Shown here: positions 1 to 64,000 of the stretch, piece after piece
How the letters are laid out: each line of letters begins with the position of its first letter
Position numbering within the stretch: the stretch's first letter is position 1
DNA from: Squalus acanthias
Lineage: Eukaryota
DNA length: 64,000 nt
NCBI GenBank assembly: GCA_030390025.1
Contig: CM059432.1
Location: forward strand, 95,854,001 to 95,918,000
Direction of reading: 5' to 3'
Notes under the pieces: generated by a model
What the model was told of the DNA's origin: nothing
The model's input: only the letters and a program-made list of their open reading frames with translations
Databases searched by the model: none
Made by a program: the position numbers and the translations under genes

Positions 1-69
1 ACATAGAAAAATTCCCAACGTACAGGGAAAATCCCGAGCAATTGCAACAGAAGTATCTGCTTAAATAGT

Positions 70-316
70 CATTAGCACAAGTGCCTGTGAGTCAGAAGGC
101 TGTTCATTCAAGTTCCACACCAGGACGCCCCCACATATCAAAGCTGATATTTCAGTCCAGTACGAAGGGAGTGCTACATTGTTAGATGCATCATTGTTTT
201 GATGAAATGTTAAACCAAGGCCCCACCTGTGGATATTGCTGATTCCATGGCATTATATGAAGAATAGCAGGGAGTTCCCCAGCGTTCCTCAGGCTAACAT
301 TGCTCCCTTAACCAAG
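70..316 (+). mobile_element. Degenerate tRNA-derived DeuSINE, interrupted by the CR1 at 317
   Basis: Same motifs as the better copy at 11161 (gagtcagaagg..ttcaagt, cagtac..agggagtgct, gaagaatagcagggagttc); remnant tail at ~1456-1520. Confidence 0.6.
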
Positions 317-1455
317 ATGTTTTATAGATACATAAAGAGCAAGAGGATAACGAAAGAAAGATTAGGGCCTATTATAAACCAAAAAGGAAGCTTGTGTGTG
401 GAGGCGGAAGACATGGGTATGGTTCTTAATGAATACTTTGCATCTGTCTTCACAAAAGAGAGGGACATTGCAGACATTGTAGTTAAGGAGGAGGAGTGTG
501 AAATATTAGATGAGATAAACATAGTGAGAGAGGTAGTATTAAGGGGTTTAGCATCTTTGAAAGTAGATAAATTGCCAGGCCCGGATAAAATATATCCCAG
601 GCTGTTAATGGACTGGTTAGGGGTGCAGAAAAGTGGCAAATGGAATTCTATCCGAAGAAGTGTGAGGTAATGCATTTGGGGAGGGCTAACAAGGCAAGGG
701 AATACACAATAAATGGTAGGATACTGAGAAGCGTAAAGGAATAGAGGGACCTTGAAGTGCATGTCCACAGATCCCTGAAGGTAGCAGGACAGGTAGATAA
801 GGTGGTTAAGAAGGCATACGGGATATTTTCCTTTATTAGCTGAGGCATAGAACATAAGAGCAGGGAGGTTATGCTTGAACTGTATAAAACACTAGTTAGA
901 CCACAGCTAGAGTACTGTGTACAGTTCTGGTCACCACATTACAGGAAAGATGTGATTGCACTAGAGAGGATACAGAGGAGATTTACGAGGATGTTGCCAG
1001 GACTGGAGAATTTTAGCTATGAGGAAAGATTGGATAGGCTGGGGTTGTTTTCTTTGGAACAGAGGAGGCTGAGGGGAGACTTGATTGTGGTGTATAAAAT
1101 TATGAGGGGCCTAGATAGAGTGGATAGGAAGGACCTATTTCCCCTAGCAAAGAGGTCAATAACCAGGGGCATAGATTTAAAGTAATTGGTAGAAGGATCA
1201 GAGGGGAGTTGAGGAGAACTTTTTTCACCCAGAGGATGGTGGTGGTCTGAAACTCACTGCCTGAAAGGGTGGCAGAGGCAGAAACGGTCATCACATTTAA
1301 CAAGTACTTGGATATGCACTTGAAGTGCCGAAACCTACAACGCTACGGACCAAGAGCTGGAAAGTGGGATTAGGCTGGATAGCTCTTTTTCGGCTGGCAC
1401 AGACACGATGGGCCGAATTACTTCTTTTTGTGCTGTAAATTTCTTTGATTCTATG
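317..1455 (+). mobile_element. CR1 LINE 3' fragment with internal deletion of the RT core
   Basis: ORF2 peptides NEYFASVFT..PGPDKIYPRLL, then KWQMEF..YKTLVRPQLEYCVQFWSPHY; 3' tail ttctatga. Confidence 0.9.
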
Positions 1456-3119
1456 AACAGTCAGCATTTCAAAGTAATTTATTTGGGCAATGTAATAAGT
1501 TGATATATAAATGCATTCACCTTTTAAAATAAAAAATCCAGTAATATTTAAACTATAAAGTCACAGAGGAAATCCACATGAGCCAAAAACTATAATCCAC
1601 AGAATATGAGCTATGAATTGGAGAGAAGGTTGGGGTTATATATGAGTAACACAGTATTTTTTAAAAATGAATATTCTGGGCTCAATCACGGATCCCTGTC
1701 AGAGGTTGGGCTCAGTAAGCCTGATGGAGGCAAAAATTCTGGTGGGACCTGGAAACAGCTCTTCACCACAAGTCTATTGGTCAGTCAATTCTAAATGAAG
1801 CCTAGGGCAAGCAAGACCTCTGTCTGCTTCAAACATGTCCCATGGACGCTAGAGGGGATGGGGGCCAAGGGGAAGGACTTCCCACACCAGACATTTCCTT
1901 GACCTCTGCTTCCTTGACCTGGACTTTGGGATAAACTCAGGTTTACAGTTGCCCAGGATGTGTCCATAGTGGCCAGGGCACTGGCCAGTGGCATTTAAAT
2001 TAGGTGATCTCCCCCTACCCTCAGATACTTCAGCGGGGTCATAGACGTAGGCCTACGACGGGTGCTCCATGGCACTTACGCCTGTTGAGCGGTCCTGTGG
2101 ATTTTTGGGGTTAGTTTCTTTAGCCCCAATTTCAACTCGGGGCAGGGAGTGAGACAGGTGGGAAATTGTCCTGAACTCAGCAGAATGAGGCCCAGAAGTT
2201 TTTAACTCCCAGGCATCAACTTCATAGGCTCCGTTAGTCTCCTGCCCGAAACCGGTGGGGAGCAGCAGCTAATTAGAGGCTGCGATCACAATGTGTGATG
2301 GCAGGATGGAGTCCCCTGAACTCATGTAAGTCGTGAGGAAGGGGTTCAGGATGGCATCGCGATCGAAGGGGGGGGTGGGGGGGAGCCTGGGGCAGGGGAG
2401 GCCTAAACTTTCCTTGTGCGGCCCAGAGGAGCACTCCTGTTAATCCTAACCCCACAATTTAAGTCAAAAAATGTAAAAGGACTTACCTTTTTGGGTCTCT
2501 TCTGACCACGACTCCTCTTCCCACGCAGGCTTCTTGTTAAAATAGCAGTCGCACCCTGATGACATCATCAGAGCCCAATCTGCATATTTAAAGAAGAAAC
2601 CTGACAGTTTTCAGGCAGGCAGCCCTCTCGGCTGCTCAGAAGAGCAGGTTAAAATCAGAACCTGCAGGATTGGTGTGGGAAGTCATCGAGTTCATCCCAC
2701 AGGCAATTTTAACTGCCTGCTTGCTCGGTTTTCACCAAGTGGGCAGGGTTAAAATCACCCCTTTTGTGTCTCTTGCAAGCCTAACCAACAGTTAGCACCT
2801 GTTACCTTTGATGGCTCCACTCTTCCCTCTTCATTTAACATTCTTGGCTTCACTATCAACTCTTTTGTATTTGCCCCTTCAACAACCGTTAACTGCATAT
2901 AAATCCCAAGTCTGAACAAAATTTGAATAGTGCTCCCATATTTGGGGAGGCTCTTCTGACCCCTCTCTCATAATCCTGAAAAGATACAAGAAAAAAATTG
3001 TCATCCATTAGGCAATCCTTCTTGTCCCCAAGAGAATCCAACCTCTCTCTCGAATGCAACTCCTTTTATTATTGTTCTCTATGTATAAATATGATTATGT
3101 CCTCCTCTGAACTTTTTTA

Positions 3120-3795
3120 GGGAAAAATTGGGTGGCGCCCCTCTTGGGGCACTAACGTCGCTAGGGCGCTAATTTTAGTGCCCCGAAAAAGTTAGCGCCC
3201 CTCTGCCGTAATTCAGTAGTAGCGCCCCAAGCAGGAGGTGGGGTGCTACTGGAATGCGTTCCACCTCCTGCTTGGGGCGCTACTACTCAATGTCGCGTTG
3301 CTATGTGCAGCAGCGCTACGCGAGGTGACACGTAGTGCCACGTCATTGCAGGCCTCCTCCCCTGATTAAAGGGGAGGGGTCTAGCATGGTGCCGGATCTG
3401 CGGGGAGCGGGGCGCTGTGAAAACTCAAGAGGAGGGCCGGGCTGAGGGATCGCGGCCGGCACCGCGCATACAAAAGTGAAATGGGGCAGCTGCTGGCAGT
3501 CGGACAAAATAAAGATGGCCGCCCGACACCTGCTCCTTTAACTTGCGCCACCGTCGCTGCAAAAACACCCCCTGATCCTGTCGGACATAATGTCCGGCGA
3601 TAGGTCAAGGGGCGCAAGGGTAGTTTACGGCCAGGGCGCAAGCGGGGTGCTGCGCACGGTGATGACGTCATCAGCGGTGGCACAGCGCCACAGGGCGTTA
3701 CCGGCTACCTCCGCCACTAACCTCCCACTGAATTCCATGGGAGGTGTTAGCGGTGCCACCCCCAGGTGCTTGGGGATTTGCCTAATTTTTCCCCC
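3120..3795. mobile_element. Harbinger-type non-autonomous element (MITE)
   Basis: Termini gggaaaaattg / aatttttccccc; many tagcgccc/gggcgcta subterminal motifs shared with 18407-19105 and 52625-56878; TSD unclear. Confidence 0.7.
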
Positions 3796-5812
3796 AAAAC
3801 TCTTATTCCTCCTATACTGTGCTATGTGCTTTTCCTGCTCCCTGCATCCTCATTGCTTTGAAATTCAGACTTAATGCACTGTCTTTAACTTTACTGCATT
3901 CTTTAAATGGCCTCAAAACTTACCTCCCTCAGTCTTAGCTTCCTGCTAAAATCTGCAGGTTTCTACAACCTAAGCTACGCATCACTGGTTCCTGATTTAC
4001 CGCGTCTCTTATTCATGTAAACCTGGGCTGTGACACCGCATATGTGCTTTAGTCCTTCACCTCGGCCACTTCATTTATAAAGCTGGAGAGAAACATCAAA
4101 GTAGTCATGAAAAAAGTAGCTTCATGTGATTTTGGCACATTAAAGAGACCTTGCTCAAAGAAGTGACAGTAAAAGAAAAACGTCAAGCTCCCGGCTCACA
4201 GCTTCAGGTGCTGGCTAATGAATATTGGGGTTTTGGGCAGAAAGATGAAAGATCCAGGATGGGAATACTGACTTCCCTGCCTCAATTTCTGATGTATGCT
4301 CCTGAAGCTCCATGCCGGGGGTGCAAATTCCTAAAATTGAGCCTTAAAAGTTCACCTAAAAGGTAAGAAGGAGAAACATTGCATGGAAGGAGTGAGTAGA
4401 GGAGGCAGGTAGTGCAAGCTCAGCAATCCTTTTAAAGAAAAAAAAATTACGGGGGTAATTTGACGTTTGGGCGACTGCCTAGCGGAGTGCGCTGCACCAG
4501 CGAAGAGGCCCCCATCATTTTAAGGCCCTGGCCTCATTTAAATTTGGCAGGTGAGCTGCGGAGCGCCAAGCAGGCGTCCCGATGAAGCTGGCTGAATTGA
4601 GGCTCCCAAGATGGTGCCGGAGCAGACGTCCACAAGGTATGTTGCAGGGAGGGAGTCATGATTGTGGAGTGTGGGGTCCTGGGCGGCAGCGGCCCAGGGT
4701 ATTTTTGTGGGCTCCGGAGGAGCGCCCTTGTTCCTGCGGGGCCCACAAACATAATTCGACACTTACCTTGGGAGGGCCTCTTCGGTTACATCGCCCATGG
4801 AACCGGTTGGTATGTGCACGGCGCAGGCTGCAACCAATTCCGACCTAAAGTTGCAATCGGGGGTCCTACTTATGCCATAGGATTCCGATTTCCTTATTAA
4901 AAGGAGCCTATCGCCTGAAACAGACGGGCGCTTTAGACACCCACACTAGGCAATGCAAATTAGATACATTTCAGAAAGTAACATTTTGGGATACAGTATA
5001 TGAGTAATTTGAGACATGACATGTGGTAAGTGTAGTATGCTTGGGAGGAAAAGGTGAAAATGGTTCTCAAACCACTGCAACATTGGGGTTTTTCTCATGT
5101 CATGTCTGGGTCTGTTGTAGACTAATTGAAAAAGATTGATTGGCCACGATTAGTCAACAACGCCATTATCACTGTACCATGCAACTCCCAGGATGGTATA
5201 ATTATGATAGGGATACTTAATGACCACCCACATACATGGCCCTCCCACATTCCTGGGTGGTGTACCCACCCCTTTAATTTTTCATTAACCTCATTATTGC
5301 CCAGACAATCAAATGACGGGCTGCGTTGCAGACTCTTTCAACAGAATTGTGTTTGCAACAGTCTGTACTATACAGTTTGAAACAAAAATAGAAAATGCTG
5401 GAAATATACAGCAGGTCCATCAGCATTTGTAAAGAAAAAAGACAGGTTAATGTTTTGAGCGTAACCTTCTGTCAGAGCTAATTAAATTCATGTTTTCTTG
5501 GTGGCCAGTCTTAACAAATCAGGAGCTATTGGCTTGGATTTTACGGTCAGCGGCGAATGAACGGCACCAGCCGTTCATTACACTTACACTTGCCCACAGA
5601 CTTTCGATGGGCTTTTACGCTGCGTCTTGCTCTGATTGGAAAGCCATTTCAGCACGGCGCCCTCTACAGGGGATCTGGGACCTATGTGAACAGGTCAAGC
5701 AACGGTGTGCTTCCTCAACCAATCAGATTGAAGAATGCTTACTGCGGCATGCAGGAAGTGTAAGTTAGAATATTTAATTCAATGTCAAATCATGTACAGA
5801 AAGTAAAATAAA

Positions 5813-8800
5813 GGGGGAAATTTTAACCCCAAAAAATGAATGGGTTGGGGTTGGGTGGTAAGTTAAAGTGTTAAAAATTTGAATCCCGACCAGAATCCGC
5901 CTCCAACCTGCTCACTTCCGGTTTTAACGAAAGCGGGACGGGGGGCGGGCAGCCAACCTGCTTCCAGGAGGCGGGTCGCCTATTTAAATATTATAATGAG
6001 GCTGGCATGCCTCAGATCTAACGACCATTTTAAAACAGTGGCTGGTCGGGTTTTGCAGGCCGCGTAAAACCCACCAGCTACTGGAAGGCGAAGACTGCTG
6101 GATCCAGGAGGTAAATGCCCTGCCTAACCCACCGCCACAACTGGAGACCCCCACAGGAGAACTCTGATCCCCCCAGGCCTCCGATTCCCTCCCAGGCCTA
6201 CGATCTGCCCCACGAGGCCTCCTACTCCATGCTCCGCTGGCCCTCATGCGATGAGTCGCAGGTCCCCGATCAGCCGCTCCTGGCCCCTCCTGATGATCTC
6301 CCTGCCCACCCCCCCTGCTCCTCCGGCCCCCCTTGATGATCTCCCTGCTCCTCTGGCCCACCAATGATCTCCTGCCACCTTCCATTCCTCCGATCATCTC
6401 CTGGCCCACCTCAACCCCTGCTCCTCCGGTCTCTCCGATGATCTCCTGCCCCACGCTCCTCTGGCCTCCCCGATGATCTATCACCCTGCCACCCCCTGAT
6501 GATCTCCCTGCTCCTCTGGCCCACCGATGATCTCTTGCCACCCTCCGTTCCTCCGATCATCTCCTGGACCCCCTCAACCCCTGCTCCTCTAGCCCTCCGA
6601 TGATCTCCTGCCCCATGCACCTCTGGCCTCCCGGATGATCTATCCGCCCTGCTACCCCCTGCTCCTCTGATGATTTCCCTGCCTCCCCCCCCCCCCCCCC
6701 CCCCCGCTCCTCTGGCCTGCCTGATGATCTCCTTGCCCCCACTCTCCTCCGGACCTCCAATGATCTCCCGCCTCCCCCACCCCCACCCTGCTCCTCCAGC
6801 CCTCCAATGATCTCCCGGCACCCCCCCATCCACTCTCACGGCCGTCCGATGATCTCCTGCCCCCCCCCGCCCCGCTCCTCCAGCCCTCCGATGATCTCCC
6901 GCACCATGCCTCCCCGCTCCTCCGACCCTCCAATGATCTCCCGCACCATGCCTCCCCGCTCCTCCGACCCTCCAATGATCTACCGCACCATGCCTCCCCG
7001 CTCCTCCGACCCTCCGATGATCTCCCGCACCGTGCCTCCCCGCTCCTCCGACCCTCCGATGATCTCCCGCACCGTGCCTCCCCGCTCCTCCGACCCTCCG
7101 ATGATCTCCCGCACCGTGCCTCCCCGCTCCTCCGACCCTCCTATGATCTCCCGCACCATGCCTCCCCACTCCTCCGACCCTCCAATGATCTACCGCACCA
7201 TGCCTCCCCGCTCCTCCGACCCTCCGATGATCTCCCGCACCGTGCCTCCCCGCTCCTCCGACCCTCCGATGATCTCCCGCACCATGCCTCCCCGCTCCTC
7301 TGACCCTCCAATGATCTCCCGCACCATGCCTCCCTGTTCCTCCAGCCCTCCGATGATCTCCCGCACCGTGCCTCCCTGTTCCTCCAGCCCTCCAATGATC
7401 TCCCGCACCATGCCTCCCTGTTCCTCCAGCCCTCCGATGATCTCCCGCACCATGCCTCCCCGCTCCTCCGACCCTCCGATGATCTCCCGCACCATGCCTC
7501 CCCGCTCCTCCGACCCTCCGATGATCTCCCGCACCATGCCTCCCCACTCCTCCGACCCTCCGATGATCTCCCGCACCATGCCTCCCCGCTCCTCCAGCCC
7601 TCCGATGATCTCCTGCCCCACGCTCCTCTGGCCTCCCCGATGATCTATCCACCCTGCCACCCCCTGATGATCTCCCTGCTCCTCTGGCCCACCGATGATC
7701 TCTTGCCACCCTCCGTTCCTCTGATCATCTCCTGGACCCCCTCAACCCCCGCTCCTCTAGCCCTCCGATGATCTCCTGCCCCATGCACCTCTGGCCTCCC
7801 GGATGATCTATCCGCCCTGCTACCCCCTGCTCCTCCGATGATTTCCCTGCCTCCCCCCCCCCCCCCACCCCCGCTCCTCTGGCTGCCTGATGATCTCCTT
7901 GCCCCCACTCTCCTCCGGACCTCCAATGATCTCCCGCCTCCCCCACCCCCACCCTGCTCCTCCAGCCCTCCAATGATCTCCCGGCACCCCCCCATCCACT
8001 CTCACGGCCGTCCGATGATCTCCTGCCCCCCCCGCCCCGCTCCTCCAGCCCTCCGATGATCTCCCGCACCATGCCTCCCCGCTCCTCCGACCCTCCAATG
8101 ATCTCCCGCACCATGCCTCCCCACTCCTCCGACCCTCCAATGATCTACCGCACCATGCCTCCCCGCTCCTCCGACCCTCCGATGATCTCCCGCACCGTGC
8201 CTCCCCGCTCCTCCGACCCTCCGATGATCTCCCGCACCGTGCCTCCCCGCTCCTCCGACCCTCCGATGATCTCCCGCACCGTGCCTCCCCGCTCCTCCGA
8301 CCCTCCAATGATCTCCCGCACCATGCCTCCCCACTCCTCCGACCCTCCAATGATCTACCGCACCATGCCTCCCCGCTCCTCCGACCCTCCGATGATCTCC
8401 CGCACCGTGCCTCCCCGCTCCTCCGACCCTCCGATGATCTCCCGCACCATGCCTCCCCGCTCCTCTGACCCTCCAATGATCTCCCGCACCATGCCTCCCT
8501 GTTCCTCCAGCCCTCCGATGATCTCCCGCACCGTGCCTCCCTGTTCCTCCAGCCCTCCAATGATCTCCCGCACCATGCCTCCCTGTTCCTCCAGCCCTCC
8601 GATGATCTCCCGCACCATGCCTCCCCGCTCCTCCGACCCTCCGATGATCTCCCGCACCATGCCTCCCCGCTCCTCCGACCCTCCGATGATCTCCCGCACC
8701 ATGCCTCCCCACTCCTCCGACCCTCCGATGATCTCCCGCACCATGCCTCCCCGCTCCTCCAGCCCTCCGATGATCTCCCGCACCATGCCTCCCTGTTCCT

Positions 8801-9299
8801 CCAGCCCTCCGATAATCTCCCGCACCATGCCTCCCCGCTCCTCCAACCCTCCGATGATCTCCCGCGCCATGCCTCCCCGCTCCTCCGACCCTCCAATGAT
8901 CTCCCGCACCATGCCTCCCTGTTCCTCCAGCCCTCCGATGATCGCCTGGCCCCGCTCCCCTCCCCCTGCTCCTCTGGCTCTCCAATGTGGTCTTCGGCCC
9001 CCCCCACCAATCGCTCTTCTGGCCCTCCGATGTGCTGCTCCGGCTCCCCTGACCACCCCACCGGCCCCCACCTGATCCCTCCCTCCCTCCTCTCTGCAGC
9101 CTGATGCCGCAGCCCTACCCACCCACAGCCAGCCGGCCTCTCCATCTGGGTGGCTGCAGGTGGGAAACAGAGGTTTCCCATGCAAATCAGGCTCTGCTGT
9201 TAAATTCGGCAGGGCCTGCGGGAAACCCAATCTCCTCGGTTTCCTGACTGCTTACGAGCTCCCCTGCTCCCAAACTACCAAAGTCTTAGAATTCAGGCG
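5813..9299. mobile_element. Harbinger-type MITE swollen by an internal minisatellite, inserted in an older repeat
   Basis: Left end gggggaaattttaacccc as in 13807; candidate 3-bp TSD AAA; flanks rejoin as aaataaagagagggaaag. Confidence 0.55.
6280..8945. repeat. 39-bp C-rich minisatellite (unit ~atgatctcccgcaccatgcctccccgctcctccgaccctccg): two arrays (~6890-7610, ~8055-8940) within a ~1.17-kb higher-order duplication
   Basis: Directly visible repeat; 13-aa periodicity in the ORF track; block starting ~6441 recurs at ~7608. Confidence 0.95.
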
Positions 9300-11160
9300 A
9301 AAGAGAGGGAAAGAAAGATAGGATTAAGAGAGAGATAAAAGAGACAGAAAGAAAATGTTTAAAAAAAGTTATTTGAACTTTTAAAAAAAATTTAAATCTC
9401 CAACAATAATTAAAATCTGAATTGAATTTCCCGACCAGTTTTAAAATTGCCTTTCACTAATTTGAACCTGTACCCCTGGTTCTATTCCCACAGTATAATT
9501 TAAAGTAATATTTGTGGTTAACTTTTTCTATACCCATAAGAATCTGATATATCTCTATCAGAGCACCTCTAGATGCTTCCTTTCTAGGCTGAAAACCCCA
9601 AGACCAAGAAAAACCCGACAGAAATTCTACCCCGATATCTTATCCAATTCATTCCATAACTTCTGAGCTGCTTCTTCTAATTCTGCTGCCCCCCCTAGTT
9701 TGGTATCATCTGCAAATTTGACCTCATTGCATTGAATTTCTGAGCCCAGGTAATTTCTGGATGTACACGGCAGGTCCATTGGCATCTGTGAAGAGAAAAG
9801 ACTGGTTAATACTTAGGATGTATACTCTTCACTAGAAATGGAAAGTAGAAAGTGTGTGAGCCTCTTTATAGGACTGATCAAAAGGTTATTTATCACAAAA
9901 CATTAACCTGTCTTTTCTGTTTATGTGTGCTGATGAATCTGCTGTGTTTTCGAGCATTTTCTGTTTTTGCTGCAAAGAAGCAATTAATGGGTTTAATACC
10001 TTATGAATCAGTCTACCCCAATTCCTAGCATTGTGAATTTCCATCATTTCACCACATCTCTTTCTCGAATTTAGCCCCTGCTTCTCTCTGCCTGTAATTC
10101 ACTGTCTCCTTCACACTTTACCTCAGTAGCTAACCATAGAATGAACAAGAAAAGCCCCCCTCCTCTTCCCCCCAACCCCCGGCTCCCTAGCTATCTGTCA
10201 GCTAGTTGTGCCCAGTCACTGTGAGTTGTACTTCCCTTGGTGGAGTACACTGTTTGTTTCATTCAAAACACAGATTATTAAAAAAGTAGGTGAGTTACAT
10301 TAAAAACATAGCTAAACTTTGCAGTTAATTACAGTGTTCATTTTGACAGACAGAAACAATACTTCGTCCTTATGGAGACTGATTACTGCACAGATGAACC
10401 TTCACCCGAAGTAAACACGAATCTGGAAGAAAATTGCATGCACTTGGTCTCTGTGATGCTTTTTTTTAATGAATTCTGTACCCACTTGTTCTGAACTTTT
10501 TTTTATGATTACATGTGTGAATTGCTGTGGTTGTGTTTTCTCTCTTCATTAAATTGGCTCTGTTTGCAAACTGTTGGAAGATACACGCACTTGTCTCCCG
10601 TTAGGAAAACCTCCAGCATTCAGTTTCAGAGCCTGATGACTTTCTGATGAATTGCTTTCTTTCAAGGAGAAACTCCCCTAAATTATACAGGATCCTGACT
10701 GCAGATTAGCATTCTCTGTGCCTGCCCCACAGCTCTTTTGGTGTTAGTACAGAGGGTTCATGCTGTCGCAGTCAGAGTCCCTGTGTGTCTGAAAAAGAGA
10801 GGAGCAGTGTTACAACATCATCATTTGCAGACTGTCTGTTCTGGCTGTAAAGAAATTTAATCTAGACCTGTGTTTTTAAAGCTATTCTTTATTCCTAAAA
10901 TACACGCTGCTGTGATGTGGCTTTTGGGTGTTGGTAAAAATGCACTCAGTCCCCCCATAATTGGGCCTTTGTCCCGTCTCGGGAAGGCAATTTACAGCAG
11001 TTCTAACCCCACCTTAGTCGGGACAGAACACCAATTAATTCATTCACCCATGATATTAAAAACTGGTAGTGAGCCCAGAGCTGCTAGCTGCCACCTGGAA
11101 CAGCTCCCAGTGTAATCCTATTAGTGGCACTGTGGTTGTCATTCTCTATTCCAAGTAAGG

Positions 11161-11635
11161 TGCCAGCCGTGGCTCAGTTGGTAGCTCTCTCACCTCAGAG
11201 TCAGAAGGTTGTGGGTTCAAGTCCCACTCCAGAGACTTGAGCACAAAATCCAGGCTGACACTCCAGTGCAGTACTGAGGGAGTGCTGCACTGTCGGAGGT
11301 GCTGTCCTTCAGATGAGATGTTAAACTGAGGCCCCATCTCCGGCGGATGTAAAAAGATCCCATGGCACTATTTTGAAGAAGAGCAGGGGAGTTCTCCCAG
11401 GTGTTCCTGGCCAATATTTATCGCCCAACCAACATCACTAAAAAAACAGATTACCTGGGCATTATCCCATTGCTGTTTGTGGAAGCTTGCTGTGCGCATA
11501 TTGGCTGCCATATTTCCGACATTACAACAGTGACTACACTTCAAAAGTACTTTATTGGCTATGAAGTGACTTGGGACATCCTGAGGTTGTAAAAGACGCA
11601 ATATAAATACAAGTCTTTCTTTTTTTCTTTTTTAC
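11161..11635 (+). mobile_element. tRNA-derived DeuSINE (SacSINE1-like)
   Basis: A box gtggctcagttgg, B box ggttcaagtccc, Deu-domain-like gtaaaaagatcccatggcactattttgaagaagagcagggg..cctggccaat, L2-like tail and (tctt)n end. Confidence 0.85.
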
Positions 11636-11687
11636 ATTTGGAATTTCTTCCCATTTCTTCCTCTTCAAGGATGAATATGTATTGTGG

Positions 11688-11915
11688 AATAACAACAGAA
11701 AATGCTGGAAAAACGCAGCAGGCCAGGCAGCATCCGTGGAGAGAAAAACAGAGTTAACGTTTCAGGTCGAAGACCTTTCGTCAGACGTTCTGACGAAAGG
11801 TCTTCAACCTGAAACGTTAACTCTGTTTCTCTCTCCATGGATGCTGCCTGGCCTGCTGAGTTTTTCCAGCGTTTTCTGTTGTTATTTTGGATTTCCAGCA
11901 TCCACAGTATTTTGC
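11688..11915. mobile_element. Penelope-type terminal fragment as a ~200-bp inverted repeat (11688-11886) with two hammerhead-core motifs
   Basis: Near-perfect palindrome centred ~11787; ctgacga-aaggtc..acct-gaaac on both strands. Confidence 0.65.
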
Positions 11916-12545
11916 TATCGTAATATGCATTGTGGGTTTGTTTACCACCTTGGTTTGTGGCTCCTTCAGCTCGTAGCAAATAACTCTCTATCACTAAACG
12001 TTCTGGCCAATCAGATCTGTCACAATGACCCAGTCACACCGTGTGGAAGGCACGCTCTTTTCTATTGGACATCTGTGATCGATTGGTACAGGGAAATTGA
12101 CATTGAAAGAAATGTTGGGCCCCACCTCTACCAGAATTTAGTCCGAGCAGCTGGCAGGATTTAGGACACATGGCATCATTGCTCCAGTCCTGCCTCTTCC
12201 AGTGTTGCCATCATAGAATGGGGGGGGGGGGGGGGGCACGTCCTGCAGAACTTTTGGCAGATGTAAAAAGGGGCGGAAGCCCGACTGATCTGGGTCCCAC
12301 TCTATTTTGCTCACCCCACTTCCCTGCCCAAATTGTGTGAAAATTGCATTAAAAATTCAAAGGAATTTAAGAGCCATCTAAGCCAGAATCATGTACCATA
12401 CCTATCCCAATACAATGTTGCAAGGCTTGTCTGTTTCAGGCTACAGAGAGGAATAATTCAAACTCAGACAATACTATATGATTGATTCAGTTTGTGTATG
12501 ACTGAAAGCTCCTTTTTAAACTTACGTTCCAGTAACTCTCTGTTA

Positions 12546-13330
12546 TAAGAACATAAGAAATAGGAGCAGGCGTAAGCCATATGTCCCCTTGAGCCTGCTC
12601 TGCCATGGCTGATTTTTGACCTCAACACCACTTTCCTGCCCTATCCCCATATCCCTTGATTCCCATAGTATCCATAAATCTATCGATCTCAGTCTCAACA
12701 ACTGAGCATCCAAAGTCTTCTGGGGTAGAGAAGTCCAAAGATTCACAACCCTGGCAATTTAAATATTTTAATGAGGCAGGCAGCCTCTGATTTACCCTGC
12801 TTTGCAGGTTTAACAGGGTCTGGCTGGGTTTCCCAGGCCTCGGGAAACCCGGCAGCTGAAGGGAGGTGAGGACAACTTCGGGGAGGAGGTAAGTGCCTTT
12901 ACAGTACTGCTTGTGGACCAGGAGGAGCAGGAGAGCTTCCCCCCGGCCCCCAAGCTCCTCTTCCATCAGACCCCACCCCCCATACAAAGACCTCTGGGGT
13001 TGGGGATTGGACCCTCCCCGCCCCCCCGGGGTCGGTGATTGGACGTACCTGCTCCTGCGGCCTGCTCTAGAATCCTCCCCACCTGACTGGAAGCCAGCAT
13101 GTGGGGTAACCCGAACTTCCGGGTTTCCCATCCGAAACTCTGCACCTTCACCTACGCAACCCGCCTCTGTTAATATCCAGGCCTATGACCCCTAGTTCTA
13201 GACTCTCCATCCAGAGGAAACAGCCTCTCAGCATCTACCCTGTCAAATCCTCAAAGAATTTTAATTTTAATGAGATCATCTCTCTTTCTTCTAAACTCCA
13301 GAGAATATAGGCCCATTATATTCAATCTCT
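12546..13330 (-). mobile_element. CR1 3' end (minus) interrupted by a MITE fragment (~12750-13187)
   Basis: ataagaacataagaa tail; ..gattcacaaccct / gacccctagttctagactctc; insert resembles the 5813 and 13807 MITEs. Confidence 0.7.
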
Positions 13331-13528
13331 CATCATAGGACAACCCTCTGATATAAAAGACCCATATCACAGAGTCTGTTTAATTACATGCACACAAAGC
13401 TGTTGAAAGAAGTCAGAGAGAAGATAGCAGAGGCTTTGGCCACAATTTTTTAATTATTCTTATATATGCAAATGTTGCTATCAGACTGGAGAATGGCCAA
13501 TGTAACACCATTGATCAAGAAAGGACAG

Positions 13529-13753
13529 AAGAGTGGTGGGGGTCTGGAACTCACTGCCTGAAAGGGTGGGAGAGGCAGAAACCCGCATCGCATTTAAAAA
13601 GTACTTGGACGTTGACTTGAAGTGCTGTAACCTACAGGGCTACGGACCAAGAGCTGGAAAGTAGGATTAGGCTGGATAGCTCTTTTCCGGCCGGCACAGA
13701 CATGATGGGCCAAATGGCTTCCTTCTGTGCCGTAAACTTCTATGATTCTATGA
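13529..13753 (+). mobile_element. Young CR1 3'-terminal fragment nested in the old CR1
   Basis: Closely similar to 1230-1455; ends ttctatgattctatga. Confidence 0.8.
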
Positions 13754-13806
13754 AAACTGGGTAACTGTAGATAGTTAATTTAATGTCATTTGCAGGCAAA
13801 CTCTTA

Positions 13807-15005
13807 GGGGGTAATTTTAACCCCCAAGAACGGGTGGGTTTGAGTTTGGGAATTTTAAACCCGATCCCAACCCAACCCCAACCCGCCCACTTCTGGTTTT
13901 AACAGGCGACCAATCCACTCTCAGGAAGTGGGTCAGTCGGTAAAAGCTTTTAAGGAGACTGCATGCCTCCACTTTTACATGCTTTTCATATTTAACCCAT
14001 TTCGGCTGGGGTTTCCAGGCCTCGGGAAACCCGGCGGGTAAAAGGAGGTGAGAAGGGCCATATCCATGAGGTAAGTGCATTTACAGCACTGCTTGTGGGC
14101 CAAGATGGGGGGATCTTAGCTACAAGGACAGTTTGGAGAAGCTGGATTTGTTTTCATCAGAGCAAAGGAAGTTGAGGGGTGATTTGATAGAGGTGTACAA
14201 GATTATGATGGGTGTGGATAGGCTAGACAGGGAAAAGCTGTTCCCACAGTTGATGGTACAAGGACTAGGGGACACAGATTTAAGGTTCTGGGCAAGAGAT
14301 ACAGGGGGGACGTGAGGAAAAACTTTTTTACACAGTGAGTGGTGAGGACCTGGAACTCGCTGCTGACCGAAGTGGTGGAAGCGGAAACCATCAAGGGGAG
14401 ACTGGATAGGCACTTGAGGGAAATAAATTTGCAGAGCTATGAGGATAGAGCGGGGAAATGGGACTGACTGGATCGCTCCACAGAGAGCCGGCACGGACTC
14501 GATGGGCTGAATGGCCTCCTTCTGTGCCGTTATGACTCTATGACTATGAGTGTTTCCTCCAGGCCGAATAAGTTTACCTACTTCCTTCCTCCCGATCTCC
14601 ACCCCCCCGCGATCTCCCACCTCCCCCATGATCTACCCACCCCCAACCACAATCTCTTCCTCACCATGAGCTGCCCCCCGACCACAATCTATCCCACCTG
14701 CCCACGAGCCCCCCCGTCCCCACAACGATCTCTCCCTCCCGACCACAATCTGCCACCCGATCACGATCACCCCCTCCCTGTAATCTCTCCCTCCCTACGT
14801 GCTCTCTCCTCCTCAGCTGCGGCCTTGTACAGACAGCTTGTCAATCACGCTGGCTGTCGGATGGGAAACCTGAGGAAAGAATGTAAAATCCAGAAAATCC
14901 ATACTTCTGGGTTTCCTGTCCAAACTCGTCCCTCATCTCCCACACCCAACCTCCCACCCCCACGGCCCCCCCTCCCCCCGTTCCCTCCCCGCAAATATTG
15001 AGGCC
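13807..15005. mobile_element. Harbinger-type MITE with TTA TSD, containing a CR1 3' fragment (~14116-14548)
   Basis: tta|gggggtaatttt ... aatattgaggcc|tta; the CR1 reading frame resumes after it. Confidence 0.75.
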
Positions 15006-16327
15006 TTAGAATCCATAATTAAAGATAAAATTAGTGACCATTTTGAAATATATGTGCTAATTAAGGGCAGCCAGCATGGATTTTTTTTAGCGGCAAGTTG
15101 TGTTTTACAAATTTTATAGAGCTTTTGGAAGAGATGACTGATTGGATAGATAAAAGGGATGCAGTATATGTAATGTATATTGATTTTCAGAACATGTTTG
15201 ATAAGGCATCTCACAAGAGGTTTATTAGAAAAATTCAGGTGTATAGTATAAGAGGAAATGCAGTCCTATGGATAGAAAATTGGTTAACAGACAGGAAACA
15301 GAGAGTTAGGATGAATGGGTTTTGCTCAATTAGAGAAAAGTTGGTGAGTGCTTTTGTTCTCAGTATACTTACATGATTTGGATTTGTAGATGGGGGCACA
15401 GTCTCAAACTTTGCTGATGACACAAAAATAGGGGGCTTGTAAACAGTGAGGACTTCAGGAAGACATAGTCAGGTTAGTGGAATGGGCAGGCAGGTGGGAA
15501 ATGCAATTTATGTGGATAAATGTGAGGTAATACATGATGGAAGAAAAACAAGGAATGGGAGTAAACACTCAATGAAAAGATGCTGATGGGTGTGAATGAA
15601 TAGAGAAACCTTAGGATTCAATTACATAAATCCCCAAAAGCATGAGTGTAGGTAGATAAAGCCATATAAAAGGTCAACAGCATTTTCATTTTGTGAATAT
15701 GTGCATAGATTACAAGAGTAGAGATGTAATGATAAATTTGTACAAAAATTGGTTAGGCCACAGTTAGAGTACTGTGCACGCTTATAGGGACCCCATTACA
15801 GAAAGAACATTAAAGCCATAAAGAGTGTGCAGCATAGAATCACCAGATTGATGGCAGAGATGGGAATCAGTATAGTATTGAGGAGGGACTTGAGATATTG
15901 GGACTATTTCCATTGGAGCAGAGAAGGCTCAGAGGAGACTTTTACTTAGTGATTTTTAAAATGATGAACATTTTTGATTGAGTGAATAGGAAAGGACTAT
16001 TTCCTTTGGTTGAGGAGTCAGTCATGCTGGCTCATCAATTTCAAATTGCCATTAAAAGAGTGAGGAGAGAGGTTAAGACATTTCTTTACACAATAGGTTG
16101 TTGAGACATGGAATGCTTTGCCACAAGGAGTGATTGAGGCAGAGACCGTTGCATCTGTTAAGGGGAAAAAAATGGATAAATATTCAAAGAAAAGGAGAAT
16201 GCAAGGCTATGGGGAGAAAGCAGGGCAATGGGATTAGTTTTGAAATGCTCTAGCAAAGAGTTTGCACAGACATGATGGGTTGAATGACCTCTTCCTGTAC
16301 TGTAAAGTTCTATAGTTCAAAGAAACT

Positions 16328-16762
16328 CATAGAAACATAGAAACATAGAATCTAGGAGCAGGAGTAGGCCATTCGGCCCGTCAAGCCTGCACCACCATTC
16401 AATACGATCATGGCTGATCATTCAAATCCAGTACCCTGTCCCTGCTTTAATCCCCACAGTACACATATCCCACCCGACCCCCGTAACCCCACGTATTTAA
16501 TTCCCCCTAACATATCCCATCCTATCCCCATAACCCCACATATTTAATCCCCCCCTAACACTAAGGGTCAATTTATCATAGCCAAATCAACCTAACCCAC
16601 ACATTTTTGGACAGTGGGAGGAAACCGGAGCACCCGGAGGAAACCCACGCAGACACGGGGAGAATGTGCAAACTCCACACAGACAGTCACCCGAGGTCAG
16701 ATTTGAACCCGGGTCTCTGGCGCTGTGAGGCACCAGTGCTAACCACTATGCCACCGTGTTGC
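16328..16762 (-). mobile_element. HE1-like V-SINE
   Basis: V-domain gaggaaaccggagcacccggaggaaacccacgcagacacggggagaatgtgcaaactccacacagac; tRNA-like head at ~16700-16762; CR1-like tail (catagaaa)n. Confidence 0.88.
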
Positions 16763-17957
16763 TCATCAATTTGAAACACCTGAAATTATAAAATCAAATT
16801 GAATTTCCAAGAAACAGTTTAGAATAATTAGGCTCCCATGATTATAAGAAATTTTAGGAAAATAAATACTGTGTATTATTTAAAAGTTATTTACAAAGGC
16901 TTAGCTTAGTTCTTTTTATTATTTTGTTCACTTGAGGAGTTAACTGGAAGTATGCCTACCACAAATATATAACTAAGACTGCTACTTATCTGCTTGTTTA
17001 TTTTTTCTGTAAAATTAATTTACTTGATACTTTTAATTTAAAACAAGGTCTGATGTGATGCTCTACTACTTTCAAAGACTGGTGTGAGATCCTATGGAGA
17101 CATAGGATAAGTCATATAGCTAAAAGCGATTACCAGACTGGTTTACCTGTTCATATCCTGGGCACATTGACAAAAGCTTACCTAGATCTCAAGGCAAGGA
17201 TAGACAGAGTTGAAGGTATGGGGAGTTGGGATTTGCTCATGAGAGTGATTTAAAATATGAGATTGAAATGGTCAACAATAAGAATGTTACAAAAAACACA
17301 AAAAGATAACAACCACCTTATATCTTTCAGAAACATCTCAAAGCACTTCAAATAGTATGAAATGCAGTGACTTTTGTTATATACACAAAGTTGGCAGCCA
17401 ATTAATACACAGCAAGGTCCCAAAACACAATTGAAACGAATGTCCAGTGAACAACTTGCATTAATATATCACCTTTAATGTAAAGAATTTCCTGAGGCTC
17501 GAGTCATATCTCAAATTGCTAGAATGAAAACGGACAGCTAGCTAGGAAGAGATTAGGAAGAGTGACCAATAGCTAGGTTGAAGAGATGAATATTATGGAG
17601 GTTTTTAGAGGTGCAGAGGCAGAGAGTTTTAGGAAGGGAGTTCCAAAGAGTAGGACTGAGGCAACTCAAGGGGCTCCAACCAGTGGTGGGGCAACGTGAG
17701 GTCTGATACACAGAGCGGTACAATGGTATTTTAGCTCTGTCTGGTTTCTTTTCTTTCCAAAACTGAGAAATGCACAAATTCTTGCATTACTGAGGTTTTT
17801 CTTCAAATAAGCTACAATTGAACATTTTAGAATCATGGAATCATAGAAATGTACAGCACAGAAAGAGGCCACTAATTTTAGCATGCTTTTTAGTAATAGC
17901 AAAACTCTACATTATAACACTCAAACTCATAGGTTACATTTTGTGAGATCCTTCTCA

Positions 17958-18061
17958 TATAAAAGTTGTATCATACTGACACCTATTAAAATATGAAATA
18001 AAAGTAAAACATACCTTGTATATGTATGGTGACTTACATGTGGATATCAAAGCTGCAGCAG
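17958..18061 (+). promoter_or_regulatory. Candidate TATA box and first exon of the host gene
   Basis: TATAAAA at 17958; ATG at 18022 (MYGDLHVDIKAAA) ending CAG|GTGAAT in phase 1, matching the phase of the 19627 exon. Confidence 0.35.
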
Positions 18062-18406
18062 GTGAATTTACTTTCCGATGCAAGCCCATTCTTGAAACTA
18101 TCATGCAGTATGTGTGTGGTGTTTTTTTTTGTATTGCTAATGGCCAAATCGACCTATAGTTTCAAACAATTTACTCTCAATATTCTGAGAAATTGGAACA
18201 AGGTTGCATTATGGAATGTTTTATGATTTTAATAGTTTTCTCCACCCATGTTTATTAAAATAATTTAAATATTCTCCATTATAGAGGGATTCTTCCATAG
18301 TGAAGTTTTAATGACATAGTACTATCATTAGCTTATGATTAGGGCAAGTGATTTGTTTCGTTGTCACTCAGATCTGCTCACAAAGCAGCATTTTCACTGT
18401 CTCCAA

Positions 18407-19105
18407 GGGGGAAATATTGAGCCGCGCTCCCTTTGGGGCGCTAACTTCGCTGGGGTGCTACTTTTAGCGGCCCAAAAAAATTAGTGCCCCCGTGGCCGAA
18501 ATTCATCGATAGGGCCCCAAGAGGGAAGCTACTGGAAGTGCCCCACCTCCCTCTTGGGGCGCTGCGAGGGAATATCGTGCTGCTACGTCGCGCCACGGTA
18601 CTGCCGGCCTTCCTCCCCCCCCAGCTGGGTCACCAGGGATCAGAGTGCTGGCAAAAGAGCCCGGCACTCAAGAGAAGTGCCGGGCTCACGGAGCGCAGCG
18701 GGGGGGGGGGGGGGGGGGGCAGGTCAGGAGGCTGGGGACGGCAACGGGGCAGGTGCTGGCAGGCGGCCAGCAACAAAAATGGCCATCCGGCACCTCACCT
18801 TTAATTAGCGCCGCCTCAGCTGCAGGTAGGTCCCCCTAACCCCGTCGGACATAGCGTCCGGCGGTAAGTCAGGGGGCGATACCGAAGATCGTGGCCAGGG
18901 CGTGAGCGGGGCGCTGCGCATGCGATGATGTCATCGCTGGCAGCGCAGCGCCGCGGAGCGCTAACGGTTACCGCCGCCGCTAACCTCCCGCTGAATTTCG
19001 CAGGAGGCGTTGGCGGCGCCGTGCCCGGGCACTAATTGCTTTGCGCCCCATTAGCGCCCTCTTAGGACGCTAACGGGAGGCGCAAAGCAACCAAATTTTT
19101 CCCCC
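18407..19105. mobile_element. Harbinger-type MITE, TSD CAA
   Basis: caa|gggggaaatattg ... aatttttccccc|caa; right end matches the left end of the autonomous Harbinger. Confidence 0.85.
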
Positions 19106-19626
19106 CAAGACTTTTAATGCAAAATTGTTCTACTCAGGAGGCAAATCACGCTACACACGGTAAGTGTGGAATTTGTTGTAGGATTGCAACAAATTATTTG
19201 GCATACTAATGATCCGTAAACCTAGTCCAGAGACACTGGTGGTGTTACATTGCCCAAGAGAGCATAGCCATTATATGAATGGAACTGTGTAACAGGTATT
19301 TTCAATAAAACAGAAATCTTAAGAGTGGAGGGTGGGAAGTCTACACATGTAGGAGTGTATTTATCATAAAACAGCATTCAGCAGATTGAGAGGAAATTTG
19401 TGCACATTTACCTCTCGTGGAAGATTTTGTGTTACATGTGAAAGTGCTTCAAATCTCCTCAATGAGGAGCATCTACCTATGTCCAAAGAATTACATTACA
19501 AATACTGATAATGTTACATTTTTATTTTTAAAAGGAAAATTCTTTATGACCATTAGCATTTGATAACAGCAAATCATTATAATCTTAATTCTTTATAATC
19601 TTTTACTTCGTTTTGTTTCTTACCAG

Positions 19627-19731
19627 GTTATTGCAGCTCCATGCTCCTTGTGTTCCTGATCGTGTTTTGTTCCGATGGTGTCATTACTCGTAGCATCCGG
19701 AAGCACCGGCGTGGTAATAGAGAAGTAAATA
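19627..19731 (+). CDS. Host gene exon encoding signal peptide and basic RKHRR site
   Basis: ttttgtttcttaccag| ... |gtgagt; hydrophobic MLLVFLIVFC. Confidence 0.8.
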
Positions 19732-22700
19732 GTGAGTATTGAAGCAGTTATGCACTTACTTGAACTAGTCAGAAGCTTTTAGTATGGTTATATCCAACTA
19801 ACATGACCATTTTAAATGATCTTTTCAATGCATTCACTATTTAACAAGTAAAAATTACTAAGTTAGTTAAAATAATAAACCAAGTATGTGAATCAGCAAT
19901 AAAACTAGTTAATTGAAGTAAAGCACTTTGAAGAAACTAGATGACCTTGGAGTAAATTGCAACGGTTCTACTTTAATTAGCTAGACAACTGCACGTTGAT
20001 GTGGTGAGAATGCTTGCGGCTCCTCTGACCCTGAGAGCTATGCTGGTGGGAGTATAACTCCTGGTGGGGTCACCTAAGCCAACAGGTCGAACAGTAGGAG
20101 CCAGACTAAAGGCAATCCACCGGTCTTCCTGGTAAGGGGTCGTGAGTCAGGCTAACAACCTGTCCACATAAAAGTGCCTTTTGTTACGCAATCAACCAGA
20201 AACAAGACCATCTGTTACAGACCTGCACATATAAACATCAACTGTGGATACCACAATCTGCTAGATGTAAGGCAAGATGATACGCTGACAGAGTCAAGTA
20301 CCTTTCTCTGGACAGACAACAGTAGAAGACTATTTCTTCTGTTTGGGGAGTCAGTGAAAAGGAGTTCATTTAAAATTGTCACTAAGAAAATGATGAGAGT
20401 TTAAGAAAAAAATGTTGAGGCAGTGACCAATGCATCTTTTAAGAGCTAAATGGATAAATATTTGAGGAAGAGAAAGATAAAGGTCTATGGGGAGAGTGCA
20501 GGGCCATAGGATTAGTTTTGGATTGATGTAGCAACGTGTCAGCAAAGGCAAGATGGGCTGAATGGCCTCCTTTTGTGCTGTAAACTTCTATGGTTCTATG
20601 ATGCTCAGTGGAACAGTGAGTCTTAAAGCTATATCCATCCTAGTGGTTTAATGCCTTTTTACAGGATATAGTGCAAAAGGTAGCAGAATTGCCTTGTTTG
20701 ATGGGCTGGCAATATCCCATAGGCAAAACTTGGAATTAAATATCTTCAAAGTACTTTTACAGAACTACTTTGTAAAGTGAGAGTGTTGTTTTGGTTACAA
20801 TTTACTATTATCTGCTGGTGATCCTATATTTACAGAATTTGCTCTACCTCTAGTTATACCATTCTCCTGATTAGCTACTTCAGTTATCGTATTGGGGAAA
20901 CTTTTTGAGGTTCCAGTCACAACACAGAGTATTATTTGCAAAGGACAACATATTCATGGAAATGAGGCACCACCTCGATAGGGCACAGACCCTTTCCCAA
21001 ATGGTAATGTTCCCAAGAATCCAGGCCATTGTAGATGCTAATCATGCACTTTATAGACCATTAAGCCTGGCTACATCCTCCTGATAGACATGGTGCTTGT
21101 TGTCCTCTGGGGAGGGTACCCTAGAATGCAAATTGGGTAACTCTCTTGCACCTCCTTATTCAGCAACATGTCCACTTTGCCAGCCATCAAATAGGGGACC
21201 AGGTGAAGGGCCTTTCCATCATTTGTCCACAAACTCTATTTAGTTCTTCCACATTGGGTATCTTTTCATATCATTTTTGCCTAGCATATCTTTTCCCCTG
21301 CCTTGGTAAAGGCTGAAAAATATCTAAAATCCATATTGAACCTTCATAATGGCTGAAATAATATTCTCCCCCATACATGGCCACTTACCTTTAAGTGGGC
21401 AAATCTCGTTCAATTTGAGCTGCTGGCTAGATTTCAGCTCCTGTCACAAGGCCAAAGCTGTGCTGGGAGCCCATGCTCATTATTCAAATAAGCTGACTCA
21501 AGTAAATTACGGCAGTGTGGTTTTGGACAACTTTGTGCTAACAGCTACTCAGTCTTATAGTCCACTTAACCAAAATCGCAAAATTGGCCTGCTTCAATTG
21601 GGTACATTGTCACCTCTAAGTCAGAAAGTATGAGTTTAAGGCTGACATTCCAGTACAGTGAATCTGACAGTGGTGCCATCTTTCAGATCTGTCATTAAAT
21701 CGAGCCCCCCCCGCCATCCCCCCCCACCTTTGTCTATTCAGGTGGCTTTTAAAGATTCCATGGGATTATTACAAAGAAGAAGAGCAAGAAGTTCTCAGGA
21801 TATATTGGCCAACATTCCTCCCTCAACTAACATCACCAAAAGAACATATTAACCAATCATTCATCTTGCTGCTGTCTGTATGATCTTACTGTGTGAAAAA
21901 TAACAACAATGTCTGCACGTTATAGTAACTCATGTGAAGCATTTCTCAGAACCACGATAAGGTGCCACATAAATGCAAGTTTTTCTTTTTTTTAAGCAAG
22001 TTAGTGAGGAAGCAAAAAGCAGATCCTTGCAGTGCTGCACTCTGTGGTTGCTGATAGCTTCTTCTAATTGGTTCACTTTTCAACTATAACTAATTCCTAT
22101 TTAGATCTAGCACTGCCAAAGCCCCTGAACACACATACTCTTATCACTAGGGGTTTACTGGAAGAACTGAAAAAAATCCTGCTTTTATAATGGAATATCT
22201 ATTTTGTTGATAATATCATGGGTCCGCTAATGGAAGTACAGCACAGTGGGACTACCGTTCATCTGCTGTCTAAACCCGTAGTCCCCAAAGAGCAGAGATG
22301 GGGTAATTTCCAGAATCGAGGCAGGCAGTGCACACCTGTACAGGTGGAACAGAGGTGCCTGTCCCGACAGACCTAGGGAAATGATAACAGAACCAGAGGA
22401 CATTAAAGGGCTGAAGGCAAATTGCCAACATTTTTATTTCATTCTTGAATGTAAAAAATGGTGAATCATTTAAGGTAATCGACTCTTTCTGAGATCAACT
22501 ACCGTTGCCGGTGGTCCTTTTGCGGCCTTTTCGAAGGCCTAGTACAGGACCTACATCGGCTCTCAGCTGGTGTAGGTCCCACTAAGCTTACACTAAGAAT
22601 AAGGGGCTGACCCCCCAGACATGCCCCAAAGTTGTCAGCGGACTTAGGAAGGGTGGATGGCAGACTCGCTGAACAGAATTTGGGCCAGAAGACGCATGGG

Positions 22701-25700
22701 GTGGAAAGCCAGCTGATCCACGTTCTGCTCCAAATGGCAGTCCCTCACCCCCTCTCCACGGGTGATCACTACCTTTTCTGCTCTTCCTCTCTACCAGAAT
22801 TTTGGTCATCATAAAGTTCGTATCACTCCCAATGAACACTATTTAATTTGATGACCAGGTCAAGTCCCTGTACTAAATTAATTTTGTTCATTTGGCTGAT
22901 CAGCATTTCTGGAAATTTGTCTCAAAAATCATATTGTGTTAAAAGTAATCCTTGAATTTTACAGGATTGCAACCAGTCATTATATTGTTAAATCGCTGTG
23001 CTTTTAAAAAAAAAGAATATTACATTTCTGATTCTTTTCATCTCAGCCAATTAAGATTTAATTTAAGCCACACAGTGTAATCTGATAAAACATAATTCCA
23101 GTGAATAAAGCTTTCCAGAGCTGGCAATTCTGTTGTTTTATTGCTGCATGATTAACTGTTTCTGCCACTTTAGAAAGACAATGAATATGTTCTAATAATT
23201 ATATTTGTAATTGTATAGGTCGCCACCTCCCCACTTATTTCCAATCAGTACCTCAATGCAGTACAATGTACAATCAGTATGTGATAAAAGCAGAAAAAGT
23301 TGTGAGGCCTTTGAAGTATCTTCCTTGGATAATGATGGGACCTTTGAAACACTCAGGAGTAAGGTAAACTAAATATTTATCATTTTCATTCACTAATTTC
23401 CTCACCGGTTCTGCTGGTCTTCCACTGTGACTCGATTTGGAAAGAGGCGGTGAGAATATGTTGGGTCTTACCCACATTTGGGAGATCCTGCCTGCTCTTG
23501 TTAGTGGCAGAGCCTTTGCCCACCCCTTACCAGGCCTCCCATGTAAGATAGGGTGGGGACTCCCTACACTGGTTGTTCCTGATTCCTTGGCCCATAAGGG
23601 ACCCAGTATAAGACTGGAGGCCAGTACACTGAGTCAGATAATGCATACCAACTTCCAGAAGGGTGCAAGTGGGTCCCCTCAGGGTGGGAGAGGTGGGTCA
23701 GGCCAGGGAAGTGGCCTGGAATCCCAAAGATGGTTAAAGTTTTTTTTGTAAGTTTTGAATATTTTCCTGATAACACACTGGGCCAAAGGGGCCAGAGAAT
23801 GGATCTCCGGTAGACAGGGGCTGAGCATCCCACCCCCCTATAAACTGGAGTGCAAGTTTCTGACAGCATGTGGCAGGCAGGTGGTCAAGATACACCCATA
23901 ATGCTGTGTGCACCCACTGGCTCAGCAAACTCCAGTGGGGTCAGTGCTGTAGGGGCACTGACAAATGTGATGTCAATGTCAAATTGCTGTCCACAGATCT
24001 TTCGCCCCATCAACGCTGCATAAATTGTCACGTGATTTAGGCAAACAATACTATAAATTTCTAAAGAAAGCAGCTATTTCCCTTGCATTCTGGATGTGGT
24101 ATATATTTCAGTCTTCAACAATGCAACTGTTGTTAAATATTTTATAGGGCTTTTAAAGTAAATGAAAATAACCTACAAGATCTTACTTTGAATAATTATA
24201 CCATTCATTTATTTGAATAACTATGGAATAAATGTATTTATATTTGTTGAATTCCCATAGAATAACATTAAGATCAGTGCAACTTTGATCTCTCCCTATA
24301 GCTGTCTTGTTGCCATGTTTTAAAACCTTTGTGCTTTGCAGTAGAGAATGTGAACTAAAAATTACTGTTGATGATACCAGGTCCATAAGCCAATACTCTG
24401 CTACTTTAATGGAGGTGTTAACCTATTGGTTAACAATCCCATTAAAATAGTGAACAGAGCAATGTCAGAGGGATGTGTTCAGCATTCATTGGAAACAGCC
24501 ATTTTTAGCCTTATTTTTTATATAAGTGGTTTGAGCTAATTAATGTTTTTCAGCTCTAGTAGCTCTAATATTCTGCAATATCCTGATTTTTAAAAAGTAG
24601 TTACATTTAGGGTTCAACATGTCACAGTTCAGAGATTTTTAATATAGTGGCCAACCCTTGCACAGGGAAAAAAGCTTTATAATGTGGTAAATTTTCCAGC
24701 CTGTTATTGTAGGCTCAATGCACTGTGACCTTTGCACTTTCACATATTCGCAACAGCTATCCTTGTTGGATCTTCTGGATTTGGCCTAATTATATATTCA
24801 ATGCAAACCCCTGGCCTAGGATTGGGCCTCCCACTGGTAGTTCACTCACTGGTAGGGCGAGCGTAACATCTGGTGCAGCTGCAACTCTTAAAGGACTGCA
24901 GTTGCAAATTAAAGGTGAGTTGATTTCTTTCTGCAGGAAGAAGCTATAGGGCAGTAGCTGAAGAATGGTTCAACAGCTACAAAAAACCCTCCATCCACTG
25001 GTGCAGCTGGGAAGCTGCTTCTTCAGGAAGTGGGTGAAAGGAGGGTTGCCCTACTTGTCACTGAAAGGCACCCTCCTCATGAGAAAGTGAAGCAGACCAC
25101 ATGGAAAGAGATGGCAGGAAAGGTGAATGCTGTGACAAACACCCAGAGAACCTAGGTGCAGATAAGAAAGTTTGCCAATATCAGAAAATCCGCTAAAGCA
25201 AGCATCCTTATAGTAGATGGGCAAAGTATGCATGCTACAAAGTATTTCTTCTCATCCTGTTGTGCCTAGACAGCGACCATGTGAAAAACATTCTAAACAA
25301 CCTTACGCTTGTTTCACAGATTAGCATGCATACCCCTACAGTGGGGGGAATTATGTCCGCTCCAGTTTTAAGTGCCATCTAGAAAGTAACAGGAGCAAAC
25401 TTTCTAGATGGCACTTAAAACTGGAGAGGATATAATTTCCTGCTGGCTAGGAGCAGCACACCGAAGGGCAGCCAGCCCTAGCACAGGCCAACTACCTCTC
25501 CGTCCTGTTTCTGTGTGTTGGGCCTCCAAGATCAAGTCTTTCTGGCTGTTGATGGAGATCAGTAGCCAGAAAGCCACAATTACATCCAAAAATTCTGTAG
25601 GGGTGGGGCTAATAGTAAAAAAGTGATTCCCAAATTTCTTTGGCCTGCCTCTGGGACCTGCACAAACCAGAGGGACAATAAGGGTTCCCAGGACAGCGTT

Positions 25701-28700
25701 AAGTCTCATGCAGGCCCAGTTCTACACTCGTTCCCCCGACACCGCCACCCCGCCTCACCAGGAAGGTCCAAAAATCCCAGGGCAACGTTAAGTAGTGTGG
25801 AGACCTGGAAAACCAGGTCTGCACCTCATTTTTCTGACCTTAGCACTTGAGGAAATGTGTGTTACCTTGGTGTAAGAATCAGGAAAATCAGTCCTGAGGT
25901 ATTGTCATACTCACATTTGTAAAGATGAGCCCACAAAGAAATCTTGCTACAAAAACTAGCTGCATTGTGGACGATCATTTACTCACACATATGCTGGAAT
26001 GCAGGGTGGGCACTTGGGTGTCACTGTATATGCTCTTCAAACTTTCATTATCTCGTAATACTTTCTGCTTGCAGCACAAAGTGGCACATAACAGGATGAG
26101 GAAACTGCATAGGCATGGGTCCCTATAAATAAATGCTTCTGAAGAGGCCACCTTTGCAAATCCTAGGCTGGAGAAGGAGTGGAGGAGGGTGAAACAGGAA
26201 CCCTCTGACAAGCTCAGGGCTAGCACCATCCTTTTCCTGTTATTCCTTCTTCACCCAGTGCTTCACTAACTCACTCACATGCATACAAAACAGCACACCA
26301 CCATGATATACATAGCCATGAAAGCACTATTTGAAGGGATGTCATGCAGCCAGCATTTTAACAGCATTCTTCTGTCTTTATAGAAAGAAACAGCCTGATT
26401 TGCTATAAGAACAAGTTAGCACCTCACAGCACCCAGCATCAATCACCCCATCCGCTGCAAGCACCAGCACAGGTACACCTACCAGAGGTGGATGTACCTT
26501 TAGTTAGTTCACTTGAGGATGATGCACCAGGTAATCACATAGCATAAGTAACAGCTTTTGATGCTGACAAAGGAGGAGCAGCAACCTGCTGGCTGGAGAG
26601 TCCACTCACAGCCTTCTTAGTTGCATAGCCCTGAAATTTAGATTGCATTGGGCTTAGATTGCACCAACCCTTTATTTAAAAGAAAGCTGCGATCTGAGCA
26701 CAAAATATTTTATATAGTCATCCGAAGATCTGGCAGCAACTGAAGAGAAGTCCTTTACCCACATCTGTGTAGTTGTGAATGACTAGGCTAGGCTCTAGGA
26801 GACATAAATCATACACGGCTACCAAGTAGAAGCATGAGGTTAAACACTCTGGTTGATACACTCATCACTCTTAGGATATTACGTTTATTTGAACTTAATT
26901 TTAGTCACATCCAGGGAGTTTTGCTCTGAAAATGCAGAATACGGTATCTGCAGAGCAAAGGATGGGCTTCCATGGTAGTTAAGGTAATGCAGAGAACAAT
27001 GTTGGGCCACTCCATTGTGCACATGTGGATGGGATCTTTACTGCATTAGACAGATCAACAACAACAACAAATTTCAATAGGAATCAGGAGGAAAACTCGC
27101 CACTGGCTGGAGTCATACCTAGCACAAAGGAAGATGGTTGTGGTTGTTGGAGGCCAATCATCTCAGTCCCAAGACATTGCTGTAGGAGTTCCTCAGGGCA
27201 GTGTCCTAGGCACAACCATCTTCAGCTGCTTCATCAATGACCCTCCCTCCACCATAGGGTCAGAAGTGGGGATGTTCGCTGATGATTGCACAATGTTCAG
27301 TTCCATTCGCAACTCCTCAGATTATGAAGCAGTCGGTGCCCTCATGCAGCAAGACCTGGACAACATTCAGGTTTGTGCTGATAAGTGGCAAGTAACATTC
27401 ATGCCACACAAGTGCCAGGCAATGACCATCTTCAACAAGACAGAGTCTAACCACCGCCCCTTGACATTCAACGCGATTACCATCGCTGAATCCCCATCAA
27501 TATCCTGGGGGGGGGTCACCATTGACCAGAAACTTAACTGGACCAGCCACATCAATACTGGGGCTACAAGAGCAGGTAAGAGGCTAAGGGGGAGAAATTC
27601 AGTATCGCCCCATTTGGGGCGCAATTATCGGCCGGGCGCAAAGATTAGCGCCTGGCGATAATTATCGCCACCGACTGCAAACTTGACTTTTATCACCCCT
27701 GGAGGTGATTGGAGCGCTAAATCAGGCGCTTCACACCTGTCTTAAGGCGCAAAGGCCGAGGAGCAAGGCGCTACCTCAGAGCACTGGCGAAGCTCCTGTG
27801 ATGCCAGTCAGCAATGGAACACACACACAATGGCGTGGGCCAGTTCTTAAAGGGGAGGGTTGATCTTGCTTTCCATCCACATCCTGCTCATTGCAGCCTT
27901 GAATCTCGGCCTGGAGAGACCTGCACATCAAATCTGCTGGAAAGAACAATGGCGAGTACCAGGGAAAGAGCTCAGAATGCAGCCCCCACAGTCTCTTCTA
28001 AATCGATACAAGGGCAAATCAAAATGAACCTGCAAAGTGCTGCTCAGTACCCAAAACTCCTTCACACAGCGTTGAATCTCTCCAGAAGTCTCTCTCTCTC
28101 TCTCTCAGAATTCGTGGTTCAAAAATGTCACCAACAATAAAAGGCAGGAAGCGGTCGCCTTTAAATAGCGCTCCCCCAGTCCCTTCCTGACTGCAAAATG
28201 CTCCCCTCAACCTGTCGCTGCTAGCGGCAGGCGGTAAGGCAGGGGGCGCCACTCAATATCCGCTCCAGGGCGATACCGGGGCGTTGCGAACTCGACTGAT
28301 GTCACGATCTGCCGGCGCAGGAGATCGTGGCGGTAGTGTTTAGTGCTGCCGCAAAATGTCTAGTTAATTTCACGAGCGGTGCAAACATCACCGTGCCCGG
28401 GCGCTAGATGCTTTGCGCCCCATTAGCGCCCTCTTAAGGCGCTAACGGGAGGCGCAACCAACTGAATTTTTCCCCCTAAGTGTTCTGTGGTGAGTGATTC
28501 ACCTCCTGACTCCCCAAAGTCTTTCCACCATCTACAAAGCACCAACAACACTCAAGAAGCTCGACATCATCCAGGACAAAGCAGCCCGCTTGATTGGCAT
28601 CCCATCCACCACTATAAAAATTTCCTCCCTCCACCACCGGCGCACTGTGGCTGCAGTGTGTACCATCTACAAGATGCACTACAGCAACTTGCCAAGGCTT

Positions 28701-31700
28701 CTTTGACAGCACCTCCCAAACCTGCGATCTCCACCACCTACAAGGACAAGGGAAGCAGGCACATGGGAACACCACCACCTGCAAGTTCCCCTCCAAGTCA
28801 CACACCATCCTGACTTGGAAATATATCGCTGATCCTTCATCGTCGCAGGGTCAAAATCCTGGAACTCCCTCCCTAACAGCCCTGTGGGAGCATCTTCACC
28901 TCACGGACTGCAGCAGTTCAAGAAGGCGGCTCACCACCACCTTCTCATGAACAATTAGGGATGGGCAATAAATGCTGGCCTTTCAAGCGCCGCCCACATC
29001 CCATGAATGAATAAAAAAACCTTGCATTTATATAGCACATTTAACGTAGATAATCTGTATCAGTGATGTTGATTGAGGGATAAATATTGGCCAGGACACT
29101 GTGGATCTCTAGTCTCTCATTGGATGTAAAAGATCCCATGGCACTATTTCAAAGAAGAGCAGTGGAGCTATCCCCGGTGTCCTGGCCAATATTTATCCCT
29201 CAATAAACATCACTAAAACAGATTATCTGGTCATTATCACATTGCTTTTTGTGTGAGCTGCTGTGCGCAAATTGACTGCCATGTTTCCTACATTACAACA
29301 GCGATTACACTTCAAAAGCACTTCATTGGCTGTAAAGTGCTTTGGGATGTCCGGTGTTCGTGAAAGGTGCTATATAAATGCAAGTTTTTCTTTTCTTTAA
29401 AAAAATGTTCCCTCATATCGCCTCTGGTTCTTTTACCAATCACCTTAAATCTGTGTCCTCTGTTTACTGACTCTTCTGCCACTGGAAACAGTTTCTCCTT
29501 ATTTACTCTATCAAAACCTCCCATGATTTTGAACACCTCTATCAAATCTTCTCTTAACCTTCTCTGCTCTAAGGAGAACAACATCAGCTTCTCCAGTCGC
29601 TCCACATAACTGAAGTCCCTCATCTCTGGTACTATTCTAGTAAATTTCTTCTGCACCCTCTCTAAGGCCTTGACATCCTTCCTAAAGTGTGATGCCCAGA
29701 ATTGAATGCAGTATTCCAGCTGAGGCCTAATTATGTTTAGCATAACGTTACATTGCCTCTATTTATAAAGCCAAGGATCCCATATTTTTTTTAACAGCCT
29801 TCTCAACTTGTCCTGCCACCTTCAATTTTATTGTCCGAATGGTTTACCAATGAACTTTCGGAGAAAGATGCTGCAGTTTCCTACTGGAAGAAATTAGAAT
29901 GACCAGATATGAATTAGTCCACCAGCTGAGCTGGAGTTAACTCAATGATGGAACAGTTAAACACTTTGCAGAGTATTTGTTCAACACAGAGTTTGCTGAA
30001 ACTGTTATCTTGACTGTAGGCTCTAGCAGAAATGAAGCACCCATCCCATCAACTACCATTGAGCTTTTAAATGCCAGTGCCCCTGAATAAGCTGAGAGTA
30101 ATTTGCTCAAGGGCTCTGTAAACAGATTCACCATGTTTTCTAAATCTTGTCAAACACAAAAAACAGTGAATTTATTGGTACGAAATGCAAAAAAGCTTGG
30201 AGCAAAATAGAACATAAGGGCCAATTTTATGAATGTGGATGAACCCTCCCACACCAGGAGCACATATTGGGAACTCACAGGCATGATTCCCGCGATTTCC
30301 CAATTTACACTCCCAGCAGGTGAGATGTTGTGTGGTGGAATTTGCACTTTGGCTTTGGTTCCTATACTCTGCCATTTACTGTCACCACTATACAATGTCA
30401 TATTTATCTGCATAGGTCAAGTACCTTGTTTCCCCTCACTGAGGCAGAAAATTGGAGTTATGTCAACTAACAACCTATTCGAGAGCAACATAAGATGCTG
30501 TTTCCTGGAATATTGGCTTTACTGCCTGAGCAGTGTTTGTCCACTAACCGTTACGTAAATGTCCAAAAAGCCTTAATGTCTGGCAATCAAAAAACAGCTC
30601 CTTCATTTTTGATATATATATAAAATAATGAATGTCTTTGTCATAGGTGTTTCCCTACCTTGCTGAAGAAGTAATTTTGGTCACAGCTTAAGTACACAAT
30701 TGGCTGTTTGCCGAAGCTCCACTTACAGCATGAGAAGACATAACAGCATGCCACGCGTCTTCTGGCACTGGGCCAGCTTGCTCTTAATGATACTTTACTC
30801 AGTAGTTGTCTGTCTGTCTGTAATGCAAAGTTGTTACCAAACCAAGGTTAAATGACTTGAGCTGCGTCTCCTAAAATGAAGGATTTTCCGTGTTCTCCAA
30901 AAATAAAAATTTTAATGAGATGAACAAGCAAGTGCTTAAGAAAAGAAAATAGGGGTTTCTGGTTGCAAGAACCAGAGATATATGATACATTTGGAAGGAA
31001 GTCAAAAACAACTTTAAAAATATTTCATTCAAGTGTAGTGACTGACTTGAGATTTGACAGTCCAGTTTTGAGCAGACTGTCCAGAATTTGACTCTATCAC
31101 TAATTTCTAAAGTGTGAATTGAACATCAAAAATCATTTTTTTAAATAGATACCCACTTCCGTGGCTGATCACATGCGGACACAGAGGGTAAAATTCAACT
31201 TTGGTAGGCACATAAGGCAAAAGGAGGTCTATGGAAAGGGAAATCAGGCAGGGCATATAATGGACGGCCAATGTGCTACTGCCTGATAATGCTCCTGCAA
31301 AGCACCTTGGGACATTTTACTATGTTAAAGGTGCTATATTAATGCAAGTTGTTGTTGTTGTTGCCTGTTTTGCATCTCCACTGAAGTTGAATTTTTACCC
31401 TATTAAATCTTAATCAGCAGTCATACAAACTTAAAAACTCAAGTTATGATCCCACTCATGCCCCTCACCTGAAATGCCTGTCCGGTTTTGGACTTGATAA
31501 AAAGGTGGCAACCTTATTCAGTCCAACTCTTTTCCTCTCCTGACTCCTTGTTGGGGTACAGCTCCACAGTCACCAGTTGCCCTCCCGTATCTCACCCAAA
31601 ATGCCTATTGTGTGTGAGCCTTGATGTGAGATGTCAGCAGGATAATTGACCAAGGGGTTGAAATTACAGGCATGGCTGAATCTGTCCTTACCTGATGTTA

Positions 31701-32944
31701 CTAGATAGTGATCAGGAGTGGGAATGCTGACTGATTGTCCCTTGTCTAAGCCAGGTCTCATGACTCAGTTGTAGTAACCCCATCGCTGCTCAGCTGGGAT
31801 CAGCTAACTTGAAAATCCAATTTTAACAAGTGAAACAAGAAACTGAAATGAGCTGTTAAATGCTGCTGGTTTTAATGTTGAGAATAATCTTGACATTCAC
31901 AAATTTTCTTTAATACATAAATGTTATGATCCTTTTTATGAGCCTCAGCAAACTAAAGCTGTCTACATTTTTTAGGGTTACCACAGCAGGTGGAGAAAAA
32001 TGTCTTATTCACAAGGGAGTGGAAATACTTGCCAGGATGGGGAAATCTAAGACCGTGGTTGAGGACGCCAAACATTTGGCAAATGCCTGGAAGGTATAGA
32101 TCAACACTTTTGCCGAGCTCTTATCAAACTAAACTTCATGGCCTAGAAATTCGGCCAAAGAGTGCCTGTTTTTTGGGTGTTAGCCGGCTTATTAAGCTCC
32201 CAATATGACGGGCAGGAAGTGCGCCACCCACCATATTGGATGCGCTGGCAGCAGGAATGGATGTCGGGAACATTTAAAGGCCAGAATAACTTATTCAAAT
32301 TAGAATTCTGCATGTCTTGCAGGACCTGTTTTCGATTTTTAAATGCTCCAGCGCTTCACTCGGCACGAGCTGAACTCGCCCAGCGCAACGTGGCACTAAC
32401 CGGCAGGAAGGCCCCCATACTTACTTGAATGAATGTGGAGCTGAGAGGAGTAGGGGTGCTCCTGCTGACCCCATACTAAAAGAACGCGGCCACCCCCACC
32501 CAGCCGCAGTTACCTCCTGGCCCGATTGCCCACCCTTCCTCACTTCCCTGAGGGCAGCGTCCCGATCTTCAATTATGCTCCGCCGGCAACTCTGCACAGC
32601 TCGCCGGCTCCATGGAAATGAGGCCCGAGGCCCAATAGCAGGGACACCTCGGGCCTCACCATTCAGGTGCAGGGATTATACGCTGCACCTCCTCCCCGCA
32701 CACACAGAAATGGGTGTGCCTGAAATTCTAGGTTCAAGCTTCATGAAAACTTTGATTGAATTTTTTTTTTTTGGTAACCCATTATTTTTGTTTTATGCTG
32801 TAGGTAGAGGAAGAAAGACCAGCGCATAAAAGAAAAATGCTTGAATTTATTCGTGCATGTGGTGAAGATTATGACGTTTTAACGGACAACTGTCATGATT
32901 GCACAGAGAGAATGATGGAACTCACTAACATGTCTTTCTTTTAG
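19627..32944 (+). CDS. Spliced host gene: small putatively secreted permuted NlpC/P60 (LRAT/PPPDE-like) protein, 164 aa from ATG 19641; exons 19627-19731, 23219-23363, 31976-32093, 32804-32944
   Basis: Four AG/GT-bounded exons with compatible phases give MLLVFLIVFCSDGVITRSIRKHRR..YNQYVIKAEKVVRPL..GPLKHSGVRVTTAGGEKCLIHKG..KTVVEDAKHLANAWKVEEER..EFIRACGEDYDVLTDNCHDCTERMMELTNMSFF*; His..His..NC motif order. Confidence 0.85.
23219..23363 (+). CDS. Host gene exon (..RPLKYLPWIMMGPLKHSGV)
   Basis: tgtatag| ... ag|gtaaac; open frame, phase 1 to 2. Confidence 0.85.
27075..29020 (+). mobile_element. Non-LTR retrotransposon 3' fragment (RT C-terminal part), split by a MITE
   Basis: [19 protein letters not shown]..; continues after 28479 (LDIIQDKAARLIG); tail atgaatgaataaaaaaa. 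Confidence 0.85.
27588..28476. mobile_element. Non-autonomous internal-deletion derivative of the Harbinger family, TSD TAA
   Basis: taa|gggggagaaattc ... gaatttttccccc|taa; both arms match the ends of 52625-56878 in inverted orientation. Confidence 0.92.
29060..29398 (+). mobile_element. 5'-truncated/inverted DeuSINE
   Basis: gatgtaaaagatcccatggcactatttc..; short inverted segment at ~29060-29100. Confidence 0.7.
29400..29825 (-). mobile_element. CR1 ORF2 fragment
   Basis: IRPQLEYCIQFWASHFRKDVKALERVQ. Confidence 0.88.
31976..32093 (+). CDS. Host gene exon (VTTAGGEKCLIHKG..NAWK)
   Basis: acattttttag| ... aag|gtatag; phase 2 to 0. Confidence 0.85.
32139..32734. mobile_element. Intronic MITE (Harbinger-like termini)
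   Basis: ggcctagaaattc ... gaaattctaggtt. Confidence 0.55.
32804..32944 (+). CDS. Host gene last coding exon with Y..L.DNCH motif
   Basis: ttttatgctgtag|GTAGAG..; stop TAG at 32942-32944. Confidence 0.85.
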   Translation, partial: VEEERPAHKRKMLEFIRACGEDYDVLTDNCHDCTERMMELTNMSFF

Positions 32945-33289
32945 GCTGTGATCTTTTTAAACCCAATTTCGGAATTACTTGGCGGTCAGGTCACACCAAA
33001 CTTATGTGTGGATTTTTGGTCATATTTTAAAAACTATATATTTTTTCATAAATATTATACTTTATCAACCTAATTTTCTTGTCCTATCTATTTCTTGCTT
33101 ATTGTTATAGACATATTTTAAATTGAACGTATATGTGAGATAATATATAACAATAATATTTCAAATCCTAGCAGCTATAAAGTGAACATTTACGACAAAT
33201 ATGACTTACTGATTTGTCAAAATTAATTATTTTCACAAAATTGGTTTGATCTGTGATGCAGAATATGGAGAGCAGGATTCTATTAATTC

Positions 33290-34660
33290 TGCAACAGAGA
33301 ACTAATAAATCCCTGAACCAAATAACATAAATCCTAGAAATACTGAAGGAGACTAGGGAGGAACTTTTCATACATTTCCTATAATCATGAAAGTATCATT
33401 GGGTACTGGTAGAGTTCCACAGGATTGGAAGCAAGCAAATATAGTAATATATTTAAAAAGCGGGGAACGAATCTGACCCAGGCAATTACAGGTTCATTAG
33501 CCTAACATACGTATAAATCAATAGCTTAATAAGAAATGGCCAGCATGGATTGGCAAGGGGAAGATCTTGCTTGACCTTGAGTACGTCACAAATAAAGCAA
33601 TAGTGACTCCCAGTGGTATATTTATTTGGATTTTCACAAAGCTTCTGACAAGGTTCTGCATGAAGGATTTTTAATAAAACTAAAATCTAGTGTAGAACAG
33701 AAGTAGCTGGAAAAAAAAGGAAATAGAACTAGTCATGAGGGGTATAGTGTCAGACTTGTGGGGGGCGGGGTGGGGGGAGTTGTTAAGTGGAGCACCTGAA
33801 AGGTCAGTGCTTAGATGCCTACTGTTTCTTATCTAATAAATGATTTAAGTGCAGAAACCAAATGTAAACTTTAAAAATTTACAGATAACAGTAATATTGG
33901 GAGAATGGTTGGGACAGGAGATACAGTTAACAATTTACTTAAGAAATTAGGTCAGTTAGACAACTGAACAGATAAATGACAAATGGAATTTAATATTGAC
34001 AAGTGTAAAGTATTATACGTTTGGTGAAAATGGTCAATATAGGTTAACAATGAAGGGAATATAATTAGCACAGAGAGCCCTAGAAAGCCCTAGGAAGCTA
34101 TTAAAACAAACAGAATGTTGGGATACATAGCCATCAGAGTGAAGCATAAGTGTGCAGAGTTATGTTGTGGCTTTATAAAGCGCTAGGCAAACTACATTTG
34201 GAGCACTGTGTACAGGTTTACTCACTGTGCTACAAAAGAGACCTTAATGCTTTGGAAAGGAAGTAAATAAGAGTAACCAGAATGATACAGATTGTAAAGA
34301 AAATGTGCTATAAGGAAAGACTATAATCTAAAGAGAAGCTTAAAGAAGTGGAACTAATGTCAGCACATAAAGTATTAAATGGTATAAGTAAACTGAAGCC
34401 AGAACATTACTTCAAAATAAGTAAAGTCAATAGGACCAGAGGATATAATTTTAAATGAATAAAAAGTAAGGTTACAGTAGTTTTTTAGGGAAAAGATATT
34501 TAATCCAAGGGTGACAAATATTTTGAATATTCTACTAACAAAGGTAATAGAGTCAAGAACATTAGAGTATTCAAAATGCAGTTGGATGCAAGGTTGGATG
34601 AGTTTAGATAGGCTGAATGGTCTTTTTTCATCCTTAACTTTTCCTAATTCTCTCATAACA
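33290..34660 (+). mobile_element. Highly degraded CR1
   Basis: Residual VPQDWKQAN, QHG, YLDFHKASDKV, LEHCVQ motifs. Confidence 0.7.
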
Positions 34661-34701
34661 TGCGCGATCACGTACAGGGTCAGCAATTGCACAGACACTA
34701 A

Positions 34702-36574
34702 GGGCTGGATTTTTCCAACCTCGGCGGGTCCAGGGTGGGTGACGTCAGTGGCGTGTGGGGACCTTGCAACTGTGTCGATCCCGGCCTCCAACAAGATATT
34801 CCGATGATGAGGCTTGTTAAGCCCGCCCTGCGAGGTTCCCAGCCAATTAATAGGAAGCGGGTCTAATGATGTCATTTGATGATGCGTCATCAGCCGGTTT
34901 CCTTAAAGGGTCCATGTCCAAATTGATTTTGACAGTTGTGCTGTCAGTGTTCTGCAGCATTGAGGTGCTGCAAACACTGACAAGCACTGCACAAAGGTGC
35001 ACGGCTGCACCCAGGCTCTCCCAGACTCACAGCATGCAGGGAGGTTCTCTTCCCTTCCAATGGGTGGAAGACACCTCCTCAGGGGACCAGCGCAGCCTGG
35101 TTACACATTGCACAGGAGGACACAAGCAGGGATGTCGTCAGGATGACCAGGCTGCAGTGGTGCAAACCTTTCAATGATCTCAGTAGATCACGAAACGTTA
35201 CTGCAAAGCTACACTCAACCTTATTCTGTTGTGTCACTCATCACATCCCCCATCACTCTGCCTTCCCTAACCTATTCCTGCACATCTTTACTCACACCAA
35301 CTTACCTTGCACCTCCACCCATCCCTCTCTATCTACATTATCACTTCCCCATCTCACTAGCCACCCCTCACACTCACCCTCATCCTAGTGCAAGCATACG
35401 AAGTAACAACATACAAGTTCTGACGAAAGGTCATCGACCTGAAACGTTAACTCTCTTTCTCTCTCCACGGATGCTGCCTGGCCTGCTGAGTTTTTCCAGC
35501 GTTTTCTGTTGTTATAACAACATACAAGGGTAGGCACTTGGGTGGTTTAGCCAATGTTCATGTGAAGTTTCTGGTAATGTGCTGTCAAACATTGAAATCT
35601 TTATTTTTAACACTTTGCATTCTTGGACAGATTTGTGTGCACCTTTGAAAGTGTCTTAGTGAGTTGCAGTGAATGGTGAGACATAACGTTTACCTACAAT
35701 GGTGATGAATGTGAAAGCAACGGCTTCGACATTGTAGGGATGCTTTATGGTGCTGGTGTGGGGTGGTGCCAACCTGATGCATCATGTGGCAGCCATGGTG
35801 TACAATGTTAAGTGAAGCTAATCTGGACATGGTGAGTCCATCGCTGGCGTCCCGGGCAGAAATGTGCATGGGCGATGATGCCCTGTGTCCAGTGCAGCAT
35901 CAGTTGATTGTGGAGAAGGTTGGTGCGGATGTTGATGCTGCTGGTGTGCCCGGTGATGTTGGTGTTGGGGCTGATCGTGTTGGGATTCTGAGGACCAAGG
36001 TGAGATTTTTTCAAGGGCACTGATGCTGATGGAATAGATGGCAGATGAGACTGCGATGACAGAAGTAATCTGTCAGTGTTGAGATAGGTTGTTCCAAGGA
36101 GGTGACAGTCGATAGAGAGATTACTCCAAACACTTCAAAAGTGCATAAAGCTCAAAAGTGGGTTCCAAATACTGAAGGCTGAAGCTTCTGAGATTGGAAA
36201 GTGACCAGCTGTAAAATGGCAGGTTTTAAACCACTTTTGCAGCTGTCACCTAATGAAAGAAATGGAGAGTTGTTCAGAACCCGACATACTTAACTGGCGT
36301 GATCCCCGAGCGATGGGAACCTTGAGAAAAACTTGGGAAAATGCTTTGTACGTAGTGAAATGTTGATTCAATTGCTTTAACTACCCTGCTAACGAGCAGA
36401 ATTGCCTGACCCGCCGCTTAGTACCGGGTCTGCAACGCACAGGCAGAGCCGGCACTAGGGAAACTCACAAGGAGGCGGGTTCAGAGTGGGATACCGCCCC
36501 ACTGCCAATCTTTTTGATTTTGACAGCGGACCCGCCTCCGAACCCGCCCTCTGAGCGCCGGCAAAATTCAGCCC
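34702..36574. mobile_element. Non-autonomous Harbinger-type element, TSD TAA, with a degraded Myb-like remnant
   Basis: taa|gggctggattt ... aaattcagccc|taa; QWCKPFNDL resembles QCRKKFNDL of the Myb-like ORF. Confidence 0.8.
35418..35514 (+). mobile_element. Penelope-type fragment with hammerhead core, flanked by a 14-bp direct repeat
   Basis: ttctgacgaaaggtcatcgacctgaaacgtt; TAACAACATACAAG at 35404 and 35515. Confidence 0.7.
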
Positions 36575-38600
36575 TAAGAATAAATATTAAACTGGACTCA
36601 TTGCTATCTGATCAGACATATTTTAAGATTGCCTGCTTGTTCTGTCTAAGGAATAAAAAAATCCAGTAGCAACAAATATGAAGAGAATCAGAGAACTCTG
36701 ATATTTTGGCTACTATTCTCTCAAGTAAACTGACAGTATCCTCCTAGTCCCTCCATATCACAAATGGAATAAGATGTAAAATGTTGTCATGCTATCCATG
36801 TTAAATATTTTTAAACAAATGGTTATAGAAATTGTTGTACCATATATACTATTAAATCCTCACAGTTATTACCTGTTGTCATATTTTCTTCTTCAGCTAA
36901 TGGTGAAGGTGATGACCTGTGCTACCTAATCTCTACACCTACATTCAATGCCAGTTCTTAAACAGCTGACTGGAGGCCTTTTCCTGTGCAGATCTGGTCT
37001 TGTTAACTTTTCATTCCACAAGGTCAACACTCCACCACTGCAATATGCTCCCACTAGTGCTTAGTTCAAAAGTGCCTGAATCTCATTCACTGGCTAGCAT
37101 TGAAAATGGATTCAGTCCGAATGGGAATTCAGTTTTCCTCCTTTTAAAATCAGCAGAAAGGATTAACAAGCTAAAATATTATTCTATCTGATGGAGCAAC
37201 TTATTATTCAATATCAATGCCTATGCTGCTTGTATATTGTATGTAGTTTCAACAAGTATAAGTGACATTTGTTTTCAGCTTATGTAAACTACCACAGGGC
37301 TCAGCAGGATAGCATTTTCTACCATTAGTCAGCATTTTCCCCATGTACTCGGGATCCAAAATACAAGGTCTTTTTAGAAATTGTCCTGCACTCTAAAACA
37401 CAAGCTTGAAATGAAGGATAGATTGTTAGGAGACGACAAAGTATAAGTTTAGTCAGATCTGTTGCTGCATAATTATTGTTGGCTGAAATCATTCACGTAG
37501 TCATTATGGCGAATAATTTGCAAGTGGAAGCTCTTTTATTCTGTATACTGTAATTTATTTGCAATCTTGTTTTCTGGAACATTATAGCCACCACAAAGAG
37601 TTATTTAACAGCTGGCAACATTTAGCAATTTAAAATAAAATGGTGGTAACGCAGACATGAAATTCATAATTTTGAGATATGAATAATTTATGGTAATATA
37701 CAAGGTAATCAATAAATAAATAATTTAAAAGGATGTACAAAATGGCATTTGTGTTATTTTCAGTATTTTTCAGTTCTCAGTATATCTTTATTAGAAAAGC
37801 CACCAATTTCCACAGACCATGAATGAACATATCACATGTATCTCAGTCTGAGGCAGTATATTTCCATTTGTCTCTTTTACCTTGTTCACCTTCATTGCTA
37901 TCCCTTTTCCATCTTATTTTTGATCATTTATTTGCTTTTTCCTCCTCCCCTTCCCTTGTTGTATTCCTTTTTAAATGTTGTCCATCTGTGATATCCTTCA
38001 ATTCTGATGAAGGATCCAAACCGAAAACATCAACTCCTCTGAGAATTCTCTCCACAGATGCTGCCTGACCTGCTGATTGAAACAAAAACAGAAAATGCTG
38101 GAAACAGATTCCCATAATATGCAGATCTTTGGCTTTATGTCAAAAATAGCCCGGAATTTGCAGTTGTAATGACAGCAAAACTGTCAGCGTTTGCCGTCAT
38201 TACTATGTAAAACTCACAGCAACTTCTGGCGTCTGCAGATGGGCAGTTAAATGCGGAAATCAGAAGTTGTTGTCAGTGATACGCTGCTCCTTACAGGGTG
38301 CAATGTTGCAGTCTTCGCAGATGCAATCAACACAGAATCACTGATTTGACATGAACTTCAACTTTTTACACACTATTCTCACTGTAAAAACCAATGAAAA
38401 TATTAAACCTTGTTCAGTCAGGAGTTTTTAATGGCATATTTAAGTCATAATTACTGATGAACAACCTCTCTCACCCTGAAAAACTCATTTTACAAGTGTG
38501 GAGTCTCATTCCCTCAGAATAACATTTAATATTGCCATAATTTTTCAAATATTAAAAATTCATTTTTATTTTATTTTTAAAAGTTTGTTTATGATATTTC

Positions 38601-39447
38601 GGGCTGGATTTTCTCAATGGAGACGAGTTGGAGGCGGGACTGCTGCTTGTCATGTTAATGTCCCGCCTCCATCCTCGTCTGACCAACCAGAGGGAGTTTC
38701 CCCTGATTGACCTTGTTAAGACCGCCCTGCGGGCTCAGCAGGCCAATTAGGGTGGAAGTCACTGACAGAGCACGTCAACGTCAGATGTGCTATCTGTCAA
38801 GACTTCTTGGAAGAAGAAATGTCAGCATTTGACAGCTCTGTGAAACTGTCAAACACTGACATTCTCTGTAGTTTCATGAGACCTTGTGTTCAGGACTCAT
38901 CAAACCTTTCAATTTTGTCGATTTCAGATGGCTGTTGGTTCGGAGGATCCAACAGCCAGTCTGTGAAATCGACAACGAGGATGTCGGGTCTCCTGATCCA
39001 GAGAGAATGAAGGTTGTAGGAAGAAAACAAGGTAAGTGAACATTTTTTTATACTTATCACTCACCTTACATACTTACCACTCCACACTTGCACCCGTCAC
39101 TCACCTCTACATCTTAATTCCAGGTGCCTCCGACCGCCACAGACCTCCTTCACGTCTCCTTCAACCCGGTGGGGTTCTCCGAGGTCGGGAAGCCTTCACC
39201 TGTGAAGGTAAAATGGCACTAATCCTTTTTTCTGCCTGTTAACTACCTGTTAACAGGCAGTTAAAAGGATTAAATGCCTTTCCCGCCTCCAGGAGACAGG
39301 ACCCAAAGCAGCACATCTTCCCGCCTCCTGGCAAAAGGGCACGGAGGCAGGGATGGGGGCGGGTTTGCCATCCGACCCCACTTTTTGCTACTTTACCAGC
39401 AGCCCCGCCTCCATGCCCGCCTCCTCGGGGCTTGGAAAATCCAGCCC
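38601..39447. mobile_element. Harbinger-type MITE, TSD TTC, nested in an older MITE-like repeat (~38148-39540)
   Basis: ttc|gggctggatttt ... aaaatccagccc|ttc. Confidence 0.85.
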
Positions 39448-39544
39448 TTCATCTTCTACCTTAATCCCATGTGTACGCCCCAATCTTTAATTCGCTTTCT
39501 GTAAAATTATTAAAAGGTGAATTATAATCTGTGCTTTTTACTTC

Positions 39545-40950
39545 CTAGAATCTTAGAATCATAGAATGGTTACAGCACAGAAGGAGGTCATTCAGCCCAT
39601 CGAGCCCATGCCAGCTCTCTGCAAGAGCACTTCAGCTCGTCCCACTCCCCCGCCCTTTCTCCGTAGCCCTGCAATTTTTTTTCTTTCAAGTAGTTATCCA
39701 ATTCCCTTTTGAAAAACACAATTGAATCTGCCTCCACCACCCTGTCAGCCAGTGCATTCCAGATCCTAACCACTCGTTGCCTAAAAAAGATTTTCCTCAT
39801 GTCGCCTTTGGTTCTTCTGCCAATCACCTTGAATCTGTATCCTCTGGTTCTCAACCCTTCCACCAATGGGAATAGTTTCTCTCTATCTACTCTGTCTAGA
39901 CCCCTGATGATTTTGAACACCTCTATCAAATCTCCTCTCATCCTTCTCTGCTCTAAGGAGAACAACCCCAGCTTCTCCAGTCTATCCACGCAACTGAAGT
40001 CCCTCATCCCTGGATCCATTCTTGTAAATCTTTTCTGCACCCTCTCTAAGGCCTTCACATCCTTCCTAAAGTGCGGTGCCCAGAATTGGACACAATACTC
40101 CAGTTGAGGCCGAACCAGTGTTTTATAAAGGCTCATCATAACTTCCTTGCTTTTGTACTCTATGCCTCTATTTATGAAGCCCAGGATCCCGTATGCTTTT
40201 TTAATCACTTTCTCAACCTGCCCTGCCACTTTCAACAATTTGTGCACATATACCCCCAGGTCTCTCTGTTCATGCCCCCCCCTTTAGAATTGTACCCTTT
40301 AGTTTAGAATGCCTCTCCTCATTCTTCCGACCAAAATGTATCACTTCGCACTTTTCTGTGTTAAATTTCATCTGCCACGCATCCACCCATTCCACCAGCC
40401 TGTCTATGTCTTCTTGAAGTCTTTCACTATCCTCCTCACTGTTCACTATACTTCCAAGTTTTGTGTCATCTGCAAATTTTGAAATTGTGCCCTGTACACC
40501 CAAATCTAAGTCATTAATATATATCAAGAAAAGCAGTGGTCCTAGTACCGACCCCTGGGGAACACCACTGTATACCTTCCTCCAGTCTGAAAAACAACCG
40601 TTCACCACTACTCTCTGTTTCCTGTCACTTAGCCAATTTTGTATCCATGCTGCCACTGTCCCTTTTATTCCCTGGGCTTCAACTTTGCTGGCACTTTATC
40701 AGATGCCTTTTGGAAGTCCATGTACACCACGTCAACCGCATTGTCCTCATCAAACCTTTCTGTTACCTTATCAAAAAAATCAATCAAGTTAGTTAACCAC
40801 AATTCGCCTTTAACAAATCCATGCTGGCTTGCCTTAATTAATCCATACTTGTCCAAGTGACTGTTAATTTTGTCCCGGATTATCATTTCTAAAAGCTTCC
40901 CAACTACCGATGTTAAATTGACTGGCCTGTAGTTGCTGGGTTTATCCTTC
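39545..40950 (-). mobile_element. CR1 LINE, 5'-truncated, frameshifted RT
   Basis: [52 protein letters not shown]; tail ttctatgattcta. Confidence 0.93.
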
Positions 40951-41202
40951 CTGGTTTGCTACCTGAGAATTCTTCAGTATAATTGGCTGATCAGCCTGCC
41001 TGTTGCTGGACGCCACAGATCCCCTATGGATGGCGCCAGATTCATAGTCATACAGAATATAGGAATCTTTTGTGGGCAGCTTTTTTCAAGCTCAGCAGCG
41101 AATGCCGTCCCTACGCCGCTGGCCGCAAAATCTGGGCCATTATGTTTGCTTTGTTTCACAATATAATATTTTTATAGACTTATTAAATAATAACTACTGT
41201 TC

Positions 41203-43440
41203 CAACAACAACAACTTGCATTTATATAGTGCCTTTAACATAGTAAAACATCCCAAGGCACTTCACAGAAGCTTTATCAGACATAATTTGACACTGAGAA
41301 ACATAAGGAGATATTAGGACAGCTGACCAATGTGAAGGAATAAGCCATATAACCTATTCATTCTATGAAAGAATTCTGGCCTTATTAAAACATGACAAAC
41401 TGGGTTTGGAGATCTAGAAACCTAACTATGAAAAAGTTGTGAAAGCATTCTGGCTATAGAGATAAGATAGTTGTTGACACTGAATCAATAACCTTATTGA
41501 AAGAGAAGGTTAAAGGCTCCGGTAGGCTGAACCTTTCGGAATGAAACAATGGTTCACCCTGGACAAGGTGTTCCAATTATCACTTTGTAAAGAAGCACAT
41601 AAACGTAAGAAACATCTGCCTTCGTAAAAATGACATCAAGTAAAAAACACACCTGCTGTAACACCGTATTTTATGGTAAACTTAGAACACCTAGAGAAGA
41701 GACATAATTCTGTAATGCTACCAGCTGAGGTGACTGTAAGAATTGCAGGGGTCAGCAGAAAAATGACTAGAGATAATTAGCTTACATCAGCAGAAAACCT
41801 TAAAGGAAATACCACTGGAAAAGGGTATAAATATTGAACTCTCAAATGGGATAACAGACTCGCTTTAAAGGGCAAAGCGATTCTCAGCTTCAGAGGCGAC
41901 TCTGTAAGTCTCCAACTCTTTGTATCTCGGGGATCAAAGGTATTTGATTTTGGTGGATATCCTGAATAGAGCTTTAAGAACTGTAAAACTGTAGCGAAGT
42001 TAATATTTGAGAGTAAGGTTCTCTGATAATAGGATTGTAAGCTTTCTCTTTTTGGAACTGTTAATGTTGCGATTGACTCACCAACTCTAAATTACATGTT
42101 GGTTCTTTAATAAATCTATATATTTTTAGAATTGTCTCACATAAGACTTCTGTATCAAACTCGCAAACTCAATCTCTGTACACTCTTTGGTGAAGAGTTG
42201 CAGAATTCTGGGGGAATTTTCCAGACCCTCATAATATCCGGAATGTTACAGTCTAGCTAAACTTATTAAAAGTGCTATCTGGAGGACGGTAACATTTTCA
42301 GGTTGTTCCTTTCCTTTAGGGAGAGATAGTCCGGACCTTTAGACCCAATTAAGCATCTTTAGGATTCGGCTACCTCAAACTTTAGTTGAAAGTGAACGTC
42401 TGAGGAATACGCCTGATCCGGGGTAGCCCTAAAGGGGCTAGGACTAGTAATTATCCCTTCATCAAAAGCTTAGTCAAAAAGATATTTTCTTATGCGCGTC
42501 TTAAAGGAGGAGAGAGAGGAAGAGGCAGAGAGGTTTAGGGAGGGACTTCCAGAGCTTAGGGCCTAGACAATTGAAGGCACGGCCACCAATGGAGGGGCAA
42601 AGGAAGTTCGGAATTCTCAAGAGGCCAGAATTGGGGAACACAGAATTCTCGGAGGGGTGGAGGAGGTTATAAAGATAAGATGAGATTTGACCACAAGGAT
42701 GAGAATTTTACAATCGAGACTTTGCTGGAACGGGAGCCAACGTAGGTCAGCAAGCACTGGGGTGATGGTTGAAGGGGACGAGACAGGATATGGGCAGCAG
42801 AGTTTTGGATGAGCTCAAGTTTATGGAGGGTGGAAGATGGGAGGCCGGTCAGGAGAGGATTGGAATAATCAAGTCTGGAGGTAACAAAAGCATGGATGAG
42901 GGTTTCAGCAGCAGATGGGCTGAGGCAGGGGTGGAGATGTGGGATATTATGGAGGTGGAAGTATGTGGTCCTCGTGATGGAGAGGTTATGGGATCTGAAG
43001 CTCAGCTCAGGGTCAACTAGGACGCCAAGGTTGCGACAGTCTGGTTTAGCCTCAGACAGTGGCTAGGGAGGGGTTGGAATCGGTAGGAAGGGGGATGGAA
43101 TCAGTGGCTAGGGAATGGAGCTTTTGGCAGGGGCTGAAGACAATGGCTTTGGTCTTCCCAATATTTAATTGGAGAAAATTTCTGCTCATCCAGTACTGGA
43201 TGTCGGACAAGCAGCGTGATATATCGGATGCAGTGGAGGGGTCGAGGGAGGTGGTGGTGAGGTAGAGATGTGTATTGTCAGCATAGTGGAATCTGATGTT
43301 GAGTTTTCGGATGACATTACTGAGAGGCAGCATGTAAATGAGAAATAGGTGGGGGCGAAGGATAAATCCTTGAGGGTCTCCAGAGGTAACAGTTTGGGAA
43401 CAGAAAGTGAAGCCATTTCAGGAGATTCTCTGGCTACGAC
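41203..43440 (-). mobile_element. L2 LINE 3' fragment split by a solo LTR
   Basis: FHYADNTHLY..LSDIQYWMSRNFLQLNIGKTKAIVF; tail ataaatgcaagttgttgttg. Confidence 0.85.
41331..42461 (+). mobile_element. Solo LTR (~1.13 kb)
   Basis: TG..CA ends with short inverted termini (tgaaggaataa / ttatcccttca); 4-bp TSD ccaa/tcaa; TATAAATA at 41826 and AATAAA at 42109; L2 host rejoins across it. Confidence 0.75.
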
Positions 43441-44048
43441 CAGGTTGTAACATCTGTACAAAGTAGGATTTCTGGTTTTCATTTACAGAAAAAGTGCATT
43501 TTATCTGATTTCATCAAAATTTAAATTGGTAATTCTTTCTTACAGGTTTTAAAAAGACAAAGCCAATTGTTTACCATTACATGATTATACTAGCCCAGGA
43601 GTGTTCTGATATTGCCCATGAACCCTGGCAATCCAGTCCACAAAGTCTTGGCAAATCAGTCTATTTCCACCATGAAAGTCAGCGGGCTATGCATTATTCC
43701 ATTCATTAAAATGAATGGAAAGACAATTCCGATATGAACTCCCGACAGGTGAAACCTTATGCTGGAAGCACAAATTTGTAAAATTTATCTACATTCCTTA
43801 CTTGCAGCAGCAGCACTTAAAGGGCTCATTCAGCAGTCATGTACTTTTCATCGCATTATCAGCCCCATTTTGTAGCTAGTTTTTCCTATCTCCTTGGCAA
43901 AACATATTAATCAGTGGGGTTATAGGAATATGTCAATGGCACTCTTAAACTGCTTACTAAGAGGCCTGTAGAAACAATTGGAGTGAATTTCCTTACCATT
44001 TCAAGAACTTTACTGGCGTTGGAATGACGTTATGATATTAAACATAAG

Positions 44049-45085
44049 AACATCTAGAAACCAAAAACATAGTATTGAATAGTCAGCATGGATTTCAAAA
44101 GGGAAAGTCTTGCTTGACCAACCTCATTGAATTTTTTGAAGAGGTAACAGAGAGAGTAGACAATGATAATTCAGTAGATGTAATTTACCTAGATTTTCAA
44201 AAGGCCTTCGATAAGGTACTCCATAATAGACTGATGAGCAAGGTCAGAGAATGCGGAGTGAGGGAACAAGCAGCAGAATGGATAGCTAGCTGGCTTCAAG
44301 ACAGAAAGCACAGAGTAGGAGTAAAGGGTAGCTATTCACAGTGACAGAAGGTGGGTAGTGGTGTTCCACAAGGATCAGTGCTGGGGTCACTGTTGTTCAC
44401 AATTTATATTAACGATTTAGACTTTGGAATCAAAAACACAATTTCTAAATTTGCGCATGACATCAAATTGGGGGGGGGGGATAGTCAATACTGAGGAGGA
44501 CTGCAACAAATTACAGGAGGACATTAATAAACTTGCAGAATGGGCATATAATTGGCAAATGAAGTTCAACACAGATAAATGTGAGGTATTACATTTTGGT
44601 AGGAAGAATAGGGAGGTCACTTATTACTTGGAGGGTGCGAGTCTAGGTGGGGTAGAGGAGCAAAGGGATCTCGTAGTACAAATACACAAATCACTAAAAG
44701 TTACGACACAGGTTAGCAAGGCATTAAAAAAAGCAAACCAAGCACTAGGGTTTATTTCTGGAGGTATAGAATTGAAAAGTAGGGAAGCTATGCTAAACCT
44801 GTATCGAACCTTGGTTAGACCACACTTAGAGTAATATGTACAGTTCTGGTCGCCATATTATAAAAAGGATATTGAGGCACTGGAGGGGGTGCAGAGAAGA
44901 TTTACTAGGATGATACCAGAAATGCGAGGGTATACATATCAGGAAAGGATGAACAGGCTGGGTCTCTTTTCTCTTGAAAAAAGGTTGAGGGGTGACCTAA
45001 TAGAGGTCATTAAAATTATGAAAGGTTTTGATAGAGTGGATACAGAGAGAATGTTTCCACTTGTGGGGAAGAGCATAACTAGAGG
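44049..45085 (+). mobile_element. CR1 ORF2 fragment, left part (host of the LTR element)
   Basis: QHGFQKGKSCLTNL..YLDFQKAFDKV..MFPLVGKSITRG. Confidence 0.92.
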
Positions 45086-46742
45086 TGTAAGGGGTGACCT
45101 GCGGCTCTGTGCTTAGCCTAGGTGCTAGTGCGAGGTTAGGCCTTGTTGCCTGTTCTGGTCTCCAGCCAGCCTGGTAACACTAGACACCTGTGAGTGGTTC
45201 GACCCACTCGCCCTTACGGTTCTGACACTGGACTTAGGTGCGAGAGCAATAATGCAGAGAAAACTCAGGTAGACCCGGTTGAATAGTGCGAAGTGGAAAA
45301 TCTTTATTGCATATTATTCAAGATTACGAGATACATGTCATAAGCACAGATTAATGACAGTACAATCTTACACACAGTTATGTAACTCATTTTAGGGAAA
45401 CGAGGAGCGCATGACACATCGTAAAAGGGGGCACACATTACAATTATCCTTAAAACTTAAACCCTCCCCTATCAATACCTGCTCTAAACTAGACTTGTAG
45501 GATCGAGACTCATGCTCACCACTCGTGATAACTCGGAGAATTCCGAAACTCTGCTCGGATGTTTTTCCCCGCAGCACCTGACTATCCACGTGTTGATCAG
45601 GGGTCTCTGTACCCCACTTGTTTACTCGTCTCTGCTCCGGCTAGCAGGCTGGACCGTCTGCTGTCATGAAGATCTGTGTTGTCCTCGGAGTTCCGACTAC
45701 TACTCGAAGAAGAGTCTTCCTGTGCCCTCACCAGTTTGTAAAATTCGAAAGAAAAGTCTTCCTGGGCAAGGAAGTGTTTATTCGACTTACAGGCGCGGTC
45801 GGGGTTTACTGACCGTGGCGATACGTATTGTCGTCTTCTCTTCTCATCTCATCTCATCTCATCTCATCTCATCTCGGGCCTTCGGTTCCAACACCGTTTA
45901 CCGACTTCTCGGGATGGTGCGCCCGTTTCAAGGCTCACAGCCCAGTTCTACACAGATCTTCGCGGCAAGCCACGAGGTTGATCCTAGCGGATCAGAGTCC
46001 AGAGCCGTCAGGCAAGAGAATAAAAATTCAACAGTCTTCCAGCGAGTCAAAACAGCAAGAGCAGCAAGAGGCAGGCGGCAAGAGACAAGAGCAACAAGAG
46101 AAACAAGAGAGAGATGGACGGTTGTACCTTACAGTTATAGTGCTGTAATTCCTCTTTTCCCGCCCAATCTTAATGTCTATCTTTTGTCAGGTTTTTGGCG
46201 CTCAAGCTTCTTGTATAGGGTGATCTCCGTTTTTAATGGGTTTCGGTGATACTTGTAACTGTCTGAGTACCCGTTAATACTTCTCCCATTGTGGAACCGG
46301 CCAGTAGTCTCCCTGGAGGGGTTTTGGGGCTTCCAAATGCTTTCTGTAACTACCCGCAAACGGCTCTCTCATCGTAGAGTCGTGGGGATTTTGCATATTA
46401 ATGTCTTTGGATGGGTCCTTGATCGCTCGGTACAATAGCCCTTATTCGCACCTGGGAGACCGATTCCAGTATTTATGTATAAAATGCAAACCCATTATGT
46501 CTTGTCAATTATCTCAAATGTGCTGAGTCCTGTACGATCTTGCACAAATGTTTATTGGAACGCCATCTTGTCTGCTCATTGAAAGTCTAGAACGTTCTGC
46601 CACGAGGCGTGGCGGCCATTTTACAGGCTGTTTGTGTCCGCTTTGAAAACCTGACAGCATTCTGCTGAAATAAAGCTGTTTGTACGAAACTTTATGTCTC
46701 CTTCTTACTTTATAAAATCGCGAGAATTTTGTGAATTCTACA
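45086..46742 (-). repeat. 3' LTR (1657 bp)
   Basis: Direct repeat of 56979-58636 with only scattered substitutions/indels; internal (ctcat)n. Confidence 0.97.
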
Positions 46743-46755
46743 GTCCCTCCTGTTG
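46743..46755 (-). promoter_or_regulatory. Polypurine tract
   Basis: Minus strand AACAGGAGGGAC directly precedes TGTAG of the 3' LTR. Confidence 0.75.
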
Positions 46756-47168
46756 ATGCGAATAACTCCGCTTATCGTATCAAAAAATATTGTGGTGAGC
46801 AATATTATCTCGATTCTCCACATCCAAAAATTCCCATAACTTAAAGCTATCTAGGGTCTCTGTGTCGTCCTTATTTCCCAGGAAAACTACATTCTTATAA
46901 CACCGTAGGCAGCATTTGCCTTTAACTTACACCGCGTATACGTCTTCCAGGTGCAACAGGCCGATGCCTCTCGCACCACCTGTATATGTATTTTATTATA
47001 CAAGGAAAAAGAAAACAAAAACACCCAAACAATCATATTCAACAACACCAAACCAACTCTTAAACATGTAGAGTTCCAAACTTAATTACAGTTTCTGAGA
47101 AAAATCACGATCGATTACAACACTTCCGAGGCGCACGTGGAAAACGGGAGTGACGCCATTTTGTCTGT

Positions 47169-49520
47169 TTACACGGTGCTTTCATCGTGCACGCGCACGT
47201 AACGTTCTCGCCACTCTCCCGTGTTTTCGTTCTTGGTGAGGCGTTTGCCTCTCTTACAATGCACGACCAATAAGTATATCACAATAAACACTTGGCATAC
47301 AACTAAAATGTGGGAGGCTATTCTAATCCAGGAAGGCACTTCAATGTTGGTGAACAGATTCCACCACGGTGGAATTACTATGTCCAGAATTTCTGTCCCT
47401 ATCTCGACAGTCTTTTGTTCTAGGGTGTAAAAATGTTTTTGCGATACCGCGACGGCTTTCAAAAGCTTGGTGAGGTGTTCAGGGAGAGGGGGAATGAGGT
47501 ATCCGAAATGCGCGACGAATCGCTGCAGGTCGGTGAAGTACTCTTTTACGGTAAGATGAACCGTGGATGGTTCAGGGATTGGGACAATTCGCTGTTGTGC
47601 TACTTGAACTTCCGCCCTGGGTTTAAAACAGAAACTGCTGTCACTCACCGGACACCGGCTACGGTTTCCATGTTGGTAGTGTTGCGCTGCAGTGGTAACA
47701 CAATATGTTCCACCCCCGATGTATGCTACCTGCGGAGGCACATGATCTTGTGCCATTGTCTCCATGGTGCAATTCATGGGCTTGGCGCCAGCCGTTCTGA
47801 ACCCGCACTGTGGTGTTAAAAAGGCATTCAAGTGCTGGGGACACAGTATTATGTGTGCTCCCCGGCCACGACAACCAGAGAGATCTGTACCTGTCATCGT
47901 TTGCTCCCAGCGGATGACGTAAGGTGGAACCGCTGCATAGCGAATGTGGGCTCCCCCCTGAATGACACCAATGTTCTCTACCCGATACACCGGGGCGGGC
48001 TTTGTTGTGTCGCCCAAAACCGGCATACGTAATACTAGACCCATGATGGTATGGTTTGATCGTCCGCAGTCCACGGGGACTGGGTATGCTTCTGAAGCTA
48101 GTCTGAGCTGGCACGGGTTTAATGCGTTCTGAAAAGGGTGGCGCGCCTGCAGGTGTTTGTTACTTATCCAGGACGGGACCAAACCTTGTTTTAAATCCTC
48201 CAAATTACTGCGGCCCTCGCCCAGTAACCACGCCCCGTAAAGCACACACACCTCATTCTGCGCAGCCTGATCGGATGCATTCCGATCTTCCCTAATCAGG
48301 GCATTTACCGTACGCGCATGTTTCTCTAGTTCGGCTATTATTTCTTTTAAATGGAGAGTCATGGCCTGGTCCTCGTGTAACCCAGACCCAACCACCTTAT
48401 TTTCATCTGTGAGAATGCTTTTTAATTGCGTTTTTAAGCCATTAATCTGGGTCTGCAGCTCCACGCTGTCTAGAGCGTTGACCACAGATGTACCTGTATT
48501 GAAAGCAGTGAACATGTCGTTCACAACATCCCTTCTTTGCCTCCACACCTGACCCAAAACTTCATGTGGTGCGGTGTACAAACTTGTTTTATCAATTTCC
48601 GCGAAATCGAACTCATAAAATTGTCTAAAACATCTTGGTCAACAGGACCTGATATAACTGTTCCGTCTTTTTGGGGCACCACTCTGGTAACCGCACCTCG
48701 GTGAGATTTAAAATCACCGAGGCCACCGCGTAAGGTACCCCCTGAAATAGTATCTGGTCTGTGGGGACCAGTACCAAACCATTCCCGGGTCCCTTACTGG
48801 TTTTAGGGCACCCTTCTTCCTTAGCTAGAACCACCGGACCGTGGGCGGGGCTTTGCGTGGGCGTGTAATGAGTTCAGTGGCATTTACCGGGATCGGGGAG
48901 TATGGGGCTCCGCACCCCCTGGTGCTCGCATCCCACCTCATTCCCTGTCCGTTATCCTGCCATTGATTGATGAAAAATATGGAGATGCCTTTGGGGCAAA
49001 CGTGCTTTGACCCCCACATACATACATAAATTCCCTCATCCGGTTCCCACCATTTGTCCCAACAGACTCTCACTTGTCCGTTTGTCCCCGTAATTGTCCG
49101 ATGGGTATTATTACCCAGTCGCTCCCACTCGACCGAAGAGTTCCTCATGTTTTTGCTCAGCTTTCGTAGCCACCACCATCGGCTCAATGGGACATTCCCA
49201 TTACAAGTCAAACAAATTCGTTTGCCGACGGTGACGCTGACTCTGGGTGCGATGATCCTCACTTTGGGGCACATTAAAGAAGTCTCTTTGTAGGCAAAAC
49301 CCGATGTACTGGAATACTTAGTTGAATTCGTTCCCAGCCATCCTGGCCACCTTCCCTTGTGGAAATAGGTGGTGGTCTCCTCAGCCTCTCGCCTTCCGGT
49401 CCCATCCACCGCGATGGGGGCCGTGTCCCCGGAGCATCCAAACACCACGACATCCTTGGTGCGGCCTCGATAGGCCAATCCACATCCGATTGCCGCGAGC
49501 AATACTAGAATTCGTTCCAT
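47169..49520 (-). pseudogene. env: env: class I fusion glycoprotein (F-protein-like) with N-terminal Ig-like domain; ~783 aa after repairing two compensating 1-nt frameshifts (~48836, ~48627)
   Basis: Signal peptide MERILVLLAAIGCGLA; furin site RQRR; heptad region; Cys-rich ectodomain; TM IASHILVVCQVFIVIYLLVV; short basic tail. Confidence 0.85.
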
Positions 49521-49799
49521 CCTTCCTTGGTTCCTGTGATCAGATAGAATGAGGTAGCCAGCCTCCCAAGAGTCTCTGGCTTTTGTGAAGGGTGAGCGGG
49601 TCCCCTGACCTCGCCTCACGTAAGAAGACATGTGCGCTGGATAGACTTTAACTATTCCTATCTCTAAAACTCCCATCATTTTACCTCTTTCTGTTAAACA
49701 AAATTAAACTACCGACTTAACCTGATTTAAAACTATAAACTTATAAACTCATCCTAAACTTATCACTGTACCGCGCCGCCCGTTCCCAGGGCGGCCTAC

Positions 49800-50865
49800 T
49801 CAAATTCTGCGGTTGCTGCCGTAGGCTTCTCCCAACGGTGGGAGGGCATTGACCCCTCCCTTTGATCTGCCGCAGCCTATCGCTGCTGCGCTGGGACTGG
49901 GATCTCCCTGAGCTGCCTTGACCTTGAACTTACGTCTAGGGACATATGGGGGACTTACCCAAATCTTTCTGGGCTGGGGTATCCGACCTGACCTACGGAG
50001 AGTTACCGGGGGCAGGAATCCCAGGACCGACGGACCGGGTTCCGAGACTTCCACCGTGGCGACCTGTGGTCCCACCACAGTCGCTGGCTCCGCCTCCCCT
50101 GACTCCGCCTCCTTGACCTCGGGACTTGCAGCTTGTGGCACCGCCCTGCTCGGCCCAGCAGGCAGCCCTTCACTCGCAGTCCCTACCTCCCCCGAGGGCA
50201 GGACGTTCAAGGCGGGCGGCTCGGGCTCTGAGGCTTCCACCGTCACGCCCTGTGGTCCCACAGCGGCTGGCTCCGCCTCCCCTGGCTCCTCCCCCCTGTG
50301 TTCGGGACCTGCAGCCTCGGTGTCCACCCTGTGTGGATCTCTATCTGCAGCCCCTGTCCCCCCTATACCTGAATCGGGGGCGACCCTTTCGTCCTCCGAT
50401 TCCCACTCTCCACTACCTTCACTATCCTCATCTTCGTCGAGCTCTTGGAACTCTCCCTCATCTGACTCCCAACCCAAATAAAAGATCTTACATTTTTCTA
50501 GGATGTCCTCTCCCCTGATGCAAGCTGCTTTGCCTGCCTGTGTGCCCTGTGGCCCTACCTGGGGCTGCGAGTCCCCACTCGCAGGTTTGGCACCTGTGAT
50601 TGGCCCTTGTGCACCTGGCTTATACAGTTTGCACTGATTTAAATCCCTGCTTCTGGCTACCTCGTGGGCTGCCTTTATATCTCTGAGCTGTGCTTCTAGC
50701 ATGAGCACGCCTACTTTCCCCATTAAGCGGGCGTTCTCCTCCCGCAGGGCCTGCTCTCTAAGCTGCCCTTCTAGCACTTCTATTTGCCCCATTAAGCGGG
50801 CGTTCTCCTCCCGTAGGGCCTGCTCTCTAAGCTGCCCTTCTAGCCCATCTATTTTCCCTATTAAG
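49800..50865 (-). CDS. Orphan ORF (>=330 aa) occupying the pol position: 23-aa coiled-coil repeats, acidic tract, Pro/Ala/Glu duplication, basic LRRSGR tail
   Basis: ORF 49800-50792, open upstream to ~50873; 69-bp tandem repeat 50719-50867; no PR/RT/RNase H/IN motifs. Confidence 0.55.
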
Positions 50866-53136
50866 CGTGTCTTTTAAAAGGACACAGGTAGGCAGGCTGC
50901 GTGGGCTCTAGTCATTGGGTACTGTTGGACGGGGCTGCGGCATCTGCGGGGCCGGTAGCAACTGCCACCCTTCCATGCGAAATCATGAGGGTGCGCATGG
51001 CTCCCAACACTGATTCGATCGCATCGGGATGGATAGGTGCACTAGCTCCCCTATCGGAGACAGGCGCCTGGGCTCGGACTGCGGGATTTTTATCCCTGGA
51101 CTCTTTCCAAGGGTTCCTGCAGTTCTTGCGCCAATGCCCTGTCTTCCCACACCCGTAACAAGCATTACTGGCCTGCGGGGCACGGTTACCCTCCTGATGC
51201 CACTCCTTTTGAGCTGGGGCTGCGGGCCGCGCCTCATGCACCTTTCCCTTAAGGGGACGTGCTCCCGTACTCCTGGTATTACGGTACCCTACCGTGAGTC
51301 GATTTAGGACCGACTCCTCTGTAGTGGCGGGGTTAGTGGGATCAAACCATGCTTTTGCCTGCTCCCTGACGGCTGGCAAACTGTTGGCTACTATACACCT
51401 GAGCCAATGAGTTAAACCGACACCGTCTATGCGGTGACGCGCTGGCGCGCCTGGGCAGCTACGCTGGTATACTGGCCACAGCCTGTCGGCGAAAACCTTC
51501 GGGGGTTCTCCCTCCATCTGCACTGTTTGTCCCAATCTAACGAACGGACCTTCATCGTCCGCTCCCAACACTTCTAGGACCTCATCTCTTAACTCCCCAT
51601 AGGTATTATTTCCCCTCTTGCTCTCGTCTGAGAGACACTGAAGGATCGAGCTGTCTAATTAGAACAACAGCATTTTTGCTTTTTCCCCATCGTCGCAGCC
51701 GTTAATGGCTGCGGTTTGCTCTACCTCCCTGAAATGTACGGAAGGGTCGTCTGACTCGGCCAGCTTCCGTACGTGACTGATCATAACCCTCAGCTGGTGT
51801 GAGCTGTGAGGCAACACAAGCTGGTTGAGGAGATCCCCCTCTGCCCCACCGTCTCTGTTCGGGCCCCTTTTGATACCCGTGACCGGACACAACGGTCCCG
51901 GCTTCACTTCTATCTCAGTGGGCTCTTCCTCTACTTCTACCACTTCCTTCCTCACCCAGGTTGCCGAATAGCTGGGTGGCGCGGAGGGCACAGTGGCTAA
52001 TACCTCCTCTGCTTTGTTCGGTGGGGATTTCTGAAATTCCTCATCCACCAGCGGCTGGTGTGCTGACGGGCTGATAAGGCACACCATGCCGTGCGCTTTA
52101 TTCAGGGCCTTTTTAAGGTTCCCTATCTCTCTTTGGCAGACGCTGTGATCGGCCCCCTGATGTTTATCCTCGAGGGCCATCTTATATGCCGCCCTAACCC
52201 CCGTTAAGCTCTCTTCCTGGGCTTTTATTTGGGCAACCAGGCGGGCACATCGTTCCTTTATTCTGCCCTCATTTAACTTTGCCTCAGTGACCTGGCACTC
52301 GAGGTAATCTATTTTCGCCTCATGGTGGTTGGCGACTAATTGGCGTTCTTGATGTAACGCATTTAAAGACGCGATGAGCTGCTGCCCCCCCGCGACCTTC
52401 TCGTCCATTTCCACCTCTAAACCCTTGATCTGAGCTGCCTGCGCTAAGATGACCTGGTCCGAAAGCTGGACTTGTCTTTTATAGCACATCAGCCAGACCG
52501 CTTTCTCTACTGTTTTTTTATGTTCCTTGCTATCTGTCCACCTCTCGGCTGCCTCTAGTGGACGCTTATCCACCAGCAGGTCACTTATCCATTTCTTAGT
52601 CAAATTCACTTTTCCAAACACATAGGGGTAAAAATTCACTTGGTTGCGCCTCCCGTTAGCGCCTTAAGAGGGCGCTAATGGGGCGTTAAGCCGCTAACGC
52701 CCGGGCGCAGCGCTGTTTGCGCCGCTCGAGAACTTAACTTGAGATTGTGCGGCGGCGCTAAAACTTACCGCTGCGACCACCTGCGCGCGCAGATTGTGAC
52801 ATCATTCCATGGTGCAACGCCCTTGGGGCGCCCCGGAGCGGAAATTGAGTGGCGCCCCCTGCCTTACCGCCTGGCGCTTCCAACGACCGGAAGACTGGAA
52901 CGTTATCAATCGGTGTGGGGCTGGGGGGGGCGCTATTTAAAGGGGGCCTCTTCCTGTCTTTTTCTGTGGTCGACATTTATGCACCACTCGTTCTGAGAGA
53001 GAGAGAGAGATTCGGAGAGAGAGAGAGAGAGACTTCTACATTGACTCAACGCTTTGTGAGGTAGTTTGGCCTAGTTCATCCTAACTTTGTTGCTACTTTA
53101 GTTGCTGTACCTCATTACTTTTCTGGCAAAGAGAAT

Positions 53137-54297
53137 ATGGGGGCTGCAATGATTGGGGGCGTCGTCCTGCTCCAGCTAAATCGGAGGATAGTGAGACGCA
53201 GACAGAGAGTGGCAATGATGGCCAGACGGAGGAGGGCCATCAGGCGCATGTACAGGAGAGCTTACCCTCCCAGGGTATATCGTGAACAGCTCTCCTACAT
53301 CCATATGTCCGAGGAGCTGTGTTTGCGAAGGCTGCGATTCAGCAAGGAGGTGGTCACTGAGCTCTGCCACCTGCTGCAGCCAGATCTGCAGCCTCAGCTG
53401 AGGTCCAGGACGTCTCTGTCGGTGGCAGTGAAGGTCACAGTGGCTTTGAACTTCTACGCCACTGGCTCATTCCAAGCTGCTGTTGGGGACCTTGCCAATA
53501 TCTCCCAGTTTGCGGTGCATCGCTGCATCCGGCAGGTCACCAATGCCCTCTTCAGAAGGAGACGAGACTTCATCTCTTTCCCTATGACCCCAGACAAGCA
53601 GCATGACCGTGCTATGGGCTTTGCGAGGGTAGCGGGCTTCCCCATGGTGCAGGGCGCCATTGACTGCACGCATGTGGCTTTGCGTGCTCCGCGAGAGAAT
53701 GCAGAGGAGTTCAGGAACAGAAAGGGGTTCCATTCCTTGAATGTGCAGTTGGTCTGTGACCACAGACAGGTGATTCTCGCTGTCAATGCCCACTATCCGG
53801 GCAGCTGCCACGATGCTTTCATCCTGCGCCAGATTACTGTGGCAGAACTTTTCGAGGCACCGCATCAGCCAGTTGGTTGGCTTCTGGGGGACAAGGGGTA
53901 CGCATTGAGCACCTGGCTGATGACACCGCTCCGTGCGCCAAACACCCCTGCTGAGCTGCGGTACCAGGAAAGCCATCAAGCAACCAGGAACATTATTGAG
54001 CGCACAATCGGCGTGCTGAAACAACGGTTCCGCTGTCTGGACCATTCCAGAGGAGCCCTGCAGTACTCGCCTGAGCAAGTTTCGAAGTTCGTAGTCGTGT
54101 GCTGCATGTTGCACAACATGGCAATCCTCAGGACCCAGCCAATGCCACCAGGCCTTGTAGCACCACCAGAGGAGGAGGAGGAAGAGGAGGAACAGGACGA
54201 GGACGATGATCATCAGCAGCACCAAGGCAGGAGGGCGGCCCACAATGGTCAAACTGCAAGGGCCGTCCGTCAACGACTAATAGCAAGCCGCTTCTAG
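53137..54297 (+). CDS. Harbinger DDE transposase (HARBI1-like), intact 386 aa
   Basis: GAIDCTHV, NRKGFHSLNVQLVCD, PGSCHDAFIL, LLGDKGY, IERTIGVLKQRFRCL, CCMLHN. Confidence 0.96.
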   Translation: MGAAMIGGVVLLQLNRRIVRRRQRVAMMARRRRAIRRMYRRAYPPRVYREQLSYIHMSEELCLRRLRFSKEVVTELCHLLQPDLQPQLRSRTSLSVAVKVTVALNFYATGSFQAAVGDLANISQFAVHRCIRQVTNALFRRRRDFISFPMTPDKQHDRAMGFARVAGFPMVQGAIDCTHVALRAPRENAEEFRNRKGFHSLNVQLVCDHRQVILAVNAHYPGSCHDAFILRQITVAELFEAPHQPVGWLLGDKGYALSTWLMTPLRAPNTPAELRYQESHQATRNIIERTIGVLKQRFRCLDHSRGALQYSPEQVSKFVVVCCMLHNMAILRTQPMPPGLVAPPEEEEEEEEQDEDDDHQQHQGRRAAHNGQTARAVRQRLIASRF

Positions 54298-54590
54298 GGC
54301 CCCTGCCATTGCTACAAACACGAATCAACCCAGCACGCAACCCCTAAGCCGGCCAAGGCACAATAATTCCAACCACCAACCATGTATATTTTGAATACAG
54401 AAACTTATTTATTTTACAAACTCTGTGTGTGTCAATTCCTCATGACAAACTCATAGAAATAAACACAAAAAAACAGTCAATAACATAACTGGTTCTCACA
54501 ACCTGGAGATAATGTCCAAAACACTAAACAAAAGTTGGGCCATGAACCTCGGCCTTTAATAAAAAAATGACCAGCATTTTGGCACACCTC

Positions 54591-56522
54591 CTACTTTTTT
54601 CCCTTCGAGGGTGATCTCCTTCCCTTGCGCACTTCCCCCCTTCTAACCCTACTGCTCCTCCGTAATGGGACCTCAGTGGCTGCAGCAAGGCTGGTGGAAG
54701 GCTGCTGCTCGTCAGACCCTGACACTGCAGATGCCCCTGAAGGACGGCCTCGACCAGTTCTGGGCCTGGAGGGCCCGGCTGCAGACTGCACCAACTCTGC
54801 ATGGGCGGCAGCAGTCTGTCCTACAGGCGGTGGCAAGTGCAGTGGAGAAGTGACAGTGTTGGCAGCAGGAATGCTGTCATCGTGAGAGAGGACAGCAACT
54901 CCCTGCTCGCCCGACACACTGGCACTCCCACGGGGCAGCACTTCAGCATCCGGAGCAATTTGCCGGAGAACAGATTGCTGGCCTGCTGCGGCGCGGTGAC
55001 AGCCCCGGGGACATGTGCACGAACCATCGAGGATGGCAGCAGTCAGTGCTCGCGTGGCCTCAATCTGAGTCTGCATGAGAGCAGTCTCAGATGGGTTCCT
55101 GGCAGCCAGTGACTGAATTGCAGCACTAAGCTTTAGTGTGGCATCCGCCTGTGCTACAGCGAAGTGCTCCACACTCCTTGCCAGTGCCTCAATGCATTCG
55201 GGCACCCTTCCCACTGCACCCATGAGCTCAGTGTGCATGCCCACCGCCTGGCTGTTCATTTCTGCAATCAGCCGCTCCTCCTCTGCGTCCATTGCAGTAG
55301 GAGTGTCTGGCATACTCTCCCTCTGGGGAGAAGGCTCCCGTTCTTCCCTCCCCCCCCCCATGGCGTTGCTGCAGCCCGCTGGGTCCTGGAGCTTCACCAT
55401 TATCAGCCCCTTCCCCCCTGCTCCCCTCCGGGGAAGGCGTGTTCCCAGTGTGGCCATGGGCTTCCTCGGGAGAGGGTGGCACTGATGCTCCGGCTTCCTC
55501 TTCCTCCTCAGCTGCAGCATCACTCCCAGTGGCAGCTTCAGGGCCCGTCTCCTCAGCTGGTGAATCACCATCTGAAAGCAGGGAGGTACAAGAGTGGCTT
55601 TAGCGTGTGGACAGGGTGGCAGTAAGGGAGGAATAAGTGCAGCGAGTTAGCAAGTTGGATTGAAAGTGTCAAAGGCTGGTATTGTGAGGGACAAGTGGAA
55701 GGACAGAGGACAAAAAGGTGATGACCTTACCATTGCTGTCCACAACGGGGTCGGCGTCCCCAGTGGCGACGGGACCGATCACCCGGCTTGCCACAATCCT
55801 GTGGACGCGCTCCTCCAGATCGCTGAGGGGTTGCAGCTGAAGCCGCCCTGCACCCGTCCGTTGCTGCTGTCTCCGATTATGAGCCAGCTTAGCCTGCAAG
55901 AAAAAGGACAGCATCTGAGTAAATATACAGCCATGGTCTTGCCTGATGTGCCTCCCATAGGTGAATAGCCCTTACAATATGCAGCCATGGTCTTGCCTGA
56001 TGTGCCTCCCATAGGTGAATAGCCCTTACAATATGCAGCCATGGTCTTGCCTGATGTGCCTCCCATAGGTGAATAGCCCTTACAATATGCAGCCATGGTC
56101 TTGCCTGATGTGCCTCCCATAGGTGAATAGCCCTTACTGTATGCAAAGTGTGGAATGTGTGTGTGTGTTTGATGAAAGGGCCATAGGTGTTGCATGAGTG
56201 TTGTGCATTGGGGTTTTAAGACCCTCTGGCCATAGAGTGAGGTTGAGATGGAGGGATGGAGAGGTATTGAGAAAAAGCCACTCACCCTGACGACCCGAGT
56301 GAGGTCGTTGAACTTTTTGCGGCACTGAACATGGGTCCTGGGCACCATGCTCCTGGAGGAGACGCTCTGAGCCACCTCCCTCCACACTCTTCTGAACTCG
56401 CGTGGCAAAGGCCTCCTGCCACTCTCCGGGAACAGCATGCATCGTCTGCGCTCCACTGCGTCAACCAGAGCATCCAAGGCCCGCTCGGTGAAGCGATGAG
56501 CGCGTTCTCTCACCCTCTCCAT
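54591..56522 (-). CDS. Harbinger Myb/SANT-like DNA-binding protein; exons 56522-56286, 55893-55731, 55571-54591; one frameshift in a G10 run (55350-55359)
   Basis: RFTERALDALVDAV..WREVAQSV..RTHVQCRKKFNDL; GT-AG introns with matching phases. Confidence 0.85.
55923..56143. repeat. 54-bp tandem repeat, ~4 copies, in intron 1 of the Myb-like gene
   Basis: tatgcagccatggtcttgcctgatgtgcctcccataggtgaatagcccttacaa repeated. Confidence 0.95.
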
Positions 56523-56955
56523 GCTTGGCAGCAAAATGGATTACAGGTCTCTCCAGGCTGAGATTCAAGGCTGCAATGAGCAGGGTGTGGCTGGGGAGCA
56601 AGTGGCCCCCCCGCTTTAAGAATAGTCCGGCGCCAGTGTGTCTGTGTTCCCTCGCTAACTGGCAGCAGCTGCGCTGCGCTCGTGCGCTGAGGTAGCGCCT
56701 CACTCCTAGGCCTTTGCGCCTTAAGAGAGGTGTGCAGCGCCTAATTTAGCGCTCCACTCACCTCCCGGGGCGGTAAAAGTGAAGTTTCCTGTCAGTGCCG
56801 ATAATTAGCGCCAGGCGCTAATATTTGCGCTCGGACGATATTTGCGCCCCAAATGGGGCGCGACCTAATTTCTACCCCATAATCTGCTATTCTCTCTTCC
56901 ATGACATTTCGCCCATTCATACCAGGGTCTAACACATCATTTTCTCGCTGCCAGT

Positions 56956-56973
56956 GTCCCTTCGTGGTGGCCA
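56956..56973 (-). promoter_or_regulatory. Primer binding site, tRNA-Arg(TCG)-like
   Basis: TGGCCACCACGAAGGGAC, 5 nt inside the 5' LTR boundary; matches the recalled vertebrate tRNA-Arg 3' end ..GTCCCTTCGTGGTCGCCA with one mismatch. Confidence 0.75.
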
Positions 56974-56978
56974 TTTTC

Positions 56979-58636
56979 TGTAAGGGGTGACCTGCGGCTC
57001 TGTGCTTAGCCTAGGTGCTAGTGCGAGGTTAGGCCTTGTTGCCTGTTCTGGTCTCCAGCCAGCCTGGTAACACTAGACACCTGTGAGTGGTTCGACCCAC
57101 TCGCCCTTACGGTTCTGACACTGGACTTAGGTGCGAGAGCAATAATGCAGAGAAAACTCAGGTAGACCCGGTTGAATAGTGCGAAGTGGAAAATCTTTAT
57201 TGCATATTATTCAAGATTACGAGATACATGTCATAAGCACAGATTAATGACAGTACAATCTTACACACAGTTATGTAACTCATTTTAGGGAAACGAGGAG
57301 CGCATGACACATCGTAAAAGGGGGCACACATTACAATTATCCTTAAAACTTAAACCCTCCCCTATCAATACCTGTCCTAAACTAGATTTGTAGGATCGAG
57401 ACTCATGCTCACCACTCGTGATAACTCGGAGAATTCCGAAACTCTGCTCGGATGTTTTTCCCGCAGCACCTGACTATCCACGTGTTGATCAGGGGTCTCT
57501 GTACCCCACTTGTTTACTCGTCTCTGCTCCGGCCAGCAGGCTGGACCGTCTGCTGTCATGAAGATCTGTGTTGTCCTCGGAGTTCCGATACTACTCGAAG
57601 AAGAGTCTTCCTGTGCCCTCACCAGTTTGTAAAATTCAAAGAAAAGTCTTCCTGGGCAAGGAAGTGTTTATTCGACTTACAGGCGCGGTCGGGGCTTACT
57701 GACCGTGGCGATACGTATTGTCATCTTCTTCTCTTCTCATTTCATCTCATCTCATCTCATCTCATCTCGGGCCTTCGGTTCCAACACCGTTTACCGACTT
57801 CTCGGGATGGTGTGCCCGTTTCAAGGCCTCACAGCCCAGTTCTACACAGACCTTCGCGGCAAGCCACGAGGTTGATCCTAGCGGATCAGAGTCCAGAGCC
57901 GTCAGGCAAGAGAATAAAAATTCAACAGTCTTCCAGCGAGTCAAAACAGCAAGAGCAGCAAGAGGCAGGCGGCAAGAGACAAGAGCAACAAGAGAAACAA
58001 GAGAGAGATGGACGGTTGTACCTTACAGTTATAGTGCTGTAATTCCTCTTTTCCCGCCCAATCTTAATGTCTATCTTTTGTCAGGTTTTTGGCGCTCAAG
58101 CTTCTTGTATAGGGTGATCTCCGTTTTTAATGGGTTTCGGTGATACTTGTAACTGTCTGAGTACCCGTTAATACTTCTCCCATTGTGGAACCGGCCAGTA
58201 GTCTCCCTGGAGGGGTTTTGGGGCTTCCAAATGCTTTCTGTAACTACCCGCAAACGGCTCTCTCATCGTAGAGTCGTGGGGATTTTGCATATTAATGTCT
58301 TTGGATGGGTCCTTGATCGCTCGGTACAATAGCCCTTATTCGCACCTGGGAGACCGATTCCAGTATTTATGTATAAAATGCAAACCCATTATGTCTTGTC
58401 AATTATCTCAAATGTGCTGAGTCCTGTACGATCTTGCACAAATGTTTATTGGAACGCCATCTTGTCTGCTCATTGAAAGTCTAGAACGTTCTGCCACGAG
58501 GCGTGGCGGCCATTTTACAGGCTGTTTGTGTCCGCTTTGAAAACCTGACAGCATTCTGCTGAAATAAAGCTGTTTGTACGAAACTTTATGTCTCCTTCTT
58601 ATTTTATAAAATCGCGATAATTTTGCGAATTCTACA
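56979..58636 (-). repeat. 5' LTR (1658 bp)
   Basis: Direct repeat of 45086-46742. Confidence 0.97.
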
Positions 58637-58640
58637 GTGG

Positions 58641-58920
58641 CCATCAATATAAGATAGTCACCAAGAAATCCAATAGGGAATTCAGAAGAAACTTCCTTAC
58701 CCAAAGAGTGGTGAGAATGTGGAACTCGCTACCACAGGGAGTGGTTGAAGCAAAAAGTTAAGCGGAGGCTAGACAAGCATATGAGGGAGAAGGGAATAGA
58801 GGGTTACGCTGATAGATTTAGATGAGGAAAGACGGGAGGAAGCTCGAGTGGAGCATAAACGCCGGCATGGACTGGTTGAGCCGAATGGCCTGTTTCAGTG
58901 CTGTATATCCTATGTAATGT
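58641..58920 (+). mobile_element. CR1 3' end, right part of the LTR host
   Basis: HQYKIVT..FRRNFLTQRVVRMWNSLP; tail cctatgtaatgtaa. Confidence 0.9.
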
Positions 58921-61665
58921 AAATCGTGGATGTTAATTAGCTTTAACCAATAAGGATCATAATAAGTTTGTCTCACCAGATGGGAGAGAACTCAGACTGC
59001 TCCTATTTCCCTGTGGTTCCAATGCTTGGCTCAATAACCAATGGTTCAATTATTTGCCTATTTTCAGTAGTTTATCCAATTACCTTTCCAATTGTTCCAA
59101 CATAAGACAGCCTTTCTAAGTCTGGCATTACTTCACATCAAGTGTTCACTTTCAATTTTATTGACACTTGTTCCAGTATCCACTATTTCATTACTTTAAA
59201 ATGATCAGACTGAAGGTAAGCAACTTTACCAATGCTATTTGAGCCCAGCTGATAAAAAGGGGATGAAGACAAATTGGCTTTTCTTGACAACTCTCCCCAT
59301 TGAACTAACCATGATCAAGAACTTATCATATAAGGAATCATAGACATGAGCTTTATCCTATCACTGTGGTTCAGTTTATTGTCTAGTAATAGAGCCTCTC
59401 AGGGAAAGTAATAAACAATAAAATTCCTAATAGCCAGCATGACAAATTTTCCATTGTACTCAAAGTTGATGCAACAATAACTTAATCACAAATTCATGTT
59501 GCCTACAGCTGATAAACTAAGGATATTATCAGAAAAAGTACATACGCTAGCTTAACAGGATCTCCACTTATTCAAAGTACCATGCATCAATGTATATCCT
59601 TCCAGTAGAGGAATTTATACCAGGAAGGCAGATATAATAAAGAAGTGTCACCCACATTCCACAGTTGCCTTCTTTTGGTGGTTAAGTTAGTAGCTTGCAG
59701 CATGGCATTGTGTATGGCTGATTCAGTCTCCAAGGTATAACTGACAATATTGCCTTTACAAGGAGAGAAAAACTATTTCGACTTGATCTGGAAAAAGCCA
59801 TGAAAAATGTATTGAAATAAAGAAGAACACTGTGCTTTAAAATACACCTATTAATGATGCCCAAAATGCTGGATGAGTTGGAGTATCAGAGGTACAAGCT
59901 TCAATGGAGTGAGAGATCGTCTTTTGCCGTTGATTGCTTTTGTTTTAAACTGAAAAGAAAGATTTTCTTTCCCAAAGTAGCAACTCTTTGTCCTTTTGAT
60001 GGAAGAGCTCTTTCAAGATAGATTTTTGGAATCAAGGGATATTGGGATCGGGCGGGAAGGTGGAGTTGAGGTCCAAGATCAGCCATGATCTTACTGAATG
60101 GCAGAGTAGGCTTGAAGGGCCGTATGACCTACTCCTGCTCCTAATTCTTATGTTCTTAAGTGCACCATGTTTTCTAGCATTCAAAAAACAGAGGCCCATG
60201 AGCTCAGAGGAGATTGCTATGAAAGAGCCTATAATAGTAACACCATCACTAAATTTTCAAGACTGTTTTCGGTGTTCGTTGTTTTTTGTGCTTGTGGATG
60301 TGTTAGGATGTTAGTGTTGGGGAAGGGAACACTGAACTTTTATAGCAGCTATGGGGTAATTTTACAAGTTTGCTCTGCTGGCATGCAAGGTCACTTGTCA
60401 GCAGTATAACTGATAAAAATTACCCCTCCAGTGTCAGCATCAAGCATTCCCAGGTCAGCAATGGTTAAAGGCAGAGTAAAACAGTGTGCTCCAGTCCCAA
60501 CCATTAAAGAACAATCCATACTGCAAGAGTGTGACATTTGCCCTACCAATCAATCTGTGGCCCTCTATGAGTGAGTTCTGTCCTATGGGAACTGAACTGA
60601 GAATGTCCAAACACATTTCATATGGGGCCTTGATAGGCAGAAGTGACTTAGTTGGATCTGAACTCACATCTCAGAGATGAAAGACCAGTCTCTAATCCAT
60701 TGCACCACCCAGTCCATTTCCAATAAGTTTAAAAGGTTTTTCAGAGTCAATCAAGCATTAATCTAGGTCTCATTAAATAATCCAATCTCAGACATTGCTT
60801 TAAAGGGAGGCATATGTTGAGTTCATTGAGATTAGTTCATAAATTACAATGGCCACCAGGTCATAAACACAGTTGAGAACCACTTCTGCAAACAGATTGC
60901 TTTCGCTCCTGAGGAAGAAACATTTTATAGAGAAATGAAGAGCTTTGTGCCTCTTTCAAGCCTAGAATCTATTGTTTCTAGCTGAATTATGCATCCCTAC
61001 AAGATGGACACTCCCTGACAAATTTAATAGACTTCATAAAATTAACTTTCAGATTTCAGGGGTAGTCCTTGGAGGTGGGATGATAATATATTTTGCAGTT
61101 TTTTGTTAGAAGAATTACATCGATGGGAACAGCTAACTTTAATTTATAGTATTAATTCTTTGCCACATTCACTTTATGAATGCTTTTAGCATAAGTGAAA
61201 CAATCATACAATTAGGAGGATTTTGAACTGTTCTTGTTCCCTCATATTTTTAAGCTTTAAACATTCATCAGTTATGTTAATATTTTAGAGTTTTCTAGGC
61301 TAGATTGTTTACTTATTTGAAATAGTCAATGTTTTTTTCAGTGAAAGAAATGTAGTTACATGGCACAGCCTCCCAGTAAAGCCAGTTGATACAGTATGAA
61401 CTAACTACTTGAGCTGGGTAAATATTTGGTTAGTACCAGTAATTGAGCAAGCTTAGACTAAATACACCACAAAACAGAATAGCTATTGTGCTGTTGCGTG
61501 GGTGGATGATTGTGAATATCTATTAAAGGTTGTTGGCAAAGGTTGATTAGTGGAGATGAAGACATATTTTGGAGTTTGCTTGATTACTGTAAGAATCAGG
61601 GAGGATTTAAGCAGGAGACTCCCTCTGGAAATTAATTAAGTGTTGTGAAGTCCATAATAGACATA

Positions 61666-64000
61666 GGTCTAGAAATGCAAAGGTTTAGTGCGACCTGTTA
61701 CTGCCAGATTCGAGCAAAAAATTGGCTGCGACTGCTCTTCCACCCGCTGCCAGTGGGTCCCACAGCGGCTGCCATTTTGCAATGGCCGGCAGCGATGTCG
61801 ATGACTGCACTTGCTAGGGATGTGTAGATTATACAGATTGTGACGTCAGTGAGTGTGAAACGCTCACTTGACGCCCTATTTGCGAGTTTGGATTTTGCTG
61901 CTCCACTTACCAGCATGCTGTAAGTGCGATGAGCTGAGCAAGTGTTGACAAGCAGGAAGGAGGCTCAAGCAGTGGCATTTAAAGGAATCATCAACAACAA
62001 CTTGCAGCTGACGTGTTTCTCGAGTTTGACTGGCGTTGTGCAACTTTCTGCAACTCCAGCTTTATTAACTTATTGCAAGGTTCTAAGGTAACAGGGAGTG
62101 TTGGGGCAAGTGGAGACGCCTTCATTCTTATGTAAAGGCTTCTGCTCACACTTGCTCGCAGTCATGGGGGCTCTACGGGCAGTCCCCTTCATGCTTGAGT
62201 ATCTTCGGGAGAGGGAACGGAGGCAGCGAAGAAGAGGAGAAGATGCGCGCAGGGTGAGGAGGAGGAGGAGGGGCCAGGAGGCTCTCCACAGGAAGCCTTG
62301 CCCACCTGGGTCTATTTAAGCGAGGAGCAGTGTATTAGGAGGCTTCACTTCAGCAAGGAGGTGGTCACAGAACTCTGCCACCTCCTGCAACCAGACCTGC
62401 AGCCTGAGAGCAGGGCGAACACAGCTCTCCCAGTACCAGTCAAGGTCACCGTGGCCCTCAATTTCTTTGCTAGCGGATCCTTCCAGTCTGCAGCAGGAGG
62501 CATAGCTAACATCTCCCAGTTCACCGTCCATTGCTGCATCTGGGAGGTCACTGAGGCTCTCAACACCAGGAGAAGGGACTACGTTTTCTTCTCTCCGAGC
62601 AGAGAGAAGCAGAACGAGTGCACATGTGGCTTTGCCAGGATAGCGAGCTTTCCCATGTTGCAAGGCGCCATTGACTGCACACATGTGGCTTTGCGGGCGC
62701 CGTATAACAATCCTGAGATCTTTCATAACCACAAAGGCTACCACTCACTTAATGTGCAATTGGTGTGCGACCACGGCCAGCGTTTCCTGATGGTCAATGC
62801 CCACTATCTGGCAGCTGCCATGATACCTTCATCCTGCATCAGTCTGATGTGCCAGCAATCTTCCAGCCACCACATAAAACTCGAGGGTAGCTGCTCGGAG
62901 ACAAGGGCTTTCCGCTCTCCACATGGCTCATGATTCCCCTCCGCAACCCCAGCACTCATGCCCAGCACTCATATAATGAGAGTCATGTTGCCACCAGGAA
63001 CATCATCGAGCAGACCATCGGGCTGCTGAAGCACCGGTTCCGCTGCCTTGACCGCTCGGGAGGAGCTCTCCAGTACTCGGCAGAGCGGGTGTCCCATTTC
63101 GTGGTTGTCTGCTGCATGCTTCACAACTTGGCCATCACGAGGGCTCAGCCCGTGCCAGCAGGGATTGCAGGACCACATCAGGAGGAGGACGAGGGAGAGG
63201 AGGAGGAAGAGGAAAATGAGCAAGAAGAAGAGGAAAAGGACGAGGAGGGAGTGGGCCTCAACAGACTCCGATTCCAATGAAGGAAATCCCAGATCCCCGT
63301 TGCTCACCACATCCCCATCTTATCATCCCTCTGTCACAGAGTATCACACCGTCCTTCTGGGCACAAAGCTGAAATGAGATCCACCACAAAAGATTCCAAA
63401 CAAAATTCATAAATTTATCCAAAATCAATTGACACATATTTACACTTACGATATGAACTAATCACCCTTGTGTAATCCTTTTGTGCCTGTCGTTTGGGTG
63501 CCCTTTCCTGCCCTAGTGCTCCTATGAAGTGCTCCCCCAGTGGCTGCAGCATTGCTGGTGGAAGGCTGCTGAGCTTCCATGGAGGAGACTTCAGAGGGCC
63601 ATGCAGGACGACCTTGAGCAGGTCTGGCTCTCGAAGGCCCGGCTGTGGACTGCACCATATGGACATGGGCGGCAGCAGTCTGGGCTGGTTGGCTGACAGG
63701 CAGCAGCAAGGGTGGAGTGGCAGTGGTGGGAACAGGAATGCTGTCATCCTGAGAGAGGACAACAGGTTCCTGCTCCACTGACTTACTGCCAGTCCCCTGG
63801 GGCGGTGCCTCAGCATTCCTAGCAATCTGGGCTGCTGCGACACCCTGCAAGCCCCGGTCAACACTGCTAAACCCAGCCACGATGGCAGCAGTCTGAGCTT
63901 GGGTGGCATCATGCTGAGCCTGCATGAAAGTGGTCTGTGCTTCTGCTGCAGCACTAAGACATTGGGTCGCTTCTGCCTGTGCTACAATGGCAGCGCAACA
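61666..64000 (+). mobile_element. Second, degraded Harbinger element (runs off the window end)
   Basis: Left end ggtctagaaat; frameshifted transposase ~62164-63280; minus-strand Myb-partner C-terminus 63458-64000 homologous to 54591-55150. Confidence 0.9.
62164..63280 (+). pseudogene. Harbinger transposase pseudogene
   Basis: [36 protein letters not shown] in different frames with stops. Confidence 0.9.

What the first reader, a model, noticed from the sequence alone, without database searches (positions are those of the whole stretch)
45086..58636. Young pol-less endogenous LTR element keeping gag and an F-like env: candidate satellite/helper-dependent lokiretrovirus-like virus
Seen: two ~1.66-kb LTRs differing at only a few dozen positions at most, a 4-bp TSD, PBS, PPT, a ~600-codon Gag and a ~780-codon Env. 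Only ~1.4 kb lies between gag and env, with no protease, RT, RNase H or integrase motif. Known: lokiretroviruses combine a coiled-coil-extended Gag with Env related to paramyxo/pneumovirus F proteins. Inference: the clean TSD, near-identical LTRs and a separate ORF filling the pol slot suggest it integrated in this pol-less form. It would supply its own capsid and envelope and borrow enzymes from a helper, which is an unusual design for a non-autonomous element.
Basis: partly seen in the sequence, partly recalled or inferred. Interest (0 to 1): 0.88.

Follow-up and report, generated by a model that had tools for sequence, protein, structure and literature searches.

The report
Enzyme-less retrovirus hitchhiking on complete siblings
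This is a broken copy of an enzyme-less form of a young retrovirus family with about 3,000 copies in a likely cartilaginous-fish genome; about a third of the family carries the same short filler in place of the enzyme gene while keeping coat and envelope genes, and these copies likely spread by borrowing enzymes from, and swapping genes with, their complete siblings.

Summary
The pol-less layout is real and family-wide. Its gag-filler junction occurs 1,086 times in the genome, the gag-pol junction of a complete form 2,106 times. The complete form has protease, RT, tether, RNase H and integrase, with the same LTRs and tRNA-Arg primer site.

(1) This copy is dead: a 4.25-kb Harbinger splits gag, gag has a stop, env is frameshifted, and the TSD is 3/4. 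(2) The 'separate ORF' is Pol's own C-terminal tail (86%) fused to a ~80-codon coiled-coil filler, in frame behind a UGA-CUA readthrough-type gag stop (open in 32 of 35 copies). (3) It is not an independent satellite: short and long forms are fully mixed on gag, env and LTR trees. (4) Env is F-like (Foldseek 1.7e-11), but the helper RT groups with retroviruses away from a lokiretrovirus RT (100/97; AU p 0.059) and looks snakehead-retrovirus-like.

Best reading: a defective pol-replacement cassette carried by a recombining, recently active ERV population, like mouse IAP I-delta-1. The scan noted this family before on other DNA (e1-8036056).

The parts
45082..45085 (.). TSD, left copy (GAGG), inside an old LINE RT remnant
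45086..46742 (-). 3' LTR
46743..46754 (-). polypurine tract; same in 19 sampled short copies that were printed with a 3' LTR or its start
47169..49520 (-). env, 783 codons: signal peptide, weak Ig-like N-terminal part, RQRR cleavage site, fusion peptide, heptads, TM, 28-aa tail; out of frame between about 48,830 and 48,640 in this copy
   Evidence: fold of a natural sibling Env matches paramyxo/pneumovirus F
49800..50645 (-). retained C-terminal tail of Pol (acidic, Pro-rich; follows the integrase SH3-like domain in complete copies)
   Evidence: tblastn 86% to the last 281 residues of Pol, E 1e-142
50646..50880 (-). coiled-coil filler with a 69-bp tandem unit (50704-50867) that replaces about 3.6 kb of PR-RT-tether-RH-IN; not found in complete copies; frame-shifted in this copy
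50908..50914 (-). gag stop in UGA-CUA-G context (type II readthrough hexamer), in frame with pol in long copies and with filler plus tail in short copies
   Evidence: hexamer class from PMC13517186 passages
50912..52621 (-). gag, main part: N-terminal coiled coil, capsid-like region, one CCHC knuckle; internal stop at 51659-51661
52625..56878 (+). nested Harbinger DNA transposon (HARBI1 transposase 53065-54297 +, Myb/SANT ORF 55779-56540 -), ATA TSD, splitting gag
56879..56902 (-). first 8 codons of gag
   Evidence: same start in sibling Gag
56956..56973 (-). primer-binding site, tRNA-Arg(TCG), 17/18
56979..58636 (-). 5' LTR
58637..58640 (.). TSD, right copy (GTGG, one substitution)

Best explanation
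This is a decayed copy of a pol-less form that makes up about a third of a young endogenous retrovirus family, and it likely multiplied by being packaged with the RNA and enzymes of the family's complete form, likely swapping gag, env and LTR with it during reverse transcription. Shown: one shared cassette (gag stop, coiled-coil filler, Pol tail) replaces PR-RT-RH-IN at about 1,086 junctions; a complete form with the same LTRs, PBS, gag and env stands at about 2,106; the two are mixed on all three trees; many copies of both have identical LTRs. Inferred: the deletion plus filler arose once; ribosomes read through UGA-CUA and make a Gag-filler-tail protein in place of Gag-Pol; short RNA enters particles that also hold Gag-Pol made by long copies; template switching moves the cassette onto whichever gag, env and LTR variant is active. 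The open frame is probably kept for a cis benefit to its own RNA (translation-linked stability or packaging, as for IAP I-delta-1), not for an enzyme. The window copy integrated into a LINE and was later hit by a Harbinger and by point lesions.
For: Junction counts 1,086 and 2,106 with reversed-pattern controls 0. 20 of 20 position-sampled short-junction loci have filler and no pol after gag; 18 of 20 long-junction loci carry pol through integrase. Pol domains in Pfam. Perfect TSDs in 23 of 28 measurable short copies; LTR divergence median 0.06% (n=14) short and 0.14% (n=12) long in position samples. Trees need 19 label changes against shuffled means 18.7 (gag, env; 58 rows) and 20.8 (LTR; 64 rows). 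The window LTR's nearest row is a pol-bearing copy at 99%. Filler dS 0.12 against gag 0.31 in the same short copies, as expected if the cassette moved across gag variants. One short copy carries a piece of integrase spliced into its filler (S041). Filler-tail frame open in 32 of 35 copies; 30 of 34 measured fillers fall in six in-frame length classes and the 4 out-of-frame lengths are singletons. Both junctions also occur in runs under other organism labels.
Against: No expression, readthrough, packaging or mobility was measured. Amino-acid constraint on the filler is weak and not significant (omega 0.51; shared changes 8 synonymous against 10 non-synonymous, p 0.12), and the tail has omega near 1 in both forms. 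Two of the six in-frame classes are gains or losses of the 69-bp unit, in frame by construction, and the copies are young, so open frames are partly expected. Purifying selection on gag and env in short copies (omega 0.27, 0.09) cannot be credited to the short form because it shares these genes with the helper. Mixed trees do not separate template switching from DNA-level conversion. Counts include some tandem arrays and possibly haplotype duplicates. The DNA trees are FastTree only.
Confidence: 0.8

Rival explanations
1. An independent satellite-like virus lineage with its own gag and env that only borrows enzymes from a separate helper.
For: Short copies keep gag open (17 of 18) and env open (10 of 15) as often as long copies (13 of 20, 10 of 18); env lesions are nearly all private to one copy.
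Against: No clustering by form on gag, env or LTR trees; short-long gag distance 0.119 lies between short-short 0.108 and long-long 0.126.
Confidence: 0.05
2. The Gag-filler-tail readthrough protein is a selected, functional product whose coiled coil joins Gag's own coiled coil and biases assembly or packaging towards the short RNA.
For: Readthrough hexamer kept in 34 of 38 short copies (3 of the 4 misses are copies with a variant gag end); frame kept; filler resembles Gag residues about 75-160 (E 3.5e-4 to 0.036; 0-6 of 200 shuffles as good); IAP I-delta-1 fusion acts in cis (PMC6466679 passage).
Against: Heptad patterns inflate such matches; no DNA-level similarity; filler constraint not significant; no homologue found.
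Confidence: 0.2
3. The cassette spreads by DNA-level gene conversion or ectopic recombination between integrated copies, not by co-packaging.
For: Would also mix forms on trees; 5 of 28 short and 5 of 17 long copies have non-matching TSDs, some perhaps recombinant.
Against: Most short copies have their own perfect TSD and near-identical LTRs; shared deletions in SERV-K/MER11 are read by their authors as propagated by co-packaging (PMC11379458 passage).
Confidence: 0.08
4. A one-off post-insertion deletion or an assembly artefact.
For: This copy has private lesions, and some 1-bp indels in siblings look like assembly errors (17 in one env).
Against: 1,086 junction matches; 31 other full-junction loci among 40 scored; junction bridged by contigs of independent public runs.
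Confidence: 0.01

Closest known systems
Mouse IAP I-delta-1 (PMC6466679, passages read)
   Same: Shared internal deletion, in-frame Gag-Pol remnant fusion, non-autonomous, very successful, needs proteins in trans.
   Different: I-delta-1 loses part of gag and has no env. Here gag and env are whole, all four enzymes are gone, foreign filler bridges the gap, and the fusion sits behind a readthrough stop.
SERV-K/MER11 and HML-2 type 1 shared-deletion proviruses (PMC11379458, passages read)
   Same: Large shared pro-pol deletions in many proviruses, thought to propagate by co-packaging.
   Different: Tens of copies, mostly also env-deleted; no filler or kept replacement frame in the passages read.
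Zebrafish BHIKHARI Bik-1/Bik-2, pol-less lokiretrovirus relatives (bioRxiv 2024.03.25.586437, passages read)
   Same: Young pol-less fish elements with an intact coiled-coil Gag and an inferred partner.
   Different: Gag only, no env, no autonomous copy in the reference; here env is kept and the helper is the majority form.
Lokiretroviruses (PMC7947760; main text parts 1-3 of 4, supplement parts 8, 67, 68)
   Same: gag-pol-env, tether plus RNase H, F-like Env with a basic cleavage site.
   Different: Helper RT has LPQG / QYVDD where all 24 Loki RTs have PFG and YVDD- or FVDD-type motifs, and groups with retroviruses in my tree; the paper found Loki in 0 of 6 cartilaginous-fish genomes; Env has an extra N-terminal domain.
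Snakehead retrovirus and SnRV-like / clade Huo ERVs (PMC6001957, PMC4977317, PMC12193657, passages read)
   Same: RT motifs match the SnRV row by eye; best Pol hits are from turtle and coelacanth, where SnRV-like ERVs are reported; gag-pol by stop readthrough.
   Different: Stop context UGACUA against SnRV UAGGGC; Env tail 28 aa against 136; SnRV itself was not in my tree; an F-type Env for this clade did not appear in my searches.

Membership tests
Lokiretrovirus | RT falls in the Loki clade, sister to all other retroviruses | tested here: not met
   Helper RT joins turtle, coelacanth and epsilon-like RTs to the exclusion of Loki-type P0004 at 100/97 (23 rows, LG+G4; SH 96). The AU test of helper+P0004 gave p 0.059, so that clade is not formally rejected. 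Only one Loki row, identified by motif match to the paper's alignment.
Lokiretrovirus | Dual RNase H (tether plus RH) | tested here: met
   PF17919/PF17917 and PF00075 in the helper Pol; shared with all retroviruses, so not diagnostic.
Lokiretrovirus | Env related to paramyxo/pneumovirus F with cleavage site, fusion peptide, coiled coil and TM | tested here: met
   AF2 model pLDDT 74; top Foldseek hits hPIV3 F E 1.7e-11, RSV F, NDV F.
Lokiretrovirus | Integrase closest to CGIN1/NYNRIN | tested here: inconclusive
   Best IN scores: turtle 'NYNRIN-like' P0002 291 bits, Loki-type P0004 251, coelacanth 214; automatic names, no IN tree.
Lokiretrovirus | Capsid similar to MuLV and Ty3 CA | tested here: inconclusive
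   Atlas features point to Retrotrans_gag / Ty3_capsid at 0.93-0.95; single-sequence AF2 pLDDT 41; PDB hits only for the zinc knuckle.
SnRV-like (clade Huo) ERV | RT clusters with snakehead retrovirus | tested here: inconclusive
   Motif match by eye to the SnRV row of Data set S2; SnRV not available as a tree row; best solved-structure hits are 4 gag-pol / RT-p80 chains (E 1e-43 to 1e-41; names recalled as MLV-type), ahead of Pr125Pol (recalled as foamy) and Ty3.
SnRV-like (clade Huo) ERV | pol in frame with gag behind a read-through stop | tested here: met
   In-frame UGA-CUA in 28 of 29 long copies; hexamer differs from SnRV's. Readthrough itself not measured.
SnRV-like (clade Huo) ERV | Long Env cytoplasmic tail and accessory ORFs as in SnRV itself | tested here: not met
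   Tail 28 aa against 136; accessory ORFs not examined. A feature of SnRV, not shown to define the clade.
Non-autonomous deletion derivative (IAP I-delta-1 / SERV-K type) | Same deletion junction at many loci with separate TSDs | tested here: met
Non-autonomous deletion derivative (IAP I-delta-1 / SERV-K type) | Autonomous partner sharing LTRs and PBS | tested here: met
Non-autonomous deletion derivative (IAP I-delta-1 / SERV-K type) | Mobilised in trans; fusion protein helps in cis | not testable with these tools
   Inferred only.
Satellite virus (own lineage, own capsid, separate helper) | Genealogy independent of the helper | tested here: not met

The most novel reading that the evidence does not exclude
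A germ-line defective-interfering retrovirus with a built-in drive protein. The pol-less form keeps the readthrough signal to make a Gag-coiled-coil-Pol-tail decoy of Gag-Pol, possibly built from a duplicated Gag coiled coil, that favours its own RNA in mixed particles. The cassette has ridden one still-enveloped, F-type, snakehead-like retrovirus across all its subfamilies and several host species at a stable one-in-three share.
Probability: 0.2. Interest if true: 0.82.

Novelty: new variant of a known kind. Interest (0 to 1): 0.55.

Why it matters
Non-autonomous ERVs in the papers read lose env, or both gag and env. Here about a thousand copies lose only the enzymes, keep gag, env and a replacement frame behind the readthrough stop, and stay genealogically fused to the helper. 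That is a defective/helper pair frozen in a vertebrate germ line, with enough copies to measure recombination, cheating frequency and cis preference from sequence alone. Separately, an RT on the retrovirus side of the tree paired with a paramyxovirus-F-type Env bears on the open question raised by Wang and Han: whether an F-like Env was ancestral to retroviruses plus lokiretroviruses.

Tried and rejected
Troyka: rejected (TG..CA ends, 4-bp TSD; PMC12440569 part 1 of 5). Filler origin: no blastn match in 18 long-form stretches; no homologue for filler plus tail among 8,000 scored candidates of 204-650 aa; Atlas best 0.85, a lead only; protein likeness to Gag's coiled coil weak. Capsid fold from one sequence: pLDDT 41, not used. 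Expression: no RNA holder listed; run X13 is only guessed to be RNA; no evidence either way. Complex prediction of filler with Gag's coiled coil: tool not available, so binding is untested. A gag-end pattern meant to count the whole family gave 2,161, fewer than the two junction counts together because it misses a divergent subfamily; not used. The careful mixture-model RT tree did not finish (quick tree shown), so a smaller LG+G4 tree was run. The SnRV genome paper PMC190236 is not held; that SnRV primes with tRNA-Arg is recalled only and not used as evidence. Literature searches for a pol-less, gag+env-keeping ERV subfamily: searches returned 0 papers; searches listed none by title or abstract start. 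Most of those papers were seen as listings only, subscription journals and Repbase were not searched, and bioRxiv supplements are closed. Rows dropped: trees used the 57 of 69 sampled elements with both gag and env matched; the filler-frame count used 35 of 40 short copies (2 lacked a full gag, 3 had a variant gag end); 7 of 41 fillers had no 3' anchor match; S034 was left out as a duplicate of S033.
Full report
OBSERVATION. The element lies on the minus strand between LTRs at 56979-58636 and 45086-46742. They differ by 12 substitutions in 1,654 bases and 5 indel runs. It sits in a LINE remnant. The flanks read GAGG and GTGG; the empty LINE site reads GAGG in 5,303 exact genomic matches, so the TSD is real but has one substitution. 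The PBS matches the 3' end of a tRNA-Arg(TCG) gene of this genome at 17 of 18 letters. A PPT precedes the 3' LTR. Without it the element is about 9.3 kb. Gag has an internal stop, env is out of frame over about 190 bases, and the filler is frame-shifted. This copy is dead. It is also older than most: position-sampled short copies have a median LTR divergence of 0.06%.

THE FAMILY. The window is G000:C8:95854001-95918000 in a 3.7-Gb assembly. The closest Env relatives are from a skate and sharks, so the host is probably a cartilaginous fish (inference). Of 40 scored hits to the gag-env gap, one is the window, 31 carry the same short junction and 8 match only its last 1,040 bases. Those 8, and a ninth taken, have about 3.6 kb more after gag. 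That insert encodes protease, RT, tether, RNase H and integrase. With one mismatch allowed, the short junction occurs 1,086 times and the gag-pol junction 2,106 times; reversed controls give 0. To avoid choosing by likeness I fetched 20 loci of each kind at about every fifth place of the first 100 listed (contigs C1 and C2 only; tandem neighbours skipped). All 20 short-junction loci have filler and no pol; 18 of 20 long-junction loci have pol through integrase. Of 28 short copies with both ends measurable, 23 have perfect 4-bp TSDs, 21 different 4-mers. Contigs of public runs under three other organism labels bridge the gag-filler joint, a fourth bridges the filler-tail joint, and two also show the gag-pol junction as a loose end. 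The labels are coded, so close relatives and mislabels cannot be told apart.

THE 'NEW ORF'. A natural Pol hits the window element only at 49803-50645, 86% identical to Pol's last 281 residues, the acidic tail behind the integrase SH3-like domain. In front lies a ~240-bp filler with a 69-bp tandem unit and a heptad pattern, absent from 18 long-form stretches. The gag stop is UGA followed by CUA in 28 of 29 long and 34 of 38 short copies. UGACUA is the type II readthrough hexamer of alphaviruses (PMC13517186 passages). Pol is in frame behind it in long copies; filler plus tail is in frame and open for 360 or more codons in 32 of 35 short copies. Thirty of 34 measured fillers fall in six in-frame length classes; the four out-of-frame lengths are singletons. 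Against over-reading: two classes are gains or losses of the repeat unit, the copies are young, filler omega is 0.51 with shared changes 8 synonymous to 10 non-synonymous (p 0.12), and the tail has omega near 1 in both forms. The frame looks kept; a precise protein function is not shown. The filler resembles Gag's N-terminal coiled coil weakly (E 3.5e-4 to 0.036; 0-6 of 200 shuffles; no DNA match). Its origin is unresolved.

SATELLITE OR DEFECTIVE ALLELE. If the short form were its own virus it would cluster. It does not. Gag and env trees each need 19 label changes against about 18.7 shuffled (34 short, 24 long; starred branches force at least 13 and 10). The LTR tree needs 19 against 20.8. 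Both forms span gag variants from 78-80% to 99% identity to the window. Filler synonymous diversity (0.12) is below that of gag (0.31) and env (0.18) in the same copies. The simplest account is one deletion-plus-filler event whose cassette is passed among gag, env and LTR variants by template switching in co-packaged RNA pairs (inference). Short copies keep gag (17 of 18) and env (10 of 15) open as often as long ones (13 of 20; 10 of 18), and env lesions are almost all private. That fits copies being made from templates with intact env. It cannot show that a short copy's own Gag or Env is used, because these genes are refreshed from the helper.

CLASSIFICATION. Env works like a lokiretrovirus Env: the model (pLDDT 74, 39 sequences) finds paramyxo- and pneumovirus F first (hPIV3 F, E 1.7e-11). 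The RT does not. P0004 matches the published teleost Loki RTs almost letter for letter. The helper RT joins turtle, coelacanth and epsilon-like RTs to the exclusion of P0004 at 100/97 (SH 96). The AU test does not formally reject helper plus P0004 (p 0.059), and only one Loki row was available. By eye the helper shares LPQG, QYVDD and neighbouring motifs with the SnRV row, where Loki rows have PFG and YVDD/FVDD. Wang and Han list 0 of 6 cartilaginous-fish genomes with Loki. SnRV-like ERVs are reported from coelacanth, reptiles and elephant shark (PMC4977317 passages). I put SnRV-like / clade Huo at about 0.65, an unplaced basal retrovirus at 0.2 and Loki at 0.15.

PRECEDENT. SERV-K/MER11 has shared pro-pol deletions thought to spread by co-packaging (PMC11379458 passages). 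Zebrafish Bik-1/2 are gag-only. EAV-HP is believed to need a helper (PMC4607243, one passage). None of the passages read keeps whole gag and whole env with a foreign in-frame filler behind the readthrough stop, and searches listed no such case within the held library. Other papers seen: PMC6001957, PMC12193657, PMC4131045 and PMC4724089 as passages; bioRxiv 2023.10.26.564294 as abstract and outline.

VERDICT. Observation partly confirmed; interpretation partly supported. It is a new variant of a known kind: a pol-replaced defective form fused by recombination to its own majority helper. Interest 0.55. My reading before the look-up matched note e1-8036056; the tree mixing, the frame statistics, the cross-label junctions and the RT placement were tested here.

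Noticed in passing
window 52625-56878; L029, L033, L034, L044, L068 (env-to-LTR spacer): A young Harbinger family (94-96% to the window copy) repeatedly inserts into this ERV. Five sampled short copies have it at the same spot about 100 bp after env, in both orientations (L033 and L034 are duplicates of each other), which suggests a target-site preference.
   Followed up: partly
window 56956-56973 and sampled loci: Two sharply different PBS types occur in both short and long forms. One matches a tRNA-Arg(TCG) gene; the other is recalled as a second Arg(TCG) isodecoder and was noted earlier (e1-7806816).
   Followed up: partly
window 48828-49520 (-): The Env N-terminal region gives a weak Ig_3 hit (E 0.044). 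Homologues from sharks, a skate and frogs share an extra N-terminal domain. Noted earlier in the scan.
   Followed up: partly
G000:C1:143.657-143.674 Mb, C1:204.985-204.993 Mb, C2:133.594-133.602 Mb: Short-form junctions repeat at 7.7-7.8-kb spacing, as expected for tandem LTR-internal-LTR arrays.
   Followed up: no
L041 (filler): One short copy has a piece of integrase C-terminal sequence inside its filler, a likely fresh short/long recombinant.
   Followed up: partly
P0122, P0127: Database proteins from a sawshark named 'Niban 1-like' and 'cadherin-related family member 5-like' contain pieces of this Env (64-66% identity); probably gene-model chimeras, possibly exonised env.
   Followed up: no
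window 6329-8987: GC-rich 42-bp minisatellite array in two blocks with a duplicated flank.
   Followed up: no
window 27585-28484 (-), 18853-19105 (-), 62321-63936 (+): Further, more diverged Harbinger copies or internally deleted derivatives (70-83% to the nested one).
   Followed up: no
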